A DNA stretch of 49,667 nucleotides from a virus, in IMG/VR virus record IMGVR_UViG_3300045988_167549, positions 1 to 49,667 of that record; one strand, written 5' to 3'. Each line of letters starts with the position of its first letter. The stretch's first letter is position 1. Shown one piece after another: positions 1 to 49,667 of this stretch. The translations under genes and the position numbers were made by a program. The notes below the pieces were generated by a model that was given only the letters and a program-made list of their open reading frames with translations, had not been told where the DNA came from and searched no databases.

Positions 1-119
1 AATTCTTCCATTCTTATAAATCCTAACTTTAAATTTATTTTTACAAAAAGGACATACTACATTTTGATTTTTATACACCTCTTTTGCAATTACGTGTTCA
101 TTACACTCCATACACGTAA
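1..119. repeat. Terminal overlap, exact copy of 49549-49667; indicates a circular 49,548-bp replicon
   Basis: Read base by base; the 119 nt at both window ends are identical. Confidence 0.95.
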
Positions 120-195
120 ACCAATGAACTAAATCGCCATCTTTACAAGTTTTATTTCCTTCATCATCTAAAAATACTCTATCTATCTGTTTCAC
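1..195 (-). CDS. Zinc-ribbon small protein, N-terminal 65 codons; the ORF crosses the circular junction (70 aa in total, stop at 49531)
   Basis: GTG start at 195 after GAAAGGTGA RBS; two CxxC pairs (CMEC, CPFC); frame continues into 49548->49531. Confidence 0.5.
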   Translation of the reverse strand, partial: MKQIDRVFLDDEGNKTCKDGDLVHWFTCMECNEHVIAKEVYKNQNVVCPFCKNKFKVRIYKNGRI

Positions 196-235
196 TTTAA
201 TTTCACCTTTCTTCACAATATTTTTGAATTGTTCA

Positions 236-577
236 TTATATTAACTCTGAATTTTCATATATATTACCTATAATCTCAACATTTATATCTATCCATCTAT
301 AACAACTATATGCACCATCAGTAATATAAAAGCTTGCGTTATTAAATTTAACTACACCAATATGAGGTGGAATATCAGTATTATAATTATCTGTAAACTG
401 GACTATATCACCTTCATATATTTCTTTCCCATTTTTATCTTTTAATCCTGTGTATTGAGTTAATTCAAATCTCTCATCAATTTCATTGTTGTTTAATGCA
501 CTTATAGGACTACTCAATACAATATCCCTAAACCTTTTATAATGTTTATCCCATGCTCTAAATTTAATTTCTCTCAT
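236..577 (-). CDS. YopX-family phage protein
   Basis: MREIKFRAWDK N-terminus and overall pattern typical of YopX; AAGGAGG RBS. Confidence 0.85.
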   Translation of the reverse strand: MREIKFRAWDKHYKRFRDIVLSSPISALNNNEIDERFELTQYTGLKDKNGKEIYEGDIVQFTDNYNTDIPPHIGVVKFNNASFYITDGAYSCYRWIDINVEIIGNIYENSELI

Positions 578-611
578 TTTTCTCCTCCTTATTTAATGAA
601 CAATATAATCA

Positions 612-794
612 TTATCCTTGTAAAAGTGATAACATATAATCTATTAATTCATCTTGTTTATTAATTATCTTCTCTTGACCTTCTGCTATCGCCTTAATAT
701 CTTTTTCCGAAAATGCTTCTTCATTCTTTATTAATTCCAATTCAACAACCATTAACTTTAGCTTCTTTACTTCTTCAATTGTCAAATTAATCAC
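612..794 (-). CDS. Hypothetical small coiled-coil protein (start may be TTG at 785)
   Basis: ORF in operon context; AAGGAAGTGA upstream. Confidence 0.45.
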   Translation of the reverse strand: MINLTIEEVKKLKLMVVELELIKNEEAFSEKDIKAIAEGQEKIINKQDELIDYMLSLLQG

Positions 795-822
795 TTCCTT
801 CGCAATAATTTCAAATTATTCT

Positions 823-1131
823 CTAATCCTCATATATTCCTTTTGCTATCTTAGGTTCATAATTTGTTACTAATTCTAAAATGTCTTTAGATATATCTTT
901 ATAACAATAATTTCTAAGGAACTCTAGTAGCTTTTTATTTTTCATTAATTCTTTTATTCTATGTTCTGGATGACAACAACAATCTTTATTTTTGCAATAC
1001 CTTATGTCATATTTAATTTTTATTAATTCTTTTATTAATTCTTAAAAATCAAAATAAACATTAGCATTTTCTATAAAATGAGTTTCATCGCCATCCTTAA
1101 GTAATAATTCAAATATTATTTTATCTATCAT
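823..1131 (-). pseudogene. 102-codon reading frame interrupted by one in-frame TAA (1042-1044); Cys-rich C-terminal half
   Basis: ATG at 1131 gives 29 codons, then TAA, and the same frame stays open for 72 more codons to TAG at 823-825; tandem 12-bp duplication abuts the stop. Confidence 0.4.
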
Positions 1132-1148
1132 TTTTGTTCTCTCACTTT

Positions 1149-2063
1149 CTACATAAACTCTTTGATGACTTCTATAACTTCACCTTCAAGGTTATTAAGC
1201 TTGTCTATTTCTTTTAAAAGAGCTTCTCTTCTATCACTAGCCCAATTTTGAACTGCTGGAATATTTACAAATGCATCATCACTCCCCTTGATTGTTAAAA
1301 CTCCGCCATTAATTTCATATTCTCCATGTTCTCCAGTAACATCACAGCTAACAACTTTAACAACCTTATTACTAACTTTGAATTTACTCATTTCCTTAAC
1401 CTCTGCAACTTCCTTTACTTCTACAGGCTCAACAACCTTTTTATCTTTCTTTTTGCCTTTAGAAGATTTATTTTCCTTCTTTTCCTCAAATATATACTCT
1501 ATAGCTTTTTCAATGTCTTTATCCTTAACCGATTCGCTTATCTCCATAGCTTTTTTAATTCCTTCTTGCTCTGCCATGAACCTTTCATAACTTTCCATTT
1601 CTTTTTTCCAATAAATATTAATCTCTGGTGTAGTTAAGCCTGTTCCCTTGTATTCAGCTCTTATTTTCTTAACAATATCTTTTCTTTCCATTCCTTCAAA
1701 TATCATGTTTGCTATTTTTTCAGCAACTTCATTTTCAATCTTTTTTACTGACATAATTCTCTCCTCCGTATTCATAGTTTCTAATACTTCCTTGCATTCC
1801 CTCATAAGCTCACCGCACCTGGTAATAACTTTTTCAATGTCTTTATATTTTAAATCGGTGCATTCAATTAACGCCCCTTGAACACTAACATCAAAACAAT
1901 TCATTAATACAATTCTTGCATAATCCTTTCCAGCTTCAACTACATCATTAATGTACTCTTGTTGAAGGGGAGTAAGCTTTTTAGCAAACTCCGCCTTTTT
2001 CTTAGCCTTTTTAACAAGTTCCCTTTTATCGGCTCTTATTTCATTTCTGTTTAATATCTCCAT
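1149..2063 (-). CDS. Hypothetical early protein, 304 aa, charged/coiled-coil
   Basis: Long ORF with RBS AGAGGTGA; no family recognised. Confidence 0.6.
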   Translation of the reverse strand: MEILNRNEIRADKRELVKKAKKKAEFAKKLTPLQQEYINDVVEAGKDYARIVLMNCFDVSVQGALIECTDLKYKDIEKVITRCGELMRECKEVLETMNTEERIMSVKKIENEVAEKIANMIFEGMERKDIVKKIRAEYKGTGLTTPEINIYWKKEMESYERFMAEQEGIKKAMEISESVKDKDIEKAIEYIFEEKKENKSSKGKKKDKKVVEPVEVKEVAEVKEMSKFKVSNKVVKVVSCDVTGEHGEYEINGGVLTIKGSDDAFVNIPAVQNWASDRREALLKEIDKLNNLEGEVIEVIKEFM

Positions 2064-2075
2064 AGCATTTCACCT

Positions 2076-2486
2076 CTAAAAAGGCATTGAGCCATCATCT
2101 ATAGGCGTGTCTAGACCTTCCCAGTTATCTACATTGTTTTCTTGACTTCCTACACTTTTGTTATTGTTATTATTTTTGACACCTAATAGATTAATTCCAT
2201 CATAACTATCTGCAACAATTTTAACTGCATATCTATTATTTCCGTTTTGATCTTGCCACTTCTCTTGTACTAACTTCCCAGTGACTCCAATTTGAGTTCC
2301 TTTAATTAAGTATTGTGCTAAACTTTCTGCACTCTTCCCGAATAATACAACATCAAAGAAGTATGATTTTTGCTTATCACCAAAACCATCATTAACCGCA
2401 ATACTAAAATTTAATGCTTTAGTTTCTCCAGCAGTTCTAAGCTCTGAATCCTTCCCCAATCTCCCGATAATATTAACCTTGTTCAT
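2076..2486 (-). CDS. ssb: Single-stranded DNA-binding protein
   Basis: MNKVNIIGRLGKD OB-fold N-terminus, Asn/Gly-rich linker, acidic tail DDGSMPF. Confidence 0.9.
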   Translation of the reverse strand: MNKVNIIGRLGKDSELRTAGETKALNFSIAVNDGFGDKQKSYFFDVVLFGKSAESLAQYLIKGTQIGVTGKLVQEKWQDQNGNNRYAVKIVADSYDGINLLGVKNNNNNKSVGSQENNVDNWEGLDTPIDDGSMPF

Positions 2487-2619
2487 CTTCCTTTTCCTCC
2501 TCTAATCTTTTAAGCCCCCTAATTAATATAAGTCCTATTTCACTTAACTCACTATTTGTAAGGGAAGGACCAACCTTGTCTAAAGTTGCCTTTATAACCC
2601 TTAATGCATCTAAAGCCAT
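2470..2619 (-). CDS. Small hypothetical protein (49 aa)
   Basis: ATG preceded by GGAGG at 8 nt; fills the gap between the HD and ssb genes. Confidence 0.4.
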
Positions 2620-2622
2620 TGA

Positions 2623-3225
2623 CTAAACCTCCAAATGTTCTTCGTAAATATAACTAGCTTCTAAATCTGCACTATGAAGCAATACCGCCCATTTGCATTT
2701 ATTCCAACAACCACTTACTGCATTCCAATTCTCTTTAGGTTCATATCCACCCATATGAGCTCTAATTGCATACATTTCATCTAAAGTTAACCTTATAAAA
2801 CTACTTAATATGATGATGCTTTTCTCTCCATGCCCCAATGGAACTTGGTCATCTACTTGATAAAAGGGAACTTTTTCCCATTTTCCAGTTACATCATTCT
2901 TTTTATTTCTTGTGCTTACTGTATAAAAATTAACTTTGCATAAATCATGCAGTAAACCACATATAGCAACATTCTCTAAAGGAATATTTAAATCTGTGTA
3001 ATGCTCTGCTTTAGATTTTAAAACTCTATATACATTTAAACTATGTTGAGCTAGTCCACCCTCGTAATTACTGTGGAATCTTGTACTAGCTGGAGCAGTA
3101 AAGTAATCATGTTTACATAACCATTCAATTAATCTATCCATTCCTGGTCTTTCAATTGTTTCTAATATGCTAACAATCTCTTTTTTATTAGCTTCAACAT
3201 TTGCTCTTATTTCTAACTCTGTCAT
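2623..3225 (-). CDS. HD-domain phosphohydrolase
   Basis: H...HD signature (AQHSLNV, GLLHDLCK) typical of HD-superfamily hydrolases. Confidence 0.75.
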   Translation of the reverse strand: MTELEIRANVEANKKEIVSILETIERPGMDRLIEWLCKHDYFTAPASTRFHSNYEGGLAQHSLNVYRVLKSKAEHYTDLNIPLENVAICGLLHDLCKVNFYTVSTRNKKNDVTGKWEKVPFYQVDDQVPLGHGEKSIIILSSFIRLTLDEMYAIRAHMGGYEPKENWNAVSGCWNKCKWAVLLHSADLEASYIYEEHLEV

Positions 3226-3239
3226 AACCTCAATTCCTC

Positions 3240-3818
3240 CTAATTATTGATGTACCACTTACCACGAATTTCATCTATTTCAAAACTATCTTCTCCATAC
3301 CATTCATTTTCGGTTTTAGAATATAAATCTAATCCACCTTCTTTTTTATATTTATATTGACTATAACAACTCTCTATTTCCTTCCCTTTCTCATAAGCCT
3401 TAAAAGCTTCTTCAAAAGTATATTGTTTTCTTTGTAGATGATATAATGTACTAGAAACAAACCCCATTGAATTAATTCTCCTATCTCTATCTTTAAGAGT
3501 TATAACAACATCATTTGTGTTCATTAAGCTTATAATTTTCTCTTCACTCTCCCAAACTTCACCCTTTTTAATATCAGCAATAACTTCTCTAAATGTTTTT
3601 CCTTGAGTTTCTTTCTCTTTCTTAACTTTCTCTAACATTTCATCAGTCCAATTAAATATATTTTTTTCAAAAATATAAACTCCTTCATAAATTTTTTTTA
3701 TCGTGAATATCTGACCTTTATATTCTTTCATACCATCTACAAAACGTTCTTTACCGTAACAATTCCCTATAACTAAATCTTCTCTAACTCTAACCTTATC
3801 TCCAACTTTAAACTTCAT
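3240..3818 (-). CDS. Hypothetical protein, 192 aa
   Basis: ORF with AGGAGGAG RBS; no family recognised. Confidence 0.6.
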   Translation of the reverse strand: MKFKVGDKVRVREDLVIGNCYGKERFVDGMKEYKGQIFTIKKIYEGVYIFEKNIFNWTDEMLEKVKKEKETQGKTFREVIADIKKGEVWESEEKIISLMNTNDVVITLKDRDRRINSMGFVSSTLYHLQRKQYTFEEAFKAYEKGKEIESCYSQYKYKKEGGLDLYSKTENEWYGEDSFEIDEIRGKWYINN

Positions 3819-3831
3819 TGTTTATCTCCTC

Positions 3832-4110
3832 CTAAAATGGTAGTGTCCAGTTTTCACTTTCTAAAAACTTTAAGTCATCAAGAACTTTCTTCATTTCCTC
3901 AACATTAAGAGTTATCATTTGAAAATCTTTTGTTAATTCCAAAACTGCTTCTCCTTCTTTATTAAATTTTAAAAAGCTTCTAAACCTATCTTTTTCAACA
4001 TAACCCTCTATAAAGTCATAAGATTCCATCATTTTTATAAAATCTCTTTCCTTTACAGCCTTATCAATCACTTTCGTTATTTTATCTATAGCAATATCAA
4101 CCTTAGCCAT
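3832..4110 (-). CDS. Hypothetical protein, 92 aa
   Basis: ORF with GGAGGA RBS. Confidence 0.55.
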   Translation of the reverse strand: MAKVDIAIDKITKVIDKAVKERDFIKMMESYDFIEGYVEKDRFRSFLKFNKEGEAVLELTKDFQMITLNVEEMKKVLDDLKFLESENWTLPF

Positions 4111-4118
4111 ATATCCTC

Positions 4119-4889
4119 CTATAAGTCACTTAGACTTAATATTCTACTAACCTTATTAACGCTCTTGCAGTAATCACAACTACCACACCCTACAGGCTCA
4201 ACCTTTCCCTCTTTAATAGCTTGAAATCTTTCAGTATAAAACTCCATTTCTTGAAGTTTATTATCTGTATAACCTTTATCAATTCTTATAACAGCTTTAT
4301 CTGGAATATCTTCTTTAGTTACAGCTATTATGTAAGGTACTAAATCAACCTTGAACTGCTGCTTAATTAACTCCCTATAAACTGCCATCTGCTCAATATA
4401 TCCATACTGCTCTATGAAGTTAAGCCCTCCATTATACTTCTTATAAATTCCTTGAGTTGTCTTTAAATCTCCAAAGAAACCTTTGTCTAAATTAAGAACA
4501 TCAACTTTAGCTTTCCAGTTAACTCCAAAGAGTTTTCCAGTTACTATAACCTCTTTATCGCCATCTAAAAATTTCATGCAAACTTTGTCATTTTTTAAAG
4601 CATTAATCATTTTATCTCCAATTTGAAAAGTAGCTTTTAATTGTCCTTTTGTTGTTCCCCTGCTTGAAAACATTTCTGGGTGTTCTATTTTGAATTGTTC
4701 TATAGTCCCATCATTAAAGCTATGAACATAACCTCCAAGTAGAAAAGCATCATTATTTGATTGTCTATATTCGCCTTTGACTTTAGCTACTGCCTTTGCT
4801 TCACATTGTTTGAATAGCTTGTACAAAGAAACTGAAAAATATTCTTTATCTGCTTCGAAACTATAATAGTTGTCATCATTTAGTAGCAT
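4119..4889 (-). CDS. PD-(D/E)XK-type recombination exonuclease with C-terminal Cys cluster (Cas4/exonuclease VIII-like)
   Basis: GDLKTTQ motif, C-terminal CGSCDYC cluster, position next to recT; ATG 4889 has an AGGTGA RBS (the track ORF starts at TTG 4916). Confidence 0.65.
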   Translation of the reverse strand: MLLNDDNYYSFEADKEYFSVSLYKLFKQCEAKAVAKVKGEYRQSNNDAFLLGGYVHSFNDGTIEQFKIEHPEMFSSRGTTKGQLKATFQIGDKMINALKNDKVCMKFLDGDKEVIVTGKLFGVNWKAKVDVLNLDKGFFGDLKTTQGIYKKYNGGLNFIEQYGYIEQMAVYRELIKQQFKVDLVPYIIAVTKEDIPDKAVIRIDKGYTDNKLQEMEFYTERFQAIKEGKVEPVGCGSCDYCKSVNKVSRILSLSDL

Positions 4890-4917
4890 TTTTCTATCAC
4901 CTGCCTTAAATCGCAAT

Positions 4918-5259
4918 CTAATTTTTAATACTTGCTCTACAAGTTGCTAATATTCTCTTCATATCTCCATAAGTTACTTTCTTATTGGAATAGGCACTTC
5001 TCATGGGGTATTTATACCACTCTATTTCTATATTCATTGGCTTAAATATAAAGTTTGGCTCATCTTGAATATCTTCATCTTCTCCCCAGTAGAATGGATT
5101 TATTAAAAAAGTTTCATTTTCAAATCCACCTCTATCAGTTACATTTTCATGTTCTTGATTATCATAATATCCACATCCATCAAACCCATTATCATAAAGC
5201 CATTCTGCAAATAAATCTTGTATTGATTCTCTATCTATTTCAAAATTAGCATCTTTCAC
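4918..5259 (-). CDS. Hypothetical acidic protein, 113 aa
   Basis: ORF in operon. Confidence 0.55.
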   Translation of the reverse strand: MKDANFEIDRESIQDLFAEWLYDNGFDGCGYYDNQEHENVTDRGGFENETFLINPFYWGEDEDIQDEPNFIFKPMNIEIEWYKYPMRSAYSNKKVTYGDMKRILATCRASIKN

Positions 5260-5288
5260 TAATCAACAACCCCTTCGTTCAAAATTAT

Positions 5289-6122
5289 TTAAAAATCTTT
5301 TTCTTCTTCAACTTCCTTAAATTCAGTTTCAATTACTTCTTCTTTTACTTCTTCAATAACTCCATCTGCTTCAAGCTCTTTTTCAATCTCTGACTTTTCA
5401 CTTTCTACAGGCCCATTCTTAAACTCCATATCTGAAGTTTCTTCCCAAACTTTGCCTTGCTCAATACTGTCAAAATCTAATTCAATATGCTTACATAATC
5501 TTCTTAATACAGTTTTCTTAGCCATTTCTCCAAAGCTCTTCTCCCAAGCATCTGAAAATCTGCCAGTTTTCTTTGATTTTTTACTAAAATTATCCCTTAT
5601 ATATTCAATTTCAGCCTTGCTCATAGTTTCGTAGGCCATACTTCCATCAACATAATAAACTACTGCAAAAGCTCCGATAATGGGCTTAGTATTAAATGAA
5701 ATAGGTTTAAAATTTATATATTGCTTTCCTCTTTCAACTTCTTCCTCAAAAAAATCGCCTTCTCTTACAATCTTTGCATATATATCTTTTATTGGATTTA
5801 TGCTATACTTTTTACAAAGCTTTTCCTCGCCTTTGTAGTCAGTCATAAATTGAGGTTGTCCTCCATAAGTTATGACATAACATTCTTTATTAAAGAAATC
5901 TAAGCCGAGGTAAGCACCTTTCATAATGCACTTTGCTAAATTAAACTCTTGCCCTTTCATGCTACTGATATCAAGATCATTTAAAACAGCAAGTGCATTT
6001 TGTTTAAATCTTAAAGTATTAAATCCTTTGGGTAATGCAGCTACTTCCCTATCTAACATAGTTGTAAGCATAGTATTAGTTTGTTTTAAAACTACAGTTT
6101 GTAATTGATTATTTACAGCCAT
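5289..6122 (-). CDS. recT: RecT-family single-strand annealing recombinase
   Basis: Length, N-terminal region and acidic C-tail resemble RecT; paired with the exonuclease. Confidence 0.8.
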   Translation of the reverse strand: MAVNNQLQTVVLKQTNTMLTTMLDREVAALPKGFNTLRFKQNALAVLNDLDISSMKGQEFNLAKCIMKGAYLGLDFFNKECYVITYGGQPQFMTDYKGEEKLCKKYSINPIKDIYAKIVREGDFFEEEVERGKQYINFKPISFNTKPIIGAFAVVYYVDGSMAYETMSKAEIEYIRDNFSKKSKKTGRFSDAWEKSFGEMAKKTVLRRLCKHIELDFDSIEQGKVWEETSDMEFKNGPVESEKSEIEKELEADGVIEEVKEEVIETEFKEVEEEKDF

Positions 6123-6295
6123 TCTTCATCTTCACACTCCTTCTTATATTGCTCCATACAATCTTCACAGATAAAAACATCATTAATTTCATAATAAGCA
6201 TCTCCTAAAAATATCCCATAGCCACAATCAGCACATTCATAAACTTCTTTAGCTGGTGGATTTTCATATCTATAGTCGTACATACTTCCCATCAC
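6113..6295 (-). CDS. Small zinc-finger protein
   Basis: CADCGY ... CEDC double CxxC. Confidence 0.5.
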   Translation of the reverse strand: MMGSMYDYRYENPPAKEVYECADCGYGIFLGDAYYEINDVFICEDCMEQYKKECEDEEWL

Positions 6296-6558
6296 TCAAT
6301 ATCCTTTTCAAGAACTTGTCCAATTTCTACAGGCATTTCAAAGACAAATTGAGTTATAAGATTTCTAGCACTACCATGCACTATATGCCCTTGCATATCA
6401 TCTAAAACGCTTAAAGCTTTCTCTTCAGTTTCATAAGCTCCTAAAGTTGCACCCTCACAATCCTCTGGACCTTGATATCCTATAATAATTCCACTTTCAC
6501 TAACTGCAAAGCTATCATAATTGCCTAAAAACTTTTTATTTTGACTTCTTACCCACAT
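6292..6558 (-). CDS. Hypothetical protein (start moved to ATG 6558)
   Basis: AAGGAGG lies 7 nt before ATG 6558. Confidence 0.5.
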   Translation of the reverse strand: MWVRSQNKKFLGNYDSFAVSESGIIIGYQGPEDCEGATLGAYETEEKALSVLDDMQGHIVHGSARNLITQFVFEMPVEIGQVLEKDIE

Positions 6559-7057
6559 TTTGATTGCCTCCTTTAAATTCACTTAATGCTTTTAAAGTTT
6601 CGGTAAAATATTTACTTTGCTTTAAATATACATATCTTTTAAGATTTTTGTCGTATACTCTACAAACCCAGCTTCCACGACTTGTTTCCCAATATATTCC
6701 GCTTACAAAACTTTTTTTAGCCTTAAACATTTCTAGCACTTGAAGGGCTCTCTCTTTTGATGTAGTAGTTGCAATATTGCAATACTTTCCATTATCGTTT
6801 ACTTTAACTTCGTACTTCTTAGTTTTCTCATTGAAATAAATACCAGCTTTATTAGTAATAATTTCAGTTTCGCCCTTAGAAGAGTTGATAGTATTTGCTT
6901 GTCCTCTGCACTCTGCTATATGTTTAACTTTTACAACTTGTCCTTTTTTGTTAGTAAAACCAAGATGCTTGTTGTATTTCTCACAAGCTATAGTTTTAAT
7001 TCCATCTGGAAACTCATAATCATAAATCTTAATCCATCGACAACTCTTACAATCCAT
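6536..7057 (-). CDS. Putative DNA-binding protein with two AP2-like repeats (start at MDCKSC)
   Basis: GIYFNEKTKKYEVKV and GIYWETSRGSWVCRVY resemble AP2/HNH-associated DNA-binding repeats; GGAGAG RBS before ATG 7057. Confidence 0.5.
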   Translation of the reverse strand: MDCKSCRWIKIYDYEFPDGIKTIACEKYNKHLGFTNKKGQVVKVKHIAECRGQANTINSSKGETEIITNKAGIYFNEKTKKYEVKVNDNGKYCNIATTTSKERALQVLEMFKAKKSFVSGIYWETSRGSWVCRVYDKNLKRYVYLKQSKYFTETLKALSEFKGGNQNVGKKSK

Positions 7058-7265
7058 GTTTATCTCTCCAATCCACACCAATATCAATTCTTTCAACCTT
7101 ATAACCAGATATTTCACCAGTTGATTTTTGATGTTTATTTTTAAATACACCATTTTCAGTAATTCCTAAATACTTACCCAATTCTTTTGCTGTATCTGCA
7201 ACTGCTACAGGCAATTCAAGCTCATCTGATGTGAAAGCTATCCATAAACTTTTACTTTTTGCCAT
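7047..7265 (-). CDS. Hypothetical protein (start at MAKSK)
   Basis: ATG 7265 overlaps the stop of the upstream small ORF. Confidence 0.45.
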   Translation of the reverse strand: MAKSKSLWIAFTSDELELPVAVADTAKELGKYLGITENGVFKNKHQKSTGEISGYKVERIDIGVDWRDKHGL

Positions 7266-7419
7266 AGCTCTTTCCTCTATTTTTAATGATCCACTCTTTA
7301 TATCTTTGATTTTGCAATTCAACTATCTCTTCATCTCTCTTTTGACTTAACAAGACAGTTACCATATCGTTAGGGCCAAAACGATTGATTGATTCTTCTA
7401 GCATTTGTTGAATACTCAT
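7252..7419 (-). CDS. Small hypothetical protein (55 aa)
   Basis: ATG preceded by AGGGGG RBS; not in the ORF track (<60 aa). Confidence 0.4.
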   Translation of the reverse strand: MSIQQMLEESINRFGPNDMVTVLLSQKRDEEIVELQNQRYKEWIIKNRGKSYGKK

Positions 7420-7423
7420 AAAT

Positions 7424-7528
7424 TTACCCCCTAAATACTTTTTTGAATTTAGAAGCCCCTTCTAATGTAGGATTAACCCCTAATTCTTTACATATATCAA
7501 TGTATTGCTTAAATAGTTTAAAACTCAT
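7424..7528 (-). CDS. Small hypothetical protein (34 aa)
   Basis: ATG preceded by GGAAGGGAGAG; follows the Rha gene stop. Confidence 0.3.
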   Translation of the reverse strand: MSFKLFKQYIDICKELGVNPTLEGASKFKKVFRG

Positions 7529-7544
7529 TATACTCTCTCCCTTC

Positions 7545-8282
7545 CTAATCAAAATCAAACATTATCTCTATAAAGGAATGTACTGCATTGTATTTACCTA
7601 TAGGTATCTCTTCCCACTTAGTAACCTTAAACTCTTTGAATATTTTATTCTTAGCCTTTAGATATTCAATGTCATTAGCTTGTATAACTATTCCATTGCG
7701 TTTATATAGCTCTTCTTTGAGCTTAGATATTAAACTACTTACATTCTTAGACCTTAGTCCTATAAGGCTCATGGCCTTATCTATTTGATGGTCTTTAGCT
7801 TGAATACTGTCTTGTACATAAGTTTGAATTGTTCCTATGCTCTGCAATAATCCTTGAACTACTTGACCCATTTGGTAAGTCCCTTGGGCTATATTCATCA
7901 TTTGATTTGCTAAATCTAAATTTTGCATTTGCAGGAATGGATTTTTAATAGCTTGTTCCATTTTATTGAATGCTTCTATATATTTAAGCTTCCATTCATC
8001 AGCTTTTGCTCCTGTAAATCCCATAACTAAAAAACTGAATCCATCTCTAGTAAGTAAATATTCTTTATTCATCTTTCCATTCGATGCTCTGTATTCACTT
8101 TCAATGAATAGACCACAAAATTGTGGTGTACTAATCCTGTTTTTATAAACCTCAATATCTCTTAATACCTGGTCGTGTCTTTTCCCAAAATCCTCTGCAA
8201 CCTGTCTACTAGTTACAACTAACTCTCCATTATCATTTCTTGTTACTACAACCTCTTTGTGTATATGTCTTAGATTTTCCAC
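7545..8282 (-). CDS. Rha-family phage regulatory protein / antirepressor-like
   Basis: N-terminal VTSRQVAEDFGKRHDQVLRDI pattern of Phage_pRha. Confidence 0.8.
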   Translation of the reverse strand: MENLRHIHKEVVVTRNDNGELVVTSRQVAEDFGKRHDQVLRDIEVYKNRISTPQFCGLFIESEYRASNGKMNKEYLLTRDGFSFLVMGFTGAKADEWKLKYIEAFNKMEQAIKNPFLQMQNLDLANQMMNIAQGTYQMGQVVQGLLQSIGTIQTYVQDSIQAKDHQIDKAMSLIGLRSKNVSSLISKLKEELYKRNGIVIQANDIEYLKAKNKIFKEFKVTKWEEIPIGKYNAVHSFIEIMFDFD

Positions 8283-8299
8283 TTTCCTTCACTCCTTAA

Positions 8300-8440
8300 T
8301 TAAGATGTTTTTTTTAATAATTCCTTAGCCTTCACCAAGCCACTTACATATCCTAAAACATAATTAATATCTTCAGGATTTAATTCATCAAAAATTTGCA
8401 AATTAGCTTTTAAAAGTGCTTCTTTCTTTTTAATGTCCAT
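8300..8440 (-). CDS. 46-aa first gene of the leftward early operon
   Basis: Strong GGAGGTG RBS; sits immediately downstream of the leftward switch promoter. Confidence 0.5.
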   Translation of the reverse strand: MDIKKKEALLKANLQIFDELNPEDINYVLGYVSGLVKAKELLKKTS

Positions 8441-8470
8441 AAATTCACCTCCAAAACTCCTGTTAATATA

Positions 8471-8571
8471 ATAATATTTTTATTTTTCTCCATTGTCAAG
8501 AGTTTTTATTTTGTTTTTAGAGTTTTTACTACCTAAAAACTCTTGACAATGGATAATTTAAAATATACAAT
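8471..8571. promoter_or_regulatory. Lysis-lysogeny switch: back-to-back sigma-A promoters embedded in a perfect 19-bp inverted repeat
   Basis: IR CCATTGTCAAGAGTTTTTA 8490-8508 / 8534-8552. Rightward TTGACA 8543-8548, 17 nt, TACAAT 8566-8571. Leftward TTGACA (8499-8494), 17 nt, TATTAT (8476-8471). Third GAGTTTTTA copy at 8520-8528. Confidence 0.7.
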
Positions 8572-8580
8572 TATCTTGAG

Positions 8581-8964
8581 GTGATTCTTTTGAATAAAAG
8601 ATTAAGGGAATTAAGAAAATCTCTTAAGTTAACCCAACAAGATTTCGGTTCTAAAATAGGGTTAAGTAACACATCTATAGGAAATATAGAAAATGGTGTA
8701 ATTAACTTAACAGACAGGAATGTGTCTTTAATATGTTCTACATATAATGTTAATGAAAGCTGGTTGCGTGATGGTAAAGGCGAAATGTTTAACCCTATGA
8801 CGGAAGATGAAGAACTTTCTTATTTACTAGGAGCTCTTATGGCTGAAGATTGTGATTATAAAAAGAAATTTATAAAATCAATGCTGGAACTAGAAGATGA
8901 ACTTGATTGGATGATAGTGACTAATCTTGTTGAAGGACTTAAAAAAAAGAATGAAAAAAAGTAG
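8581..8964 (+). CDS. XRE-family HTH repressor (CI-like); start GTG 8581 or TTG 8590
   Basis: LTQQDFGSKIGLSNTSIGNIENG HTH; divergent from the early operon; no Ser/Lys peptidase-like C-domain recognised. Confidence 0.8.
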   Translation: MILLNKRLRELRKSLKLTQQDFGSKIGLSNTSIGNIENGVINLTDRNVSLICSTYNVNESWLRDGKGEMFNPMTEDEELSYLLGALMAEDCDYKKKFIKSMLELEDELDWMIVTNLVEGLKKKNEKK

Positions 8965-8988
8965 AGAAGTGACTCTCTACTTTTTTTT
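8954..8988. terminator. Bidirectional rho-independent terminator
   Basis: GTAGAGA-agtgac-TCTCTAC stem flanked by an A-run and a T-run. Confidence 0.7.
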
Positions 8989-9090
8989 ATTTAATATGTA
9001 TCCAGATACATAAAATTTTAGATTTTTTAAAATTTTTTCATCATCAATTTTCTTTATTAATTCTATTAATTCCATTTTACTGCTTTTCAT
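8977..9090 (-). CDS. 37-aa micro-ORF under a LexA-box promoter (candidate SOS-induced antirepressor)
   Basis: ATG 9090 after AAAAGGGGA RBS; stop lies inside the terminator stem; MKSSKMELIELIKKIDDEKILKNLKFYVSGYILNKKK. Confidence 0.45.
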   Translation of the reverse strand: MKSSKMELIELIKKIDDEKILKNLKFYVSGYILNKKK

Positions 9091-9118
9091 ACAAACATCC
9101 CCTTTTGTTTATGCTAAA

Positions 9119-9147
9119 ATTATACATCAACCCGAACATTTGTTCAA
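9119..9147 (-). promoter_or_regulatory. Sigma-A promoter (TTGAAC, 17 nt, TATAAT) overlapped by a Cheo/LexA box CGAACATTTGTTCA (9133-9146)
   Basis: Read on the minus strand: -35 at 9147-9142, -10 at 9124-9119; GAAC-N4-GTTC matches the Gram-positive LexA consensus. Confidence 0.6.
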
Positions 9148-9182
9148 GTCGAATTCACATTTGTATTATACCTCAAAATCGT

Positions 9183-9197
9183 ATTCCTGACAGGAAT
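9183..9197. promoter_or_regulatory. Perfect palindrome ATTCCTG-a-CAGGAAT, operator-like
   Basis: 7-bp arms read directly; intergenic, upstream of the second XRE gene. Confidence 0.4.
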
Positions 9198-9356
9198 ATT
9201 TCGACATATTTTTTACAGTTGTAGCAAATGTGTGTAATTTATAAAATCTATTGTCTGTTTGTAAAATTTAAATAAAATATTATGTATAGCTCCTTGTTAA
9301 TTGCTCGAAATATATTATTTATTGTCGAAAATTTATTAAGCATAAAAGGTTATTGT

Positions 9357-9551
9357 ATGATACAAAAAGCTCGATTTAATAAAAAACTAACCCAAAAAGA
9401 GCTTGGTAAGCTTTTAGGAGTAAACCAATCTTATATTTCTAAAATAGAAAATAGAAAAACCAAATCTCTATCAGTTAACAAAATATTAGTCCTGTCTTCA
9501 ATATTGGAGTTAGATCCTATAGAAGTTTTTAAGTTTATAGCTGGACTATAG
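9357..9551 (+). CDS. XRE-family HTH protein, 64 aa (start at MIQKARF)
   Basis: LTQKELGKLLGVNQSYISKIENRK HTH. Confidence 0.75.
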   Translation: MIQKARFNKKLTQKELGKLLGVNQSYISKIENRKTKSLSVNKILVLSSILELDPIEVFKFIAGL

Positions 9552-9654
9552 ATTTATTGTTTCAAATTGAAACTTTTACACTTTTATTATTTCGTAATGT
9601 AACTTGTAATCTTTCATCAAGAGTATCATTTATAATATTCCTTGGAGGGATATT

Positions 9655-9948
9655 ATGAATATAGGAGAGATTATTGCCGAATTAAGAATGGATAAAAATA
9701 TGAATCAAGAAGATCTTGCAGCTGTACTTAATATTTCTAGGTCAGCTTTAGCTAATTGGGAAAGTGGTAATAGAAGGATAGATATAGAGACACTAGTTGT
9801 TATAGCAGATTATTTTGAGGTTAGTTGTGATTATTTGTTAGGAAGAACAAAACATAAATATAATTTTGCATTAGAGAATAAAAAGAATGTAGATGCCATT
9901 ATGGATGTATATGAAACTTTAAAAAAATATAAAATAGAAAAATATTAA
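9655..9948 (+). CDS. XRE-family HTH protein, 97 aa
   Basis: MNQEDLAAVLNISRSALANWESGNR HTH; GGAGGGA RBS; hairpin with T-run follows. Confidence 0.8.
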   Translation: MNIGEIIAELRMDKNMNQEDLAAVLNISRSALANWESGNRRIDIETLVVIADYFEVSCDYLLGRTKHKYNFALENKKNVDAIMDVYETLKKYKIEKY

Positions 9949-10021
9949 AGCATGTCTTAGAAATAATAAGATGTGCTTTTTTTATTGATGCAATGTTCAA
10001 CCTTTCATTAGCATTTAAGAG

Positions 10022-10060
10022 TAGTATTTAGGAATAGTATTTAGGAATAGTATTTAGCGA
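10022..10060. repeat. Three tandem 13-bp repeats (TAGTATTTAGGAA), candidate unwinding element of the origin
   Basis: Copies start at 10022, 10035 and 10048. Confidence 0.8.
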
Positions 10061-10095
10061 CTTCGGAGGTGGCTCTATAACTAGCCTCCCAGGGA

Positions 10096-10224
10096 AATAG
10101 GGAAGCAACTTGGAACCAATAGGGAAGCAACTTGGAACTAAAAAGAGGCAATAGGGAAGCAACTTGGAACCAAAAAGGGGCAATAGGGAAGCAACTTGGA
10201 ACCAATAGGGAAGCAACTTGGAAC
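10096..10224. repeat. Five 21-bp iterons AATAGGGAAGCAACTTGGAAC (plasmid origin)
   Basis: Identical copies at 10096, 10118, 10150, 10182 and 10204; spacing 22/32/32/22 bp; directly upstream of rep. Confidence 0.9.
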
Positions 10225-10288
10225 TTTGTAGTAAAATAGAGGGTTTGGACCTATTTTTCTACTTGTTTTTGGGAAAATCACCATTTTT

Positions 10289-10331
10289 ATAGGTAAGCAT
10301 ATTGACTATATGTACTTACCTATATTATAAT
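10289..10331 (+). promoter_or_regulatory. rep promoter inside a 9-bp-arm inverted repeat
   Basis: ATAGGTAAG 10289-10297 / CTTACCTAT 10315-10323; TTGACT 10302-10307, 17-18 nt, TATAAT about 10326. Confidence 0.6.
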
Positions 10332-10358
10332 TTATAACCAAAAGGGGGAATAATAAGT

Positions 10359-11438
10359 ATGAATAAGAATATATTAATAACGCCAAATTCTATTGCAAGG
10401 GGGAATTACGCTATAGATGCAAAAGAAAATAATTTATTTTTAAAGATAATGCATTCAGTTCAAAGAGATTATAGAGAATATTTAGTTACTAAAAGAAAAG
10501 ATGAGATTTTAACTGAAAGTGAAATAGAGATATGGAATAAGCTTAATTCCTTAGAAACTTTAGAGGCTAAAATAACTTTTGAAGATTTAAAAGAAATATA
10601 CAAGCATAAAGCCGATTTAACTCAAGAAAATATAAAATCAAATTTAGAGATATTAAGAAAATGTGAAATATCAATAGATACTGAATTAAGGGATGGAACT
10701 AGGGCTTCATTGCATGCAGGACTTATAAACCATTATTATTTTATAGAAGGAACAAGAGATATAATGATTGTTGTTCCAGCAAAAATTTATAAATTCTTAT
10801 TTGATTTGGGATTAGGTCATAGTCAAAATGCATTACAAATCTTATACAATTTAAGAAGTCAATATTCACAAAGATTATATTTAATATTAAGAAGCTGGGC
10901 TGGAGTAAAGAAAAATATAGATTTTACTGTTGAAGATTTAAGAACAATGTTAAAGTTAGATGGCAAATATCCAAGTTATAAATTATTTAAGGCGAATGTT
11001 CTTAAAAGAGCTATGGATGAAATAAATAAAACTGGAGTTATGAATGTTGAAATTTTTGATGAAATTAAAGTTGGAAGAAGCATAAAAAAAGTAATTTTTT
11101 CAGTTAAAGATAATGAACCTCGTAAATATGTTGATTTATTTGAAGAAAAAGATGAATCAGTATTGTGGTTAAGTTATATTACAGTTGAAAATGAAGCACT
11201 TAAAGAAAGATTGGAATTAAAATATAGTGATATGGATTTACGCAGCCCTATAGTGTTAGATATATTTATGAAAGCCTATGATAAAACTTTAAAAAGGGAC
11301 AATAGATTTACTATGATACAAGATAAAAAAGGGAAAAGTAATTTTGCATTATTTAATCACATTGTGTCAGGGGAATTATTAACTCATGAGTTATCAATAG
11401 AAAATCAATTTAATGAGGGTATATTAGGAGAATCTTAA
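10359..11438 (+). CDS. Rep_3/RepB-type iteron-binding replication initiator
   Basis: N-terminal NSIARGNYAIDAKENNLFLKIM pattern; iterons immediately upstream. Confidence 0.8.
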   Translation: MNKNILITPNSIARGNYAIDAKENNLFLKIMHSVQRDYREYLVTKRKDEILTESEIEIWNKLNSLETLEAKITFEDLKEIYKHKADLTQENIKSNLEILRKCEISIDTELRDGTRASLHAGLINHYYFIEGTRDIMIVVPAKIYKFLFDLGLGHSQNALQILYNLRSQYSQRLYLILRSWAGVKKNIDFTVEDLRTMLKLDGKYPSYKLFKANVLKRAMDEINKTGVMNVEIFDEIKVGRSIKKVIFSVKDNEPRKYVDLFEEKDESVLWLSYITVENEALKERLELKYSDMDLRSPIVLDIFMKAYDKTLKRDNRFTMIQDKKGKSNFALFNHIVSGELLTHELSIENQFNEGILGES

Positions 11439-11456
11439 TATTCTCTCTTTATTTTA
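11428..11456 (+). terminator. Hairpin GAGAAT-cttaat-ATTCTC plus T-rich tail
   Basis: Read directly; includes the rep stop codon. Confidence 0.55.
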
Positions 11457-11485
11457 AAATCATAAGAAAAGGAAGAAAGACTAGA

Positions 11486-12394
11486 ATGTATTATATTTAT
11501 AAATTTTTAGATGAAAATCAAAAAGAAATTTATATAGGAATTACAAATAATATTAAAAGAAGAGTTTCTCAACAGCATTTCACTTCAAATGGTCATTTAA
11601 ATAAGTTATGTTATGAAGAAACTAGATATATTGTATATTCTAAGTGTTTAAATAAAGATGATGCTAAAATTAAGGAAAGATATTTAATAAATGAATTAGA
11701 ACCTAAATATAATAAAATACATAATAATAAACAAAAATTTAATTTTATTATCGATGATTTTAATTGGAGGTACATTCCTTTTAATAAAGAGAAATACTTA
11801 AAGAGCATAAAAAACTCAACAATAAACAAAGAAAACTCTTATAGTTTAAATAAATTTGATAAAATAGATTTGCCTTTAAATTCAGTGGAAATTGAAAATG
11901 AAGTAGATTATGCAAAGCAAAAAATAAAATTAATAAAAAACAAAGGGTTAAAAGTTGCTTGTGTTTTTAGCATTGATCCTAAAGAGAAAGTTTATGCTGT
12001 AAATATAAATGGAATAAAATATATACCATTTTATAATATAGAACGAGCCCTAGGAATTTATGGCCCAATGGCTTCAAATAAATTATCACATTTAATTAGA
12101 AATAAAATTATAGATGCAAATGATATAATAGCTGTTTCTGATATTGAATTTATAAAACGTGTAATTATAAGTAATGTATCTACTGTTTATGGAAGAGAAA
12201 TATATCCGGGTAAGATTTATTTAATTAATGAGAAAATAGTGCCTTTAGTAGTGGAGAATTTAATAGGGAAAAATATAAATAAGTATATAAGGCCCGAAAA
12301 TAGTAATGCTTATAAATTTAAAAAATATTTATTTGTGTTATGGGTAGAAGTTAGTTTTAATGTTAAAATATTGCCTACAGAAAATAGGTTTTAA
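11486..12394 (+). CDS. GIY-YIG nuclease-domain protein with unknown C-terminal domain
   Basis: YIYKF...IYIGITNNIKRRVSQQH...ERYLINELEPKYN matches the GIY-YIG motif order. Confidence 0.7.
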   Translation: MYYIYKFLDENQKEIYIGITNNIKRRVSQQHFTSNGHLNKLCYEETRYIVYSKCLNKDDAKIKERYLINELEPKYNKIHNNKQKFNFIIDDFNWRYIPFNKEKYLKSIKNSTINKENSYSLNKFDKIDLPLNSVEIENEVDYAKQKIKLIKNKGLKVACVFSIDPKEKVYAVNINGIKYIPFYNIERALGIYGPMASNKLSHLIRNKIIDANDIIAVSDIEFIKRVIISNVSTVYGREIYPGKIYLINEKIVPLVVENLIGKNINKYIRPENSNAYKFKKYLFVLWVEVSFNVKILPTENRF

Positions 12395-12397
12395 AAA

Positions 12398-12423
12398 GAG
12401 AATTTTAGTATTCTCTTTTTTTA
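12398..12423 (+). terminator. Hairpin GAGAAT-tttagt-ATTCTC plus T-run
   Basis: Near-duplicate of the hairpin at 11428. Confidence 0.65.
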
Positions 12424-12501
12424 TTTGTAAAGAGATGGTAAAAAGAGTAAAATGAATAATATTAAGTAAAGTTTATGAGAAAAATAATTTTAAAATAAGT
12501 A

Positions 12502-12559
12502 TTGCATTATGTAATACAATGTAGTATTATTAATACATAAAGTTAATACATTTAATACA
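12502..12559 (+). promoter_or_regulatory. par promoter and parC-like repeat cluster
   Basis: TTGCAT 12502-12507, 17 nt, TATTAT 12525-12530; TAATACA at 12512, 12531, 12544 and 12553. Confidence 0.5.
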
Positions 12560-12581
12560 AAGTAGTAAAGGGGAATAAACT

Positions 12582-13493
12582 ATGAAACTTTTAGGATTAG
12601 ACAATGGTTATAATTTTACAAAGACTAGCGAGGGGGTAAGCATACTATCAACTATCAAGCATGGTGTAGATGATATAAATACTAACGTGCTTCAAGTCAG
12701 AATCGGCAAGAAAAACTATGTTGTTGCTGATGAAAATGGTACTTATGTAGCAGATGCTGACAAATTAAAAACAGAAGAATCAAGAGAGCTTTTAAAGGTA
12801 TGTACATTAACTGCTATAGGATTAAGTTATCCGGAAGAATCATTTATTGATGTTGAAGTTGTTGCTGGTCTACCAGTAGATTATTTTACTAACCAAAAGG
12901 AAGATCTTAAGGATCTATTAGAAAGCTTCAATGAAAAAATATTAATAAACAGCGTAGGTAAAGAACAAAAAATAAGAATTACAAAAGCTACTATATATCC
13001 ACAAAGTGCTGGAGTAGTATTTAGTAAAGCTAAACAAGTTAAAGGCGAAACTAGTCTTGTAATAGATATTGGTGGTGGTACATGGGATATATCACAATTT
13101 GATGGCTTAAAAATGACTAAGAAGCGTTCTTATAGTGAAGGAATGTTAATTCTATACTCTAAAATAGCTCAATACTTAAATTCAAATTTCTACACTAAAT
13201 ATAATACTTCTGATATTTATGCTTTAACTGAAAGAAAATATTTCACAGTTGCTGGAGAAAGAAAAGATATAAGTGTTGCAAATAATGTTGTAGAAAATCA
13301 TGTTTCTAAAGTTGTTACTGATTTAAAAAGAGATTTTGATACAACTAATGTAGATAACATATTCCTTATTGGTGGTGGAGCTAAGCCTTTATACGAGTTA
13401 TTAAAGAAGTCATTCCCAAATGCAGTACTAGAATCAGAAGCTCAAATGACTAATGCTAAATGCTTTGAATTAATGGGACAAATGAAAAGATAG
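12582..13493 (+). CDS. parM: ParM/StbA actin-like plasmid segregation ATPase
   Basis: GLDNGYNFTKT, DIGGGTWDIS and LIGGGA phosphate/adenosine motifs. Confidence 0.85.
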   Translation: MKLLGLDNGYNFTKTSEGVSILSTIKHGVDDINTNVLQVRIGKKNYVVADENGTYVADADKLKTEESRELLKVCTLTAIGLSYPEESFIDVEVVAGLPVDYFTNQKEDLKDLLESFNEKILINSVGKEQKIRITKATIYPQSAGVVFSKAKQVKGETSLVIDIGGGTWDISQFDGLKMTKKRSYSEGMLILYSKIAQYLNSNFYTKYNTSDIYALTERKYFTVAGERKDISVANNVVENHVSKVVTDLKRDFDTTNVDNIFLIGGGAKPLYELLKKSFPNAVLESEAQMTNAKCFELMGQMKR

Positions 13494-13506
13494 GTAAGGT
13501 GATTAG

Positions 13507-13782
13507 ATGGCAGGAGAAAGAAAGGTAAGAAGTTTTTCTCTGAATACAGAAGAAGATAAAGATATATTAGATAAATTAGAAGAAGTTAATAATATATCTG
13601 AGTACATTAAAAAATTAATAAGACAGGATATTTCTAATGGAACAAGCTTAACTGCAACTCAACGTGAAGAAGTTAAAAGAATTGTTATGGAAATATTAAA
13701 AGATAAGGCTATTGAAATTAAAGAAGAAGATATTGATGAAAAATTTGATCCAGATGCAGTAGATGCATTAGATCAATTTTAA
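13507..13782 (+). CDS. parR: ParR-like ribbon-helix-helix adaptor
   Basis: Small gene after parM; basic beta-strand start RKVRSFSLN, then helices, then an acidic tail. Confidence 0.6.
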   Translation: MAGERKVRSFSLNTEEDKDILDKLEEVNNISEYIKKLIRQDISNGTSLTATQREEVKRIVMEILKDKAIEIKEEDIDEKFDPDAVDALDQF

Positions 13783-13810
13783 AATGAATAAAAATTATTA
13801 AAATGTAAAT

Positions 13811-13850
13811 AATAAAAAAAGAAAGGATAAACTTATTTAATTATCCTTTC
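13811..13850 (-). terminator. Perfect 10-bp stem GAAAGGATAA/TTATCCTTTC with T-run on the minus strand
   Basis: Read directly between convergent genes. Confidence 0.7.
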
Positions 13851-13857
13851 AAAAGGG

Positions 13858-14331
13858 TTATTTTATTAGGTTTGTGATTGCACTTATATGCTCACTGGTT
13901 AAAGCTGAAGACTTTAAATAGTGATAAATAGCATGGAAGTCATTCGCAAACTTTTTATTTTTATCTGATTCTGTTTTTAAATTATACTCTAAAAAATTTC
14001 TGATAGCCAAAACTTTACTTCTAGTTAATTGTTTATTTTTTAGCTTGGAGCTTATCAGTTCTTTTAGAAATAGAAGTTGTATTTCTTTATCAGATTTTGA
14101 AAAATTAAATGATATATCTTCATTTTTTATTATATGTTTATTTTTATATTCATTTAATTGTTTTTGGTAGTACAAATCTGGTTTCATATGTTTACATGCT
14201 ATAACTTCTTCTGCTGTATATTTTTTATAGGGAATATGTTTTCTAATACCTGTCCTGATTAGAGTAGGTAACATTAATATAACTGCTTTTATTAGCAGAA
14301 CTCCTATAAAGATGGTTAATAAGTTTGTCAT
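13858..14331 (-). CDS. Membrane-anchored hypothetical protein (start at MTNLL)
   Basis: N-terminal hydrophobic helix; AGGAGTGA RBS before ATG 14331. Confidence 0.55.
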   Translation of the reverse strand: MTNLLTIFIGVLLIKAVILMLPTLIRTGIRKHIPYKKYTAEEVIACKHMKPDLYYQKQLNEYKNKHIIKNEDISFNFSKSDKEIQLLFLKELISSKLKNKQLTRSKVLAIRNFLEYNLKTESDKNKKFANDFHAIYHYLKSSALTSEHISAITNLIK

Positions 14332-14363
14332 TTTTATCACTCCTGTTTTTAAAATTTCTTCTA

Positions 14364-14426
14364 CCCTTACGGGTTAATGTTCCTCCTTTCGAACCTCATG
14401 GCGTGCCAATCGGTAAGCCTTTCGGC
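14364..14426 (-). other. 63-bp GC-rich structured island in the leader, flanked by 10-bp direct repeats
   Basis: ATTTCTTCTA at 14354-14363 and 14427-14436; minus-strand hairpins GCC-GAAA-GGC and ACCC-GUAA-GGGU. Confidence 0.4.
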
Positions 14427-14607
14427 ATTTCTTCTATAGATTTACTAATAATGTTTTGTATAAATTTTATGGATGTTTTGTATAGGATGTTGTCTTTAGA
14501 ATTGAAGTTTTATATTATAATATATGCTTTTTTATTTGATTTAGTACAAGATATTGTATGTAAAAATATTACCCAACAAACCTATGGGTGTTAAGCTAGT
14601 AATAGCC

Positions 14608-14642
14608 TAAAATAAAACCCCCAATAAAAAGATATTGAGGGT
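14608..14642 (-). terminator. Rho-independent terminator of the ftsK-like operon
   Basis: ACCCTCAATA-cttttt-TATTGGGGGT (one G-U pair) followed by TTTATTTT. Confidence 0.7.
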
Positions 14643-14647
14643 CTGAA

Positions 14648-15229
14648 TTATGAAAATAAATGAGTGGATAGATTATCATAATTTAAATCAGTGTAGATGA
14701 TCTCGAAGTTCTTGCTATTGTATCTTACACCAGGAGTTGGACGAGCAACTATTAGGATGGGAAATGTTCCCTCGCATTTAACTTCTAGCTCTTTATCTCT
14801 ATAAAGTTTTTCGTATAGCTGGAATTTAGTATTTTCCGTATAATGAGTATAATCAACTTCTAAAATAGTAAAATATTTATAACCATCTTTTTTAAATATT
14901 ACAAATGCATCTGCTCTTATAATTCCTTTAAGATATTTTGGTTGCATTTTAACTTCTACTATTTCACAATCATTAGCTGCTAAAAATTTTAAGTAATCTA
15001 ATGTTATTAAATCATGGTCGCTTATCTTTTTATCTAATATAAAGACTTTTTCTTTACTATAGTTGGATTTATAACTTTTTATTAATCCCATTTTATTTTC
15101 AAGGTCAGATAATCTCCTTCTTGCATTTTCGTACGATTTATTAAAAAATAAATATTGAGCTTGTTTTATAGTTATTCCTCTATATTGTTCTATGTGTTTT
15201 AATATTAGCTTATCTCTTTGCATTAACAT
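14648..15229 (-). CDS. Replication-relaxation-family protein (N-terminal winged helix)
   Basis: LILKHIEQYRGITIKQAQYLFF...ARRRLSDLENKMGLIK pattern; overlaps the upstream gene by 7 nt. Confidence 0.55.
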   Translation of the reverse strand: MLMQRDKLILKHIEQYRGITIKQAQYLFFNKSYENARRRLSDLENKMGLIKSYKSNYSKEKVFILDKKISDHDLITLDYLKFLAANDCEIVEVKMQPKYLKGIIRADAFVIFKKDGYKYFTILEVDYTHYTENTKFQLYEKLYRDKELEVKCEGTFPILIVARPTPGVRYNSKNFEIIYTDLNYDNLSTHLFS

Positions 15230-16521
15230 TTAACTCTACCTTTCCTTTCATTTCTTTTACTTTCTTTTCTTTCATTCTTAGTTTCCTTTTCTGTTGCAGC
15301 TTCTAAGAAAATTACTTTATTTTTATCTAGATCTATTGGTGTGTGAGTAAACTTAACTTCTTCTACTTCTAATTTTTTTATTTTTTGTTGTGGTTTATGT
15401 GGTTTATTTGGAACTATAATTTCTTTTACATACTTTTGTAGTATTTCATAGTTTTCATCCATTGAAGGGACTTTCACCATATCTAGCCCTTGTGAACCAA
15501 AAATTAAACATTCTCTTTCTTTAAGCTTAACTGCACCTGAATCTTCTATTATATTTTCACTATCTCTTTTAGAACGCTGTCTTAATGTTATACAGCACAT
15601 TTGTGATTTGACCTCACTATCAATATTTGCGACAGTACTTCTTTGGGTAACACTAAGGAAATGTACTCCTGCAGCTCTACCAGCTTTAACAATAGTTAAT
15701 ATATTCGTCCAACATTTATTTTTTAATTGTTTAATTTCTTCATTATCGCTTTCTTTTGCTATAAAGAATGATATTTCTTCTATTACAAAGTAAATTCTTT
15801 TTAATTTATTTTTGTTATTTTTATTGTAATGACTTAAATTTTTATAGCCTTGTGAATTAAACTTGCGGCATCTTTCATCAACTTTTTTAGCTACTTTTTC
15901 TAGCATTATGCTTACTTCTTCTAAGGTATTACCAACAAATTTTACAGGCTTACAATTAGAAAATTGCCCTATTTCTCCTTTAATAATTTGACTTATATAT
16001 AAATCTATTGTGTTGGAATTGTTGTATATTAAATTAGTTAATATGGAAGATAATAAGAATGTTTTCCCTGTCCCTGTCATTCCCCCTATAAGTATGTGTG
16101 GGTCTTTTTCTATATCTATAAAGAAATTTTTTTCACTAAAATTTTTGCCTATAAAAATCAAATTATTTGGTGATTTTACTGGAATAAAATCATAATTTTT
16201 TAATTCTTCATTAATTACTTCTATTTTAATTAAATCTGAAAATCTTATATCTTCTATTGTTACAATTCCCCTTAAAGAGCTTTCTAGGGAATCAATATGT
16301 TTTTCTAAATCTTTATAACTTTTACCTGCTGGAGATTTAACTGTTAATTCCACTCCATTTTTTATTTGCTTATTTTTTATAATTTTAAAATTAAGCTTTA
16401 AGTTGGCCATTGTTTTGTTCCATCTATAAGCAGTTATGTTTAATCTGTTTAATAAATAACTACTACCTTCCTTTGCTAAAATAACCCCACCAGTTATTAG
16501 GGATAAGCTAATTAAATCCAT
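15223..16521 (-). CDS. FtsK/SpoIIIE-family membrane DNA translocase / coupling-protein-like ATPase
   Basis: N-terminal hydrophobic segment; Walker A GGMTGTGKT; Walker-B-like YFVIEEISF; size as in Tn916 Orf21/TcpA-type proteins. Confidence 0.8.
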   Translation of the reverse strand: MDLISLSLITGGVILAKEGSSYLLNRLNITAYRWNKTMANLKLNFKIIKNKQIKNGVELTVKSPAGKSYKDLEKHIDSLESSLRGIVTIEDIRFSDLIKIEVINEELKNYDFIPVKSPNNLIFIGKNFSEKNFFIDIEKDPHILIGGMTGTGKTFLLSSILTNLIYNNSNTIDLYISQIIKGEIGQFSNCKPVKFVGNTLEEVSIMLEKVAKKVDERCRKFNSQGYKNLSHYNKNNKNKLKRIYFVIEEISFFIAKESDNEEIKQLKNKCWTNILTIVKAGRAAGVHFLSVTQRSTVANIDSEVKSQMCCITLRQRSKRDSENIIEDSGAVKLKERECLIFGSQGLDMVKVPSMDENYEILQKYVKEIIVPNKPHKPQQKIKKLEVEEVKFTHTPIDLDKNKVIFLEAATEKETKNERKESKRNERKGRVKC

Positions 16522-16615
16522 AAATACAACTCCTGAAAAAATATTTTATACTACATTCTATGCTACAGTTTATAAATAATTACATTTGGTAAAAATAAAA
16601 ATGAGGTGATAAATT

Positions 16616-17023
16616 ATGATGGGTAGAACTCATACTGCTATTGGAATAACTGTAGCAATTCCAATAATTAAATATTTAGATTTGTCTTATATTTCTATGG
16701 CTGGTGCCATTGTAGGTTCTGTGGCTCCCGATTGGGATTTATATTTAGGAATAAAACATAGAACAATTACACATAGCTTGTTATTTTTATTAATAAGTAG
16801 TGTTTTAGTTGGAATATTTAATATAGATATGGCTATATTGTGGTTTATAGCTTATGGACTACATCTTATTGCAGATAGTTTTACAAAGATGGGTGTACCT
16901 TTCTTTTATCCATTTGTTAAAAAAAAGTATGGAGCAAAGCTTATTTATGCTTCTGGAGCTGAAGATCTATTTATTTTATTAGTTGCCATCTATATAATTT
17001 CAGAAATGATAAAAATTAAATAA
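16616..17023 (+). CDS. YdjM-family (DUF457) membrane-bound metal-dependent hydrolase
   Basis: GRTHTAIG...APDWDL...HRTITHS motifs; multi-TM. Confidence 0.7.
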   Translation: MMGRTHTAIGITVAIPIIKYLDLSYISMAGAIVGSVAPDWDLYLGIKHRTITHSLLFLLISSVLVGIFNIDMAILWFIAYGLHLIADSFTKMGVPFFYPFVKKKYGAKLIYASGAEDLFILLVAIYIISEMIKIK

Positions 17024-17041
17024 ATTTAGTATTTAAAATAT

Positions 17042-17082
17042 AAAACTGCGTATTTTATCCTAAAAAACTGCGTGATTTATCC
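17042..17082. repeat. Two 19-bp direct repeats AAAACTGCGT(a/g)(t/a)TTTATCC, 22-bp period; inverted AAAACTGCG core at 17170-17178
   Basis: Read directly in a convergent intergenic region. Confidence 0.7.
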
Positions 17083-17208
17083 GAATTGCTATTAAATTAT
17101 AATGTTTGTTACTATTAAAGCTAGTAAACAAGCCATTCTTATAAAAAACTTCGCTTTTTCAGAATTGTGCGCAGTTTTATTTTTGCTTTAATAAATTAAT
17201 TATTAAAC

Positions 17209-17251
17209 GTAAAAAAAATAAAAAAGGCTAGAGAACTTAATCCCTAGCCTT
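17209..17251 (-). terminator. Terminator after the endolysin gene
   Basis: AAGGCTAG / CTAGCCTT stem; T-run on the minus strand. Confidence 0.65.
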
Positions 17252-17257
17252 AAATAA

Positions 17258-18196
17258 TTAAACTACTATTTTCTTTACTTCTTCTAACTTTAATTCTAAT
17301 TCTTCAACTCTCTTTTTAATAGCTTCTACGCTATCATCTTTGCATATCTTTCTATTTTCACAGAATCCATTTTGTAGATAGTGATCTATTCCAGATACAA
17401 ATGTTCCTTTTTTAACAGCAGCTGCAATATCTGGATTTAAATCAAGATAATCTCCTTCACAATATTCTTCTGGTATTGGTGGTAAAGCTAATCTACCTTC
17501 TTTCTTTCCATAATCAGCATAATGTTTATATGGGTTTTCTTTATAAGTTGCGTTACTTGCTATATCTGTATACCTCTTTAAATACCAATTTTTACTGAAT
17601 AAATACATAGAATAATTCATCTCCTCTTTAACTTCTTTATTATTTGTTGTAATAATATTATTATCTATCCCCTTAGCTATTGCTAAAGCTACTTTATCTG
17701 CTGTATATTTAGAAACATCATTTGTATTTCCTACAAATAAAGGCTCTATTAATATAGCAGGCATATTAGTTTTCCTTAATACTATTAATCCACTTTCCTT
17801 ATAACCAGTTCCGTATGTCCTATCAAATGTTCCTAGTTCTTTACAAATACTTTCGTTTACTTTTTTTGCATAAGATCTAGATACTGTAGAACCTGTATTG
17901 ATTATTACTTCAGTTCCATTTGCACTAGTACTATCACTGCAATTTAAATGTATCTCTACGTATAAATCAGCACCCCAACTATTTGCTTGTTCTGCTCTTA
18001 CATAGCAATCTTCATAGTTATAAGAATTAGCTTTATCAATTCTTAATAATTTTGCTTCATATCCATTTTTATTTAGTATTTCGACCAAAATAGGTGCTAT
18101 TTTTCTAGTTTCATCGCTTTCATTTAGTAACCCTACTGCACCACATCCAGCAACTCCACTTGCAGTATGTCCTACTGCTACAGCTATTTTTTTCAT
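17258..18196 (-). CDS. Endolysin: N-acetylmuramoyl-L-alanine amidase (Amidase_3-like) with a non-canonical C-terminal domain
   Basis: MKKIAVAVGHT...E...H pattern of type-3 amidases; adjacent to the holin. Confidence 0.8.
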   Translation of the reverse strand: MKKIAVAVGHTASGVAGCGAVGLLNESDETRKIAPILVEILNKNGYEAKLLRIDKANSYNYEDCYVRAEQANSWGADLYVEIHLNCSDSTSANGTEVIINTGSTVSRSYAKKVNESICKELGTFDRTYGTGYKESGLIVLRKTNMPAILIEPLFVGNTNDVSKYTADKVALAIAKGIDNNIITTNNKEVKEEMNYSMYLFSKNWYLKRYTDIASNATYKENPYKHYADYGKKEGRLALPPIPEEYCEGDYLDLNPDIAAAVKKGTFVSGIDHYLQNGFCENRKICKDDSVEAIKKRVEELELKLEEVKKIVV

Positions 18197-18250
18197 GCAA
18201 TCACTCTCCCTAAATTTTGATATAAAAAAGGACCATATAGGCCCTCATAA

Positions 18251-18535
18251 TTATTCTGATTTATTTAATTGCTTGTATGTTTGATTTACTCCAACAGCTA
18301 CTCCCCAACAAAGTATTCCATATAAAATTCCATTAACAATGGTATCTAAAGCTACTTTGTATTGAGTATTTATAATATTTAATAATACGGCTATAGTAAT
18401 TGAAAATAACATTAACAATGAAGTTATAAACTTATCTGGTACAGTTTCTAGCTTTTTAAGAAATACACCTACTACATATGTTGCAACAATAACAATAATT
18501 AAAAACTCTGGTATAAAAGTCATTAAATTTTCCAT
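18251..18535 (-). CDS. Holin (start at MENLMT)
   Basis: About 94 aa with hydrophobic helices and a charged C-terminus, between the XhlA-like and amidase genes. Confidence 0.65.
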   Translation of the reverse strand: MENLMTFIPEFLIIVIVATYVVGVFLKKLETVPDKFITSLLMLFSITIAVLLNIINTQYKVALDTIVNGILYGILCWGVAVGVNQTYKQLNKSE

Positions 18536-18537
18536 AA

Positions 18538-18828
18538 TTAACACACTCCTCTTTCTTCTTCTATTCCATCAATACGCTTATGCGCTGATTTTACACTTTC
18601 TTCATTTCTTATAATTCTCTCTTTAAGTTCTGTTACTTCTCTATCTCTAGCTTTATTATCTAGCCTTATTTCATCAACTGCCGTGGCTATATAATCTAGC
18701 TTTGCTCTGGTTTCGGCTTCTTCTCTTGTATCTGCCCTTATGTCATGTCCTTTATTTCTTTGAAATGTAGCATAACTTATAACAGCTCCTATGACTGTAC
18801 ATGCTAATGCAATGCTTATTGTTTCCAT
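18538..18828 (-). CDS. XhlA-like membrane/coiled-coil lysis-associated protein
   Basis: N-terminal TM helix plus coiled coil; first position in the lysis cassette. Confidence 0.5.
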   Translation of the reverse strand: METISIALACTVIGAVISYATFQRNKGHDIRADTREEAETRAKLDYIATAVDEIRLDNKARDREVTELKERIIRNEESVKSAHKRIDGIEEERGVC

Positions 18829-18857
18829 CTTTACACCTTCCTTTTATTTTTTGTATT

Positions 18858-18889
18858 AAAAAAGAAGCTAGATTTTACTCTAACTTCTT
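18858..18889 (-). terminator. Minus-strand terminator immediately upstream of the lysis cassette
   Basis: AAGAAGTTAG-agtaaaat-CTAGCTTCTT followed by a T-run. Confidence 0.55.
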
Positions 18890-18915
18890 ACTTTATTTGT
18901 TTATTTTAAGTTTTT

Positions 18916-18949
18916 AATGTAATACAAACGTGCAGTATTACATTTTTTT
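18916..18949 (+). terminator. Plus-strand hairpin with T-run (perfect 10-bp stem)
   Basis: AATGTAATAC-aaacgtgca-GTATTACATT then TTTTT. Confidence 0.5.
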
Positions 18950-19026
18950 GAAGTCTTTATTTGCGACGCCACTATCTCTCGTCTGCTTTTAAATTTTACG
19001 AACAATATTTATCTTGTCATTGGGTT

Positions 19027-19049
19027 GAACCGAAAGGTTCTTCTTTTTT
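19027..19049 (+). terminator. Plus-strand GNRA-capped hairpin with T-run
   Basis: GAACC-GAAA-GGTTC followed by TTCTTTTTT. Confidence 0.5.
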
Positions 19050-19169
19050 ATTTAATAAATATTCATAAAATATTTATTTGTATTTTTCATATAATATTAA
19101 TGCAATATGTACACTCATTGTGGTAAATTTTATACACATATTACATTAGACTCTGTTCTATTACCGAAA

Positions 19170-19334
19170 TTATGAATGGAGTCTATTTTTATTTGCCTCC
19201 AATTTATCTATTTCTTTATTCAATAATCTTCTAACATATTCGCTTCGGGAGATAGCAAGCTTTTCAGTTTGCTCGGTTAAAAATCTATCTTCATTGTCAG
19301 TCAATCTTACTTTTATACTCTTATCTCTAGCCAT
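19170..19334 (-). CDS. Ribbon-helix-helix protein, 54 aa (CopG/MobC-like)
   Basis: KSIKVRLTDNEDRFLTEQTEKLAISRSEYVRRLL pattern; GGGGGGA RBS; below the ORF-track length cut-off. Confidence 0.6.
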   Translation of the reverse strand: MARDKSIKVRLTDNEDRFLTEQTEKLAISRSEYVRRLLNKEIDKLEANKNRLHS

Positions 19335-19346
19335 TTTTCCCCCCTA

Positions 19347-19601
19347 CTAATCCTCTTCCGAGCACTGATAAACCATTTTATCATCTTCAAAACCTAATCT
19401 AAATATATCAGCTCTAGAAGTTTTACTAAGACGTTCTCTATGAGTGATTTCCCAATATTTCTTATATTCGACTATAGACACTACAAAAAAATCACTATTT
19501 TTCATATACTCGAAATCAACATTATCAATTCCTATTTCTTTGATATTTCTAGCAAGCTTTATAGTAGCTTCTTCTATACTTTTACTCATTTCTAAATACA
19601 T
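19347..19601 (-). CDS. Hypothetical 84-aa protein, first gene of the moron cassette
   Basis: GTGAGG RBS; own promoter upstream. Confidence 0.55.
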   Translation of the reverse strand: MYLEMSKSIEEATIKLARNIKEIGIDNVDFEYMKNSDFFVVSIVEYKKYWEITHRERLSKTSRADIFRLGFEDDKMVYQCSEED

Positions 19602-19640
19602 ATTTATTACCTCACTTTGTTTTATTTATCTTATATACTT

Positions 19641-19669
19641 ATTGTACTCCAACCGGAGTGCAATGTCAA
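19641..19669 (-). promoter_or_regulatory. Consensus promoter TTGACA, 17 nt, TACAAT with the palindrome ACTCC-ggtt-GGAGT in the spacer
   Basis: Read on the minus strand: -35 at 19669-19664, -10 at 19646-19641. Confidence 0.6.
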
Positions 19670-19785
19670 TATATATATATTATAAATAACTTTCCATATT
19701 CCTTTTTTATTTCATACTATTTTTTAATTTTTGTACTAATTTAGTATGAACGTAATAAGAAGCTTATTAAGCAATTGCGAGTTAA

Positions 19786-22083
19786 TTAACTTGTTATATT
19801 ATTTACTTCTATTATATTGTTGGTACTTGCTTCATCTATCTCTATTACATTTGAATTTCCAGTTAAAATATTTCCAGTTACAATTGAATTATCTTGATGT
19901 GCTATTCTAAATTTTGCAGTTTTTCCACTTGCAGTTGCAATAGATATATTATTTGCAATAATATTATTAGCTCCTCTTTCAGTTGGTTTGGATGGTTGAT
20001 AATTACTATCTATAGCAACCTTGTTATCTTTAAAGTAATTTCCTGTTATAGTATTTCTAAATGCTTTTTGTAACATTACCCCTACACCATTATTATAAAA
20101 ACTACATCCAGTTATTGCTACATCTCCACCAACATAAGACATTATAGCTGTATTACACTCACTAAAGCTACAACCAGTTATAGATGATCCATAAGTAGAA
20201 GCATAAGGTTTTATACCTTGTTTACATCTTTTAATTACACAGTTATTTATTACTGTTCCTTTTGAAGATTCTTCTAAGCCACCTATACCTATTTCACTAT
20301 CTACTATATAACAATTTTCAATCATCAATCCACCTACTGAATAACAATCAAATATAGCTTCACCTTTTTTTACATTATAGATATAGCAACCAATTATAGA
20401 TACCCCCTCTGTTGTAAATCCAGGGTGAATACCTTTATTTACGGCATCTTCTATAGTGCAATTTATTATACTTGTCCTTCCCATATTTTGCATTGAAATA
20501 CCATCAGCATTACTATTTCTAACAATAACATCTATAATTGTTAAACCTAAACCATTCTTATTTACTCCTGCTACTAATGGGTCTATGTGAATCGGTGAAA
20601 GTTGATAAGATTCTGGCTCACCAGTTATTTTATTACCATCACATATAAGTCTTTCTATAAAAATATTTTCTCCACAGTCATCATATCTAAGAGTTGAAAA
20701 TATAGGGAAAGTTTGACTAATAACGCCATTTATAGGCACTGCCCTAGCTAAACCCTTATTAGTTGCACTATGTCTTTTATATGCTTCTATTGTTATTGTA
20801 TTTAACGTAGTGTCTACTGCCTTTATTACTCCAACTGTATCTGAATAGCTTCCCCAATCACTTAGTCCTACATATACATCAAACCCTACTGTAAATTTAG
20901 AAGCATCAGTCACATGAATAGTTGTATCTCCTTTATTAGCTTGTTGTGTCAAGTTTTGAGTTACCGCTTGAATCTTTTTTATTACAGTGTTTGCACCGTC
21001 TCCACAAACAACCATATTTGAAAAAATTTGTATTGTTCCATGTACTAAGTATGTTCCAGATGGGAAATATAAAGGTAATCCAGTATTTCTTGATTCATCC
21101 CTTGCATTTCTTATTGCAATCGTGTCATCTGTTACACCATCACCTTTTGCACCAAAGAAGCATACATTTATAACTTTACCAATTCCACTTTCTCCACTAG
21201 TCGGGAATGTAAATAATCTACCTTCTGCATCTATCCCTACGCTTTGTGTCATAGCTGAATTTTTAGCAACAGGTTTTACCCCACCGACTTTCTCACTTGT
21301 AGCTATACCTAAATCAGAATTGTTTATCTTTTCTAAAAGTTCCGGTGCTATTTCCTTTTCACTGATACTTTCTGGTTTTATCTTTATAGAATATTGAACA
21401 TTGGAACTCATTTCTATATCTACTACTGCAATAATATCTAATAATGACATTGTAACGTTTCTTGTACTTATATATATCCTACAATATTTACCTTCTTCTT
21501 TGCTTATTTCACCACAAATATAACTATTGTTTTTCAACACTTTTACAAATGTATCATCTGCTGAATTATATTGAACAACCAATATTGTGAATTTAGTGTA
21601 TTGTTCGGGAATTATACTTAAATTAAATGTTCCATAAATCTTAGATGAAAACATTCCAGTATCTGTATCACCTTTTCCAGGTTGGATGATTCCCGTCGCC
21701 GTAATTCTCCCTAATTTCCATTCGATAGTTTCACTACTACTTTTTTCAAAAGGAATTTGCATATCGTCAAAATTATTAGTAAAATCATTAACATTTCTGA
21801 ATTGCTCTCTTATTGCACTACCAATATTATCATAAGTAACCCCATTTGCTCCAATTCTACCATCTATTAATTCAGCATCACCAGTTGTACTACCTTCTTC
21901 TAATTTAGTAAAGCTATTTATTCTCTCGTTTAAATTGTGAACATTATTATCCAAGTCCGAATCTATTTTTTTAATAGCAGTATGTGCCTCTTCAATTCCT
22001 GCTTCAATGTTATCTAAAAATTGCTCCTTTATAACCTCTCCTGTCTGCCAATCTTTTCTTCTAAAATTAAGATTAACTGCCAT
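19786..22083 (-). CDS. Tailspike/tail fibre with right-handed beta-helix (pectate-lyase-like) depolymerase domain
   Basis: FGAKGDGVTDDTIAI...FPSGTYLV motif followed by repetitive beta-helix-like Gly/Asn/Ile-rich turns. Confidence 0.8.
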   Translation of the reverse strand: MAVNLNFRRKDWQTGEVIKEQFLDNIEAGIEEAHTAIKKIDSDLDNNVHNLNERINSFTKLEEGSTTGDAELIDGRIGANGVTYDNIGSAIREQFRNVNDFTNNFDDMQIPFEKSSSETIEWKLGRITATGIIQPGKGDTDTGMFSSKIYGTFNLSIIPEQYTKFTILVVQYNSADDTFVKVLKNNSYICGEISKEEGKYCRIYISTRNVTMSLLDIIAVVDIEMSSNVQYSIKIKPESISEKEIAPELLEKINNSDLGIATSEKVGGVKPVAKNSAMTQSVGIDAEGRLFTFPTSGESGIGKVINVCFFGAKGDGVTDDTIAIRNARDESRNTGLPLYFPSGTYLVHGTIQIFSNMVVCGDGANTVIKKIQAVTQNLTQQANKGDTTIHVTDASKFTVGFDVYVGLSDWGSYSDTVGVIKAVDTTLNTITIEAYKRHSATNKGLARAVPINGVISQTFPIFSTLRYDDCGENIFIERLICDGNKITGEPESYQLSPIHIDPLVAGVNKNGLGLTIIDVIVRNSNADGISMQNMGRTSIINCTIEDAVNKGIHPGFTTEGVSIIGCYIYNVKKGEAIFDCYSVGGLMIENCYIVDSEIGIGGLEESSKGTVINNCVIKRCKQGIKPYASTYGSSITGCSFSECNTAIMSYVGGDVAITGCSFYNNGVGVMLQKAFRNTITGNYFKDNKVAIDSNYQPSKPTERGANNIIANNISIATASGKTAKFRIAHQDNSIVTGNILTGNSNVIEIDEASTNNIIEVNNITS

Positions 22084-22220
22084 TAAACTTCCTCCTCTAT
22101 ATAAGTATCATTAATATCAAGTGTAATTAAAATTGGTTTAATTTTTATTCGGGATTACTTCCCCTTTGTTAATTATTAAGCCAAAAGTATTAGATATAAC
22201 TTTTTAACCACGAATGCCTC

Positions 22221-24317
22221 CTACTCTGGGAAGCCATATTGCCAATTTTGAGGTACTGTAGTCATAGAGAATCGGCGCCATTCGTTCGTAATTTCAATCA
22301 TTTTTGGTTGGCACACGCCTTTATTATGCTGCCAACTATCATGGAACATTAACCCTTCTGCTAACCACCAGTCTCCACCACAGTTACTACAGTAATGCGT
22401 ACTATCTCTATCATCAATACCATTTTCATCCCACTTAACTTTTCTCAAATCTATACAAGTATAAATATACTCGTATTTTGTATCGAAGTTTTTAACATCT
22501 GAAAACGGATGATACATACAGTTTTCTGTTTGAAGTTGTCCTGTATTCCAATTCATAGCATCAATTTTATTCTTTTCTCTTAAAATTATAGTTTTAGATG
22601 TAGAAGTTTGTTTGACACTATCTGCAAAATGTTTCATAGCATCTCCTCCAAATGATTCAGCATAGAAGTTTCCATTTGGAACAGGTAAATGTTGAACTAA
22701 TTCCCACGTTCCATTATACCAACCATACACCTTAATATCTTTCATTTCTACACCAGTATTTTGGCTAAAAGGAGTCCCCTCTACTCTGTATACATTAGAC
22801 CAACACCCTAGTGCTCTGAATGGTCCTGTACCAGGACAACTAGACACGCCACATCCATGAGCTACAGCTGTAGGTCTATATTGATTTTCCCATCTACTAT
22901 TGTGCTTCCATGTATCTGTGATTAGTCCAGAAGGAATAGCTTCATGTCGTTGTCCCATAGGATACATTTTGTCTAAGATGTATTCAGAAGTACAAGATTT
23001 AGCATATTCATTAGAAGGTTCAGGACTAGTACCTCCACCACCACTTGAGGATGCAGTAACAGTTACGCTACAAGAAGTGTCAAACTTTCCGTCAGAAGTT
23101 CTAAATCTAATCGTTGTATTACCTTGTCCTACACCTGTTATTCTGTATTTATAGCTTCCTAAATCAGATACACTAGCAATAGCACCATTATTACTCATAG
23201 ACTCAATTGTTTTGTTTGTAACATCACTACCAAATGATATTGTTACATCAGCAGTTCCATTAACTTTTATGTTTACACTCGTAGGTTCTACTTTTATTCC
23301 CGAAGTGGTAGTATTTTCGCTTCCACTTCCATTGTTTTTTATTAGAGCAAACAATTCATTAATAGCACCTATAATTGTTTTATTTATAGTATTTAATGAA
23401 TTAAATGTTGTTGTAGTATCAAAAGTACCTTTAATATCTTCTAATGCAACTAAATCTGTCCAACCAACGCCTTCTGATTGTCCAGCATATCTCCATTTTA
23501 TATGAGTGGCAGTCTTAGTTAATTCAACACTCTTTCCATTTGCACCTTGTTCGCCTCGTTCTCCATTACTTCCATTCTCTCCCTTTGGAATACCAAAATC
23601 GAAAATAGGATTCTCTTTAGTTCCACTATTAACTACAGTAGCTTGTTGCCCTGCTTCTAATGTAGTAACAGTTCCTATTGTTATGTTTGGAGTAACACCA
23701 TTCCCCATTCCTATATCATTTTGAAATTCACTCAGCTTGGTAGGCATATTAGCTATGTCTGTTTTAGAATGTTTATGTCCTAATTTAGAATAAACTGCAT
23801 CATGATTATGATCGCTTTCTGCGTAATCATGTGTATGACTACTTATTTCTCCTACTAATTTAGCTTCTATTTCTGACTTTGTAATATCACTATTTTTTTG
23901 TGCATTAGCTGGAGCATGACTAGATTGTGAATGTTCGTAAGCACTATCCCAATTATTAACCTTATTATTTGTAATATTATCCAAAATCGATTTATTGCTA
24001 TGAGTATGACCTTCTACTGTTCCCCCTGCACTAGGCAATTGAATAGTTTTCTTAACAACCCCATTTGCCTTCATACTCAATTCATTTCCACTAATGATTA
24101 CATCATCATATTTATTTTTTGTAATATTATCCAATTGCGAACCTAATTCTTTAGTCTTTACTTCTAGATCTGCAGCTTTCTTTTCTACATCTTTAGTAAT
24201 ATCTTTTACTTTTAACTTTTTTGTTCCTCCACTACTAACAACAACATAATCTTCATCTGTTATGGAAGTTTGCTTTATAGGTAAATCTTTTAATAATGTT
24301 GTACTTAATTTTGTCAT
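22221..24317 (-). CDS. Tail fibre protein (HxH fibre repeats, short collagen-like run, Ig-like domain, Cys/Trp-rich C-terminal domain)
   Basis: GHTHSN, SSHTHDY and DHNHD repeats; GENGSNGERGEQGANG; Big_2-like segment; GGGG linker. Confidence 0.75.
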   Translation of the reverse strand: MTKLSTTLLKDLPIKQTSITDEDYVVVSSGGTKKLKVKDITKDVEKKAADLEVKTKELGSQLDNITKNKYDDVIISGNELSMKANGVVKKTIQLPSAGGTVEGHTHSNKSILDNITNNKVNNWDSAYEHSQSSHAPANAQKNSDITKSEIEAKLVGEISSHTHDYAESDHNHDAVYSKLGHKHSKTDIANMPTKLSEFQNDIGMGNGVTPNITIGTVTTLEAGQQATVVNSGTKENPIFDFGIPKGENGSNGERGEQGANGKSVELTKTATHIKWRYAGQSEGVGWTDLVALEDIKGTFDTTTTFNSLNTINKTIIGAINELFALIKNNGSGSENTTTSGIKVEPTSVNIKVNGTADVTISFGSDVTNKTIESMSNNGAIASVSDLGSYKYRITGVGQGNTTIRFRTSDGKFDTSCSVTVTASSSGGGGTSPEPSNEYAKSCTSEYILDKMYPMGQRHEAIPSGLITDTWKHNSRWENQYRPTAVAHGCGVSSCPGTGPFRALGCWSNVYRVEGTPFSQNTGVEMKDIKVYGWYNGTWELVQHLPVPNGNFYAESFGGDAMKHFADSVKQTSTSKTIILREKNKIDAMNWNTGQLQTENCMYHPFSDVKNFDTKYEYIYTCIDLRKVKWDENGIDDRDSTHYCSNCGGDWWLAEGLMFHDSWQHNKGVCQPKMIEITNEWRRFSMTTVPQNWQYGFPE

Positions 24318-24333
24318 TTAATTAACCCTCCTC

Positions 24334-24813
24334 TTATCTTATTATTGCTGTATTATCATCAACTAGTAATACATTGCCATTATCATCAAGTAAAATAGTA
24401 GGATAAATAACTTCCTCTCCATCCCACTTTTCATTTATTGATTTCTTTATTTCAAATGAAAATTCAGGCAACGTAATTTTATAATTTTCTTCATCCAATA
24501 ATACTATCTGCATTTTTGATACACCTGGATATTGTGTATGTTCTTCATCTAAATGAAAGGTTATTAGATTTTCTTCAATACTCATAGATTCTATACTATC
24601 TACGCCATATGGATTTTCTATTAAAAGTACAGCTGATATAGCTCCATTTATTGGTGTTTCTCTAAACTTGCTTGTACCATTCTTATATTCAATTCCAAAC
24701 TCATAAATTTCAAATTTTAAATATAGTGAATCATTTTTAAAAAACTTTAATGGACTATTAATATCAGATGTATAATTATTATTTACTGTTAATTTAACTT
24801 TTTTAAACAGCAT
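24334..24813 (-). CDS. BppU-like baseplate upper protein N-domain protein (start at MLFKK)
   Basis: Position and pattern; start overlaps the upstream stop; AGAGGT RBS. Confidence 0.45.
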   Translation of the reverse strand: MLFKKVKLTVNNNYTSDINSPLKFFKNDSLYLKFEIYEFGIEYKNGTSKFRETPINGAISAVLLIENPYGVDSIESMSIEENLITFHLDEEHTQYPGVSKMQIVLLDEENYKITLPEFSFEIKKSINEKWDGEEVIYPTILLDDNGNVLLVDDNTAIIR

Positions 24814-25006
24814 GTTGAGATACCTCTGCAAATATTTCTTCAAATGTGGTTCCTTGTTTATTTGCAACCTTAAACTGCTTTCCTTGTCCCTGCTTTTCGA
24901 AAAATTTATTATATATTTCATCTGAAATTAGTACGTCATCATCATTTATTTTATTTATTTTTGGATGCTTGAATCCAAAATCTAATTCACTACCACTTAA
25001 ATACAT
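24803..25006 (-). CDS. Hypothetical small tail-module protein (start at MYLSGS)
   Basis: AAGGGGGA RBS before ATG 25006. Confidence 0.45.
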   Translation of the reverse strand: MYLSGSELDFGFKHPKINKINDDDVLISDEIYNKFFEKQGQGKQFKVANKQGTTFEEIFAEVSQHAV

Positions 25007-25019
25007 TTCTATTCCCCCT

Positions 25020-25433
25020 TTACTTACATATTGCAAACCAACATATTCTCAAAGTACCAATTCCTAATCCTGTTCCATTTGCTGGTACTACAGATTTAGC
25101 TTTTACTTTAAAGTTCTTGTTAGAAGATTCATGAGCTGAAACTACAACTTGATTTTGCATATCATAGCAAGATAAAATAGGCATTATCATTGAATTCACC
25201 TCAATAGGTAACGTTATAGTTGATTCAAAATTGTAGCCACTTGTAGTTGCTACAATAGAACCCCATTGTAAAATAAGTCCTCCTGGCAAAATTCTATAAC
25301 CACTATTATTTAACGCTTGAATTTGTCCAATTACCAAATCTTCACTTGTTTCTTTATAAATAGTATCCCAGTCAGCTTCTGTTCCTGTTGTACCACCATT
25401 ATGAACTCTTTCTCTTACTTTTTTCACAGCCAT
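25020..25433 (-). CDS. Tail fibre-associated protein (gp53-like C-terminal domain)
   Basis: LPGGLILQWG motif. Confidence 0.5.
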   Translation of the reverse strand: MAVKKVRERVHNGGTTGTEADWDTIYKETSEDLVIGQIQALNNSGYRILPGGLILQWGSIVATTSGYNFESTITLPIEVNSMIMPILSCYDMQNQVVVSAHESSNKNFKVKAKSVVPANGTGLGIGTLRICWFAICK

Positions 25434-25436
25434 TTA

Positions 25437-26588
25437 TTATGCCTCCTCTCCTATTAACTCTAACCATTTAACTCCTGTTGAATTAGGAATAGTAGTAGAT
25501 ACAATATCTTTACTAGTTTCATATATTGGATTATCTATAGCTTGTTTAAATTTATCTCCAAATTGACTAATCGACTCACCAAATACAGGCTCTACACTTA
25601 ATATTCCATCTTCATATATTTCTACAACCTCTACTATCTGTGTATCACTAATAACCCCTATTTCATCATCTAGAATAGTTACAAAGTCTCCTAAATCCCA
25701 TTCAACTCTATAGCTTTCCGTATCTATAGTAGCTTCAAAACTTTCTATAATAGTGTTTTCAGCTAATTTACTTTTACCTCTATCAGCTAAGTTAGTACCA
25801 TCTTCAATATCTCTAGCATCTACAAATAACTCTTTTCTATCCTGTCCACTAAGATTATCATTTACTATTACTATTTCTCTATTTGAGCCTTCTCCTTGTC
25901 CTGCAACAATAGCGCAATTCTTATATTCAGATACATCTTTTGTATATTCTAATTCGAGAATATTATCGTATCTTCTTGAAAATATCATAGGTGGAACATC
26001 AGCTTGATTTACTGTTCTATCTATTCCTACTAGACTTTCAAATATAAATCTTTTATTTTTATAATCAAATTTTATATTCCAGCCTAACCTACTAGTTTTA
26101 GATATTGTTTCTAATTCATCACTTAAAACCTTATACCTAGTTTCAAATGCTATTTTTTCTCCTCTACCTTGAGTAGAATTTACAATTAAGTTTTGAAAGT
26201 TTCTATTAGTTATATTAGAATCAATAGCATTAAATTTTATTAACTCATACATTATATTTTCAGCATAATCACTCATAGAGAATGTATTTTTATTTATTGT
26301 TGGATAAGTTATTCTATCTGTAAACCAAAAACCTATTCCAAAGCCTTTTATAGTTACTGTATCATCTGTTATATTAACTTTAGTTATTTGACCACTTCTA
26401 TAAGGATCATTATTAACTACAATATAATTTCCTTCTTGAAATAAATCTTTATCAAAATTTTCAACAACCAATTGAAAATTAGAATAAGTGAACCATTTAC
26501 GCTCATAAATAAAAGAAGTGAAATCATCCACTTCTCCTATAAAATCTAAATCTTTATTAAAAAATCTTATGATAATACTTGCTTCCAT
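25437..26588 (-). CDS. Siphovirus Gp37-like tail tip/baseplate protein
   Basis: N-terminal pattern IIRFFNKDLDFIGEVDDFTSFIYERKW; position after Dit. Confidence 0.5.
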   Translation of the reverse strand: MEASIIIRFFNKDLDFIGEVDDFTSFIYERKWFTYSNFQLVVENFDKDLFQEGNYIVVNNDPYRSGQITKVNITDDTVTIKGFGIGFWFTDRITYPTINKNTFSMSDYAENIMYELIKFNAIDSNITNRNFQNLIVNSTQGRGEKIAFETRYKVLSDELETISKTSRLGWNIKFDYKNKRFIFESLVGIDRTVNQADVPPMIFSRRYDNILELEYTKDVSEYKNCAIVAGQGEGSNREIVIVNDNLSGQDRKELFVDARDIEDGTNLADRGKSKLAENTIIESFEATIDTESYRVEWDLGDFVTILDDEIGVISDTQIVEVVEIYEDGILSVEPVFGESISQFGDKFKQAIDNPIYETSKDIVSTTIPNSTGVKWLELIGEEA

Positions 26589-27187
26589 ATAGCACCTTCT
26601 ATAGCTCCCGTTGGCCTACTAGATTGAATATAAATATTCCTCCATCCTTCACCTTGCTGCTGCTCAAACCATGTATCAAATCTATTATTAAATCCTATCA
26701 TCATGGAATTAAATTCGCTAAGATTTTTAGGCCTTATAGCTCCACATAGGTTAATATCATATCTTTCATCAGTAACAGATGTAATTCCATTACTAGAATC
26801 AATGTAAATTTGAGCTAATGATAATTCATATATACCACTAGTTCTAGTTAAGATTGGAGCAGCAGGTTTACTTGATGCAGTACCTTGTTTTAATTCTATA
26901 CTTACTGTCATATTTGACACATCTAATCTAACTACCACTCTATCTATTCTATTATAAGTAGTATCTTTATCCACTGTTATTGTTTTAATAACATCTTGAT
27001 ATAAATAATACCCATTCACTATAGAAAATCCTATTGCTACTTTTAAATCTGTACCTGAATATCTTGTAACTTTCATTCCCATATCTGAATCAGTAACATT
27101 AACACCATTTTCATATATATTTGAAAAATATCTTGCTAGTTCTTCTTGTCCATAATTATTACTTCCATTAAAAAAGCCATATCCCAC
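26567..27187 (-). CDS. Tail/baseplate structural protein
   Basis: GTG start after GGAGGTG; RIDRVVVRLD...YELSLAQIYI...ITDERYD..CG pattern common in fibre-base proteins. Confidence 0.5.
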   Translation of the reverse strand: MGYGFFNGSNNYGQEELARYFSNIYENGVNVTDSDMGMKVTRYSGTDLKVAIGFSIVNGYYLYQDVIKTITVDKDTTYNRIDRVVVRLDVSNMTVSIELKQGTASSKPAAPILTRTSGIYELSLAQIYIDSSNGITSVTDERYDINLCGAIRPKNLSEFNSMMIGFNNRFDTWFEQQQGEGWRNIYIQSSRPTGAIEGAIWKQVLS

Positions 27188-27198
27188 TATAACACCTC

Positions 27199-28041
27199 CT
27201 ATACTCCTAAATACTTGTTGCTATATTTTATACTTACACCTTGCGGTTCTAAGCTTTCAGTACTATATTCCATAAGATTATCCCCAACTTTTAAACTAAA
27301 AAAAGTAGAGTCTAGATCTATGTAGTTAAATGCATTAGTTCTAACTCCATTTTTTTCTATTTCTACTTTCTTATTTCTATATTTAGTTGTTATATATAAA
27401 ATATCTTCACTAGTAAGTTCTCTATTAACCTGTATAAACTCTCCTGTAGTTTGATTAATAACCTTAGGATTAATAGCTGGACCTCTAAATATAATTTCTA
27501 TTGCAGTATCAACATGGCCATCATTATATATATTCTTAATATTTTCCCCTTTTTGCTTTAGCGTAAAAGGTAAATTAAGTGGAAAGTTTAATCCACCGGT
27601 CCATGTAGTCAATTCTTCTAATTTTTCAAGTTCATAAAAATAAGGGTCTGGACAAATAATATATACAGTAAAATTTAGTCGCTCATAAAGGTTAATTCTA
27701 TTATCCTTAAAGCTTTCAACTTCATATTTTATATATCTTTCTATTCCACAATAGTTAACTTTAACAGTTCCACTATTTAAAGGATTAAAGAATTTAATTA
27801 ATCTTTGTCTTTGCTCCTCACAATTCCAATCCATGCAATCAGCAGTAAAGTATATTTCTCTTGGTTTTATCTTCTTTTTTTTAACATATCCACCAATTCC
27901 ACTATAATGTTCAGTTATGTTAATGTCATAATCACTAGCTTCTAATCCATGTACTTCTAGAAGCTTGTATTCATTGTTTCCAAGTTCTAAAACTTCACCA
28001 TTAGACTCTAATGTTAATGTTAAAAATTTAGTATTTATCAT
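27199..28041 (-). CDS. Distal tail protein (Dit)
   Basis: Immediately follows the tape measure gene with an ATGA overlap; size and N-terminal pattern. Confidence 0.65.
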   Translation of the reverse strand: MINTKFLTLTLESNGEVLELGNNEYKLLEVHGLEASDYDINITEHYSGIGGYVKKKKIKPREIYFTADCMDWNCEEQRQRLIKFFNPLNSGTVKVNYCGIERYIKYEVESFKDNRINLYERLNFTVYIICPDPYFYELEKLEELTTWTGGLNFPLNLPFTLKQKGENIKNIYNDGHVDTAIEIIFRGPAINPKVINQTTGEFIQVNRELTSEDILYITTKYRNKKVEIEKNGVRTNAFNYIDLDSTFFSLKVGDNLMEYSTESLEPQGVSIKYSNKYLGV

Positions 28042-30269
28042 CCGAATGCAAGCTCCCTTCCTACCTTTCTTATTTGTCTAGCAATCTCACTAGGCGTTTT
28101 TACTGGATTATTAAACGTAATGTGTTGTGTTACACCATTATCATTTGTAATATTACTATGAGAAGTATTATTAATGCTAGTTACTCCGCTTGGTACTGCT
28201 CTTAATCGTTCCATACTTACTGTAGCCTGCATTTTAGCAACTAAATCCGCCATATTTGAATCAATATCTTTTTCAAGATTTGGAGTTTCTACATCTATTC
28301 CGACTCCAATACCTTTAACTATGTTAGTACCTATAAGATCACGCATGATTCTTGAAGGACTATGTATGCCGAAAAATCCTTTAATTCCACTAATAATACT
28401 ACCTGCAAAACCACCGATTTTATCTAGTATCCATTGTTTCATATTTGATATACCATTCCAAATACCTTGTATAAGATTCTTACCTATATCAAATCCGCTT
28501 GAAAATACATTTTTGATTGAATTTAATGCGTTTGTTGCAATTGAACTAGCAGAACTACTCAAGAAACTTACCATAGAAGAAAACCCTTGACCAATACTTG
28601 AAATTAAGTTTTTCCCCCAACTTAGTCCCCCTTTAAATATGTTGGTTATAGAGGTACCAACCCATTCAGCAATACTTTTAGCTATATTGCCAATATTACC
28701 TTTCATAGCAGAAAGCCCATTCCCAATCCACTGAATCAAGTTTTTTCCTAATCCAGCCCAATTGTATAACGTTACAGCATTTACTATAGCAAGAATTATT
28801 TGAGGAATATTAGCTATTAAAGTAGGAATTGAATCTATCAAGCCTTTAATAAGCATCATTAATATTTGAACTCCAGCCTCAAGAATTTGAGGTAAAGCAC
28901 TATAAATTGCATCTGCAAAACTATTTATAATCCTTGGAACTTCTGCAATTAACGTAGGCAAAGCATTTATTAAACCTTGTACTAAAGCTAATATTATATC
29001 TATTGCAACATCTAATATTAAAGGTAAATTTTCAATTATCATATCACATATAGAAATTATTAAATTTACTATAGTAGGAATTAATGTAGGTAAACTTTCT
29101 GCTATTCCTTGACCTAGTGCTATTAATATTTGCACTCCAGCCTCTAATAACATTGGTAATACCTTAACCATTCCATCTACTAAAGATGATACTATTTGTA
29201 TAGCTCCATTAACTATTTGAGATAAATTACTGGTTATACCACTTAAAATAGTTTGAATAGCTTGAATTGCACAATTAATTAAATTAGGTGCTGCCTGAAT
29301 AATTCCATTGCCTAAAGAACCTACCATCTGAACACCAGCATTCAATAACGAAGGTAATATATCAGTTATTAATTGTGGTAATCTAGCAACAATTGGAGGA
29401 AGTAATTTTTCAACTAATTGCCCTATACCTTTTATTGCTATTTCTATTCTTGGAAGTATATTATCACCAAATGCACTTGCAGAATCAACTAAATTATCAA
29501 TTAAAGTATCGAAATTAGCATTATCATCGGCCATACCGGTTAAAAGATTGGTCCATGCAGATTTAGTCATATTCAAGCTACCTTCAATAGTAGATGCAGC
29601 TTCTTTTGCAGTTGTTCCAGTTATCCCCATTTGTTCTTGGATTACATGAATAGCTTCTATTACGTCATTAAAATTACTAATGTCATATTTAACACCACTA
29701 ATTTTTTGAGCATCAGCTAAAAGCCTCTCCATTTCTGTTTTTGTACCGCCGTACCCTAGCTTCAAGTTGTCCAGCATAGTATAATTCGCTTTCGCAAACC
29801 CTTGGTAAGCGTTCTGAATCATCTCCATAGATGTTCCCATCTTATTAGCATTATCAGACATATCTTCAACGGCCATATTACCTATTTGAGCCGCCTTTTC
29901 AGTATCTCCACCAAGTCCTTGTAATAGTGAAGCTGCGAAACCAGTAATAGTACTCATGTACTCATTCGCAGACATTCCAGCACTTTGATACGCATTATTT
30001 GCATATTCCATTACTTTATTACTGCTATTTTTAAATAAAGTTTCAACCCCACCAGTTAGTTGTTCATACTCTGCATACTGCTCAACAGATAATTTTGTTA
30101 AAACACCTATTGCTCCTACTGTTGCGGTTGTCATAGCTGCTGATACTTTCGCAAATGTCTTTACTGCACTACTTGCTATACTCCCTAACTTGCCATCAAA
30201 ATTTTTTATTCCTTTCTCTAGTCCACTATTATCTATTTCAGTATCAATTATTATTTTTCCATCTGACAT
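28038..30269 (-). CDS. Tail tape measure protein
   Basis: 743 aa; long run of repeated hydrophobic helical segments (LPxLIxxI..); position. Confidence 0.85.
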   Translation of the reverse strand: MSDGKIIIDTEIDNSGLEKGIKNFDGKLGSIASSAVKTFAKVSAAMTTATVGAIGVLTKLSVEQYAEYEQLTGGVETLFKNSSNKVMEYANNAYQSAGMSANEYMSTITGFAASLLQGLGGDTEKAAQIGNMAVEDMSDNANKMGTSMEMIQNAYQGFAKANYTMLDNLKLGYGGTKTEMERLLADAQKISGVKYDISNFNDVIEAIHVIQEQMGITGTTAKEAASTIEGSLNMTKSAWTNLLTGMADDNANFDTLIDNLVDSASAFGDNILPRIEIAIKGIGQLVEKLLPPIVARLPQLITDILPSLLNAGVQMVGSLGNGIIQAAPNLINCAIQAIQTILSGITSNLSQIVNGAIQIVSSLVDGMVKVLPMLLEAGVQILIALGQGIAESLPTLIPTIVNLIISICDMIIENLPLILDVAIDIILALVQGLINALPTLIAEVPRIINSFADAIYSALPQILEAGVQILMMLIKGLIDSIPTLIANIPQIILAIVNAVTLYNWAGLGKNLIQWIGNGLSAMKGNIGNIAKSIAEWVGTSITNIFKGGLSWGKNLISSIGQGFSSMVSFLSSSASSIATNALNSIKNVFSSGFDIGKNLIQGIWNGISNMKQWILDKIGGFAGSIISGIKGFFGIHSPSRIMRDLIGTNIVKGIGVGIDVETPNLEKDIDSNMADLVAKMQATVSMERLRAVPSGVTSINNTSHSNITNDNGVTQHITFNNPVKTPSEIARQIRKVGRELAFG

Positions 30270-30338
30270 TTACTCACCTACTTTCTTTATAAAATAAAAA
30301 AAGCAGGCATTGGCTCACTACTCAATTAATGTGTGGCT

Positions 30339-30473
30339 CTAAGCTCTGTCTTTTGGTTCTAATATTTTATTTATTTTTTTACAACGAGGACATTTAATTT
30401 CCCCTTTAATTATCTCAGCCTTTAAAAGCAACTGATTACAATTTATACATCTTACATCTTTTATATTAATCAC
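30339..30473 (-). CDS. Com-like zinc-ribbon protein (44 aa)
   Basis: RCINCNQLLLKAE...IKCPRCKKIN resembles the Mu Com family; GTG start within AGGTG, so the start is uncertain. Confidence 0.45.
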   Translation of the reverse strand: MINIKDVRCINCNQLLLKAEIIKGEIKCPRCKKINKILEPKDRA

Positions 30474-30653
30474 CTACTTTAAACATAATAAAAGCACCTA
30501 TAATTATGTAGATGCTTTAATCTTATTCTATACTAAATTCAATATTATCCTCTATCATTTCTCCAGTAGAATCATCCATAACATTGAAAACTCCCTTAAA
30601 GTTCTTAACCTCGGTTAGGCTATCATCCATTACTGATAAATCACTTTCACTTT

Positions 30654-31265
30654 TTAAGTTTGCAGTAATAGTTTGCTTATATCTCCACCATTAAGAAGGG
30701 CTTTTTCTATTTCATTTAACTTTTCTTTCTCGCTTTGAGAAACAGGGATTTTATGCAACTCTTTCATTTTTCTATAATAAGTTTTCTCTTCTTTATCCTT
30801 AATTTTAGATAAATCAATACTTCTATATCCCATTATTTTAACTATTTCATTATCTTCTTTAAGACTTTTGAACATAGCTTTAAATTTCCACCAATGTAAT
30901 TCTTCTATATCTTGCAAATCAATTCCGTATTGATCCATAAATGCAGCATAAATATAATCATCATCATGTTCGAAACTATAAATTTTGATGTCACTCTTGC
31001 CTTTACCTTTTCCTTTAGATAATTCTATATCTTTACCACATCTATAGAACCATAGAATTTTTTCTATTGCTTCTTTCCAATATTGCTTTGGAGGAATATA
31101 TTCATAATAAAGATTTAAAGCCATAATAAGTTTATCTCCATCATCTACAGAACTATCTTGCATTAATAATTCAAATAAAATAGAAGTGCGAAAATCACTA
31201 TTAATTCCGTACTCTTCATTATCAATAGTAACTGTTTCAGGAACTAAATCAATTAGCAGATTCAT
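30654..31265 (-). CDS. Phage Gp15-family tail-module protein
   Basis: N-terminal pattern ...INSDFRTSILFELLMQD...; position before the tape measure gene. Confidence 0.55.
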   Translation of the reverse strand: MNLLIDLVPETVTIDNEEYGINSDFRTSILFELLMQDSSVDDGDKLIMALNLYYEYIPPKQYWKEAIEKILWFYRCGKDIELSKGKGKGKSDIKIYSFEHDDDYIYAAFMDQYGIDLQDIEELHWWKFKAMFKSLKEDNEIVKIMGYRSIDLSKIKDKEEKTYYRKMKELHKIPVSQSEKEKLNEIEKALLNGGDISKLLLQT

Positions 31266-31609
31266 TGCTTCTTAGCTCGCCTTTGAGCCCTATTAGGAGA
31301 ATATTTAGAAACTATATTTTCTAACTCTTCTTTTTGAGAATTAATTTGATCAGTTAAACTCGCAAATGCTTCTAAACAAATTTTAAGATTAACTCTATCA
31401 CCAAATACTTTTCTGTCAGTTCCTTCACCAAAAAGTTCATTAAATACATCAAAAATTGTTTCACATTGCTTTCTTATAACAGCAGATGTTTTCAATCCTT
31501 CAAATCTTTGAGGTTTGTTTATATTTTCAATAACTTTTTCATATTTTTCAGCAATCTCAACATCATAAATATCTAAATCCTCTAATTCAACTCCATTAAT
31601 TATCATCAA
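31262..31609 (-). CDS. Tail assembly chaperone-like protein
   Basis: Position between the major tail and Gp15-like genes; acidic N-terminus, basic tail. Confidence 0.5.
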   Translation of the reverse strand: MMIINGVELEDLDIYDVEIAEKYEKVIENINKPQRFEGLKTSAVIRKQCETIFDVFNELFGEGTDRKVFGDRVNLKICLEAFASLTDQINSQKEELENIVSKYSPNRAQRRAKKQ

Positions 31610-31617
31610 TATTCCTC

Positions 31618-32100
31618 CTACTCACTTTTAGCCGTAAAACCTTCAGTAAATGTTTTAGCGCTTGTGTCAAAAGTACCTTCAACTGGATCACTTTGACCTA
31701 AGAAGCTACCGCTAATTCCTAACTCACCATCATTATCATCAAAACTATCAACTGCTATAGCAATCTTAAACTTTCTTGCTCTATAACCTGCTGTTTGTGC
31801 AGGTTTATCTAAATCAACTATAATATATTCAGTTTCAGTGTCAGCTCCTGTAAGCTGCATTTCACCTATATTTCTTATATACTCAATAGCCTTTTCACTC
31901 ACTATTTGGTCAGCATTAAAACTTGTACTCCATTCATACCCAGTTATGCTTTGACTAGCACTGGATTGATTTATATACCTCTTAGAAGTTGTTTGAGCAC
32001 TTGGACTTTCATTAAGTTCTGTAAATCCAGTTCCTAATAATTCAAAAGTTTCTCCAACCTTCATGTAGTTGGCTTGTACTTTTCGCTTTCTAATCCACAT
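31618..32100 (-). CDS. Major tail protein
   Basis: About 160 aa; FELLGTGFTELNESPSAQT pattern of TP901/phi13-type tail tube proteins. Confidence 0.7.
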   Translation of the reverse strand: MWIRKRKVQANYMKVGETFELLGTGFTELNESPSAQTTSKRYINQSSASQSITGYEWSTSFNADQIVSEKAIEYIRNIGEMQLTGADTETEYIIVDLDKPAQTAGYRARKFKIAIAVDSFDDNDGELGISGSFLGQSDPVEGTFDTSAKTFTEGFTAKSE

Positions 32101-32535
32101 TTAATTCATTCCTTTCTTAAAATACTTTAATTTTAGTTGTATCTGGAATTGCGCAGTATCTTCTGTGACTGCAAAAGCATATCCAGTTGATGTAACCTCT
32201 ATTTTTAAAGGCTCTAACCCATCATCGAGTAATGGGAAAATTTCATTTTCATTATTTCTTTCAATTTCATTTCCTAATTTTTCGTAAAACCCAGAATTAT
32301 CAATATTGGTTAAAATATCTACACCATAAGGTTCCCTACTAGTAAATATAAATGCATATTGTCTTATACTATCACCATTAATATATTTTTTAATTATAGG
32401 ATTTATAGGAACCTCCTCTATAGAATAGGTATCTGGATTTTCTTCAAGATAATTAATATTTACCCTGATAGCATTATTAAAGGTATCTAGACATTCTAAA
32501 TTTCTTATATAATTTCTAATACTCTCTATAATCAT
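32101..32535 (-). CDS. Head-tail joining / tail terminator-like protein
   Basis: Synteny only. Confidence 0.45.
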   Translation of the reverse strand: MIIESIRNYIRNLECLDTFNNAIRVNINYLEENPDTYSIEEVPINPIIKKYINGDSIRQYAFIFTSREPYGVDILTNIDNSGFYEKLGNEIERNNENEIFPLLDDGLEPLKIEVTSTGYAFAVTEDTAQFQIQLKLKYFKKGMN

Positions 32536-32891
32536 CTACTTTTACCCCCAACAAACTTTGCAATACTTTCAACTATATTATCCCCTTTATCGTTCCACAT
32601 TCTTTTATCCCAATACTTTCCCCTTAGGCCTCCTAAAGCTGTTCCTTGTTTTCCTAAACCTTTATTACCATAATATTGTTTCCTAGCATATGGAGCATGA
32701 TAAATAATCTTATTAACCTTAAATTCAATCATAGAATCTTTCAATCTTCCTGTTTCAAAAGGAATATAATTATTAGATTCTTTAGCAACCTCTTGAGTAA
32801 ATTTAATTTGAGCTTCACCATTTTTATTAAGATGTCTTTTGAGAAGTATCTTCTGTCTATCATTTATTTCAATTCTAACTTTAGCCGCCAT
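32532..32891 (-). CDS. HK97 gp10-like head-tail adaptor (start at MAAKVR)
   Basis: Pattern ...IPFETGRLKDS... and synteny; GAAGGTG RBS. Confidence 0.5.
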   Translation of the reverse strand: MAAKVRIEINDRQKILLKRHLNKNGEAQIKFTQEVAKESNNYIPFETGRLKDSMIEFKVNKIIYHAPYARKQYYGNKGLGKQGTALGGLRGKYWDKRMWNDKGDNIVESIAKFVGGKSR

Positions 32892-32892
32892 A

Positions 32893-33303
32893 TCACACAC
32901 CTTCAACTTCGAAGTGATCTGATAAAGAATTTACCAACTTAATAGTTATAACATCATCAAATTCATTATTTAAATCATTTATACTATAATTTTTAATTCC
33001 AATAATCTCAAAATCAACCTCACCTTTTACAATTTTATCTCCTATAGTTAAAGTAAAATATTTTTCTCTTTCTATAGACTCTAATTTAGCAAATCGTTTA
33101 GGACTTATATAATTATCTAGCTTATCTATGAAAATAAGTGTGCTATCAGCTAACAATAAGCCTTTATCACTTACAGTACCAATCCTTTTACTTTGCCAGT
33201 TAACACCCTTAATAACAGTTCTTTGATATTTATACATATCGTTATAGGGATCATAGTATTTATTGTATACAGTTATATCTGAATTTTTAAATAAAACTCC
33301 CAT
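32893..33303 (-). CDS. Head-tail joining protein
   Basis: Synteny only. Confidence 0.45.
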   Translation of the reverse strand: MGVLFKNSDITVYNKYYDPYNDMYKYQRTVIKGVNWQSKRIGTVSDKGLLLADSTLIFIDKLDNYISPKRFAKLESIEREKYFTLTIGDKIVKGEVDFEIIGIKNYSINDLNNEFDDVITIKLVNSLSDHFEVEGV

Positions 33304-33313
33304 TATATCACCC

Positions 33314-33589
33314 CTAATACATACGAATATATGGAGTAGGCAACAAAGATTTTACATCAGCAGTTATAGACCAAGCTTCAATATTTGAATCAAAAGATAT
33401 ACTTTGATTACCTTCACTCATAGACTTTACTCCAACCAATTTAGCTGAATTGATTTTATTTGCATTTTCTATTAACTGATCTATGGCTAAGACATAATTT
33501 TTCTTGATATATTCATCACTTAAATTTCTATTTAAATAATTTCTTATAACTAAAATTGCTTTAGCTTCATTCTTTTCATCTAAAGTCAA
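33314..33589 (-). CDS. gp6-like head-tail connector protein
   Basis: TTG start after GGAGGGG; N-terminal pattern; synteny. Confidence 0.55.
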   Translation of the reverse strand: MTLDEKNEAKAILVIRNYLNRNLSDEYIKKNYVLAIDQLIENANKINSAKLVGVKSMSEGNQSISFDSNIEAWSITADVKSLLPTPYIRMY

Positions 33590-33634
33590 AAAATCCCCTC
33601 CTTCAAATAAAAAGAGAGAGTAATTAAATACTCT

Positions 33635-34039
33635 CTATGCATTATTCATCAAACCTTTTGCTTTTAAATCTGCAATTAAGTTATTAAATGCAGTTACTAT
33701 TGTAGCAGCATCTGCCTCACCAGCTAGAGCATCTACTTTGTTCAACTTATTAATTACTGCGTCTGCACCTTTCTCACCAGCTTCTCCTTTTTCTCCCTTA
33801 GGACCTTGTAAACCTTGCTCACCTTGAGGACCAGCTGGACCAACTTCACCTTTGGAACCTTGAGGACCGGTTTCCCCTCTATCTCCCTTCGGCCCTTGCG
33901 CAGCAGTATCACCCTTTGGTCCCGTTGCTCCTTGTGGCCCCGGGGTTAATTCTATTTCTGATATACCATTTTCTATAGCATTTAATCTTTCTGCTGAAAT
34001 TACTTCATCATTTTGCCACGTATGTTTTTGATATGCCAT
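33635..34039 (-). CDS. Collagen-like (Gly-X-Y) repeat protein, probable head fibre
   Basis: About 21 Gly-X-Y triplets, [11 protein letters not shown]...[10 protein letters not shown]; locally GC-rich. Confidence 0.8.
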
Positions 34040-34052
34040 TTACATCACCTTC

Positions 34053-34122
34053 CTATTCTTTGCCTACTTTTGCTTTACCTACCCTAGCTTTACCGACCTT
34101 AGATGTCTCTAGGGCTGGATTA
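34053..34122 (-). other. Candidate +1 frameshift extension of the major capsid protein (22 codons)
   Basis: CCC_UAA at the MCP end; the +1 frame reads NPALETS(KVGKA)(RVGKA)(KVGKE) then stop. Confidence 0.35.
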
Positions 34123-35151
34123 GGGTAAAGTAACAGTTCCTATTCCTAATTCCTCACCATGAGGTAATGTTGGTAATGCAGTCGCAACAGCCTTGGTAAA
34201 TTCTCCGACTGGATCTATAGATGTATAAGTTCCAACAAAAATCTTATTATCTAACATTGAACTTTCCTGCATCTTTCCATCACCTATTAATTTAACTTCT
34301 TCAGCTGTTAAACCATAAATAGTTTCACCTAAAGTTTCATCTCCAAACATAGATATTACATTTTCAGGGAAGTATCTAGCAGTAGTAAACCCTTTAGAAG
34401 TTTCCTTCTTATATTTACCTTCATAAACTACAATTTGAGGTAAATCTAATTGAGCTAAAAGTTCATTTAATGCAGCTAAAGTAACAATCTTATCTGAATT
34501 GACTCCATAAATAGCTTTTCTTACACTAGCACAATTACAAATAGTTTTAACAAGTTTCCTAGAAGTTAAAGCTCTTGTTGGTCTATATCCACTTTCAGCT
34601 TCAACTGCATCAGCTAATGTAGCTAAATCATCTAATGGAGTATCAGTTTCAGGTGCTTGCCATGTGAATGATTTTTTATTTCCATTTGGTACCTTATAGT
34701 CAATAGTAACTTTCACCTTATTTTCATTAATAGCAATTTTACCAGTAGACAATAATTCCATTCTCATAGCTTCAACTCTAACCTTAACTGAATCTGTCAT
34801 CTTTTCGGCATCATTATAAAGTTGAGATAAAACAAAAGCTAACTCTGAATCTGTTCTTGGATTATTTATCTTTATGATTTCTTTTTCTGCAATTTTAATT
34901 TTTCTCTTAATTAAAGCTAAGCTTGCAACACCTTTTTCAATTGCTTCTCTTGAAGCTAATTGAGTTTCTGTATCAAAAGCATGAACTTCAGCAGTAACAG
35001 GAAGTCCACCAGTTCCCAAAATCATATCAAATTCAATGTCTTGAATTTTTCTTTCTGGGAAAAGTGACTCACCTAACATTGGTGTAACTTGTCTTTCCTT
35101 AAAATAATTAACTAATTCATTTGTATTAAAAACTTCTTCTAATCTTGGCAT
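34120..35151 (-). CDS. Major capsid protein (phage capsid protein E-like)
   Basis: 343 aa; N-terminal NELVNYFKERQVTPMLGESLFPE pattern; follows the scaffold and decoration genes. Confidence 0.85.
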   Translation of the reverse strand: MPRLEEVFNTNELVNYFKERQVTPMLGESLFPERKIQDIEFDMILGTGGLPVTAEVHAFDTETQLASREAIEKGVASLALIKRKIKIAEKEIIKINNPRTDSELAFVLSQLYNDAEKMTDSVKVRVEAMRMELLSTGKIAINENKVKVTIDYKVPNGNKKSFTWQAPETDTPLDDLATLADAVEAESGYRPTRALTSRKLVKTICNCASVRKAIYGVNSDKIVTLAALNELLAQLDLPQIVVYEGKYKKETSKGFTTARYFPENVISMFGDETLGETIYGLTAEEVKLIGDGKMQESSMLDNKIFVGTYTSIDPVGEFTKAVATALPTLPHGEELGIGTVTLP

Positions 35152-35169
35152 AATATCATTCCCTTCTTA

Positions 35170-35532
35170 TTATCTAAATTTTATATTTGGCACTTTTGCT
35201 TTAGCAGCAGTTTTAGCATCTTCTTCAAATCCATCAAAAATTCTATCTTCTCTTAAGTATCCCTCAACTATTATTGAAGCAGGAGCATCTCCATAAGTAA
35301 CATCTACTGTTTCTCGTAAAATACCTATAGGTTCCCCATCAAAAGAAACGCCACTTGGTTTTACAACCGCCCCTGTTGCATCTATAAAAGAACCTGCCTT
35401 AACATACTTCTTTCCATTTTCATCAGCTTGCGTAACATTTGAAGCTAGTACTGTTCCTGAAAAAGTAACTAAATTCTTTTCAGTAACTAAAATCTCCATA
35501 TCATTTTCATAATTTGATCTTTTAAAATACAT
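35170..35532 (-). CDS. Putative head decoration / capsid accessory protein
   Basis: Position between the scaffold and capsid genes. Confidence 0.4.
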   Translation of the reverse strand: MYFKRSNYENDMEILVTEKNLVTFSGTVLASNVTQADENGKKYVKAGSFIDATGAVVKPSGVSFDGEPIGILRETVDVTYGDAPASIIVEGYLREDRIFDGFEEDAKTAAKAKVPNIKFR

Positions 35533-35544
35533 AATTTTTCCTCC

Positions 35545-36180
35545 TTATTTATCACCCCAAGGATTACTTGGGGCACTTGATTTTGAATTATTTTGAGCTG
35601 CAATAGAAGCACCAATACTCATTGGTTTTCCATCTGAGCCTTTACCAGGCACATAACTAGATTGTTTCATTTTTTCAGTAGCTATTGCTTCAAGTCCTTT
35701 AGACCAATCATCAGCTATAGTATCTATAATTTCCTTAGTCTTATCAAAATCTTCGCCCAAACACTTTTCAACTACGCTAGCAGGTAATTTTTTATCTGCT
35801 GCATACTTTATAGCTTGAGCTAATAAATCTTTTCTAGCATTAGCTTGTCTTTCTTTTTCCAATTCCTTTTCTAGTTCTAATACCTTCTTTTGTACTGGAT
35901 CTGTAACTAAATCTGGATACTTTTCCTTAATAAAAGGTTCAAGTTCCTTTTCTAAATTATTTTCTCTCCATGTCTTTAAAGCTTTACTGTGATATTTATC
36001 ATTTTCACTATCAATAAACGCTTTAAATTCTTTATCTGTTTTCATTTTTTCCTTAAAGGCCTCTAAGGTAAGTCCACTAGCTTGTAGTAACTTAGCTAAA
36101 TCACTATTTTCTAGCAATGAATCTATATTTTCATCATCACCAGCATTTTCAATTAATTTTAACAATTCTTTCTTTAACAT
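35545..36180 (-). CDS. Scaffolding protein (DUF4355-like)
   Basis: Highly charged coiled coil; position before the capsid gene. Confidence 0.7.
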   Translation of the reverse strand: MLKKELLKLIENAGDDENIDSLLENSDLAKLLQASGLTLEAFKEKMKTDKEFKAFIDSENDKYHSKALKTWRENNLEKELEPFIKEKYPDLVTDPVQKKVLELEKELEKERQANARKDLLAQAIKYAADKKLPASVVEKCLGEDFDKTKEIIDTIADDWSKGLEAIATEKMKQSSYVPGKGSDGKPMSIGASIAAQNNSKSSAPSNPWGDK

Positions 36181-36285
36181 ATATCCTCCTTATCCCACAA
36201 ACCTATAAAGACTTGTGACACAAAATTTATTTAATATTTTTATTTACCCCTTGCACACTTTAAGTCCACAAGACGATTTTTGAGT

Positions 36286-36315
36286 ATAATAAAAAGCCTT
36301 AGTTTCCTAAGACTT
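36286..36315 (-). terminator. Terminator AAGTCTTAG-gaaa-CTAAGGCTT plus T-run
   Basis: Read directly on the minus strand. Confidence 0.6.
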
Positions 36316-36317
36316 AA

Positions 36318-36581
36318 TTATTTTTCAACCTTATAATTTTCCCATTTCTTATAAGCATCTACATACATTTCTTTTTTATCTCCATTGTATGTACACTCAT
36401 AATACATTCCATCAAATAGAGTAGTACTAAGTAAAGCTTTATTATTTTGAAGTGTTTTACAACTCCATACCATAAATACATCATCTGTTGTAATTTGCTT
36501 TTTATCTGTTTTATCTAAATGTCTATTGGTATAATCACATACCTCTTGTTTACACCATTCCAAAAACTCTTTTTCATTCAT
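36318..36581 (-). CDS. Hypothetical 87-aa protein
   Basis: AGGAGGA RBS. Confidence 0.55.
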   Translation of the reverse strand: MNEKEFLEWCKQEVCDYTNRHLDKTDKKQITTDDVFMVWSCKTLQNNKALLSTTLFDGMYYECTYNGDKKEMYVDAYKKWENYKVEK

Positions 36582-36594
36582 TGTAATTTTCCTC

Positions 36595-36687
36595 CTAGCA
36601 AATCCATATTAAAAACAACCATAACGCTATCCACCACAGTGTATTCTTTATATCTTGTAGTACTTTAACAATTTCTTTATTTTCCAT
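36595..36687 (-). CDS. 30-aa hydrophobic micro-ORF, translationally coupled (TAATG)
   Basis: MENKEIVKVLQDIKNTLWWIALWLFLIWIC; its stop precedes the next RBS. Confidence 0.35.
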   Translation of the reverse strand: MENKEIVKVLQDIKNTLWWIALWLFLIWIC

Positions 36688-36995
36688 TAATCTTCTATCC
36701 TATCAATTCCATATTCTTTTGCAACTTCATACTCAACTTTACAACCTCTTGCATTTCTCCAATCTCCACCGAAATATACAATATCAGCTTGTGAAAGAAG
36801 TTGTATTGATTTACCTAAATACCAAACCGGTATAGATTTATTAATTTCTCCTGGATAATCTTCAATAAAAGAATCTATTAATTCTACAGGCTCTCCTATT
36901 GTTTTTTCTGCTCTAATTCTAATTTCTTCTCTAGCCTTTAAAATCTCTTCATCTGTCAAACCTCTCATTGGTTGAGATATAAATAATTGTTTCAT
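36687..36995 (-). CDS. DUF4406 / nucleoside 2-deoxyribosyltransferase-like protein (start at MKQLFISQPM)
   Basis: MKQLFISQPMRGL... N-terminus typical of DUF4406; AAGGAGGA RBS. Confidence 0.55.
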   Translation of the reverse strand: MKQLFISQPMRGLTDEEILKAREEIRIRAEKTIGEPVELIDSFIEDYPGEINKSIPVWYLGKSIQLLSQADIVYFGGDWRNARGCKVEYEVAKEYGIDRIED

Positions 36996-37050
36996 CTTTT
37001 CCTCCTTATTCTTCAACAGTATAAAAGCACCTACATAATAAAAGCACCTA

Positions 37051-37812
37051 CTATTCAGCAAGTGCTAATTCTTTAGTATTAAGATATTCATCGTAATACA
37101 TAAATTTATAACCTTTAGTTTTTTTATATTTACCTCTGCAAACATTACTTAAACTATCTGTCCTAACCCCATAATAATTTGCAGTTTCTATCATAGAATT
37201 AAAAATTTTCATATCATTTAAGCATATTATTTTTCTAGACCTTGAATTACCTTTTCCCTTTTTAGCTATACTAATTTTTTCTTTTGTTTCTTTTGAATGA
37301 GATTTACCATACATAGCATTATTCTCTCCCATATTAAGCACTCTAAGCTTTTCGATAGTTTCTTTCGTATGCTTTATACCTAATCTATATTTATTTCCTT
37401 TACGAATACTTTTTAGTTTTTCAATAGTTTCTTTAGATAATTTTTTACCCATATGACTTTTTCTTATTTTATTTTTCGTTTCTTGAGTATGTTTTTTACC
37501 TAACCAAGGTTTTAAACCTCTTACTCCTCCACCTCCTAAAGTCATATTGTATCCATTGCCTTTATAAGAATTATATAATTTTATATACTTAATTTCTAAA
37601 TCATCTAATTCATCAATTGAACACTCACAAATAACTTCAAACTCAAAATTATTTACACCATACTTATTAATAGCCCTATATAAAATATAATGTTTAATTT
37701 CATCTCTCTTATAGTTATTTAAATGCTCTCTTTTTCTTTTATCAATATCAACTGATTGTCCTATATAGACTTTGCCATTAATTTTATTAGTTATTTTATA
37801 TATTCCTACCAT
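37051..37812 (-). CDS. Free-standing GIY-YIG homing endonuclease with NUMOD3 repeats
   Basis: GIYKITN...VYIGQS...R..EH...YN plus four GKxHSxETKxKI-type repeats. Confidence 0.85.
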   Translation of the reverse strand: MVGIYKITNKINGKVYIGQSVDIDKRKREHLNNYKRDEIKHYILYRAINKYGVNNFEFEVICECSIDELDDLEIKYIKLYNSYKGNGYNMTLGGGGVRGLKPWLGKKHTQETKNKIRKSHMGKKLSKETIEKLKSIRKGNKYRLGIKHTKETIEKLRVLNMGENNAMYGKSHSKETKEKISIAKKGKGNSRSRKIICLNDMKIFNSMIETANYYGVRTDSLSNVCRGKYKKTKGYKFMYYDEYLNTKELALAE

Positions 37813-37845
37813 TTTAATCACCTCTTAGTTATATTATACAATAAT

Positions 37846-37896
37846 TAGTTATTGTTTTCAATAACTATTGATACTTTTCAATAACTAAATTAAAAT
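37846..37896. promoter_or_regulatory. Divergent promoters with CAATAACTA operator repeats
   Basis: TAGTTATTG-tttt-CAATAACTA palindrome 37846-37867, third copy 37879-37887. Plus strand: TTGATA, 17 nt, TAAAAT. Minus strand: TTGAAA, 17 nt, TATAAT. Confidence 0.55.
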
Positions 37897-37913
37897 ATAT
37901 ATGAGGTGATTTT

Positions 37914-38111
37914 ATGAAACTAAAATTAAAAGAATTATTAGAACAACAAGATAAAAGTGTATACTGGTTAAAACATGCGACTAATATAAGTCATGCAACT
38001 ATTTATAAAATGGTTAACAATGAAACAACTATGATTTCTTTTGATAACCTAGAAAAAATTTGCATTGCTTTAAACTGTACTCCTAATGATGTATTTGAAC
38101 TTACTAAATAG
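37914..38111 (+). CDS. Small XRE/Cro-type HTH protein
   Basis: YWLKHATNISHATIYKMVNN HTH; the only plus-strand gene in the structural module. Confidence 0.75.
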   Translation: MKLKLKELLEQQDKSVYWLKHATNISHATIYKMVNNETTMISFDNLEKICIALNCTPNDVFELTK

Positions 38112-38123
38112 TAGGTTCTTTTT

Positions 38124-38843
38124 TTATTCATATACTTCATAAAAACATCTACACATAGGATGAGAAATTTGAGGCATATCTTTTAATTCGTATACCCTCC
38201 CATTTAAAGGATAACAGTCATCACACGTCTTACTATCCAAAATAGCATTCCTTTTAACTTTTTTTACATTTGTTTCTTCACACAGTTTTCTAAATGCTTC
38301 ATTTTGACATCGACTTACTTCTGTGGTTACAAGTCTTTTAGCATTGTAAGCGCTGGTATTAAAAGTCTTTTCTATATCCTTTTTTATTTGATTAACATTA
38401 ATCTTACCATTCAAAAAATTATTTACCTGTTTATGTAGATATTTTGAAACCTCTTGTTCATTACTCCATATTCTTTTACTAAAATGCTTTCCTTTAAAAT
38501 TAGATTCTACAATTTTTCTAACATCTTTTAATCCAGAATTATAACTATAGAAGTTAAATGTTTTTTTTACTGTAGTTTCTAGAATATTATTTAAAACTTC
38601 AACTTCTTTATTACTAATATTTTTATAATTAATAATAATTAATTCAGATAATTTTTTATAAATTTCATCTTTATCATTTTTTTTAATATTCATCAGCCCA
38701 TCTAATATAGTATAAGTAAGCATAATCATTGCAATTTCCTTTAAAAGCTCATTTCTAGCTTCTTTCTGTTCTTTATAAACTTCTTTTAACTGCTCATTAG
38801 CTTGTTCATAAAGGCCTTCTACAAACTTCTCTTCATCTGTCAT
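38124..38843 (-). CDS. Head morphogenesis protein (SPP1 gp7 / Mu F family)
   Basis: C-terminal ILDSKTCDDC...HPMCRC motif. Confidence 0.8.
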   Translation of the reverse strand: MTDEEKFVEGLYEQANEQLKEVYKEQKEARNELLKEIAMIMLTYTILDGLMNIKKNDKDEIYKKLSELIIINYKNISNKEVEVLNNILETTVKKTFNFYSYNSGLKDVRKIVESNFKGKHFSKRIWSNEQEVSKYLHKQVNNFLNGKINVNQIKKDIEKTFNTSAYNAKRLVTTEVSRCQNEAFRKLCEETNVKKVKRNAILDSKTCDDCYPLNGRVYELKDMPQISHPMCRCFYEVYE

Positions 38844-38844
38844 A

Positions 38845-40179
38845 TTAATCACCTAAATTATTTAAATCCATTGGAATTTCTTCATCCTTCTCTTCTTTAA
38901 TTTTCTCAGCTTCAGCAACTTTATTATTTATAAAACTAAACAATCCTCTCGCTGTATCTTTAGAAATAACACCTTCTGGAGTTTGAGATAACATTTGAGC
39001 TGTACTCAAATCATCACTCGGTATATTGGGAGTATAAAGTGCCTTTACATCCTTGTAGTCATACTTCTTATTTTTCTTCATATCTAAGTATTTAAATAAA
39101 AATCTAATTCTATTTTTAACTATATTTTTATGTGCTTTTATTTCTAAACTACACTTATTTTCTAAAACTATAAGTCTAGATCTTAAAGCAACTCCACTAA
39201 GGTTTGATTGCAATGATTCATTGTGATTTATATGACAAGCCAATTGATACATTGTATCCTCATATCTATCTAAAGTATTTTGAATAAATGTATCATTAAT
39301 ATTTTTAATCAACCACTCAGCATCAGCCTTTTCTCCTGGAAGTTGTAATACTCCTAATTTCTTCATATTAGGAATATCATTTTCATCAACTTGAGCATTT
39401 TTAAATAATAAATAAGCATTCCTAAAATCACTTATCTCATTAGCAATATCAGATAAATTTGTTTCAAAAGCATCTTGAAGGCCTTTTAAGTCTTTATATA
39501 TACTATCATCATAATTTTCCTCAGTTAATTCTCCAATAGAAACAGGAACCTCACCAAAAATATTATCTGTTGGATTACTTATCTGATTAAACTTACCATC
39601 AAAATGATATATTTTATCAGGAGTATAAACATCTATGTATGATATAGTTGTTTCAAAATCATTTTTAAATTTGTGTATAAAAAAAAGAACCTTTCTTGAA
39701 GATTCATCATAATAAGCATACCCTTCAGTAGGTTTTATTATTTTGCTACAAAAATCAGCATTTTCATCAATATAATAAAGCTCATAAACTTTTGTGAAAA
39801 TGATTAAATATTTCATCAAATCTGTATCATGCAATTCATTCCAATGAGCTGTATAATACTCAATATCTTTAACTACATTTTTATTTTCATTCCTAGATTC
39901 ATATGTTATATCGTTGCCTAATGTATAAGCAACTTCTTCTTTTATGAACTTTTTTATATAATTAAGATTTATTTTAAGATTAGATCTTTCAGTTACAAAT
40001 AAGTATCTTCTTATAGCATCGGTATCCCCCTTGTAGTATCTATACATTTTTTCATATATATTTTGAAATACCCAATAAGATCCATAGACTTTCTTAACTA
40101 AAGATAAATGTTCTGGATTATTAAGGTCCAATCCAATTTCTTTTCTAAAAAGTTTTTTTATAATTTCATTAATTTTCAA
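38845..40179 (-). CDS. Portal protein (SPP1 gp6-like)
   Basis: 444 aa; between terminase and morphogenesis genes; TTG start after GGAGGTG. Confidence 0.8.
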   Translation of the reverse strand: MKINEIIKKLFRKEIGLDLNNPEHLSLVKKVYGSYWVFQNIYEKMYRYYKGDTDAIRRYLFVTERSNLKINLNYIKKFIKEEVAYTLGNDITYESRNENKNVVKDIEYYTAHWNELHDTDLMKYLIIFTKVYELYYIDENADFCSKIIKPTEGYAYYDESSRKVLFFIHKFKNDFETTISYIDVYTPDKIYHFDGKFNQISNPTDNIFGEVPVSIGELTEENYDDSIYKDLKGLQDAFETNLSDIANEISDFRNAYLLFKNAQVDENDIPNMKKLGVLQLPGEKADAEWLIKNINDTFIQNTLDRYEDTMYQLACHINHNESLQSNLSGVALRSRLIVLENKCSLEIKAHKNIVKNRIRFLFKYLDMKKNKKYDYKDVKALYTPNIPSDDLSTAQMLSQTPEGVISKDTARGLFSFINNKVAEAEKIKEEKDEEIPMDLNNLGD

Positions 40180-40191
40180 GATTCACACCTC

Positions 40192-41952
40192 CTATAATCC
40201 TAATAATTTTCTATCAAGAATTTTAACCTTAGATATTACTTTAATAGTTTTAATTTTATTCTCTAATTCTGCCAAATTATCAGGAGCATCATCATGAACA
40301 CTATATAATTGCCCTTGAAAATCTAATATTTCATCAATAGCCTTCTTGCTATCCTCACAATCAGATATAATAATAATTTGTCCATTATTTACTGGATCAA
40401 CAATAGTACTTATTTTTTCATCTTTATTCTTTTTCTGCATCTCATTAATCCATTCATAACTCCTATTTTTAAGAATTTCACTTGAAGCAATCAATTCTTT
40501 TATTTTTACCACATCTGCACCTTGATAAGTATTTTTTTCAATATTAATATGAGTAACATCTAAATTTCTTTCAAGTACTTCAACAACCTTTTCACAATAT
40601 TGATTAAAAGTCATTTTTCTATGAACTAAATCTCTTATATACGTAAAATCATTAGTTGCTTTGCTTCCAACCATAATATTAGTACTATCTGACTTCTTAT
40701 TTGTAGTACTTGCTGGGTCGACACTAAGAATAGTTTTAACAAAACTATGTTGATCTATTTCTTCACGAGTTTGGGTCTTAACTGATTTGAACCATTTTTC
40801 CCCTATAGAAGTGGCATCATTCATTAACTCACTCATAAAAGATTTTCTATTTTCCCAGTATTTAATAGCAAGATCATTAAAACAATCCCATTTTTCTGGC
40901 CACCAAACCCTAAACTGCATTTCTTCTTTATGCAACTCATAAAACTTTCTAGCATTAACTTTTCTTTCTTCTTTATTTAATTTTTCATCAAAATAAATAT
41001 CATGACATTGTTGCCATAATTCTGATTCAAATATATCTTCTACAACTTGTCCTGGCTCCAAAATTATAGCTCTTCTCAAAAGAGTAAAATAATCATTATT
41101 TCTACTTAATTTACTCATAAGACAATCCATATGCAATACAGTTCCAATTGCTATTATTTTAGTTGCTGATTTTATCTTTTTACCATTTCTATATACAGCC
41201 TTATCACCAACTTCTTCAATCTCTTTAGTCCATTTATTGTATTGCTTTTCTCTTGCCGAGTCAGTTAAAATATTTTTCTCATCTTGAAAGTCATCACCAA
41301 TAAACACAGTAGGCCTTATTCCTCCCCAGTTAGAACCCCTAACAGAAGTTCCAGACCCAACAGTCTTTATATAAGTTCCATTTGTAAATTCAACTTCATT
41401 TGCATTTACAGTATACTTTTCACCATTACCTTTAAGTATTTTTGCATTAATTAACTTGCCAAAACATTTAATTATTTTTTTATTTTCGTTGAATATCTTT
41501 TTTATAGAATCAAGGAATTGAGTTGCATCTGTATCTGTTTTTGCTCCTAATAAAGTGAATGAAGATTTTTTATAGCAATGTAACCATACACTAACAGACA
41601 TATCAAAGATAGTAGTCTTAGCCATTCCCCTTGGCTCTATAATCGCAGCTTTATCATATAAATCTTCAATAAATATATTGTTTGCTACTCCCCAAAGCTC
41701 ATAATGACCTTTAGATAATTCTCTATTAGTATTACTATCTTTAACTACGAAGGTATCACTCATAAAATAAAGACAAAAAAACTCAATATCTCTTTCACCT
41801 AATGCTTTAGCAAGAGTATCAAGTTCACTATTATATTTATTTAGAAGTATCTTGGCCGTTTCTTCATTATAATGTTTAACTAAATATTTATTTAATAGAT
41901 AAACTTCATATTTAATTTCAACATCAAATTTCAATCCATCATAATATATCAT
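40192..41952 (-). CDS. Terminase large subunit (start at MIYYDG)
   Basis: P-loop-like PRGMAKTT, Walker-B-like VFIGDDFQDE, C-terminal nuclease-like region; AAAGGAG RBS. Confidence 0.8.
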   Translation of the reverse strand: MIYYDGLKFDVEIKYEVYLLNKYLVKHYNEETAKILLNKYNSELDTLAKALGERDIEFFCLYFMSDTFVVKDSNTNRELSKGHYELWGVANNIFIEDLYDKAAIIEPRGMAKTTIFDMSVSVWLHCYKKSSFTLLGAKTDTDATQFLDSIKKIFNENKKIIKCFGKLINAKILKGNGEKYTVNANEVEFTNGTYIKTVGSGTSVRGSNWGGIRPTVFIGDDFQDEKNILTDSAREKQYNKWTKEIEEVGDKAVYRNGKKIKSATKIIAIGTVLHMDCLMSKLSRNNDYFTLLRRAIILEPGQVVEDIFESELWQQCHDIYFDEKLNKEERKVNARKFYELHKEEMQFRVWWPEKWDCFNDLAIKYWENRKSFMSELMNDATSIGEKWFKSVKTQTREEIDQHSFVKTILSVDPASTTNKKSDSTNIMVGSKATNDFTYIRDLVHRKMTFNQYCEKVVEVLERNLDVTHINIEKNTYQGADVVKIKELIASSEILKNRSYEWINEMQKKNKDEKISTIVDPVNNGQIIIISDCEDSKKAIDEILDFQGQLYSVHDDAPDNLAELENKIKTIKVISKVKILDRKLLGL

Positions 41953-42007
41953 CCAAAACACTCCTTTCTTAATATCAATAAAAAAGTACTTAGAATTTAC
42001 TAAGTAC

Positions 42008-42607
42008 TTATTTTTTATCTTCATATTTTTTTATTAATCTATAAAAGGTATTTCTTTTAAGTCCCAACTTCTCCATAGCTTCATTACCTTTTATTTTTCT
42101 ATTCTTCCATTGATCATAAACTTCAGTCCAATTGTCAGGAAAATCTATTTCTTTTCTTCCTTTATATTTTCCTTGTTCTTTTGCTATAGCAATCCCTTCG
42201 GCCTGACGTTGTCTTATATTTAATCTTTCTTGTTCTGCCATGGTTGCTAAAACTTCAATCAAAAGATTATTAATCATATCCATAAGCCACTCTTGGCCCT
42301 CTGGTATATCCATCATTGATGTAGGAATATCTAATATTTTAATTCTTACACCCTCATTTTTATAATATTCAAGTTCTTGTTTTACTTCAGATTTATTTCT
42401 TCCAAGTCTATCTAGTGATTTTACATATATAACATCACCTTTTTGAGCAACTTTTCTCATTAATTGATATTCTGGTCTATTAAAATCTTTACCACTAACT
42501 TTATCCTGGAATATAAATCTATCATCTACATACTTTCTTAGCTCTACTAATTGTCTATCTAAATTTTGTTCCTTTGTTGATACTCTTGAATAACCATATA
42601 TTCTCAT
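42008..42607 (-). CDS. Small serine recombinase (resolvase/invertase family)
   Basis: MRIYGYSRVSTKEQNLDRQ...LDRLGRN catalytic motifs; C-terminal HTH. Confidence 0.9.
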   Translation of the reverse strand: MRIYGYSRVSTKEQNLDRQLVELRKYVDDRFIFQDKVSGKDFNRPEYQLMRKVAQKGDVIYVKSLDRLGRNKSEVKQELEYYKNEGVRIKILDIPTSMMDIPEGQEWLMDMINNLLIEVLATMAEQERLNIRQRQAEGIAIAKEQGKYKGRKEIDFPDNWTEVYDQWKNRKIKGNEAMEKLGLKRNTFYRLIKKYEDKK

Positions 42608-42715
42608 ACAAACACCTCGTTTTAAAAAATATAATAAAATTTTATAGACCTAGTCGCACAGGGTTTCCAAATATCAAATTTAGAATGTACCCCCCTGCAT
42701 TCAATCTACAATAAT

Positions 42716-42744
42716 ATTATATTCTTTTGTTTGTTTGAAGTCAA
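42716..42744 (-). promoter_or_regulatory. Consensus promoter TTGACT, 17 nt, TATAAT for the recombinase gene
   Basis: Minus strand: -35 at 42744-42739, -10 at 42721-42716. Confidence 0.55.
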
Positions 42745-42844
42745 TGTTTATTTTTGAAACATTTGTTTTATGTTTTTTAACTCTTATGAAATACTTTTAG
42801 ATGTATTATTAGTGTTGCTTTTAAGTATACCGCAAACAAACACA

Positions 42845-43273
42845 TTAAATATTATCTTTGCCTTTATTGTCTATGTTTATTTGGCATAACATCTCCTCTA
42901 TATTAACAGGAGTTAAATCCTTATCTACATTATTATTAACATCTTGTATCTTATTAGTAGGAGTTCCAAGTACTCTATTAAGAGCATATATTATAGCATC
43001 TAAAGAAGTCTTATCCGATGAACTCTTAAGGGCTATCTTAATTAATTTATCTATTAAAGGGTCTATATTGTTTAATATTTTACTGTCTACATTAGATTTT
43101 AGCATTTGAATGCTTTTGTTAAGCTCTGCCTTAAATATTTCATTATTATTTTTCCAATTAGAAACACTAATTCTACTAACACCAATTATATTAGCAACAT
43201 CAGTTATAGTCTCACCTTGCACTAATAACTCAATAGCTTTTAATTGCTTCTCATTTAACTCTTTATCAACCAT
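42845..43273 (-). CDS. HTH protein in the small-terminase position (putative TerS)
   Basis: LNEKQLKAIELLVQGETITDVANIIGVSRISVSNW HTH; first gene of the late operon; AGGTGA RBS. Confidence 0.5.
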   Translation of the reverse strand: MVDKELNEKQLKAIELLVQGETITDVANIIGVSRISVSNWKNNNEIFKAELNKSIQMLKSNVDSKILNNIDPLIDKLIKIALKSSSDKTSLDAIIYALNRVLGTPTNKIQDVNNNVDKDLTPVNIEEMLCQINIDNKGKDNI

Positions 43274-43539
43274 AATAACATCACCTACTTTCTTTACAAC
43301 TTTACATAAAAATAGACACATACAATTAAATATATGTGCCTTTCAGATAAATCTCTATGATACTATTTTAACACCTTAAAAATATTAAAACCTAACATCT
43401 TAGTAACAACTAAGATATAAATTAAGTAGAAGTAATATTACATTTATGTTTACATAATGATTTCTACTAAATGTAAGGCTTAAAACCTAGTATTTTCAAT
43501 ACTTTAGACTAAACATTACAGAATTACATATTTTAAAAA

Positions 43540-43650
43540 ACTTCACATATATATACGTAATGATATATATATGATTGAATGTATTGCTATATATAATATA
43601 TATATTTATATTTATGTAATAATGTAATATATATTATATATAATATACAG
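43540..43650. repeat. (TA)n-rich low-complexity tract with short inverted repeats
   Basis: CATATATATA-cgtaatga-TATATATATG 43546-43573 and further TATATA runs. Confidence 0.6.
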
Positions 43651-43723
43651 AAATGGCTTAACCACGCTATTTTTATAAATTACAAAAATATTACACTTTA
43701 ATTACAAATACTGATTTATTGTA

Positions 43724-43750
43724 ATTAAAAAGCCAAGCAAATTGCCTGGC
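43724..43750 (-). terminator. Terminator after the late-activator gene
   Basis: GCCAGG-caatttg-CTTGGC followed by TTTTT. Confidence 0.6.
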
Positions 43751-43755
43751 CTCAT

Positions 43756-44202
43756 TTAATTAAATATAAAGTCTGATAATTTTTTTATTATTTTATTTCT
43801 CAACCTGGAACATGTCATTCTATCCATTCCTAAATTAAATCCTATTTTAGTCCAATTATTTTTTACCTTTTGAAAATATCTCATTTCAACTAGCTTTATT
43901 TCTTCATCATTTAAACATTGCAATGCATTTTCAATTTTATTTTTTTTAATCATATAAAATTTCTTAGCATTTTGTAACTTTTGGATCTGCTCTTTAACCA
44001 CTTCATCTCTTCTAATAACTTCATTTTCTACTGAACTATTAAATGCATTAGTTGGTCCTGATTTTTCATTATAATTAATTGCCTTTAATGTTATATCATT
44101 CTGTAGCATCTCTATATCCATTTCTATGCTCTTAATTTTTATATCTAACCCTTTATAATTGTATAACTCACCCTCCGTTTTTTTGAATAGATCCTTGTCC
44201 AA
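43756..44202 (-). CDS. ArpU/RinA-type late transcriptional activator (sigma-70 region-4-like)
   Basis: GELYNYK..., LNDEEIKLVEMRYF and a C-terminal HTH-like segment; TTG start after GGAGGAG. Confidence 0.65.
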   Translation of the reverse strand: MDKDLFKKTEGELYNYKGLDIKIKSIEMDIEMLQNDITLKAINYNEKSGPTNAFNSSVENEVIRRDEVVKEQIQKLQNAKKFYMIKKNKIENALQCLNDEEIKLVEMRYFQKVKNNWTKIGFNLGMDRMTCSRLRNKIIKKLSDFIFN

Positions 44203-44231
44203 ATTATCTCCTCCACTCTTTAAAGGCTTTT

Positions 44232-44408
44232 CTAATGTTTATATTCTTTTAAATATTCTCTTGGGATATATTCAATAGTATTTTTCCCATAACGAATTAT
44301 TGAATTTTCATCCCAGATATAGCAATTATCAATAATATTATATTTTCTATAGCTTTTGTTCATAGTGTAACTATTTTTAGGACAATTTTTTATAAATTGA
44401 AATTTCAT
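44232..44408 (-). CDS. Hypothetical 58-aa protein
   Basis: AGAGGTG RBS; below the track cut-off. Confidence 0.45.
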   Translation of the reverse strand: MKFQFIKNCPKNSYTMNKSYRKYNIIDNCYIWDENSIIRYGKNTIEYIPREYLKEYKH

Positions 44409-44432
44409 ATTACACCTCTTTTGAATTACTAA

Positions 44433-44624
44433 TTACTTTTCATATAAATAATCAATAAAGTTTAAGTAATCTTTTAATTCTTCTTCAGTCATTGAATCTA
44501 AATTTGCTTCTTCCATTTCAAATTCTTCTTCAGAAGCTCTTATAAATTCTCTATAAGTTAAAGTGTTGTCAGCATCTGGCTCACAATCGCATATTCTTTT
44601 ATCTAAATTTTCTTTTAACAACAT
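44433..44624 (-). CDS. Hypothetical acidic 63-aa protein
   Basis: AAGGAG RBS. Confidence 0.5.
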   Translation of the reverse strand: MLLKENLDKRICDCEPDADNTLTYREFIRASEEEFEMEEANLDSMTEEELKDYLNFIDYLYEK

Positions 44625-44665
44625 ATTTAATCTCCTTATTTTTTAATGTTCGTAAATCCCTAAAA

Positions 44666-44707
44666 ATATTCCTGGAATATTTGCCTTAATATTTAATTAT
44701 TCCAGGA
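44666..44707. promoter_or_regulatory. 15-nt palindrome ATATTCC-t-GGAATAT and 10-bp inverted repeat TCCTGGAATA/TATTCCAGGA
   Basis: Read directly, 44666-44680 and 44670-44679 / 44698-44707. Confidence 0.4.
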
Positions 44708-44758
44708 TAAATGCTTTATAAATCCGAATGTTAAATATAATAATTTTTATTAATATTT

Positions 44759-45229
44759 TTATATTCCACTACTACCAAAACCATTTTCTCCTCTGTTGCT
44801 CTCTGATAGCTCCTCAACTTCTATAAACTCAACTTCTGGAACACAGTTGATTTTCATTTGGGCTAGTTTAGTATATCTTGGAATTACAATGTCATGGCTG
44901 CTATTATTTCTTAGAATTATATTTATTTCTCCTCTATAATTACTATCAATAGTCCCTTGTATAACATCTATATCTGCAATTACAGTTTCATCTATTCCAA
45001 AATGTTTGCACTCTAATCCCTTTAAACTTATACCTGAACGTGGTCTTATTTCAGCTTCTAAATCTTTGGTTAATTGCATTGCTATTCCAGTAGGAACTAT
45101 ATCTTTGCTTTTAGCTAAAATGACACAATCTTTTCTAGTATATAAATCAAAACAAGCATCTCCCTCTCTACTTCTATGAGGAATAATTGCATCTTCTGTT
45201 AATTTCTTTATTTTTATCATAAATTTCAT
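44759..45229 (-). CDS. dut: Trimeric dUTP diphosphatase
   Basis: RPRSGISLKG, GTIDSNYRGE and C-terminal GFGSSG motifs. Confidence 0.9.
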   Translation of the reverse strand: MKFMIKIKKLTEDAIIPHRSREGDACFDLYTRKDCVILAKSKDIVPTGIAMQLTKDLEAEIRPRSGISLKGLECKHFGIDETVIADIDVIQGTIDSNYRGEINIILRNNSSHDIVIPRYTKLAQMKINCVPEVEFIEVEELSESNRGENGFGSSGI

Positions 45230-45278
45230 CCTTTCATTTTCTATTTATTATCATTTACGAATATATTAGTTAAGAGTA

Positions 45279-45611
45279 TTATTGCTTATTATTTATCCAA
45301 TTATTAATTGTTGATTTGTTTGGATCTTTTAAAGCTAATATACTGAATCCTTTTCTTAAGCCCATTCCTGGATAACCACCTTTAAATATATAAGAAATTT
45401 CTTTTTCTATTGCTCTTCCTGTATATCCTTTTTCCTCGAGTACTATTGGCTCTCCTTGAGTACAATCTATAAGACCTTGTCTAAATTCCTTTAATATCAA
45501 AATATCTCCAACTTCAAATCCTCTATCATCTTTTCTAAGTTCAAAAGTCTTGCTACCATCTAAAACTTTTTCAAAGAATTGAGGAAATATTTTTAATTCA
45601 TGAATTTTCAT
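45279..45611 (-). CDS. DUF3850 (ASCH-like) protein
   Basis: HELKIFPQFFEKVLDGSKTFELRKDDRGFEVGDIL pattern. Confidence 0.75.
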   Translation of the reverse strand: MKIHELKIFPQFFEKVLDGSKTFELRKDDRGFEVGDILILKEFRQGLIDCTQGEPIVLEEKGYTGRAIEKEISYIFKGGYPGMGLRKGFSILALKDPNKSTINNWINNKQ

Positions 45612-45617
45612 TTTTCT

Positions 45618-45812
45618 TTACTCCTTATCTCTTTCATCAAAAATTTTAACACTGTTTTCTTCTATTAACTCTAGTGTTTTTTCACTATCATGTGTATTAA
45701 TAACTACTGGCGAAATGTTTTCTAGTACAGATATACAACCACTATTGAATATTCTAATAACTATTCCTACTCTTCCATCTCTAACATTTTTAACTTTATC
45801 CCCTATATGCAT
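45618..45812 (-). CDS. Hypothetical 64-aa protein
   Basis: ORF in operon. Confidence 0.5.
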   Translation of the reverse strand: MHIGDKVKNVRDGRVGIVIRIFNSGCISVLENISPVVINTHDSEKTLELIEENSVKIFDERDKE

Positions 45813-45856
45813 TTTAAACCCTCCATATTATTTGCAATAATTTCAAGAGAGTGCTC

Positions 45857-48466
45857 CTAGAACACTCCATCTATAATTTTTCCATTCTTATCAATGTTTG
45901 CTTCTTCCATAAAATCAGGTTCAATTATTGCTGGTACATTTAACTCTTTCATCCTTTCTATTGAGTAAATATCATATCTTACACTTTTCTTATTTATAAA
46001 AATAACTTTAGATGATGCACCAGTTCCTATTAGATATCCTGCTTTCATGGCTTGCTTTTTAAAATCTTTCAGTTTTAAAGGAATAACTTCAGCGGATCCA
46101 GTCTTGTTAACAAAATCAAATATTTCATTAATCATTTCAGATGTTTTAATATAAAGACCATCAGCTTTAACTTGAATTACTTCTGTTAATCCTGCTCTTC
46201 CATCTTCAAGCATTTGATTGTAAAGTACTAACATTCTCTCAATAGTAGACTTTGTTTCTTCGCCATTTTCTAAAACTTCCTCTTTTATATTTTTAACAAT
46301 ATATTTTTCATATCCTTCAAAAACTTTAAATTCATGTTTGGCTAATAATAAATTAAATATTTCTATGCCTGATGCTATGTTAATAGCTGTGTTTAAAGGT
46401 CTATCGCTGAATTCTATAATATTTAATTTAACTTTTTCTCTTATATCCCTGTATTCATCAAGTGTCATATTGATAACTATGTCAATTAAACTTCTGCCTA
46501 ATTTTTTTAATAAAAGTTCGTTTTTTATTAGCCACTTCATGGCTTGGCTATTTCTCTCTGTTCTTTCCTTTTTACTTAAATAAACAATGCAGCTTCTCTC
46601 TATAAGAGCTTTTTCATTATTAGGGTAACTTTCTTCTCCTGCCATTATTACTGGCCTTGTAAGTTGGAAATCTTTATTTTCAAATGTTTTACTTCCTTTA
46701 GTTACTGTTGTTTTATCATATAAATTTCTTAAATACTCACTAAGCTTTTGAATTTTATATTTATCAAGTGATGAAGGTTTGAACTCATCATAAAGAGAGG
46801 TATAATTGCCAGAGCTTAAATCTGTTGTAAGTCCTGCGTTTGAAATCAATCCAATTGATTTTATATCTTTTGATGGATAATTTAATATAGTTGCTATAAT
46901 ATTGCTTAATATAGTAGATTTACCTGAACCACTTTCTCCTACAATAAGTAAATGATGAAATTTTTCTTTTATAGCTGTCATATGAGCAACCGCTAAATTA
47001 TTAATAATAGTTCCTATAATAGGTATTGTTTTATCACTTTCGGCAAACCTAAATATTCTTTTCTTTAGTTCATTTAACTCTTCTCTAGTTATAAAATCGC
47101 TTTTTAATATTTCTACATTGTTTTTCTTGTCAGATTTTATTGAATAATCAATTCCCTTTGAAGTTATTGTTCCTTCATTAGTTATTAGTTTTACTTGATC
47201 ATCTTGAATCACAAATTTTATTCCTTGATGCAATTCTTCATTTTCAATAGCCCAATACATATTTATCCAACCTTTAAGCTCTGTTAAATCATCAATTTTA
47301 CCTTTAAAAGATAAGTCTAATGACCCTAAAAAGTTTTTAAATGATTTAACATCATCAAATACAGTAGATGGTCCTATTTTTTCTATTACTTCTCCAGTAC
47401 AACTTTTTAATATAAGCTTGACCCCTTCTGTATCATCATCAACGTATCTCATTCTTTTAGCTTCTAATAAATTAAAGTCTGTTATGTAGATTTTTTTCCA
47501 ATCTCCATGTTTTTCTATTTGTTTATATATACCTTTGAAGTCTTGTTGTAGATCATATCTTGAATTAATATCTAAGCTTCTTTTAAATGCTTTTAATAAA
47601 TCATATTTATCATGACCGGCTTCTATCCAGTCAGTTACATCTTTATTATCCCCTAAAGCTTTTAATCCTGGTAAATTTATAAATTTAAATGCAGGTCTAT
47701 CTTCTTCATCACTTCTTAAAGGTGGATTTAGTTCTTCGCAAATTTTTCTTCCATATTGTTCTCCTGCTTCTCCAGTATCTTTTATTACATATATCCAAGC
47801 ATATAGCCCTTTAAGAATAGAAAAATCTTTAACTCCCTTTAATGAAGTTGCTACATATTTATTATTTTTGAAAAGTGAATTTATCGTATTAGCATCCTTT
47901 TCACCCTCAACAACTATTAATATTTTTCCTTGTCTTATGCTTTCTACAACGTTATATAAGTTATATGGAAGTTCATCTGCTCCCCTAGAATTAATAACTT
48001 TATCTCCTTCAATGTGATAATAAGAACTACATTTCTTTCCATCTGGTTGAATGAATTTTGCTTTATAATAAACAACTTCATTTTTCTCATTAACAAATGT
48101 AAACAATCCTTTAAGTTTGTAGCCTTTCTTAAATTCTGTCTTTTCAATTTGCCATTTTATAAAGTTTTTTATTTTTTCAAGTTCAAGCTCTTTATCACTT
48201 TTTTTATTTTCCATACCTAGATATTCTCTAGCCGCCTTATAGTCCATGTGCTTGTATTTCATTATAAAATCTATAGCATCACCTGATGTATTGCATCCAC
48301 CAAAGCACTTCCATTGCCATTTATTATTATCAGAATTAAATCTCACACTAAAAGAAGGTGATTTTTCTGAATGGAAAGGACAACATATTTTGTTGTCCCT
48401 TGTAAATGCTTGTCCTGTTTCATTTTCTATTAATTGCTTTAAATCAATGTTTTGTAATTCATTCAA
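45857..48466 (-). CDS. Primase-helicase fusion (CHC2 zinc finger, Toprim, P-loop NTPase)
   Basis: CCPFHSEKSPSF...CFGGC; IVVEGEKDANT; VGESGSGKST. Confidence 0.85.
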   Translation of the reverse strand: MNELQNIDLKQLIENETGQAFTRDNKICCPFHSEKSPSFSVRFNSDNNKWQWKCFGGCNTSGDAIDFIMKYKHMDYKAAREYLGMENKKSDKELELEKIKNFIKWQIEKTEFKKGYKLKGLFTFVNEKNEVVYYKAKFIQPDGKKCSSYYHIEGDKVINSRGADELPYNLYNVVESIRQGKILIVVEGEKDANTINSLFKNNKYVATSLKGVKDFSILKGLYAWIYVIKDTGEAGEQYGRKICEELNPPLRSDEEDRPAFKFINLPGLKALGDNKDVTDWIEAGHDKYDLLKAFKRSLDINSRYDLQQDFKGIYKQIEKHGDWKKIYITDFNLLEAKRMRYVDDDTEGVKLILKSCTGEVIEKIGPSTVFDDVKSFKNFLGSLDLSFKGKIDDLTELKGWINMYWAIENEELHQGIKFVIQDDQVKLITNEGTITSKGIDYSIKSDKKNNVEILKSDFITREELNELKKRIFRFAESDKTIPIIGTIINNLAVAHMTAIKEKFHHLLIVGESGSGKSTILSNIIATILNYPSKDIKSIGLISNAGLTTDLSSGNYTSLYDEFKPSSLDKYKIQKLSEYLRNLYDKTTVTKGSKTFENKDFQLTRPVIMAGEESYPNNEKALIERSCIVYLSKKERTERNSQAMKWLIKNELLLKKLGRSLIDIVINMTLDEYRDIREKVKLNIIEFSDRPLNTAINIASGIEIFNLLLAKHEFKVFEGYEKYIVKNIKEEVLENGEETKSTIERMLVLYNQMLEDGRAGLTEVIQVKADGLYIKTSEMINEIFDFVNKTGSAEVIPLKLKDFKKQAMKAGYLIGTGASSKVIFINKKSVRYDIYSIERMKELNVPAIIEPDFMEEANIDKNGKIIDGVF

Positions 48467-48481
48467 AAATTACACCTCCGC

Positions 48482-48721
48482 TCATTTGTTATTGAATCCT
48501 CTTTGCCTTTCTTCATATGTCATCTTTCTTCTTAGCTCCTTTTCAACTTCAACACTTTTTTCTCCAAGCATTAAAACTAATTTTACAAATGCATTAATAT
48601 AATAATCATCTTCCCTTGGAGCTTTCCCTTCTGCTCTTAAAGAATCTATATTGTTTAGCATTGCTTCTGCATTTCCTATTCTTTTTAAAAGTAAATTATA
48701 TTCCTGCTGCTTCTGGCTCAA
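48482..48721 (-). CDS. Hypothetical protein (start uncertain: TTG 48739 or TTG 48721)
   Basis: GAAGGTG lies 6 nt before TTG 48721. Confidence 0.45.
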   Translation of the reverse strand: MSQKQQEYNLLLKRIGNAEAMLNNIDSLRAEGKAPREDDYYINAFVKLVLMLGEKSVEVEKELRRKMTYEERQRGFNNK

Positions 48722-49289
48722 ATATAGCACCTTCTTCAAAATATCCTTTATTTTTTAACAATTCATAAATGTGATAATACAATGCTTTGTATATTCTATA
48801 TCCAGTAGTTTTTTTATCTATGAATTGAACATTTAAATCATATCTCGCTGTAAATGTCTCGAATGATCCTACTGCTGCAGCTGATGAATATTGACTTTTA
48901 AAATCTCCAGCTACTAATTTTGCATATCCGTTAAGATCTTCAACAAACATAAAAGTTTTTGTGTTATACATCTTAAGTCTTGCAAATTCATTCTCGAATC
49001 TATCTCTATCCTTTATGCTACTAATAAGCTCGTCTACTGAATTTTTCTTTTCTATAGCTATATCATTGCTGAAGTACCAATCTCTATTAACTCCTAAAGG
49101 CTTAGTTTCTTCATTTGAAGCTATGCAACAGCTATAATCTCCTTGGTCCAATTTTTCAACTTTATATTTTATTTTCTTTCTATCAAAGTAATCTTTAATG
49201 TGTTCCCATCTCTGCTCTCTGGTATCACATATGATTACTAAATTTTTTAAAAGTATCTTTTGTTCTTTATCACTAAACTTGTATTTCAT
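48696..49289 (-). CDS. ERCC4-domain (Mus81/XPF-like) nuclease
   Basis: ICDTREQ...LDQGDY...IAIEKKNSVDELISSI motif order. Confidence 0.65.
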   Translation of the reverse strand: MKYKFSDKEQKILLKNLVIICDTREQRWEHIKDYFDRKKIKYKVEKLDQGDYSCCIASNEETKPLGVNRDWYFSNDIAIEKKNSVDELISSIKDRDRFENEFARLKMYNTKTFMFVEDLNGYAKLVAGDFKSQYSSAAAVGSFETFTARYDLNVQFIDKKTTGYRIYKALYYHIYELLKNKGYFEEGAIFEPEAAGI

Positions 49290-49310
49290 TTTTCCTCCTT
49301 ATTATTTTCA

Positions 49311-49387
49311 TGCAGATCCTAGAGGATTAAAGGTGTCGAACCTTCCAAGCCCCAATATTGCTATCCTCTATTTCTGGAGTTACTGCA
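49311..49387 (-). ncRNA. Candidate structured RNA with a tRNA-like T-arm and acceptor-like helix (not a canonical tRNA)
   Basis: Minus strand: TAGAGGAT/ATCCTCTA 8-bp helix encloses GAAGG-TTCGACA-CCTTT; outer TGCAG/CTGCA and TCC/GGA pairings; GC-rich relative to its flanks. Confidence 0.35.
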
Positions 49388-49405
49388 CTATATTTTAAAT
49401 TATTC

Positions 49406-49501
49406 CTACTTTCCACCTGCTCCATAGAAAAATACCAATATTATTAATGCTATTATCAGCCATATAATTATAAAACTCACTTTCTCTTCCTCTCTTCTCA
49501 T
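49406..49501 (-). CDS. Hydrophobic micro-ORF (31 aa from ATG, or 24 aa from the internal GTG)
   Basis: MRREEEKVSFIIIWLIIALIILVFFYGAGGK; the SD-like AGGAAG serves only the internal GTG. Confidence 0.3.
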   Translation of the reverse strand: MRREEEKVSFIIIWLIIALIILVFFYGAGGK

Positions 49502-49530
49502 ATTTGCTCATAATATTTTTGAATTGCTAA

Positions 49531-49667
49531 TTATCTTATTGATATATTAATTCTTCCATTCTTATAAATCCTAACTTTAAATTTATTTTTACAAAAAGGA
49601 CATACTACATTTTGATTTTTATACACCTCTTTTGCAATTACGTGTTCATTACACTCCATACACGTAA
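49531..49667 (-). CDS. C-terminal part of the junction-spanning zinc-ribbon ORF (same gene as 1-195)
   Basis: Frame is continuous with 195->1; stop TAA at 49533-49531. Confidence 0.5.
   Translation of the reverse strand, partial: TCMECNEHVIAKEVYKNQNVVCPFCKNKFKVRIYKNGRINISIR

Follow-up and report, generated by a model that had tools for sequence, protein, structure and literature searches.

A TcpA/FtsK-type DNA translocase and a predicted winged-helix nuclease form the core of an exchangeable cassette in a Clostridium phage-plasmid

The window analysed here, the whole 49,667-nucleotide stretch of a viral record (IMG/VR IMGVR_UViG_3300045988_167549), holds a complete 49.5-kb circular phage-plasmid, that is, a Clostridium virus that is maintained as a plasmid as well. 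Two of its genes, encoding a 432-aa ATPase and a 193-aa protein of the replication-relaxation (RR) family, are the core of a sharply bounded cassette of 3.44 kb. An earlier note on this DNA had proposed that the two genes might offer the element a route that bypasses the capsid. The features are as follows.

13783-17222, no strand: the whole exchangeable cassette (ORF160, spacer, RR gene, ATPase gene, YdjM-like gene and 9-mer array)
13858-14340, minus strand: ORF160, a conserved third gene (160 aa) with an N-terminal transmembrane (TM) helix and a soluble C-terminal domain
14341-14604, minus strand: non-coding spacer between the RR gene and ORF160, conserved in length; candidate protein-binding region or promoter region for ORF160
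14605-14644, minus strand: intrinsic terminator closing the two-gene operon (12-bp stem, 14644-14615; 6-nt loop; T-run)
14648-15229, minus strand: 193-aa RR protein, a winged helix (residues 1-64) and a PD-(D/E)XK-like nuclease core
15223-16521, minus strand: 432-aa TcpA/FtsK-type P-loop DNA translocase, from Pfam, PDB sequence search, BLASTP, AF2 and Foldseek
16522-16615, no strand: divergent intergenic region between the ATPase and YdjM-like genes, with TGTAGYATA twice at 16547-16567
16616-17023, plus strand: 135-aa YdjM-family membrane metal-dependent hydrolase (Pfam YdjM, 1.5e-23), divergent from the ATPase gene
17039-17201, no strand: AAAACTGCG 9-mer array, flanked by the 3' ends of two convergent genes; candidate cis-acting site
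40192-42024, strand not given: terminase gene, from the annotation of the replicon
42008-42607, strand not given: the element's own serine resolvase

The operon is built as the earlier note described it, with two minus-strand reading frames that overlap by 7 nt (15223-15229) and a strong terminator; a terminator scan returned six terminator-like sites in the region versus 1.6 expected. Natural ATPase-nuclease fusions were found (P0137, P0142, P0144 and P0155), with at least 12 more among the best 150 profile matches. In the fusion proteins the winged helix is C-terminal to the motor, the place of FtsK's gamma winged helix. The overlap and the fusions together argue that the ATPase and the RR protein are functionally coupled.

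In its AF2 model (pLDDT 81.6) the ATPase opens with a short helix (residues 2-23), which is followed by an alpha/beta motor (~45-365) and a basic tail (383-432) predicted to be disordered (pLDDT <50), and the gamma domain is missing. The Walker A and Walker-B-like motifs recognised earlier were located at residues 147-154 (GMTGTGKT) and 244-249 (YFVIEE), and the key residues G150, G152, K153, E248 and E249 are invariant among 35 homologues. The protein matched Pfam FtsK_SpoIIIE (PF01580; 4.6e-15, 56.1 bits, cut-off 24) and PHROG 1358, 'FtsK/SpoIIIE-like' (5.9e-52). A phmmer search of PDB sequences returned TcpA at 1.9e-15 and FtsK at 7.6e-9, and BLASTP aligned the ATPase with TcpA of pCW3 at 25% identity over 341 aa (E 1e-17). 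Foldseek matched TcpA at 2.7e-24, FtsK at 6e-20, EssC at 4e-12 and HerA at ~1e-8, with HerA and STIV B204 ranking far under TcpA and FtsK. By sequence and predicted fold the motor is nearer to TcpA than to other members of the FtsK/HerA superfamily. A HerA-like, defence or packaging ATPase was dropped as an identity, TcpA being the best structural match, and profiles and structure both favour the translocase that had been proposed.

That proposal had been broader, naming Orf21/TcpA/TraB-type translocases; its TraB part is not supported. The NCBIfam model plasmid_TraB (NF041214) gave 22.4 bits on the ATPase against a cut-off of 800, and the AF2 model has no C-terminal folded domain that would correspond to the clt-binding winged helix of TraB. 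The hydrophobic N-terminal segment that had been pointed out does exist (~16 residues), while a membrane role for it does not follow: its best Kyte-Doolittle score (1.17 over 19 aa) is below the score of a TM segment, an N-terminal hydropathy of 1.6 is reached by 1 of 35 homologues, and several lack the segment altogether. The multi-helix membrane domain of chromosomal FtsK/SpoIIIE was not found either, the ATPase having one weak helix at its N-terminus. The label 'membrane translocase' is weakly founded, as no part of the ATPase is convincing as a TM segment.

The AF2 model of the RR protein (pLDDT 94.5) places an alpha/beta core after the winged helix, and seven residues (H72, D107, E124, D126, H129, Y139 and E140) are invariant in both alignments made (A1 and A2). 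The protein matched PHROG 9996 (1.2e-30) and PHROG 2190 (1.2e-5), the latter labelled 'replication initiation protein'. It is under threshold for Pfam Replic_Relax (PF13814), with no match at E <= 0.1. That model was matched by 13 of 17 aligned family members (best E 6.1e-12), and since proteins 47-55% identical to the RR protein score 28-36 bits on it (cut-off 25.3), membership in Replic_Relax holds by transitive homology, in agreement with the winged-helix replication-relaxation partner read earlier from the sequence. No direct PDB sequence match was obtained. Foldseek against the PDB gave weak matches only (best E 3.7e-3), the plausible ones being PD-(D/E)XK nucleases (Bax1, McrC, DdmD and Nt.BspD6I). 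For Replic_Relax proteins a PD-(D/E)XK core joined to a DNA-binding HTH domain has been described (PMC3424549), and we predict a winged-helix PD-(D/E)XK nuclease here.

In CONJscan, PF13814 also serves as the family of the MOB_C relaxases (PMC5357655, Table 1), and MOB_C relaxases combine an N-terminal wHTH with a PD-(D/E)XK domain (PMC12857230). Of these traits the RR protein has the N-terminal wHTH, the conserved acidic residues and, via its relatives, PF13814. The pAD1-type TraX homologue of pTEF1 matched PF13814 at 28.5 bits; a profile of 33 RR sequences had no detectable similarity to that homologue (hhalign probability 0.19), so that the tie to proven relaxases consists of shared Pfam membership and architecture. 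MobB and MobC of CloDF13 were not cleanly recoverable from the PLSDB record and were left out of the comparisons.

ORF160 has a strong single N-terminal TM helix (Kyte-Doolittle hydropathy 2.62 over 19 aa) and an NDAHAIY motif in its C-terminal domain. Homologues follow the pair in C. perfringens plasmid L001 (32% identity), in L013 (34%), in phage LPCPA58 (25%) and in L010 (19%). Searches of Pfam, PADLOC and NCBIfam returned nothing for it, and it has no similarity to TcpD of pCW3, which had been considered as a counterpart. On the other side of the pair, the YdjM-like protein aligned over its full length with the hydrolase of the pCW3 Tcp conjugation locus (36482-36976; BLASTP, 30% identity, E 1e-12). 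Its gene adjoins the pair in plasmid L001 and lies 2 kb from it in pMU3262.

Two places within the cassette carry candidate oriT-like repeats, 14451-14484 and 17042-17178. The first lies in the spacer, where a 12-nt direct repeat, TATACAAAACAT, occurs twice (14451-14462 and 14473-14484) at 22-bp spacing; these are its only two exact copies in the window. Six elements were compared: the gap after the RR gene measures 270-370 nt, except in one of them, phage c-st, where it is ~625 nt, and in all six it contains a two-copy repeat with a spacing of 22-25 bp (per-spacer shuffle p 0.013-0.10, for a range of offsets picked post hoc). Across distant elements no spacer sequence was conserved beyond a short TTATACAAAAC-like motif. 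Conservation of the spacer thus seems to be one of architecture only, that is, of gap length and two-copy repeat. A structured RNA in its GC-richer part (14341-14440) was considered and rejected: no Rfam family was found anywhere in the window, and the fold z-score was -1.0. The second place, the AAAACTGCG array, comprises three exact copies, one of them inverted, and a copy with one mismatch. All exact copies in the 49.7-kb window are inside 17042-17178, and the array adjoins the YdjM gene in six related loci, even where the neighbouring gene differs. The Rep_3 iterons and the parC-like repeats of the replicon sit apart from these cassette repeats. A promoter is presumed to lie in 16522-16615, where a simple scan found no sigma-70 site; no LexA-type box was seen by eye upstream of the YdjM-like gene.

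Comparison with related elements by blastn delimited the cassette. It is 95.2-95.8% identical to the variant phage-plasmids L005, L007 and L009, other phage regions common to these and the window are 79-90% identical (mostly ~80%), and no alignment was obtained for the ParM, Rep and lysis genes that flank the cassette. The cassette has been exchanged between phage-plasmids recently; near-identical DNA was not found in phage and plasmid collections. Exchange has been independent of the replication module, the same cassette being carried by Rep_3 and by HTH_36 elements, and independent of ParM.

Such turnover is the signature of accessory cassettes, and the position, between lysis and lysogeny/maintenance genes, is the classic one of a moron. 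ATPases paired with PD-(D/E)XK nucleases are a common defence design, and the FtsK domain gave generic matches of ~1e-12 to the PADLOC models SspH and mad8. These observations would fit a sequence-directed nuclease that, with its ATPase motor, attacks superinfecting phages or rival plasmids. We consider that improbable: the nuclease, ORF160 and the YdjM-like protein had no match among PADLOC models, an NCBIfam search for known defence systems gave sub-threshold generic matches only, and HerA-type defence ATPases are far more distant from the ATPase than TcpA and FtsK are. Furthermore, the pair keeps a stable synteny with backbone functions in Bacillus and Clostridium elements and throughout whole phage genera, whereas defence genes are typically patchy.

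The name of the Pfam family and the label of PHROG 2190 suggest instead that, in the lytic cycle, the nuclease nicks an origin for rolling-circle or sigma replication, with the ATPase as accessory motor, which would account for retention of the pair in lytic phages. This is a slightly poorer prospect still. The replicon already encodes a Rep_3 initiator with iterons, a primase/P-loop protein, an SSB and a RecT/exonuclease, the cassette is swapped regardless of replication module, and we know of no FtsK-type pump that acts as a replicative helicase. For virulent phages of Bacillus and Geobacillus, the pair has been counted among the replication genes (PMC10459684, PMC4319501), a point in favour of an initiation role; the 'replication' label itself, however, goes back to the annotation of the cryptic plasmid pUA140 (PMC3424549).

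The earlier note had treated the pair as unusual for such elements, a view that the survey overturns: the pair is not rare, and many phages and plasmids of spore formers have it. By organism name the phage records that carry it comprise 97 of Bacillus, 6 of Geobacillus, 4 of Clostridium and 2 of Staphylococcus. Carrier plasmids number ~145, of which 124 are from Bacillaceae and the other 21 from Clostridium, Sarcina, Thermoanaerobacterium, a Clostridiaceae bacterium and one Priestia. A profile search of a 5.8-billion-protein set returned almost only Clostridium proteins, and the survey with the clostridial RR alignment yielded Clostridium-type loci only. Annotated copies of this pair exist in Bacillus phages Gamma, Cherry, WBeta, Andromeda, Gemini, Pony and Pookie, in Geobacillus siphoviruses, in C. 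botulinum phage c-st (CST193/CST194) and in 34-40-kb plasmids and phage-plasmids of C. perfringens, and the pair also occurs within integrated elements. A B. thuringiensis phage-plasmid shares the window's layout of lysis genes, pair and partition genes, and one C. perfringens phage-plasmid with the pair, NZ_CP102313, carries erm(Q).

All confirmed carriers that could be classified belong to endospore-forming lineages, except the two Staphylococcus-labelled phage records. One apparent exception, a 'Listeria phage' record, proved to be a host ftsK fragment, a contamination that shows the gamma domain. This distribution suggests delivery across the sporulation septum, in which the nuclease or adaptor would mark the DNA and the FtsK/SpoIIIE-like pump would move the genome into the forespore or, in a variant, keep the element from being excluded, so that the genome would endure within the spore. 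This possibility has been put forward as a hypothesis in the literature (PMC4464726, PMC4319501). It would explain why virulent phages, temperate phages and plain plasmids alike retain the pair. Sporulation-family genes lie near it in two plasmids (SpoIIIAC/AD- and Spo0E-family genes flank it in pMU3262, and SpoIIID is ~10 kb away in a C. tetani plasmid), and the FtsK-like place of the winged helix in the fusions and the partition systems beside the pair in extrachromosomal prophages point the same way. Against it, the ATPase is nearer to TcpA than to FtsK/SpoIIIE and has neither the four-helix membrane domain nor the gamma domain of the latter, the invariant nuclease centre would have no obvious role, and no sporulation gene is recognisable in the annotated regions of the window. 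The taxonomic restriction, moreover, could stem from limited search sensitivity and shared ancestry. On balance we regard transfer into the forespore as a serious possibility, if an unlikely one.

The partition genes bear on one more alternative. ParM adjoins the pair in the window, ParA in B. thuringiensis, and in c-st an FtsZ-like gene, which we take to be TubZ. With partition loci of three types recurring beside the pair, and XerC ~10 kb from it in the C. tetani plasmid, the pump might be a housekeeping device at the division septum that, together with the partition system, clears, decatenates or helps to resolve trapped plasmid copies. The pair is often encoded beside segregation systems (PMC9658697). 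Even so, we give this role very little credence: the element owns a serine resolvase, integrated elements and virulent phages carry the pair too, the cassette is exchanged irrespective of ParM, and the motor has no gamma domain with which to read polarity sequences.

Our tentative best guess is conjugative mobilisation through the pore of a co-resident element, with septum transfer as a close rival. In this mechanism the winged helix of the RR protein would recognise a site in the DNA of the element itself, and the PD-(D/E)XK centre would nick or cut there, as MOB_C relaxases do. The DNA would then be passed to the translationally coupled, in some relatives fused, TcpA/FtsK-type pump, a presumed hexamer probably tethered to the membrane via ORF160 and/or the YdjM-like protein. 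The phage-plasmid would thus supply relaxase and coupling protein and use a mating pore borrowed from a Gram-positive conjugative element (Tcp/Tn916-type) in the same cell, and the outcome would be a capsid-independent route between cells. For the core step, the loading of a DNA pump onto the element's own DNA by a site-specific nuclease, we hold the case to be reasonably good, and better than for any particular destination of the DNA.

Mobilisation would depend on such a borrowed pore. As the earlier note had stated, the replicon has no mating-pore genes: when all pCW3 Tcp proteins were searched by tblastn, matches were limited to TcpA, the YdjM-like hydrolase and ParM, no homologues of TcpC-H or other T4SS genes were found in the replicon, and its large ORFs are all phage structural, replication or lysis genes, including the terminase that had been noticed. 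Pore-less elements with such a module have a precedent, since 83 of 144 streptococcal IMEs encode their own TcpA (PMC5357655). Mobilisation is further favoured by the nearest characterised relative of the ATPase, in sequence and fold, being the pCW3 coupling protein; by the PF13814/MOB_C family and architecture of the RR protein; and by the gene order, coupling protein then relaxase, which is that of the MOB_C module of pTEF1 and of TcpA and relaxase genes in ICEs and IMEs (PMC5357655). The Tcp-locus hydrolase homologue in the cassette, a NikA-like RHH protein encoded 2 kb from it, and the overlap and fusions of the two genes count in the same direction, as do the cassette's own repeat arrays, which are distinct from the iterons and parC and resemble the direct repeats bound by TraX at oriT (PMC12857230).

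Several observations count against mobilisation. The pair has also been conserved by Bacillus phages that are considered virulent (Andromedavirus; Pony and Pookie; PMC9658697), to which mobilisation would be useless. In none of the three non-phage plasmid contexts inspected is the pair part of a T4SS operon. The ATPase is without the N-terminal TM domain by which coupling proteins dock, and conjugation does not predict a near-exclusive occurrence in endospore formers. The hhalign result with the TraX homologue also speaks against it, as does, weakly, MOB-suite, which called 21 of 21 clostridial carriers non-mobilizable and typed CloDF13 likewise.

The pair is, to judge from its sequence, a new member of a known module, with a function that is so far predicted only. 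We put at about even the chance that a MOB_C-like nuclease loads a TcpA/FtsK-type pump and so provides a second, capsid-independent route for the genome, via a borrowed pore or into the forespore; the same even estimate covers, jointly with that claim, the extension of this route to the many phages and plasmids of spore formers that carry the pair. FtsK/SpoIIIE-like genes of phages have been annotated for ~20 years, among them those of B. anthracis typing phages, the botulinum toxin phage c-st and C. perfringens phage-plasmids, and either destination, if true, would provide the first demonstrated function for their products. With export through a borrowed pore, a TcpA-type pump would for the first time be shown to act with a partner of the MOB_C type, and mobilisation by conjugation would let toxin- and resistance-carrying elements spread past their phage host range. 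Loading into the spore would be a dedicated viral means of survival inside the most durable cell type known. The problem is narrowed to a 3.4-kb cassette with named predicted catalytic residues and candidate DNA sites.

Among known systems, the TcpA modules of pCW3, of ICEs of the Tn916/ICEBs1 type and of streptococcal IMEs are the best match to the ATPase in sequence and fold. As in the window, their ATPase gene lies immediately upstream of one for DNA processing; the pCW3 Tcp locus also has a homologue of the hydrolase encoded beside the ATPase gene here, and the IMEs likewise lack a pore in cis (PMC5357655). Tcp systems differ from the window in having their T4SS in cis, and identity to pCW3 TcpA is only 25%. 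TcpA has two N-terminal TM helices, which the window ATPase lacks. The crystallised TcpA construct was likewise without its N-terminal TM domains (PMC12857230). The partners also differ: TcpA works with a tyrosine-recombinase-like (TcpM) or Rep_trans (MOB_T) relaxase, whereas here the partner is a PD-(D/E)XK protein, and the pairing of TcpA with a MOB_C relaxase was never found by Coluzzi et al. (PMC5357655).

The MOB_C modules (TraX of pAD1/pTEF1 with a VirD4-type coupling protein; MobC of CloDF13) share PF13814 and the winged helix with PD-(D/E)XK domain, and pTEF1 also has the coupling-protein gene just upstream. TraX binds direct repeats located apart from the nic site, and it does not form a covalent intermediate (PMC12857230), and short repeat arrays are present in the window cassette as well. 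In contrast, the TraX homologue has 261 aa versus ~190 aa here, with no hhalign similarity, the coupling ATPase is VirD4-type instead of FtsK/TcpA-type, and nicking and transfer are only predicted for the window.

Among systems that move DNA with a related motor, SpoIIIE/FtsK share the motor fold and pump dsDNA across the septum under the direction of a winged-helix domain; the window ATPase differs from them by the absence of the four-helix membrane domain, linker and gamma, by its separate nuclease partner and by its more TcpA-like motor. TdtA of Thermus thermophilus ICETh1 ('transjugation') is an FtsK/HerA-family pump encoded beside nucleases on a mobile element, and it exports donor DNA without a T4SS (PMC5365140). 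It is HerA-like, however, it is partnered by NurA and a type II restriction enzyme, uptake proceeds via the recipient's competence, and it has no specific homology to the window proteins. TraB of Streptomyces is likewise an FtsK-like pump, one that recognises short plasmid repeats (clt), and it differs in its mycelial actinomycete host, its own C-terminal winged helix and its independence of a nuclease. The earlier note knew of no characterised phage-plasmid with such a route, yet according to PMC3583192, citing Zhong 2010, the Streptomyces plasmid-phage pZL12 has an FtsK-type Tra route, its conjugal transfer requiring a major tra gene together with two genes next to it.

Closest of all are the pairs of other phages and phage-plasmids, which match PHROG 1358 and PHROGs 9996/2190, have the identical gene order with genes that overlap or abut, are often followed by a small membrane protein, and lie after the lysis cassette and/or beside partition genes, while their proteins are only 22-55% identical to those of the window. 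The window adds to this known pair a cassette with clear limits that includes a YdjM-like gene and the array of 9-mers.

Two minus-strand genes encode an FtsK/TcpA-type ATPase and a replication-relaxation (RR) family protein, and their 7-nt overlap, their synteny and the existence of natural fusions suggest that the two proteins work together. The earlier note had placed both open reading frames correctly and reported the same overlap; its observation is real and its structural reading of the pair is correct. The strong terminator that it had described was also recovered, in a 5.5-kb region where a terminator scan returned six terminator-like sites versus 1.6 expected.

15223-16521, minus strand: 432-aa ATPase
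14648-15229, minus strand: 193-aa RR protein
14644-14615: 12-bp stem-loop with a T-run, immediately 3' of the second stop codon

The pair was syntenic in all relatives inspected, namely a C. perfringens plasmid, Clostridium phage LPCPA58, Bacillus phage Gemini, the C. botulinum toxin phage c-st (CST193/CST194), chromosomal elements adjoining integrases, B. thuringiensis and B. wiedmannii plasmids, a Thermoanaerobacterium plasmid and a C. tetani plasmid. In nature the two are repeatedly fused into one protein of 612-676 aa that begins with the ATPase and ends with the RR domain (for example P0137, P0142, P0144 and P0155); an exhaustive profile search had no fewer than 12 such fusions among its 150 best matches.

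Walker A (GMTGTGKT, residues 147-154) and Walker-B-like (YFVIEE, residues 244-249) motifs are present in the ATPase as had been claimed, and their residues are invariant in 35 homologues. The protein matched FtsK_SpoIIIE in Pfam (4.6e-15) and PHROG 1358, 'FtsK/SpoIIIE-like protein' (5.9e-52). Its best sequence match among solved structures was TcpA, the coupling protein of the C. perfringens conjugative plasmid pCW3 (1.9e-15), with FtsK behind (7.6e-9); that the PDB entry is indeed TcpA was confirmed with the pCW3 translation, to which the ATPase aligned at 25% identity across 341 aa (E 1e-17). When an AlphaFold model of the ATPase (pLDDT 81.6) was used as a query against PDB structures, TcpA ranked first (2.7e-24), then FtsK motor domains (6e-20) and, at lower ranks, EssC/EccC (~1e-12), HerA (~1e-8) and a viral packaging ATPase (2e-6). 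TcpA and FtsK are far ahead of the last two, and the protein is therefore a translocase-type ATPase rather than a HerA-like or packaging enzyme. The proposed N-terminal hydrophobic segment held up in part: a helix is present, but with a hydropathy of 1.17 over 19 aa its hydrophobicity is weak, a TM-like score was reached at the N-terminus of just one of the 35 homologues, and the segment is missing in some. Unlike bona fide membrane translocases, the ATPase has neither a convincing TM segment nor a gamma domain, and its final 50 residues are predicted to form a disordered basic tail. Elsewhere in the replicon (45857-48466, minus strand), the central P-loop region of an 869-aa primase, which carries a DnaG zinc ribbon, may be a second, very divergent FtsK-superfamily ATPase, since its match to FtsK_SpoIIIE is borderline (23.3 bits versus a cut-off of 24).

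The 193-aa protein itself fell below the Pfam Replic_Relax threshold, which was passed by proteins 47-55% identical to it; 13 of 17 aligned RR relatives matched the model, including Bacillus phage Gemini gp68 (46.5 bits). Its AlphaFold model (pLDDT 94.5) contains the N-terminal winged helix that had been anticipated (residues 1-64), followed by an alpha/beta core, and alignments identified H72, D107, E124, D126, H129, Y139 and E140 as invariant. Foldseek found no close solved structure for the RR protein; its plausible matches were the PD-(D/E)XK nucleases Bax1, McrC, DdmD, the nickase Nt.BspD6I and BamHI. These matches to a predicted model fit the literature, which places Replic_Relax in the PD-(D/E)XK superfamily, usually with a fused HTH (PMC3424549). 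In CONJscan, the same family (PF13814) represents the MOB_C relaxases (PMC5357655).

The reading most firmly supported by this anatomy is that of a site-specific winged-helix nuclease coupled to a TcpA/FtsK-type pump, and on the sequences we consider it probable. The nuclease would act site-specifically on the element's own DNA, which the coupled pump would then move. As for where that DNA would go, our tentative first choice is mobilisation of the phage-plasmid by conjugation. It is favoured by the nearest characterised relatives of both proteins, which are conjugation proteins, by a gene order that matches coupling-protein-plus-relaxase modules, and by the presence of TcpA-type modules in pore-less IMEs.

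The first 119 nt of the contig recur at its end (49549-49667), so the assembly is circular and one unit measures 49,548 bp. It carries lysogeny control (a cI-like repressor and a Rha antirepressor), DNA metabolism genes (RecT, exonuclease, SSB and the primase/P-loop protein) and virion and lysis genes (terminase, portal, capsid, tape measure, tail fibre, holin and amidase), together with the features below, and is therefore a siphovirus-type phage-plasmid.

10009-10057: 13-nt tandem repeat upstream of the rep gene
10092-10225: six Rep_3-type iterons upstream of the rep gene
10359-11438: Rep_3 initiator
11486-12394, plus strand: GIY-YIG homing-endonuclease gene directly after the Rep_3 gene
12500-12567: TAATACA repeats upstream of parM, parC-centromere-like
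12582-13493: ParM-type actin
13507-13782: small gene downstream of parM
37051-37821, minus strand: GIY-YIG homing-endonuclease gene among the head genes
42008-42607, minus strand: serine resolvase/invertase gene, overlapping the start of the large terminase gene and likely to function in multimer resolution
42845-43321, minus strand: gene for a 158-aa HTH protein upstream of the resolvase, which may be the small terminase

That the replicon has no mating-pore genes, as the earlier note held, was borne out by tblastn with every pCW3 Tcp protein, in which matches were limited to TcpA, the Tcp-locus hydrolase and ParM. The same element is held by Clostridium sp. isolates D53t1_180928_C8 and K13, with an RR protein 99% identical. 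A 54-aa ribbon-helix-helix protein encoded between the tail-fibre and holin genes (19170-19334, minus strand), 2 kb from the cassette described next, matched the Pfam model for NikA-like accessory proteins of mobilisation (29.0 bits versus a threshold of 27), a hint only, because such folds have many roles.

The pair lies in a 3.44-kb cassette (13783-17222) that blastn aligned to variant phage-plasmids at 95.2-95.8% identity, versus 79-90% for other phage regions in common; the flanking ParM, Rep and lysis genes gave no alignment. In the variants, both the Rep module (HTH_36-type in place of Rep_3) and the actin-like partition protein are different. Besides the pair, the cassette contains the following.

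13858-14340: ORF160, with a strong single TM helix (hydropathy 2.62)
14451-14484: two copies of a 12-nt direct repeat
16616-17023: YdjM-family membrane hydrolase, 30% identical over its full length to the pCW3 Tcp-locus hydrolase
17042-17178: array of the 9-mer AAAACTGCG, holding all three exact copies in the window, one of them inverted

In other clostridial elements the pair is likewise followed by an ORF160 homologue, with 270-370 nt of non-coding DNA between them (~625 nt in phage c-st). Each of six independent spacers contains a two-copy repeat spaced at 22-25 bp, a result that is suggestive only, because the spacing window was picked after the data had been seen. The AAAACTGCG array, flanked by two convergent gene ends, is kept with the cassette in six loci, and the origin iterons and centromere-like repeats lie outside it. 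A Tcp-locus gene homologue and repeat sites of the cassette's own further favour mobilisation. At the YdjM-side boundary (~17177-17218) an AT-rich motif, AATAATTAATTTATGAA, recurs, with two copies in variant element L005 (~3055-3120); it may mark the point of cassette exchange, as a site for recombination or for regulation.

By tblastn, the FtsK-like protein matched 378 phage records and 709 plasmid records. A clostridial RR query found four phage records, including c-st and phage D-1873, and 21 plasmids, mostly of Clostridium but also of Sarcina, Thermoanaerobacterium, a Clostridiaceae bacterium and one Priestia. All of these plasmids are typed non-mobilizable, which is weak evidence and cannot rule out MOB_C-like mobilisation, because CloDF13 (NC_002119), the founding self-coupling MOB_C mobilisable plasmid, is typed likewise by PLSDB/MOB-suite; its record lacks mobB and mobC annotations. 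A Bacillus RR query found 105 phage records (97 Bacillus, 6 Geobacillus and 2 Staphylococcus), including Gamma, Cherry, WBeta, phIS3501, Andromeda-like phages and Pony/Pookie, and 124 plasmids, all from Bacillaceae. An exhaustive RR profile search gave 728 clusters at 50% identity with a sharp length peak at 185-210 aa. The sole non-sporulator match examined, 'Listeria phage LM 4-11-1' (OR847448.1), was rejected as host contamination: in the 2.9-kb record, an FtsK C-terminus of chromosomal type that includes a gamma domain precedes an apparent housekeeping radical-SAM methyltransferase gene (rlmN), and the DNA is probably the host's rather than a phage's.

The order in the window (lysis cassette, the pair with a third gene, partition, lysogeny control) recurs in a 68-kb B. 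thuringiensis phage-plasmid. In phage c-st, the pair adjoins CST189, which is FtsZ-like, and CST190, a small regulator; these are the TubZ/TubR partition proteins. In Thermoanaerobacterium plasmid pMU3262 (13224-18000), SpoIIIAC/AD-family and Spo0E-family phosphatase genes flank the pair, and a YdjM-like hydrolase 2 kb downstream is followed by a Tad/Cpa pilus locus. The 37-kb C. perfringens plasmid NZ_CP102313 carries the same pair, and erm(Q) beside an IS1595-family element (1598-2371), which makes it a naturally marked carrier convenient for transfer assays.

Mobilisation is countered by the conservation of the pair in virulent Bacillus phages, its position outside T4SS operons in the plasmids inspected, the missing TM domain of the ATPase and the confinement of the pair to spore-formers. 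The same points favour delivery of DNA across the sporulation septum, as do the sporulation-family genes of pMU3262; that reading, however, leaves the invariant nuclease centre without explanation and has to accommodate a motor nearer to TcpA than to SpoIIIE, and we regard it as somewhat less likely than mobilisation. A role in defence or exclusion is unlikely, one in replication initiation slightly more so, and septal housekeeping is very improbable.

Phages and plasmids of spore-forming Firmicutes widely carry this module, which has long been annotated and is not peculiar to this replicon. Genome papers annotate the pair, speculate on plasmid-type lysogeny or sporulation, and state that its role 'has not been studied' (PMC4319501, PMC4464726, PMC9658697, PMC10459684); we found no published experiment on any member of the module. 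The present work adds the cassette boundaries, the fusions, the explicit MOB_C link and the spore-former distribution, as well as a weak membrane anchor with candidate tethers and candidate cis sites, which together define clean experiments.

Among known systems is that of Thermus, in which DNA is donated independently of a T4SS by an FtsK/HerA-type pump with nucleases (PMC5365140). In MOB_C relaxases, of which pAD1 TraX is one, an N-terminal winged helix is joined to an active site like that of restriction endonucleases; these enzymes bind direct repeats lying 70-120 bp away from the nic site, and no covalent intermediate is formed (PMC12857230). Profile-to-sequence comparison detected no similarity between the short RR family and the TraX homologue of pTEF1. 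That homologue matches the same Pfam model (PF13814) as the RR relatives, and its gene lies directly downstream of a VirD4-type coupling protein gene; the short RR family and TraX are probably distant branches of one family.
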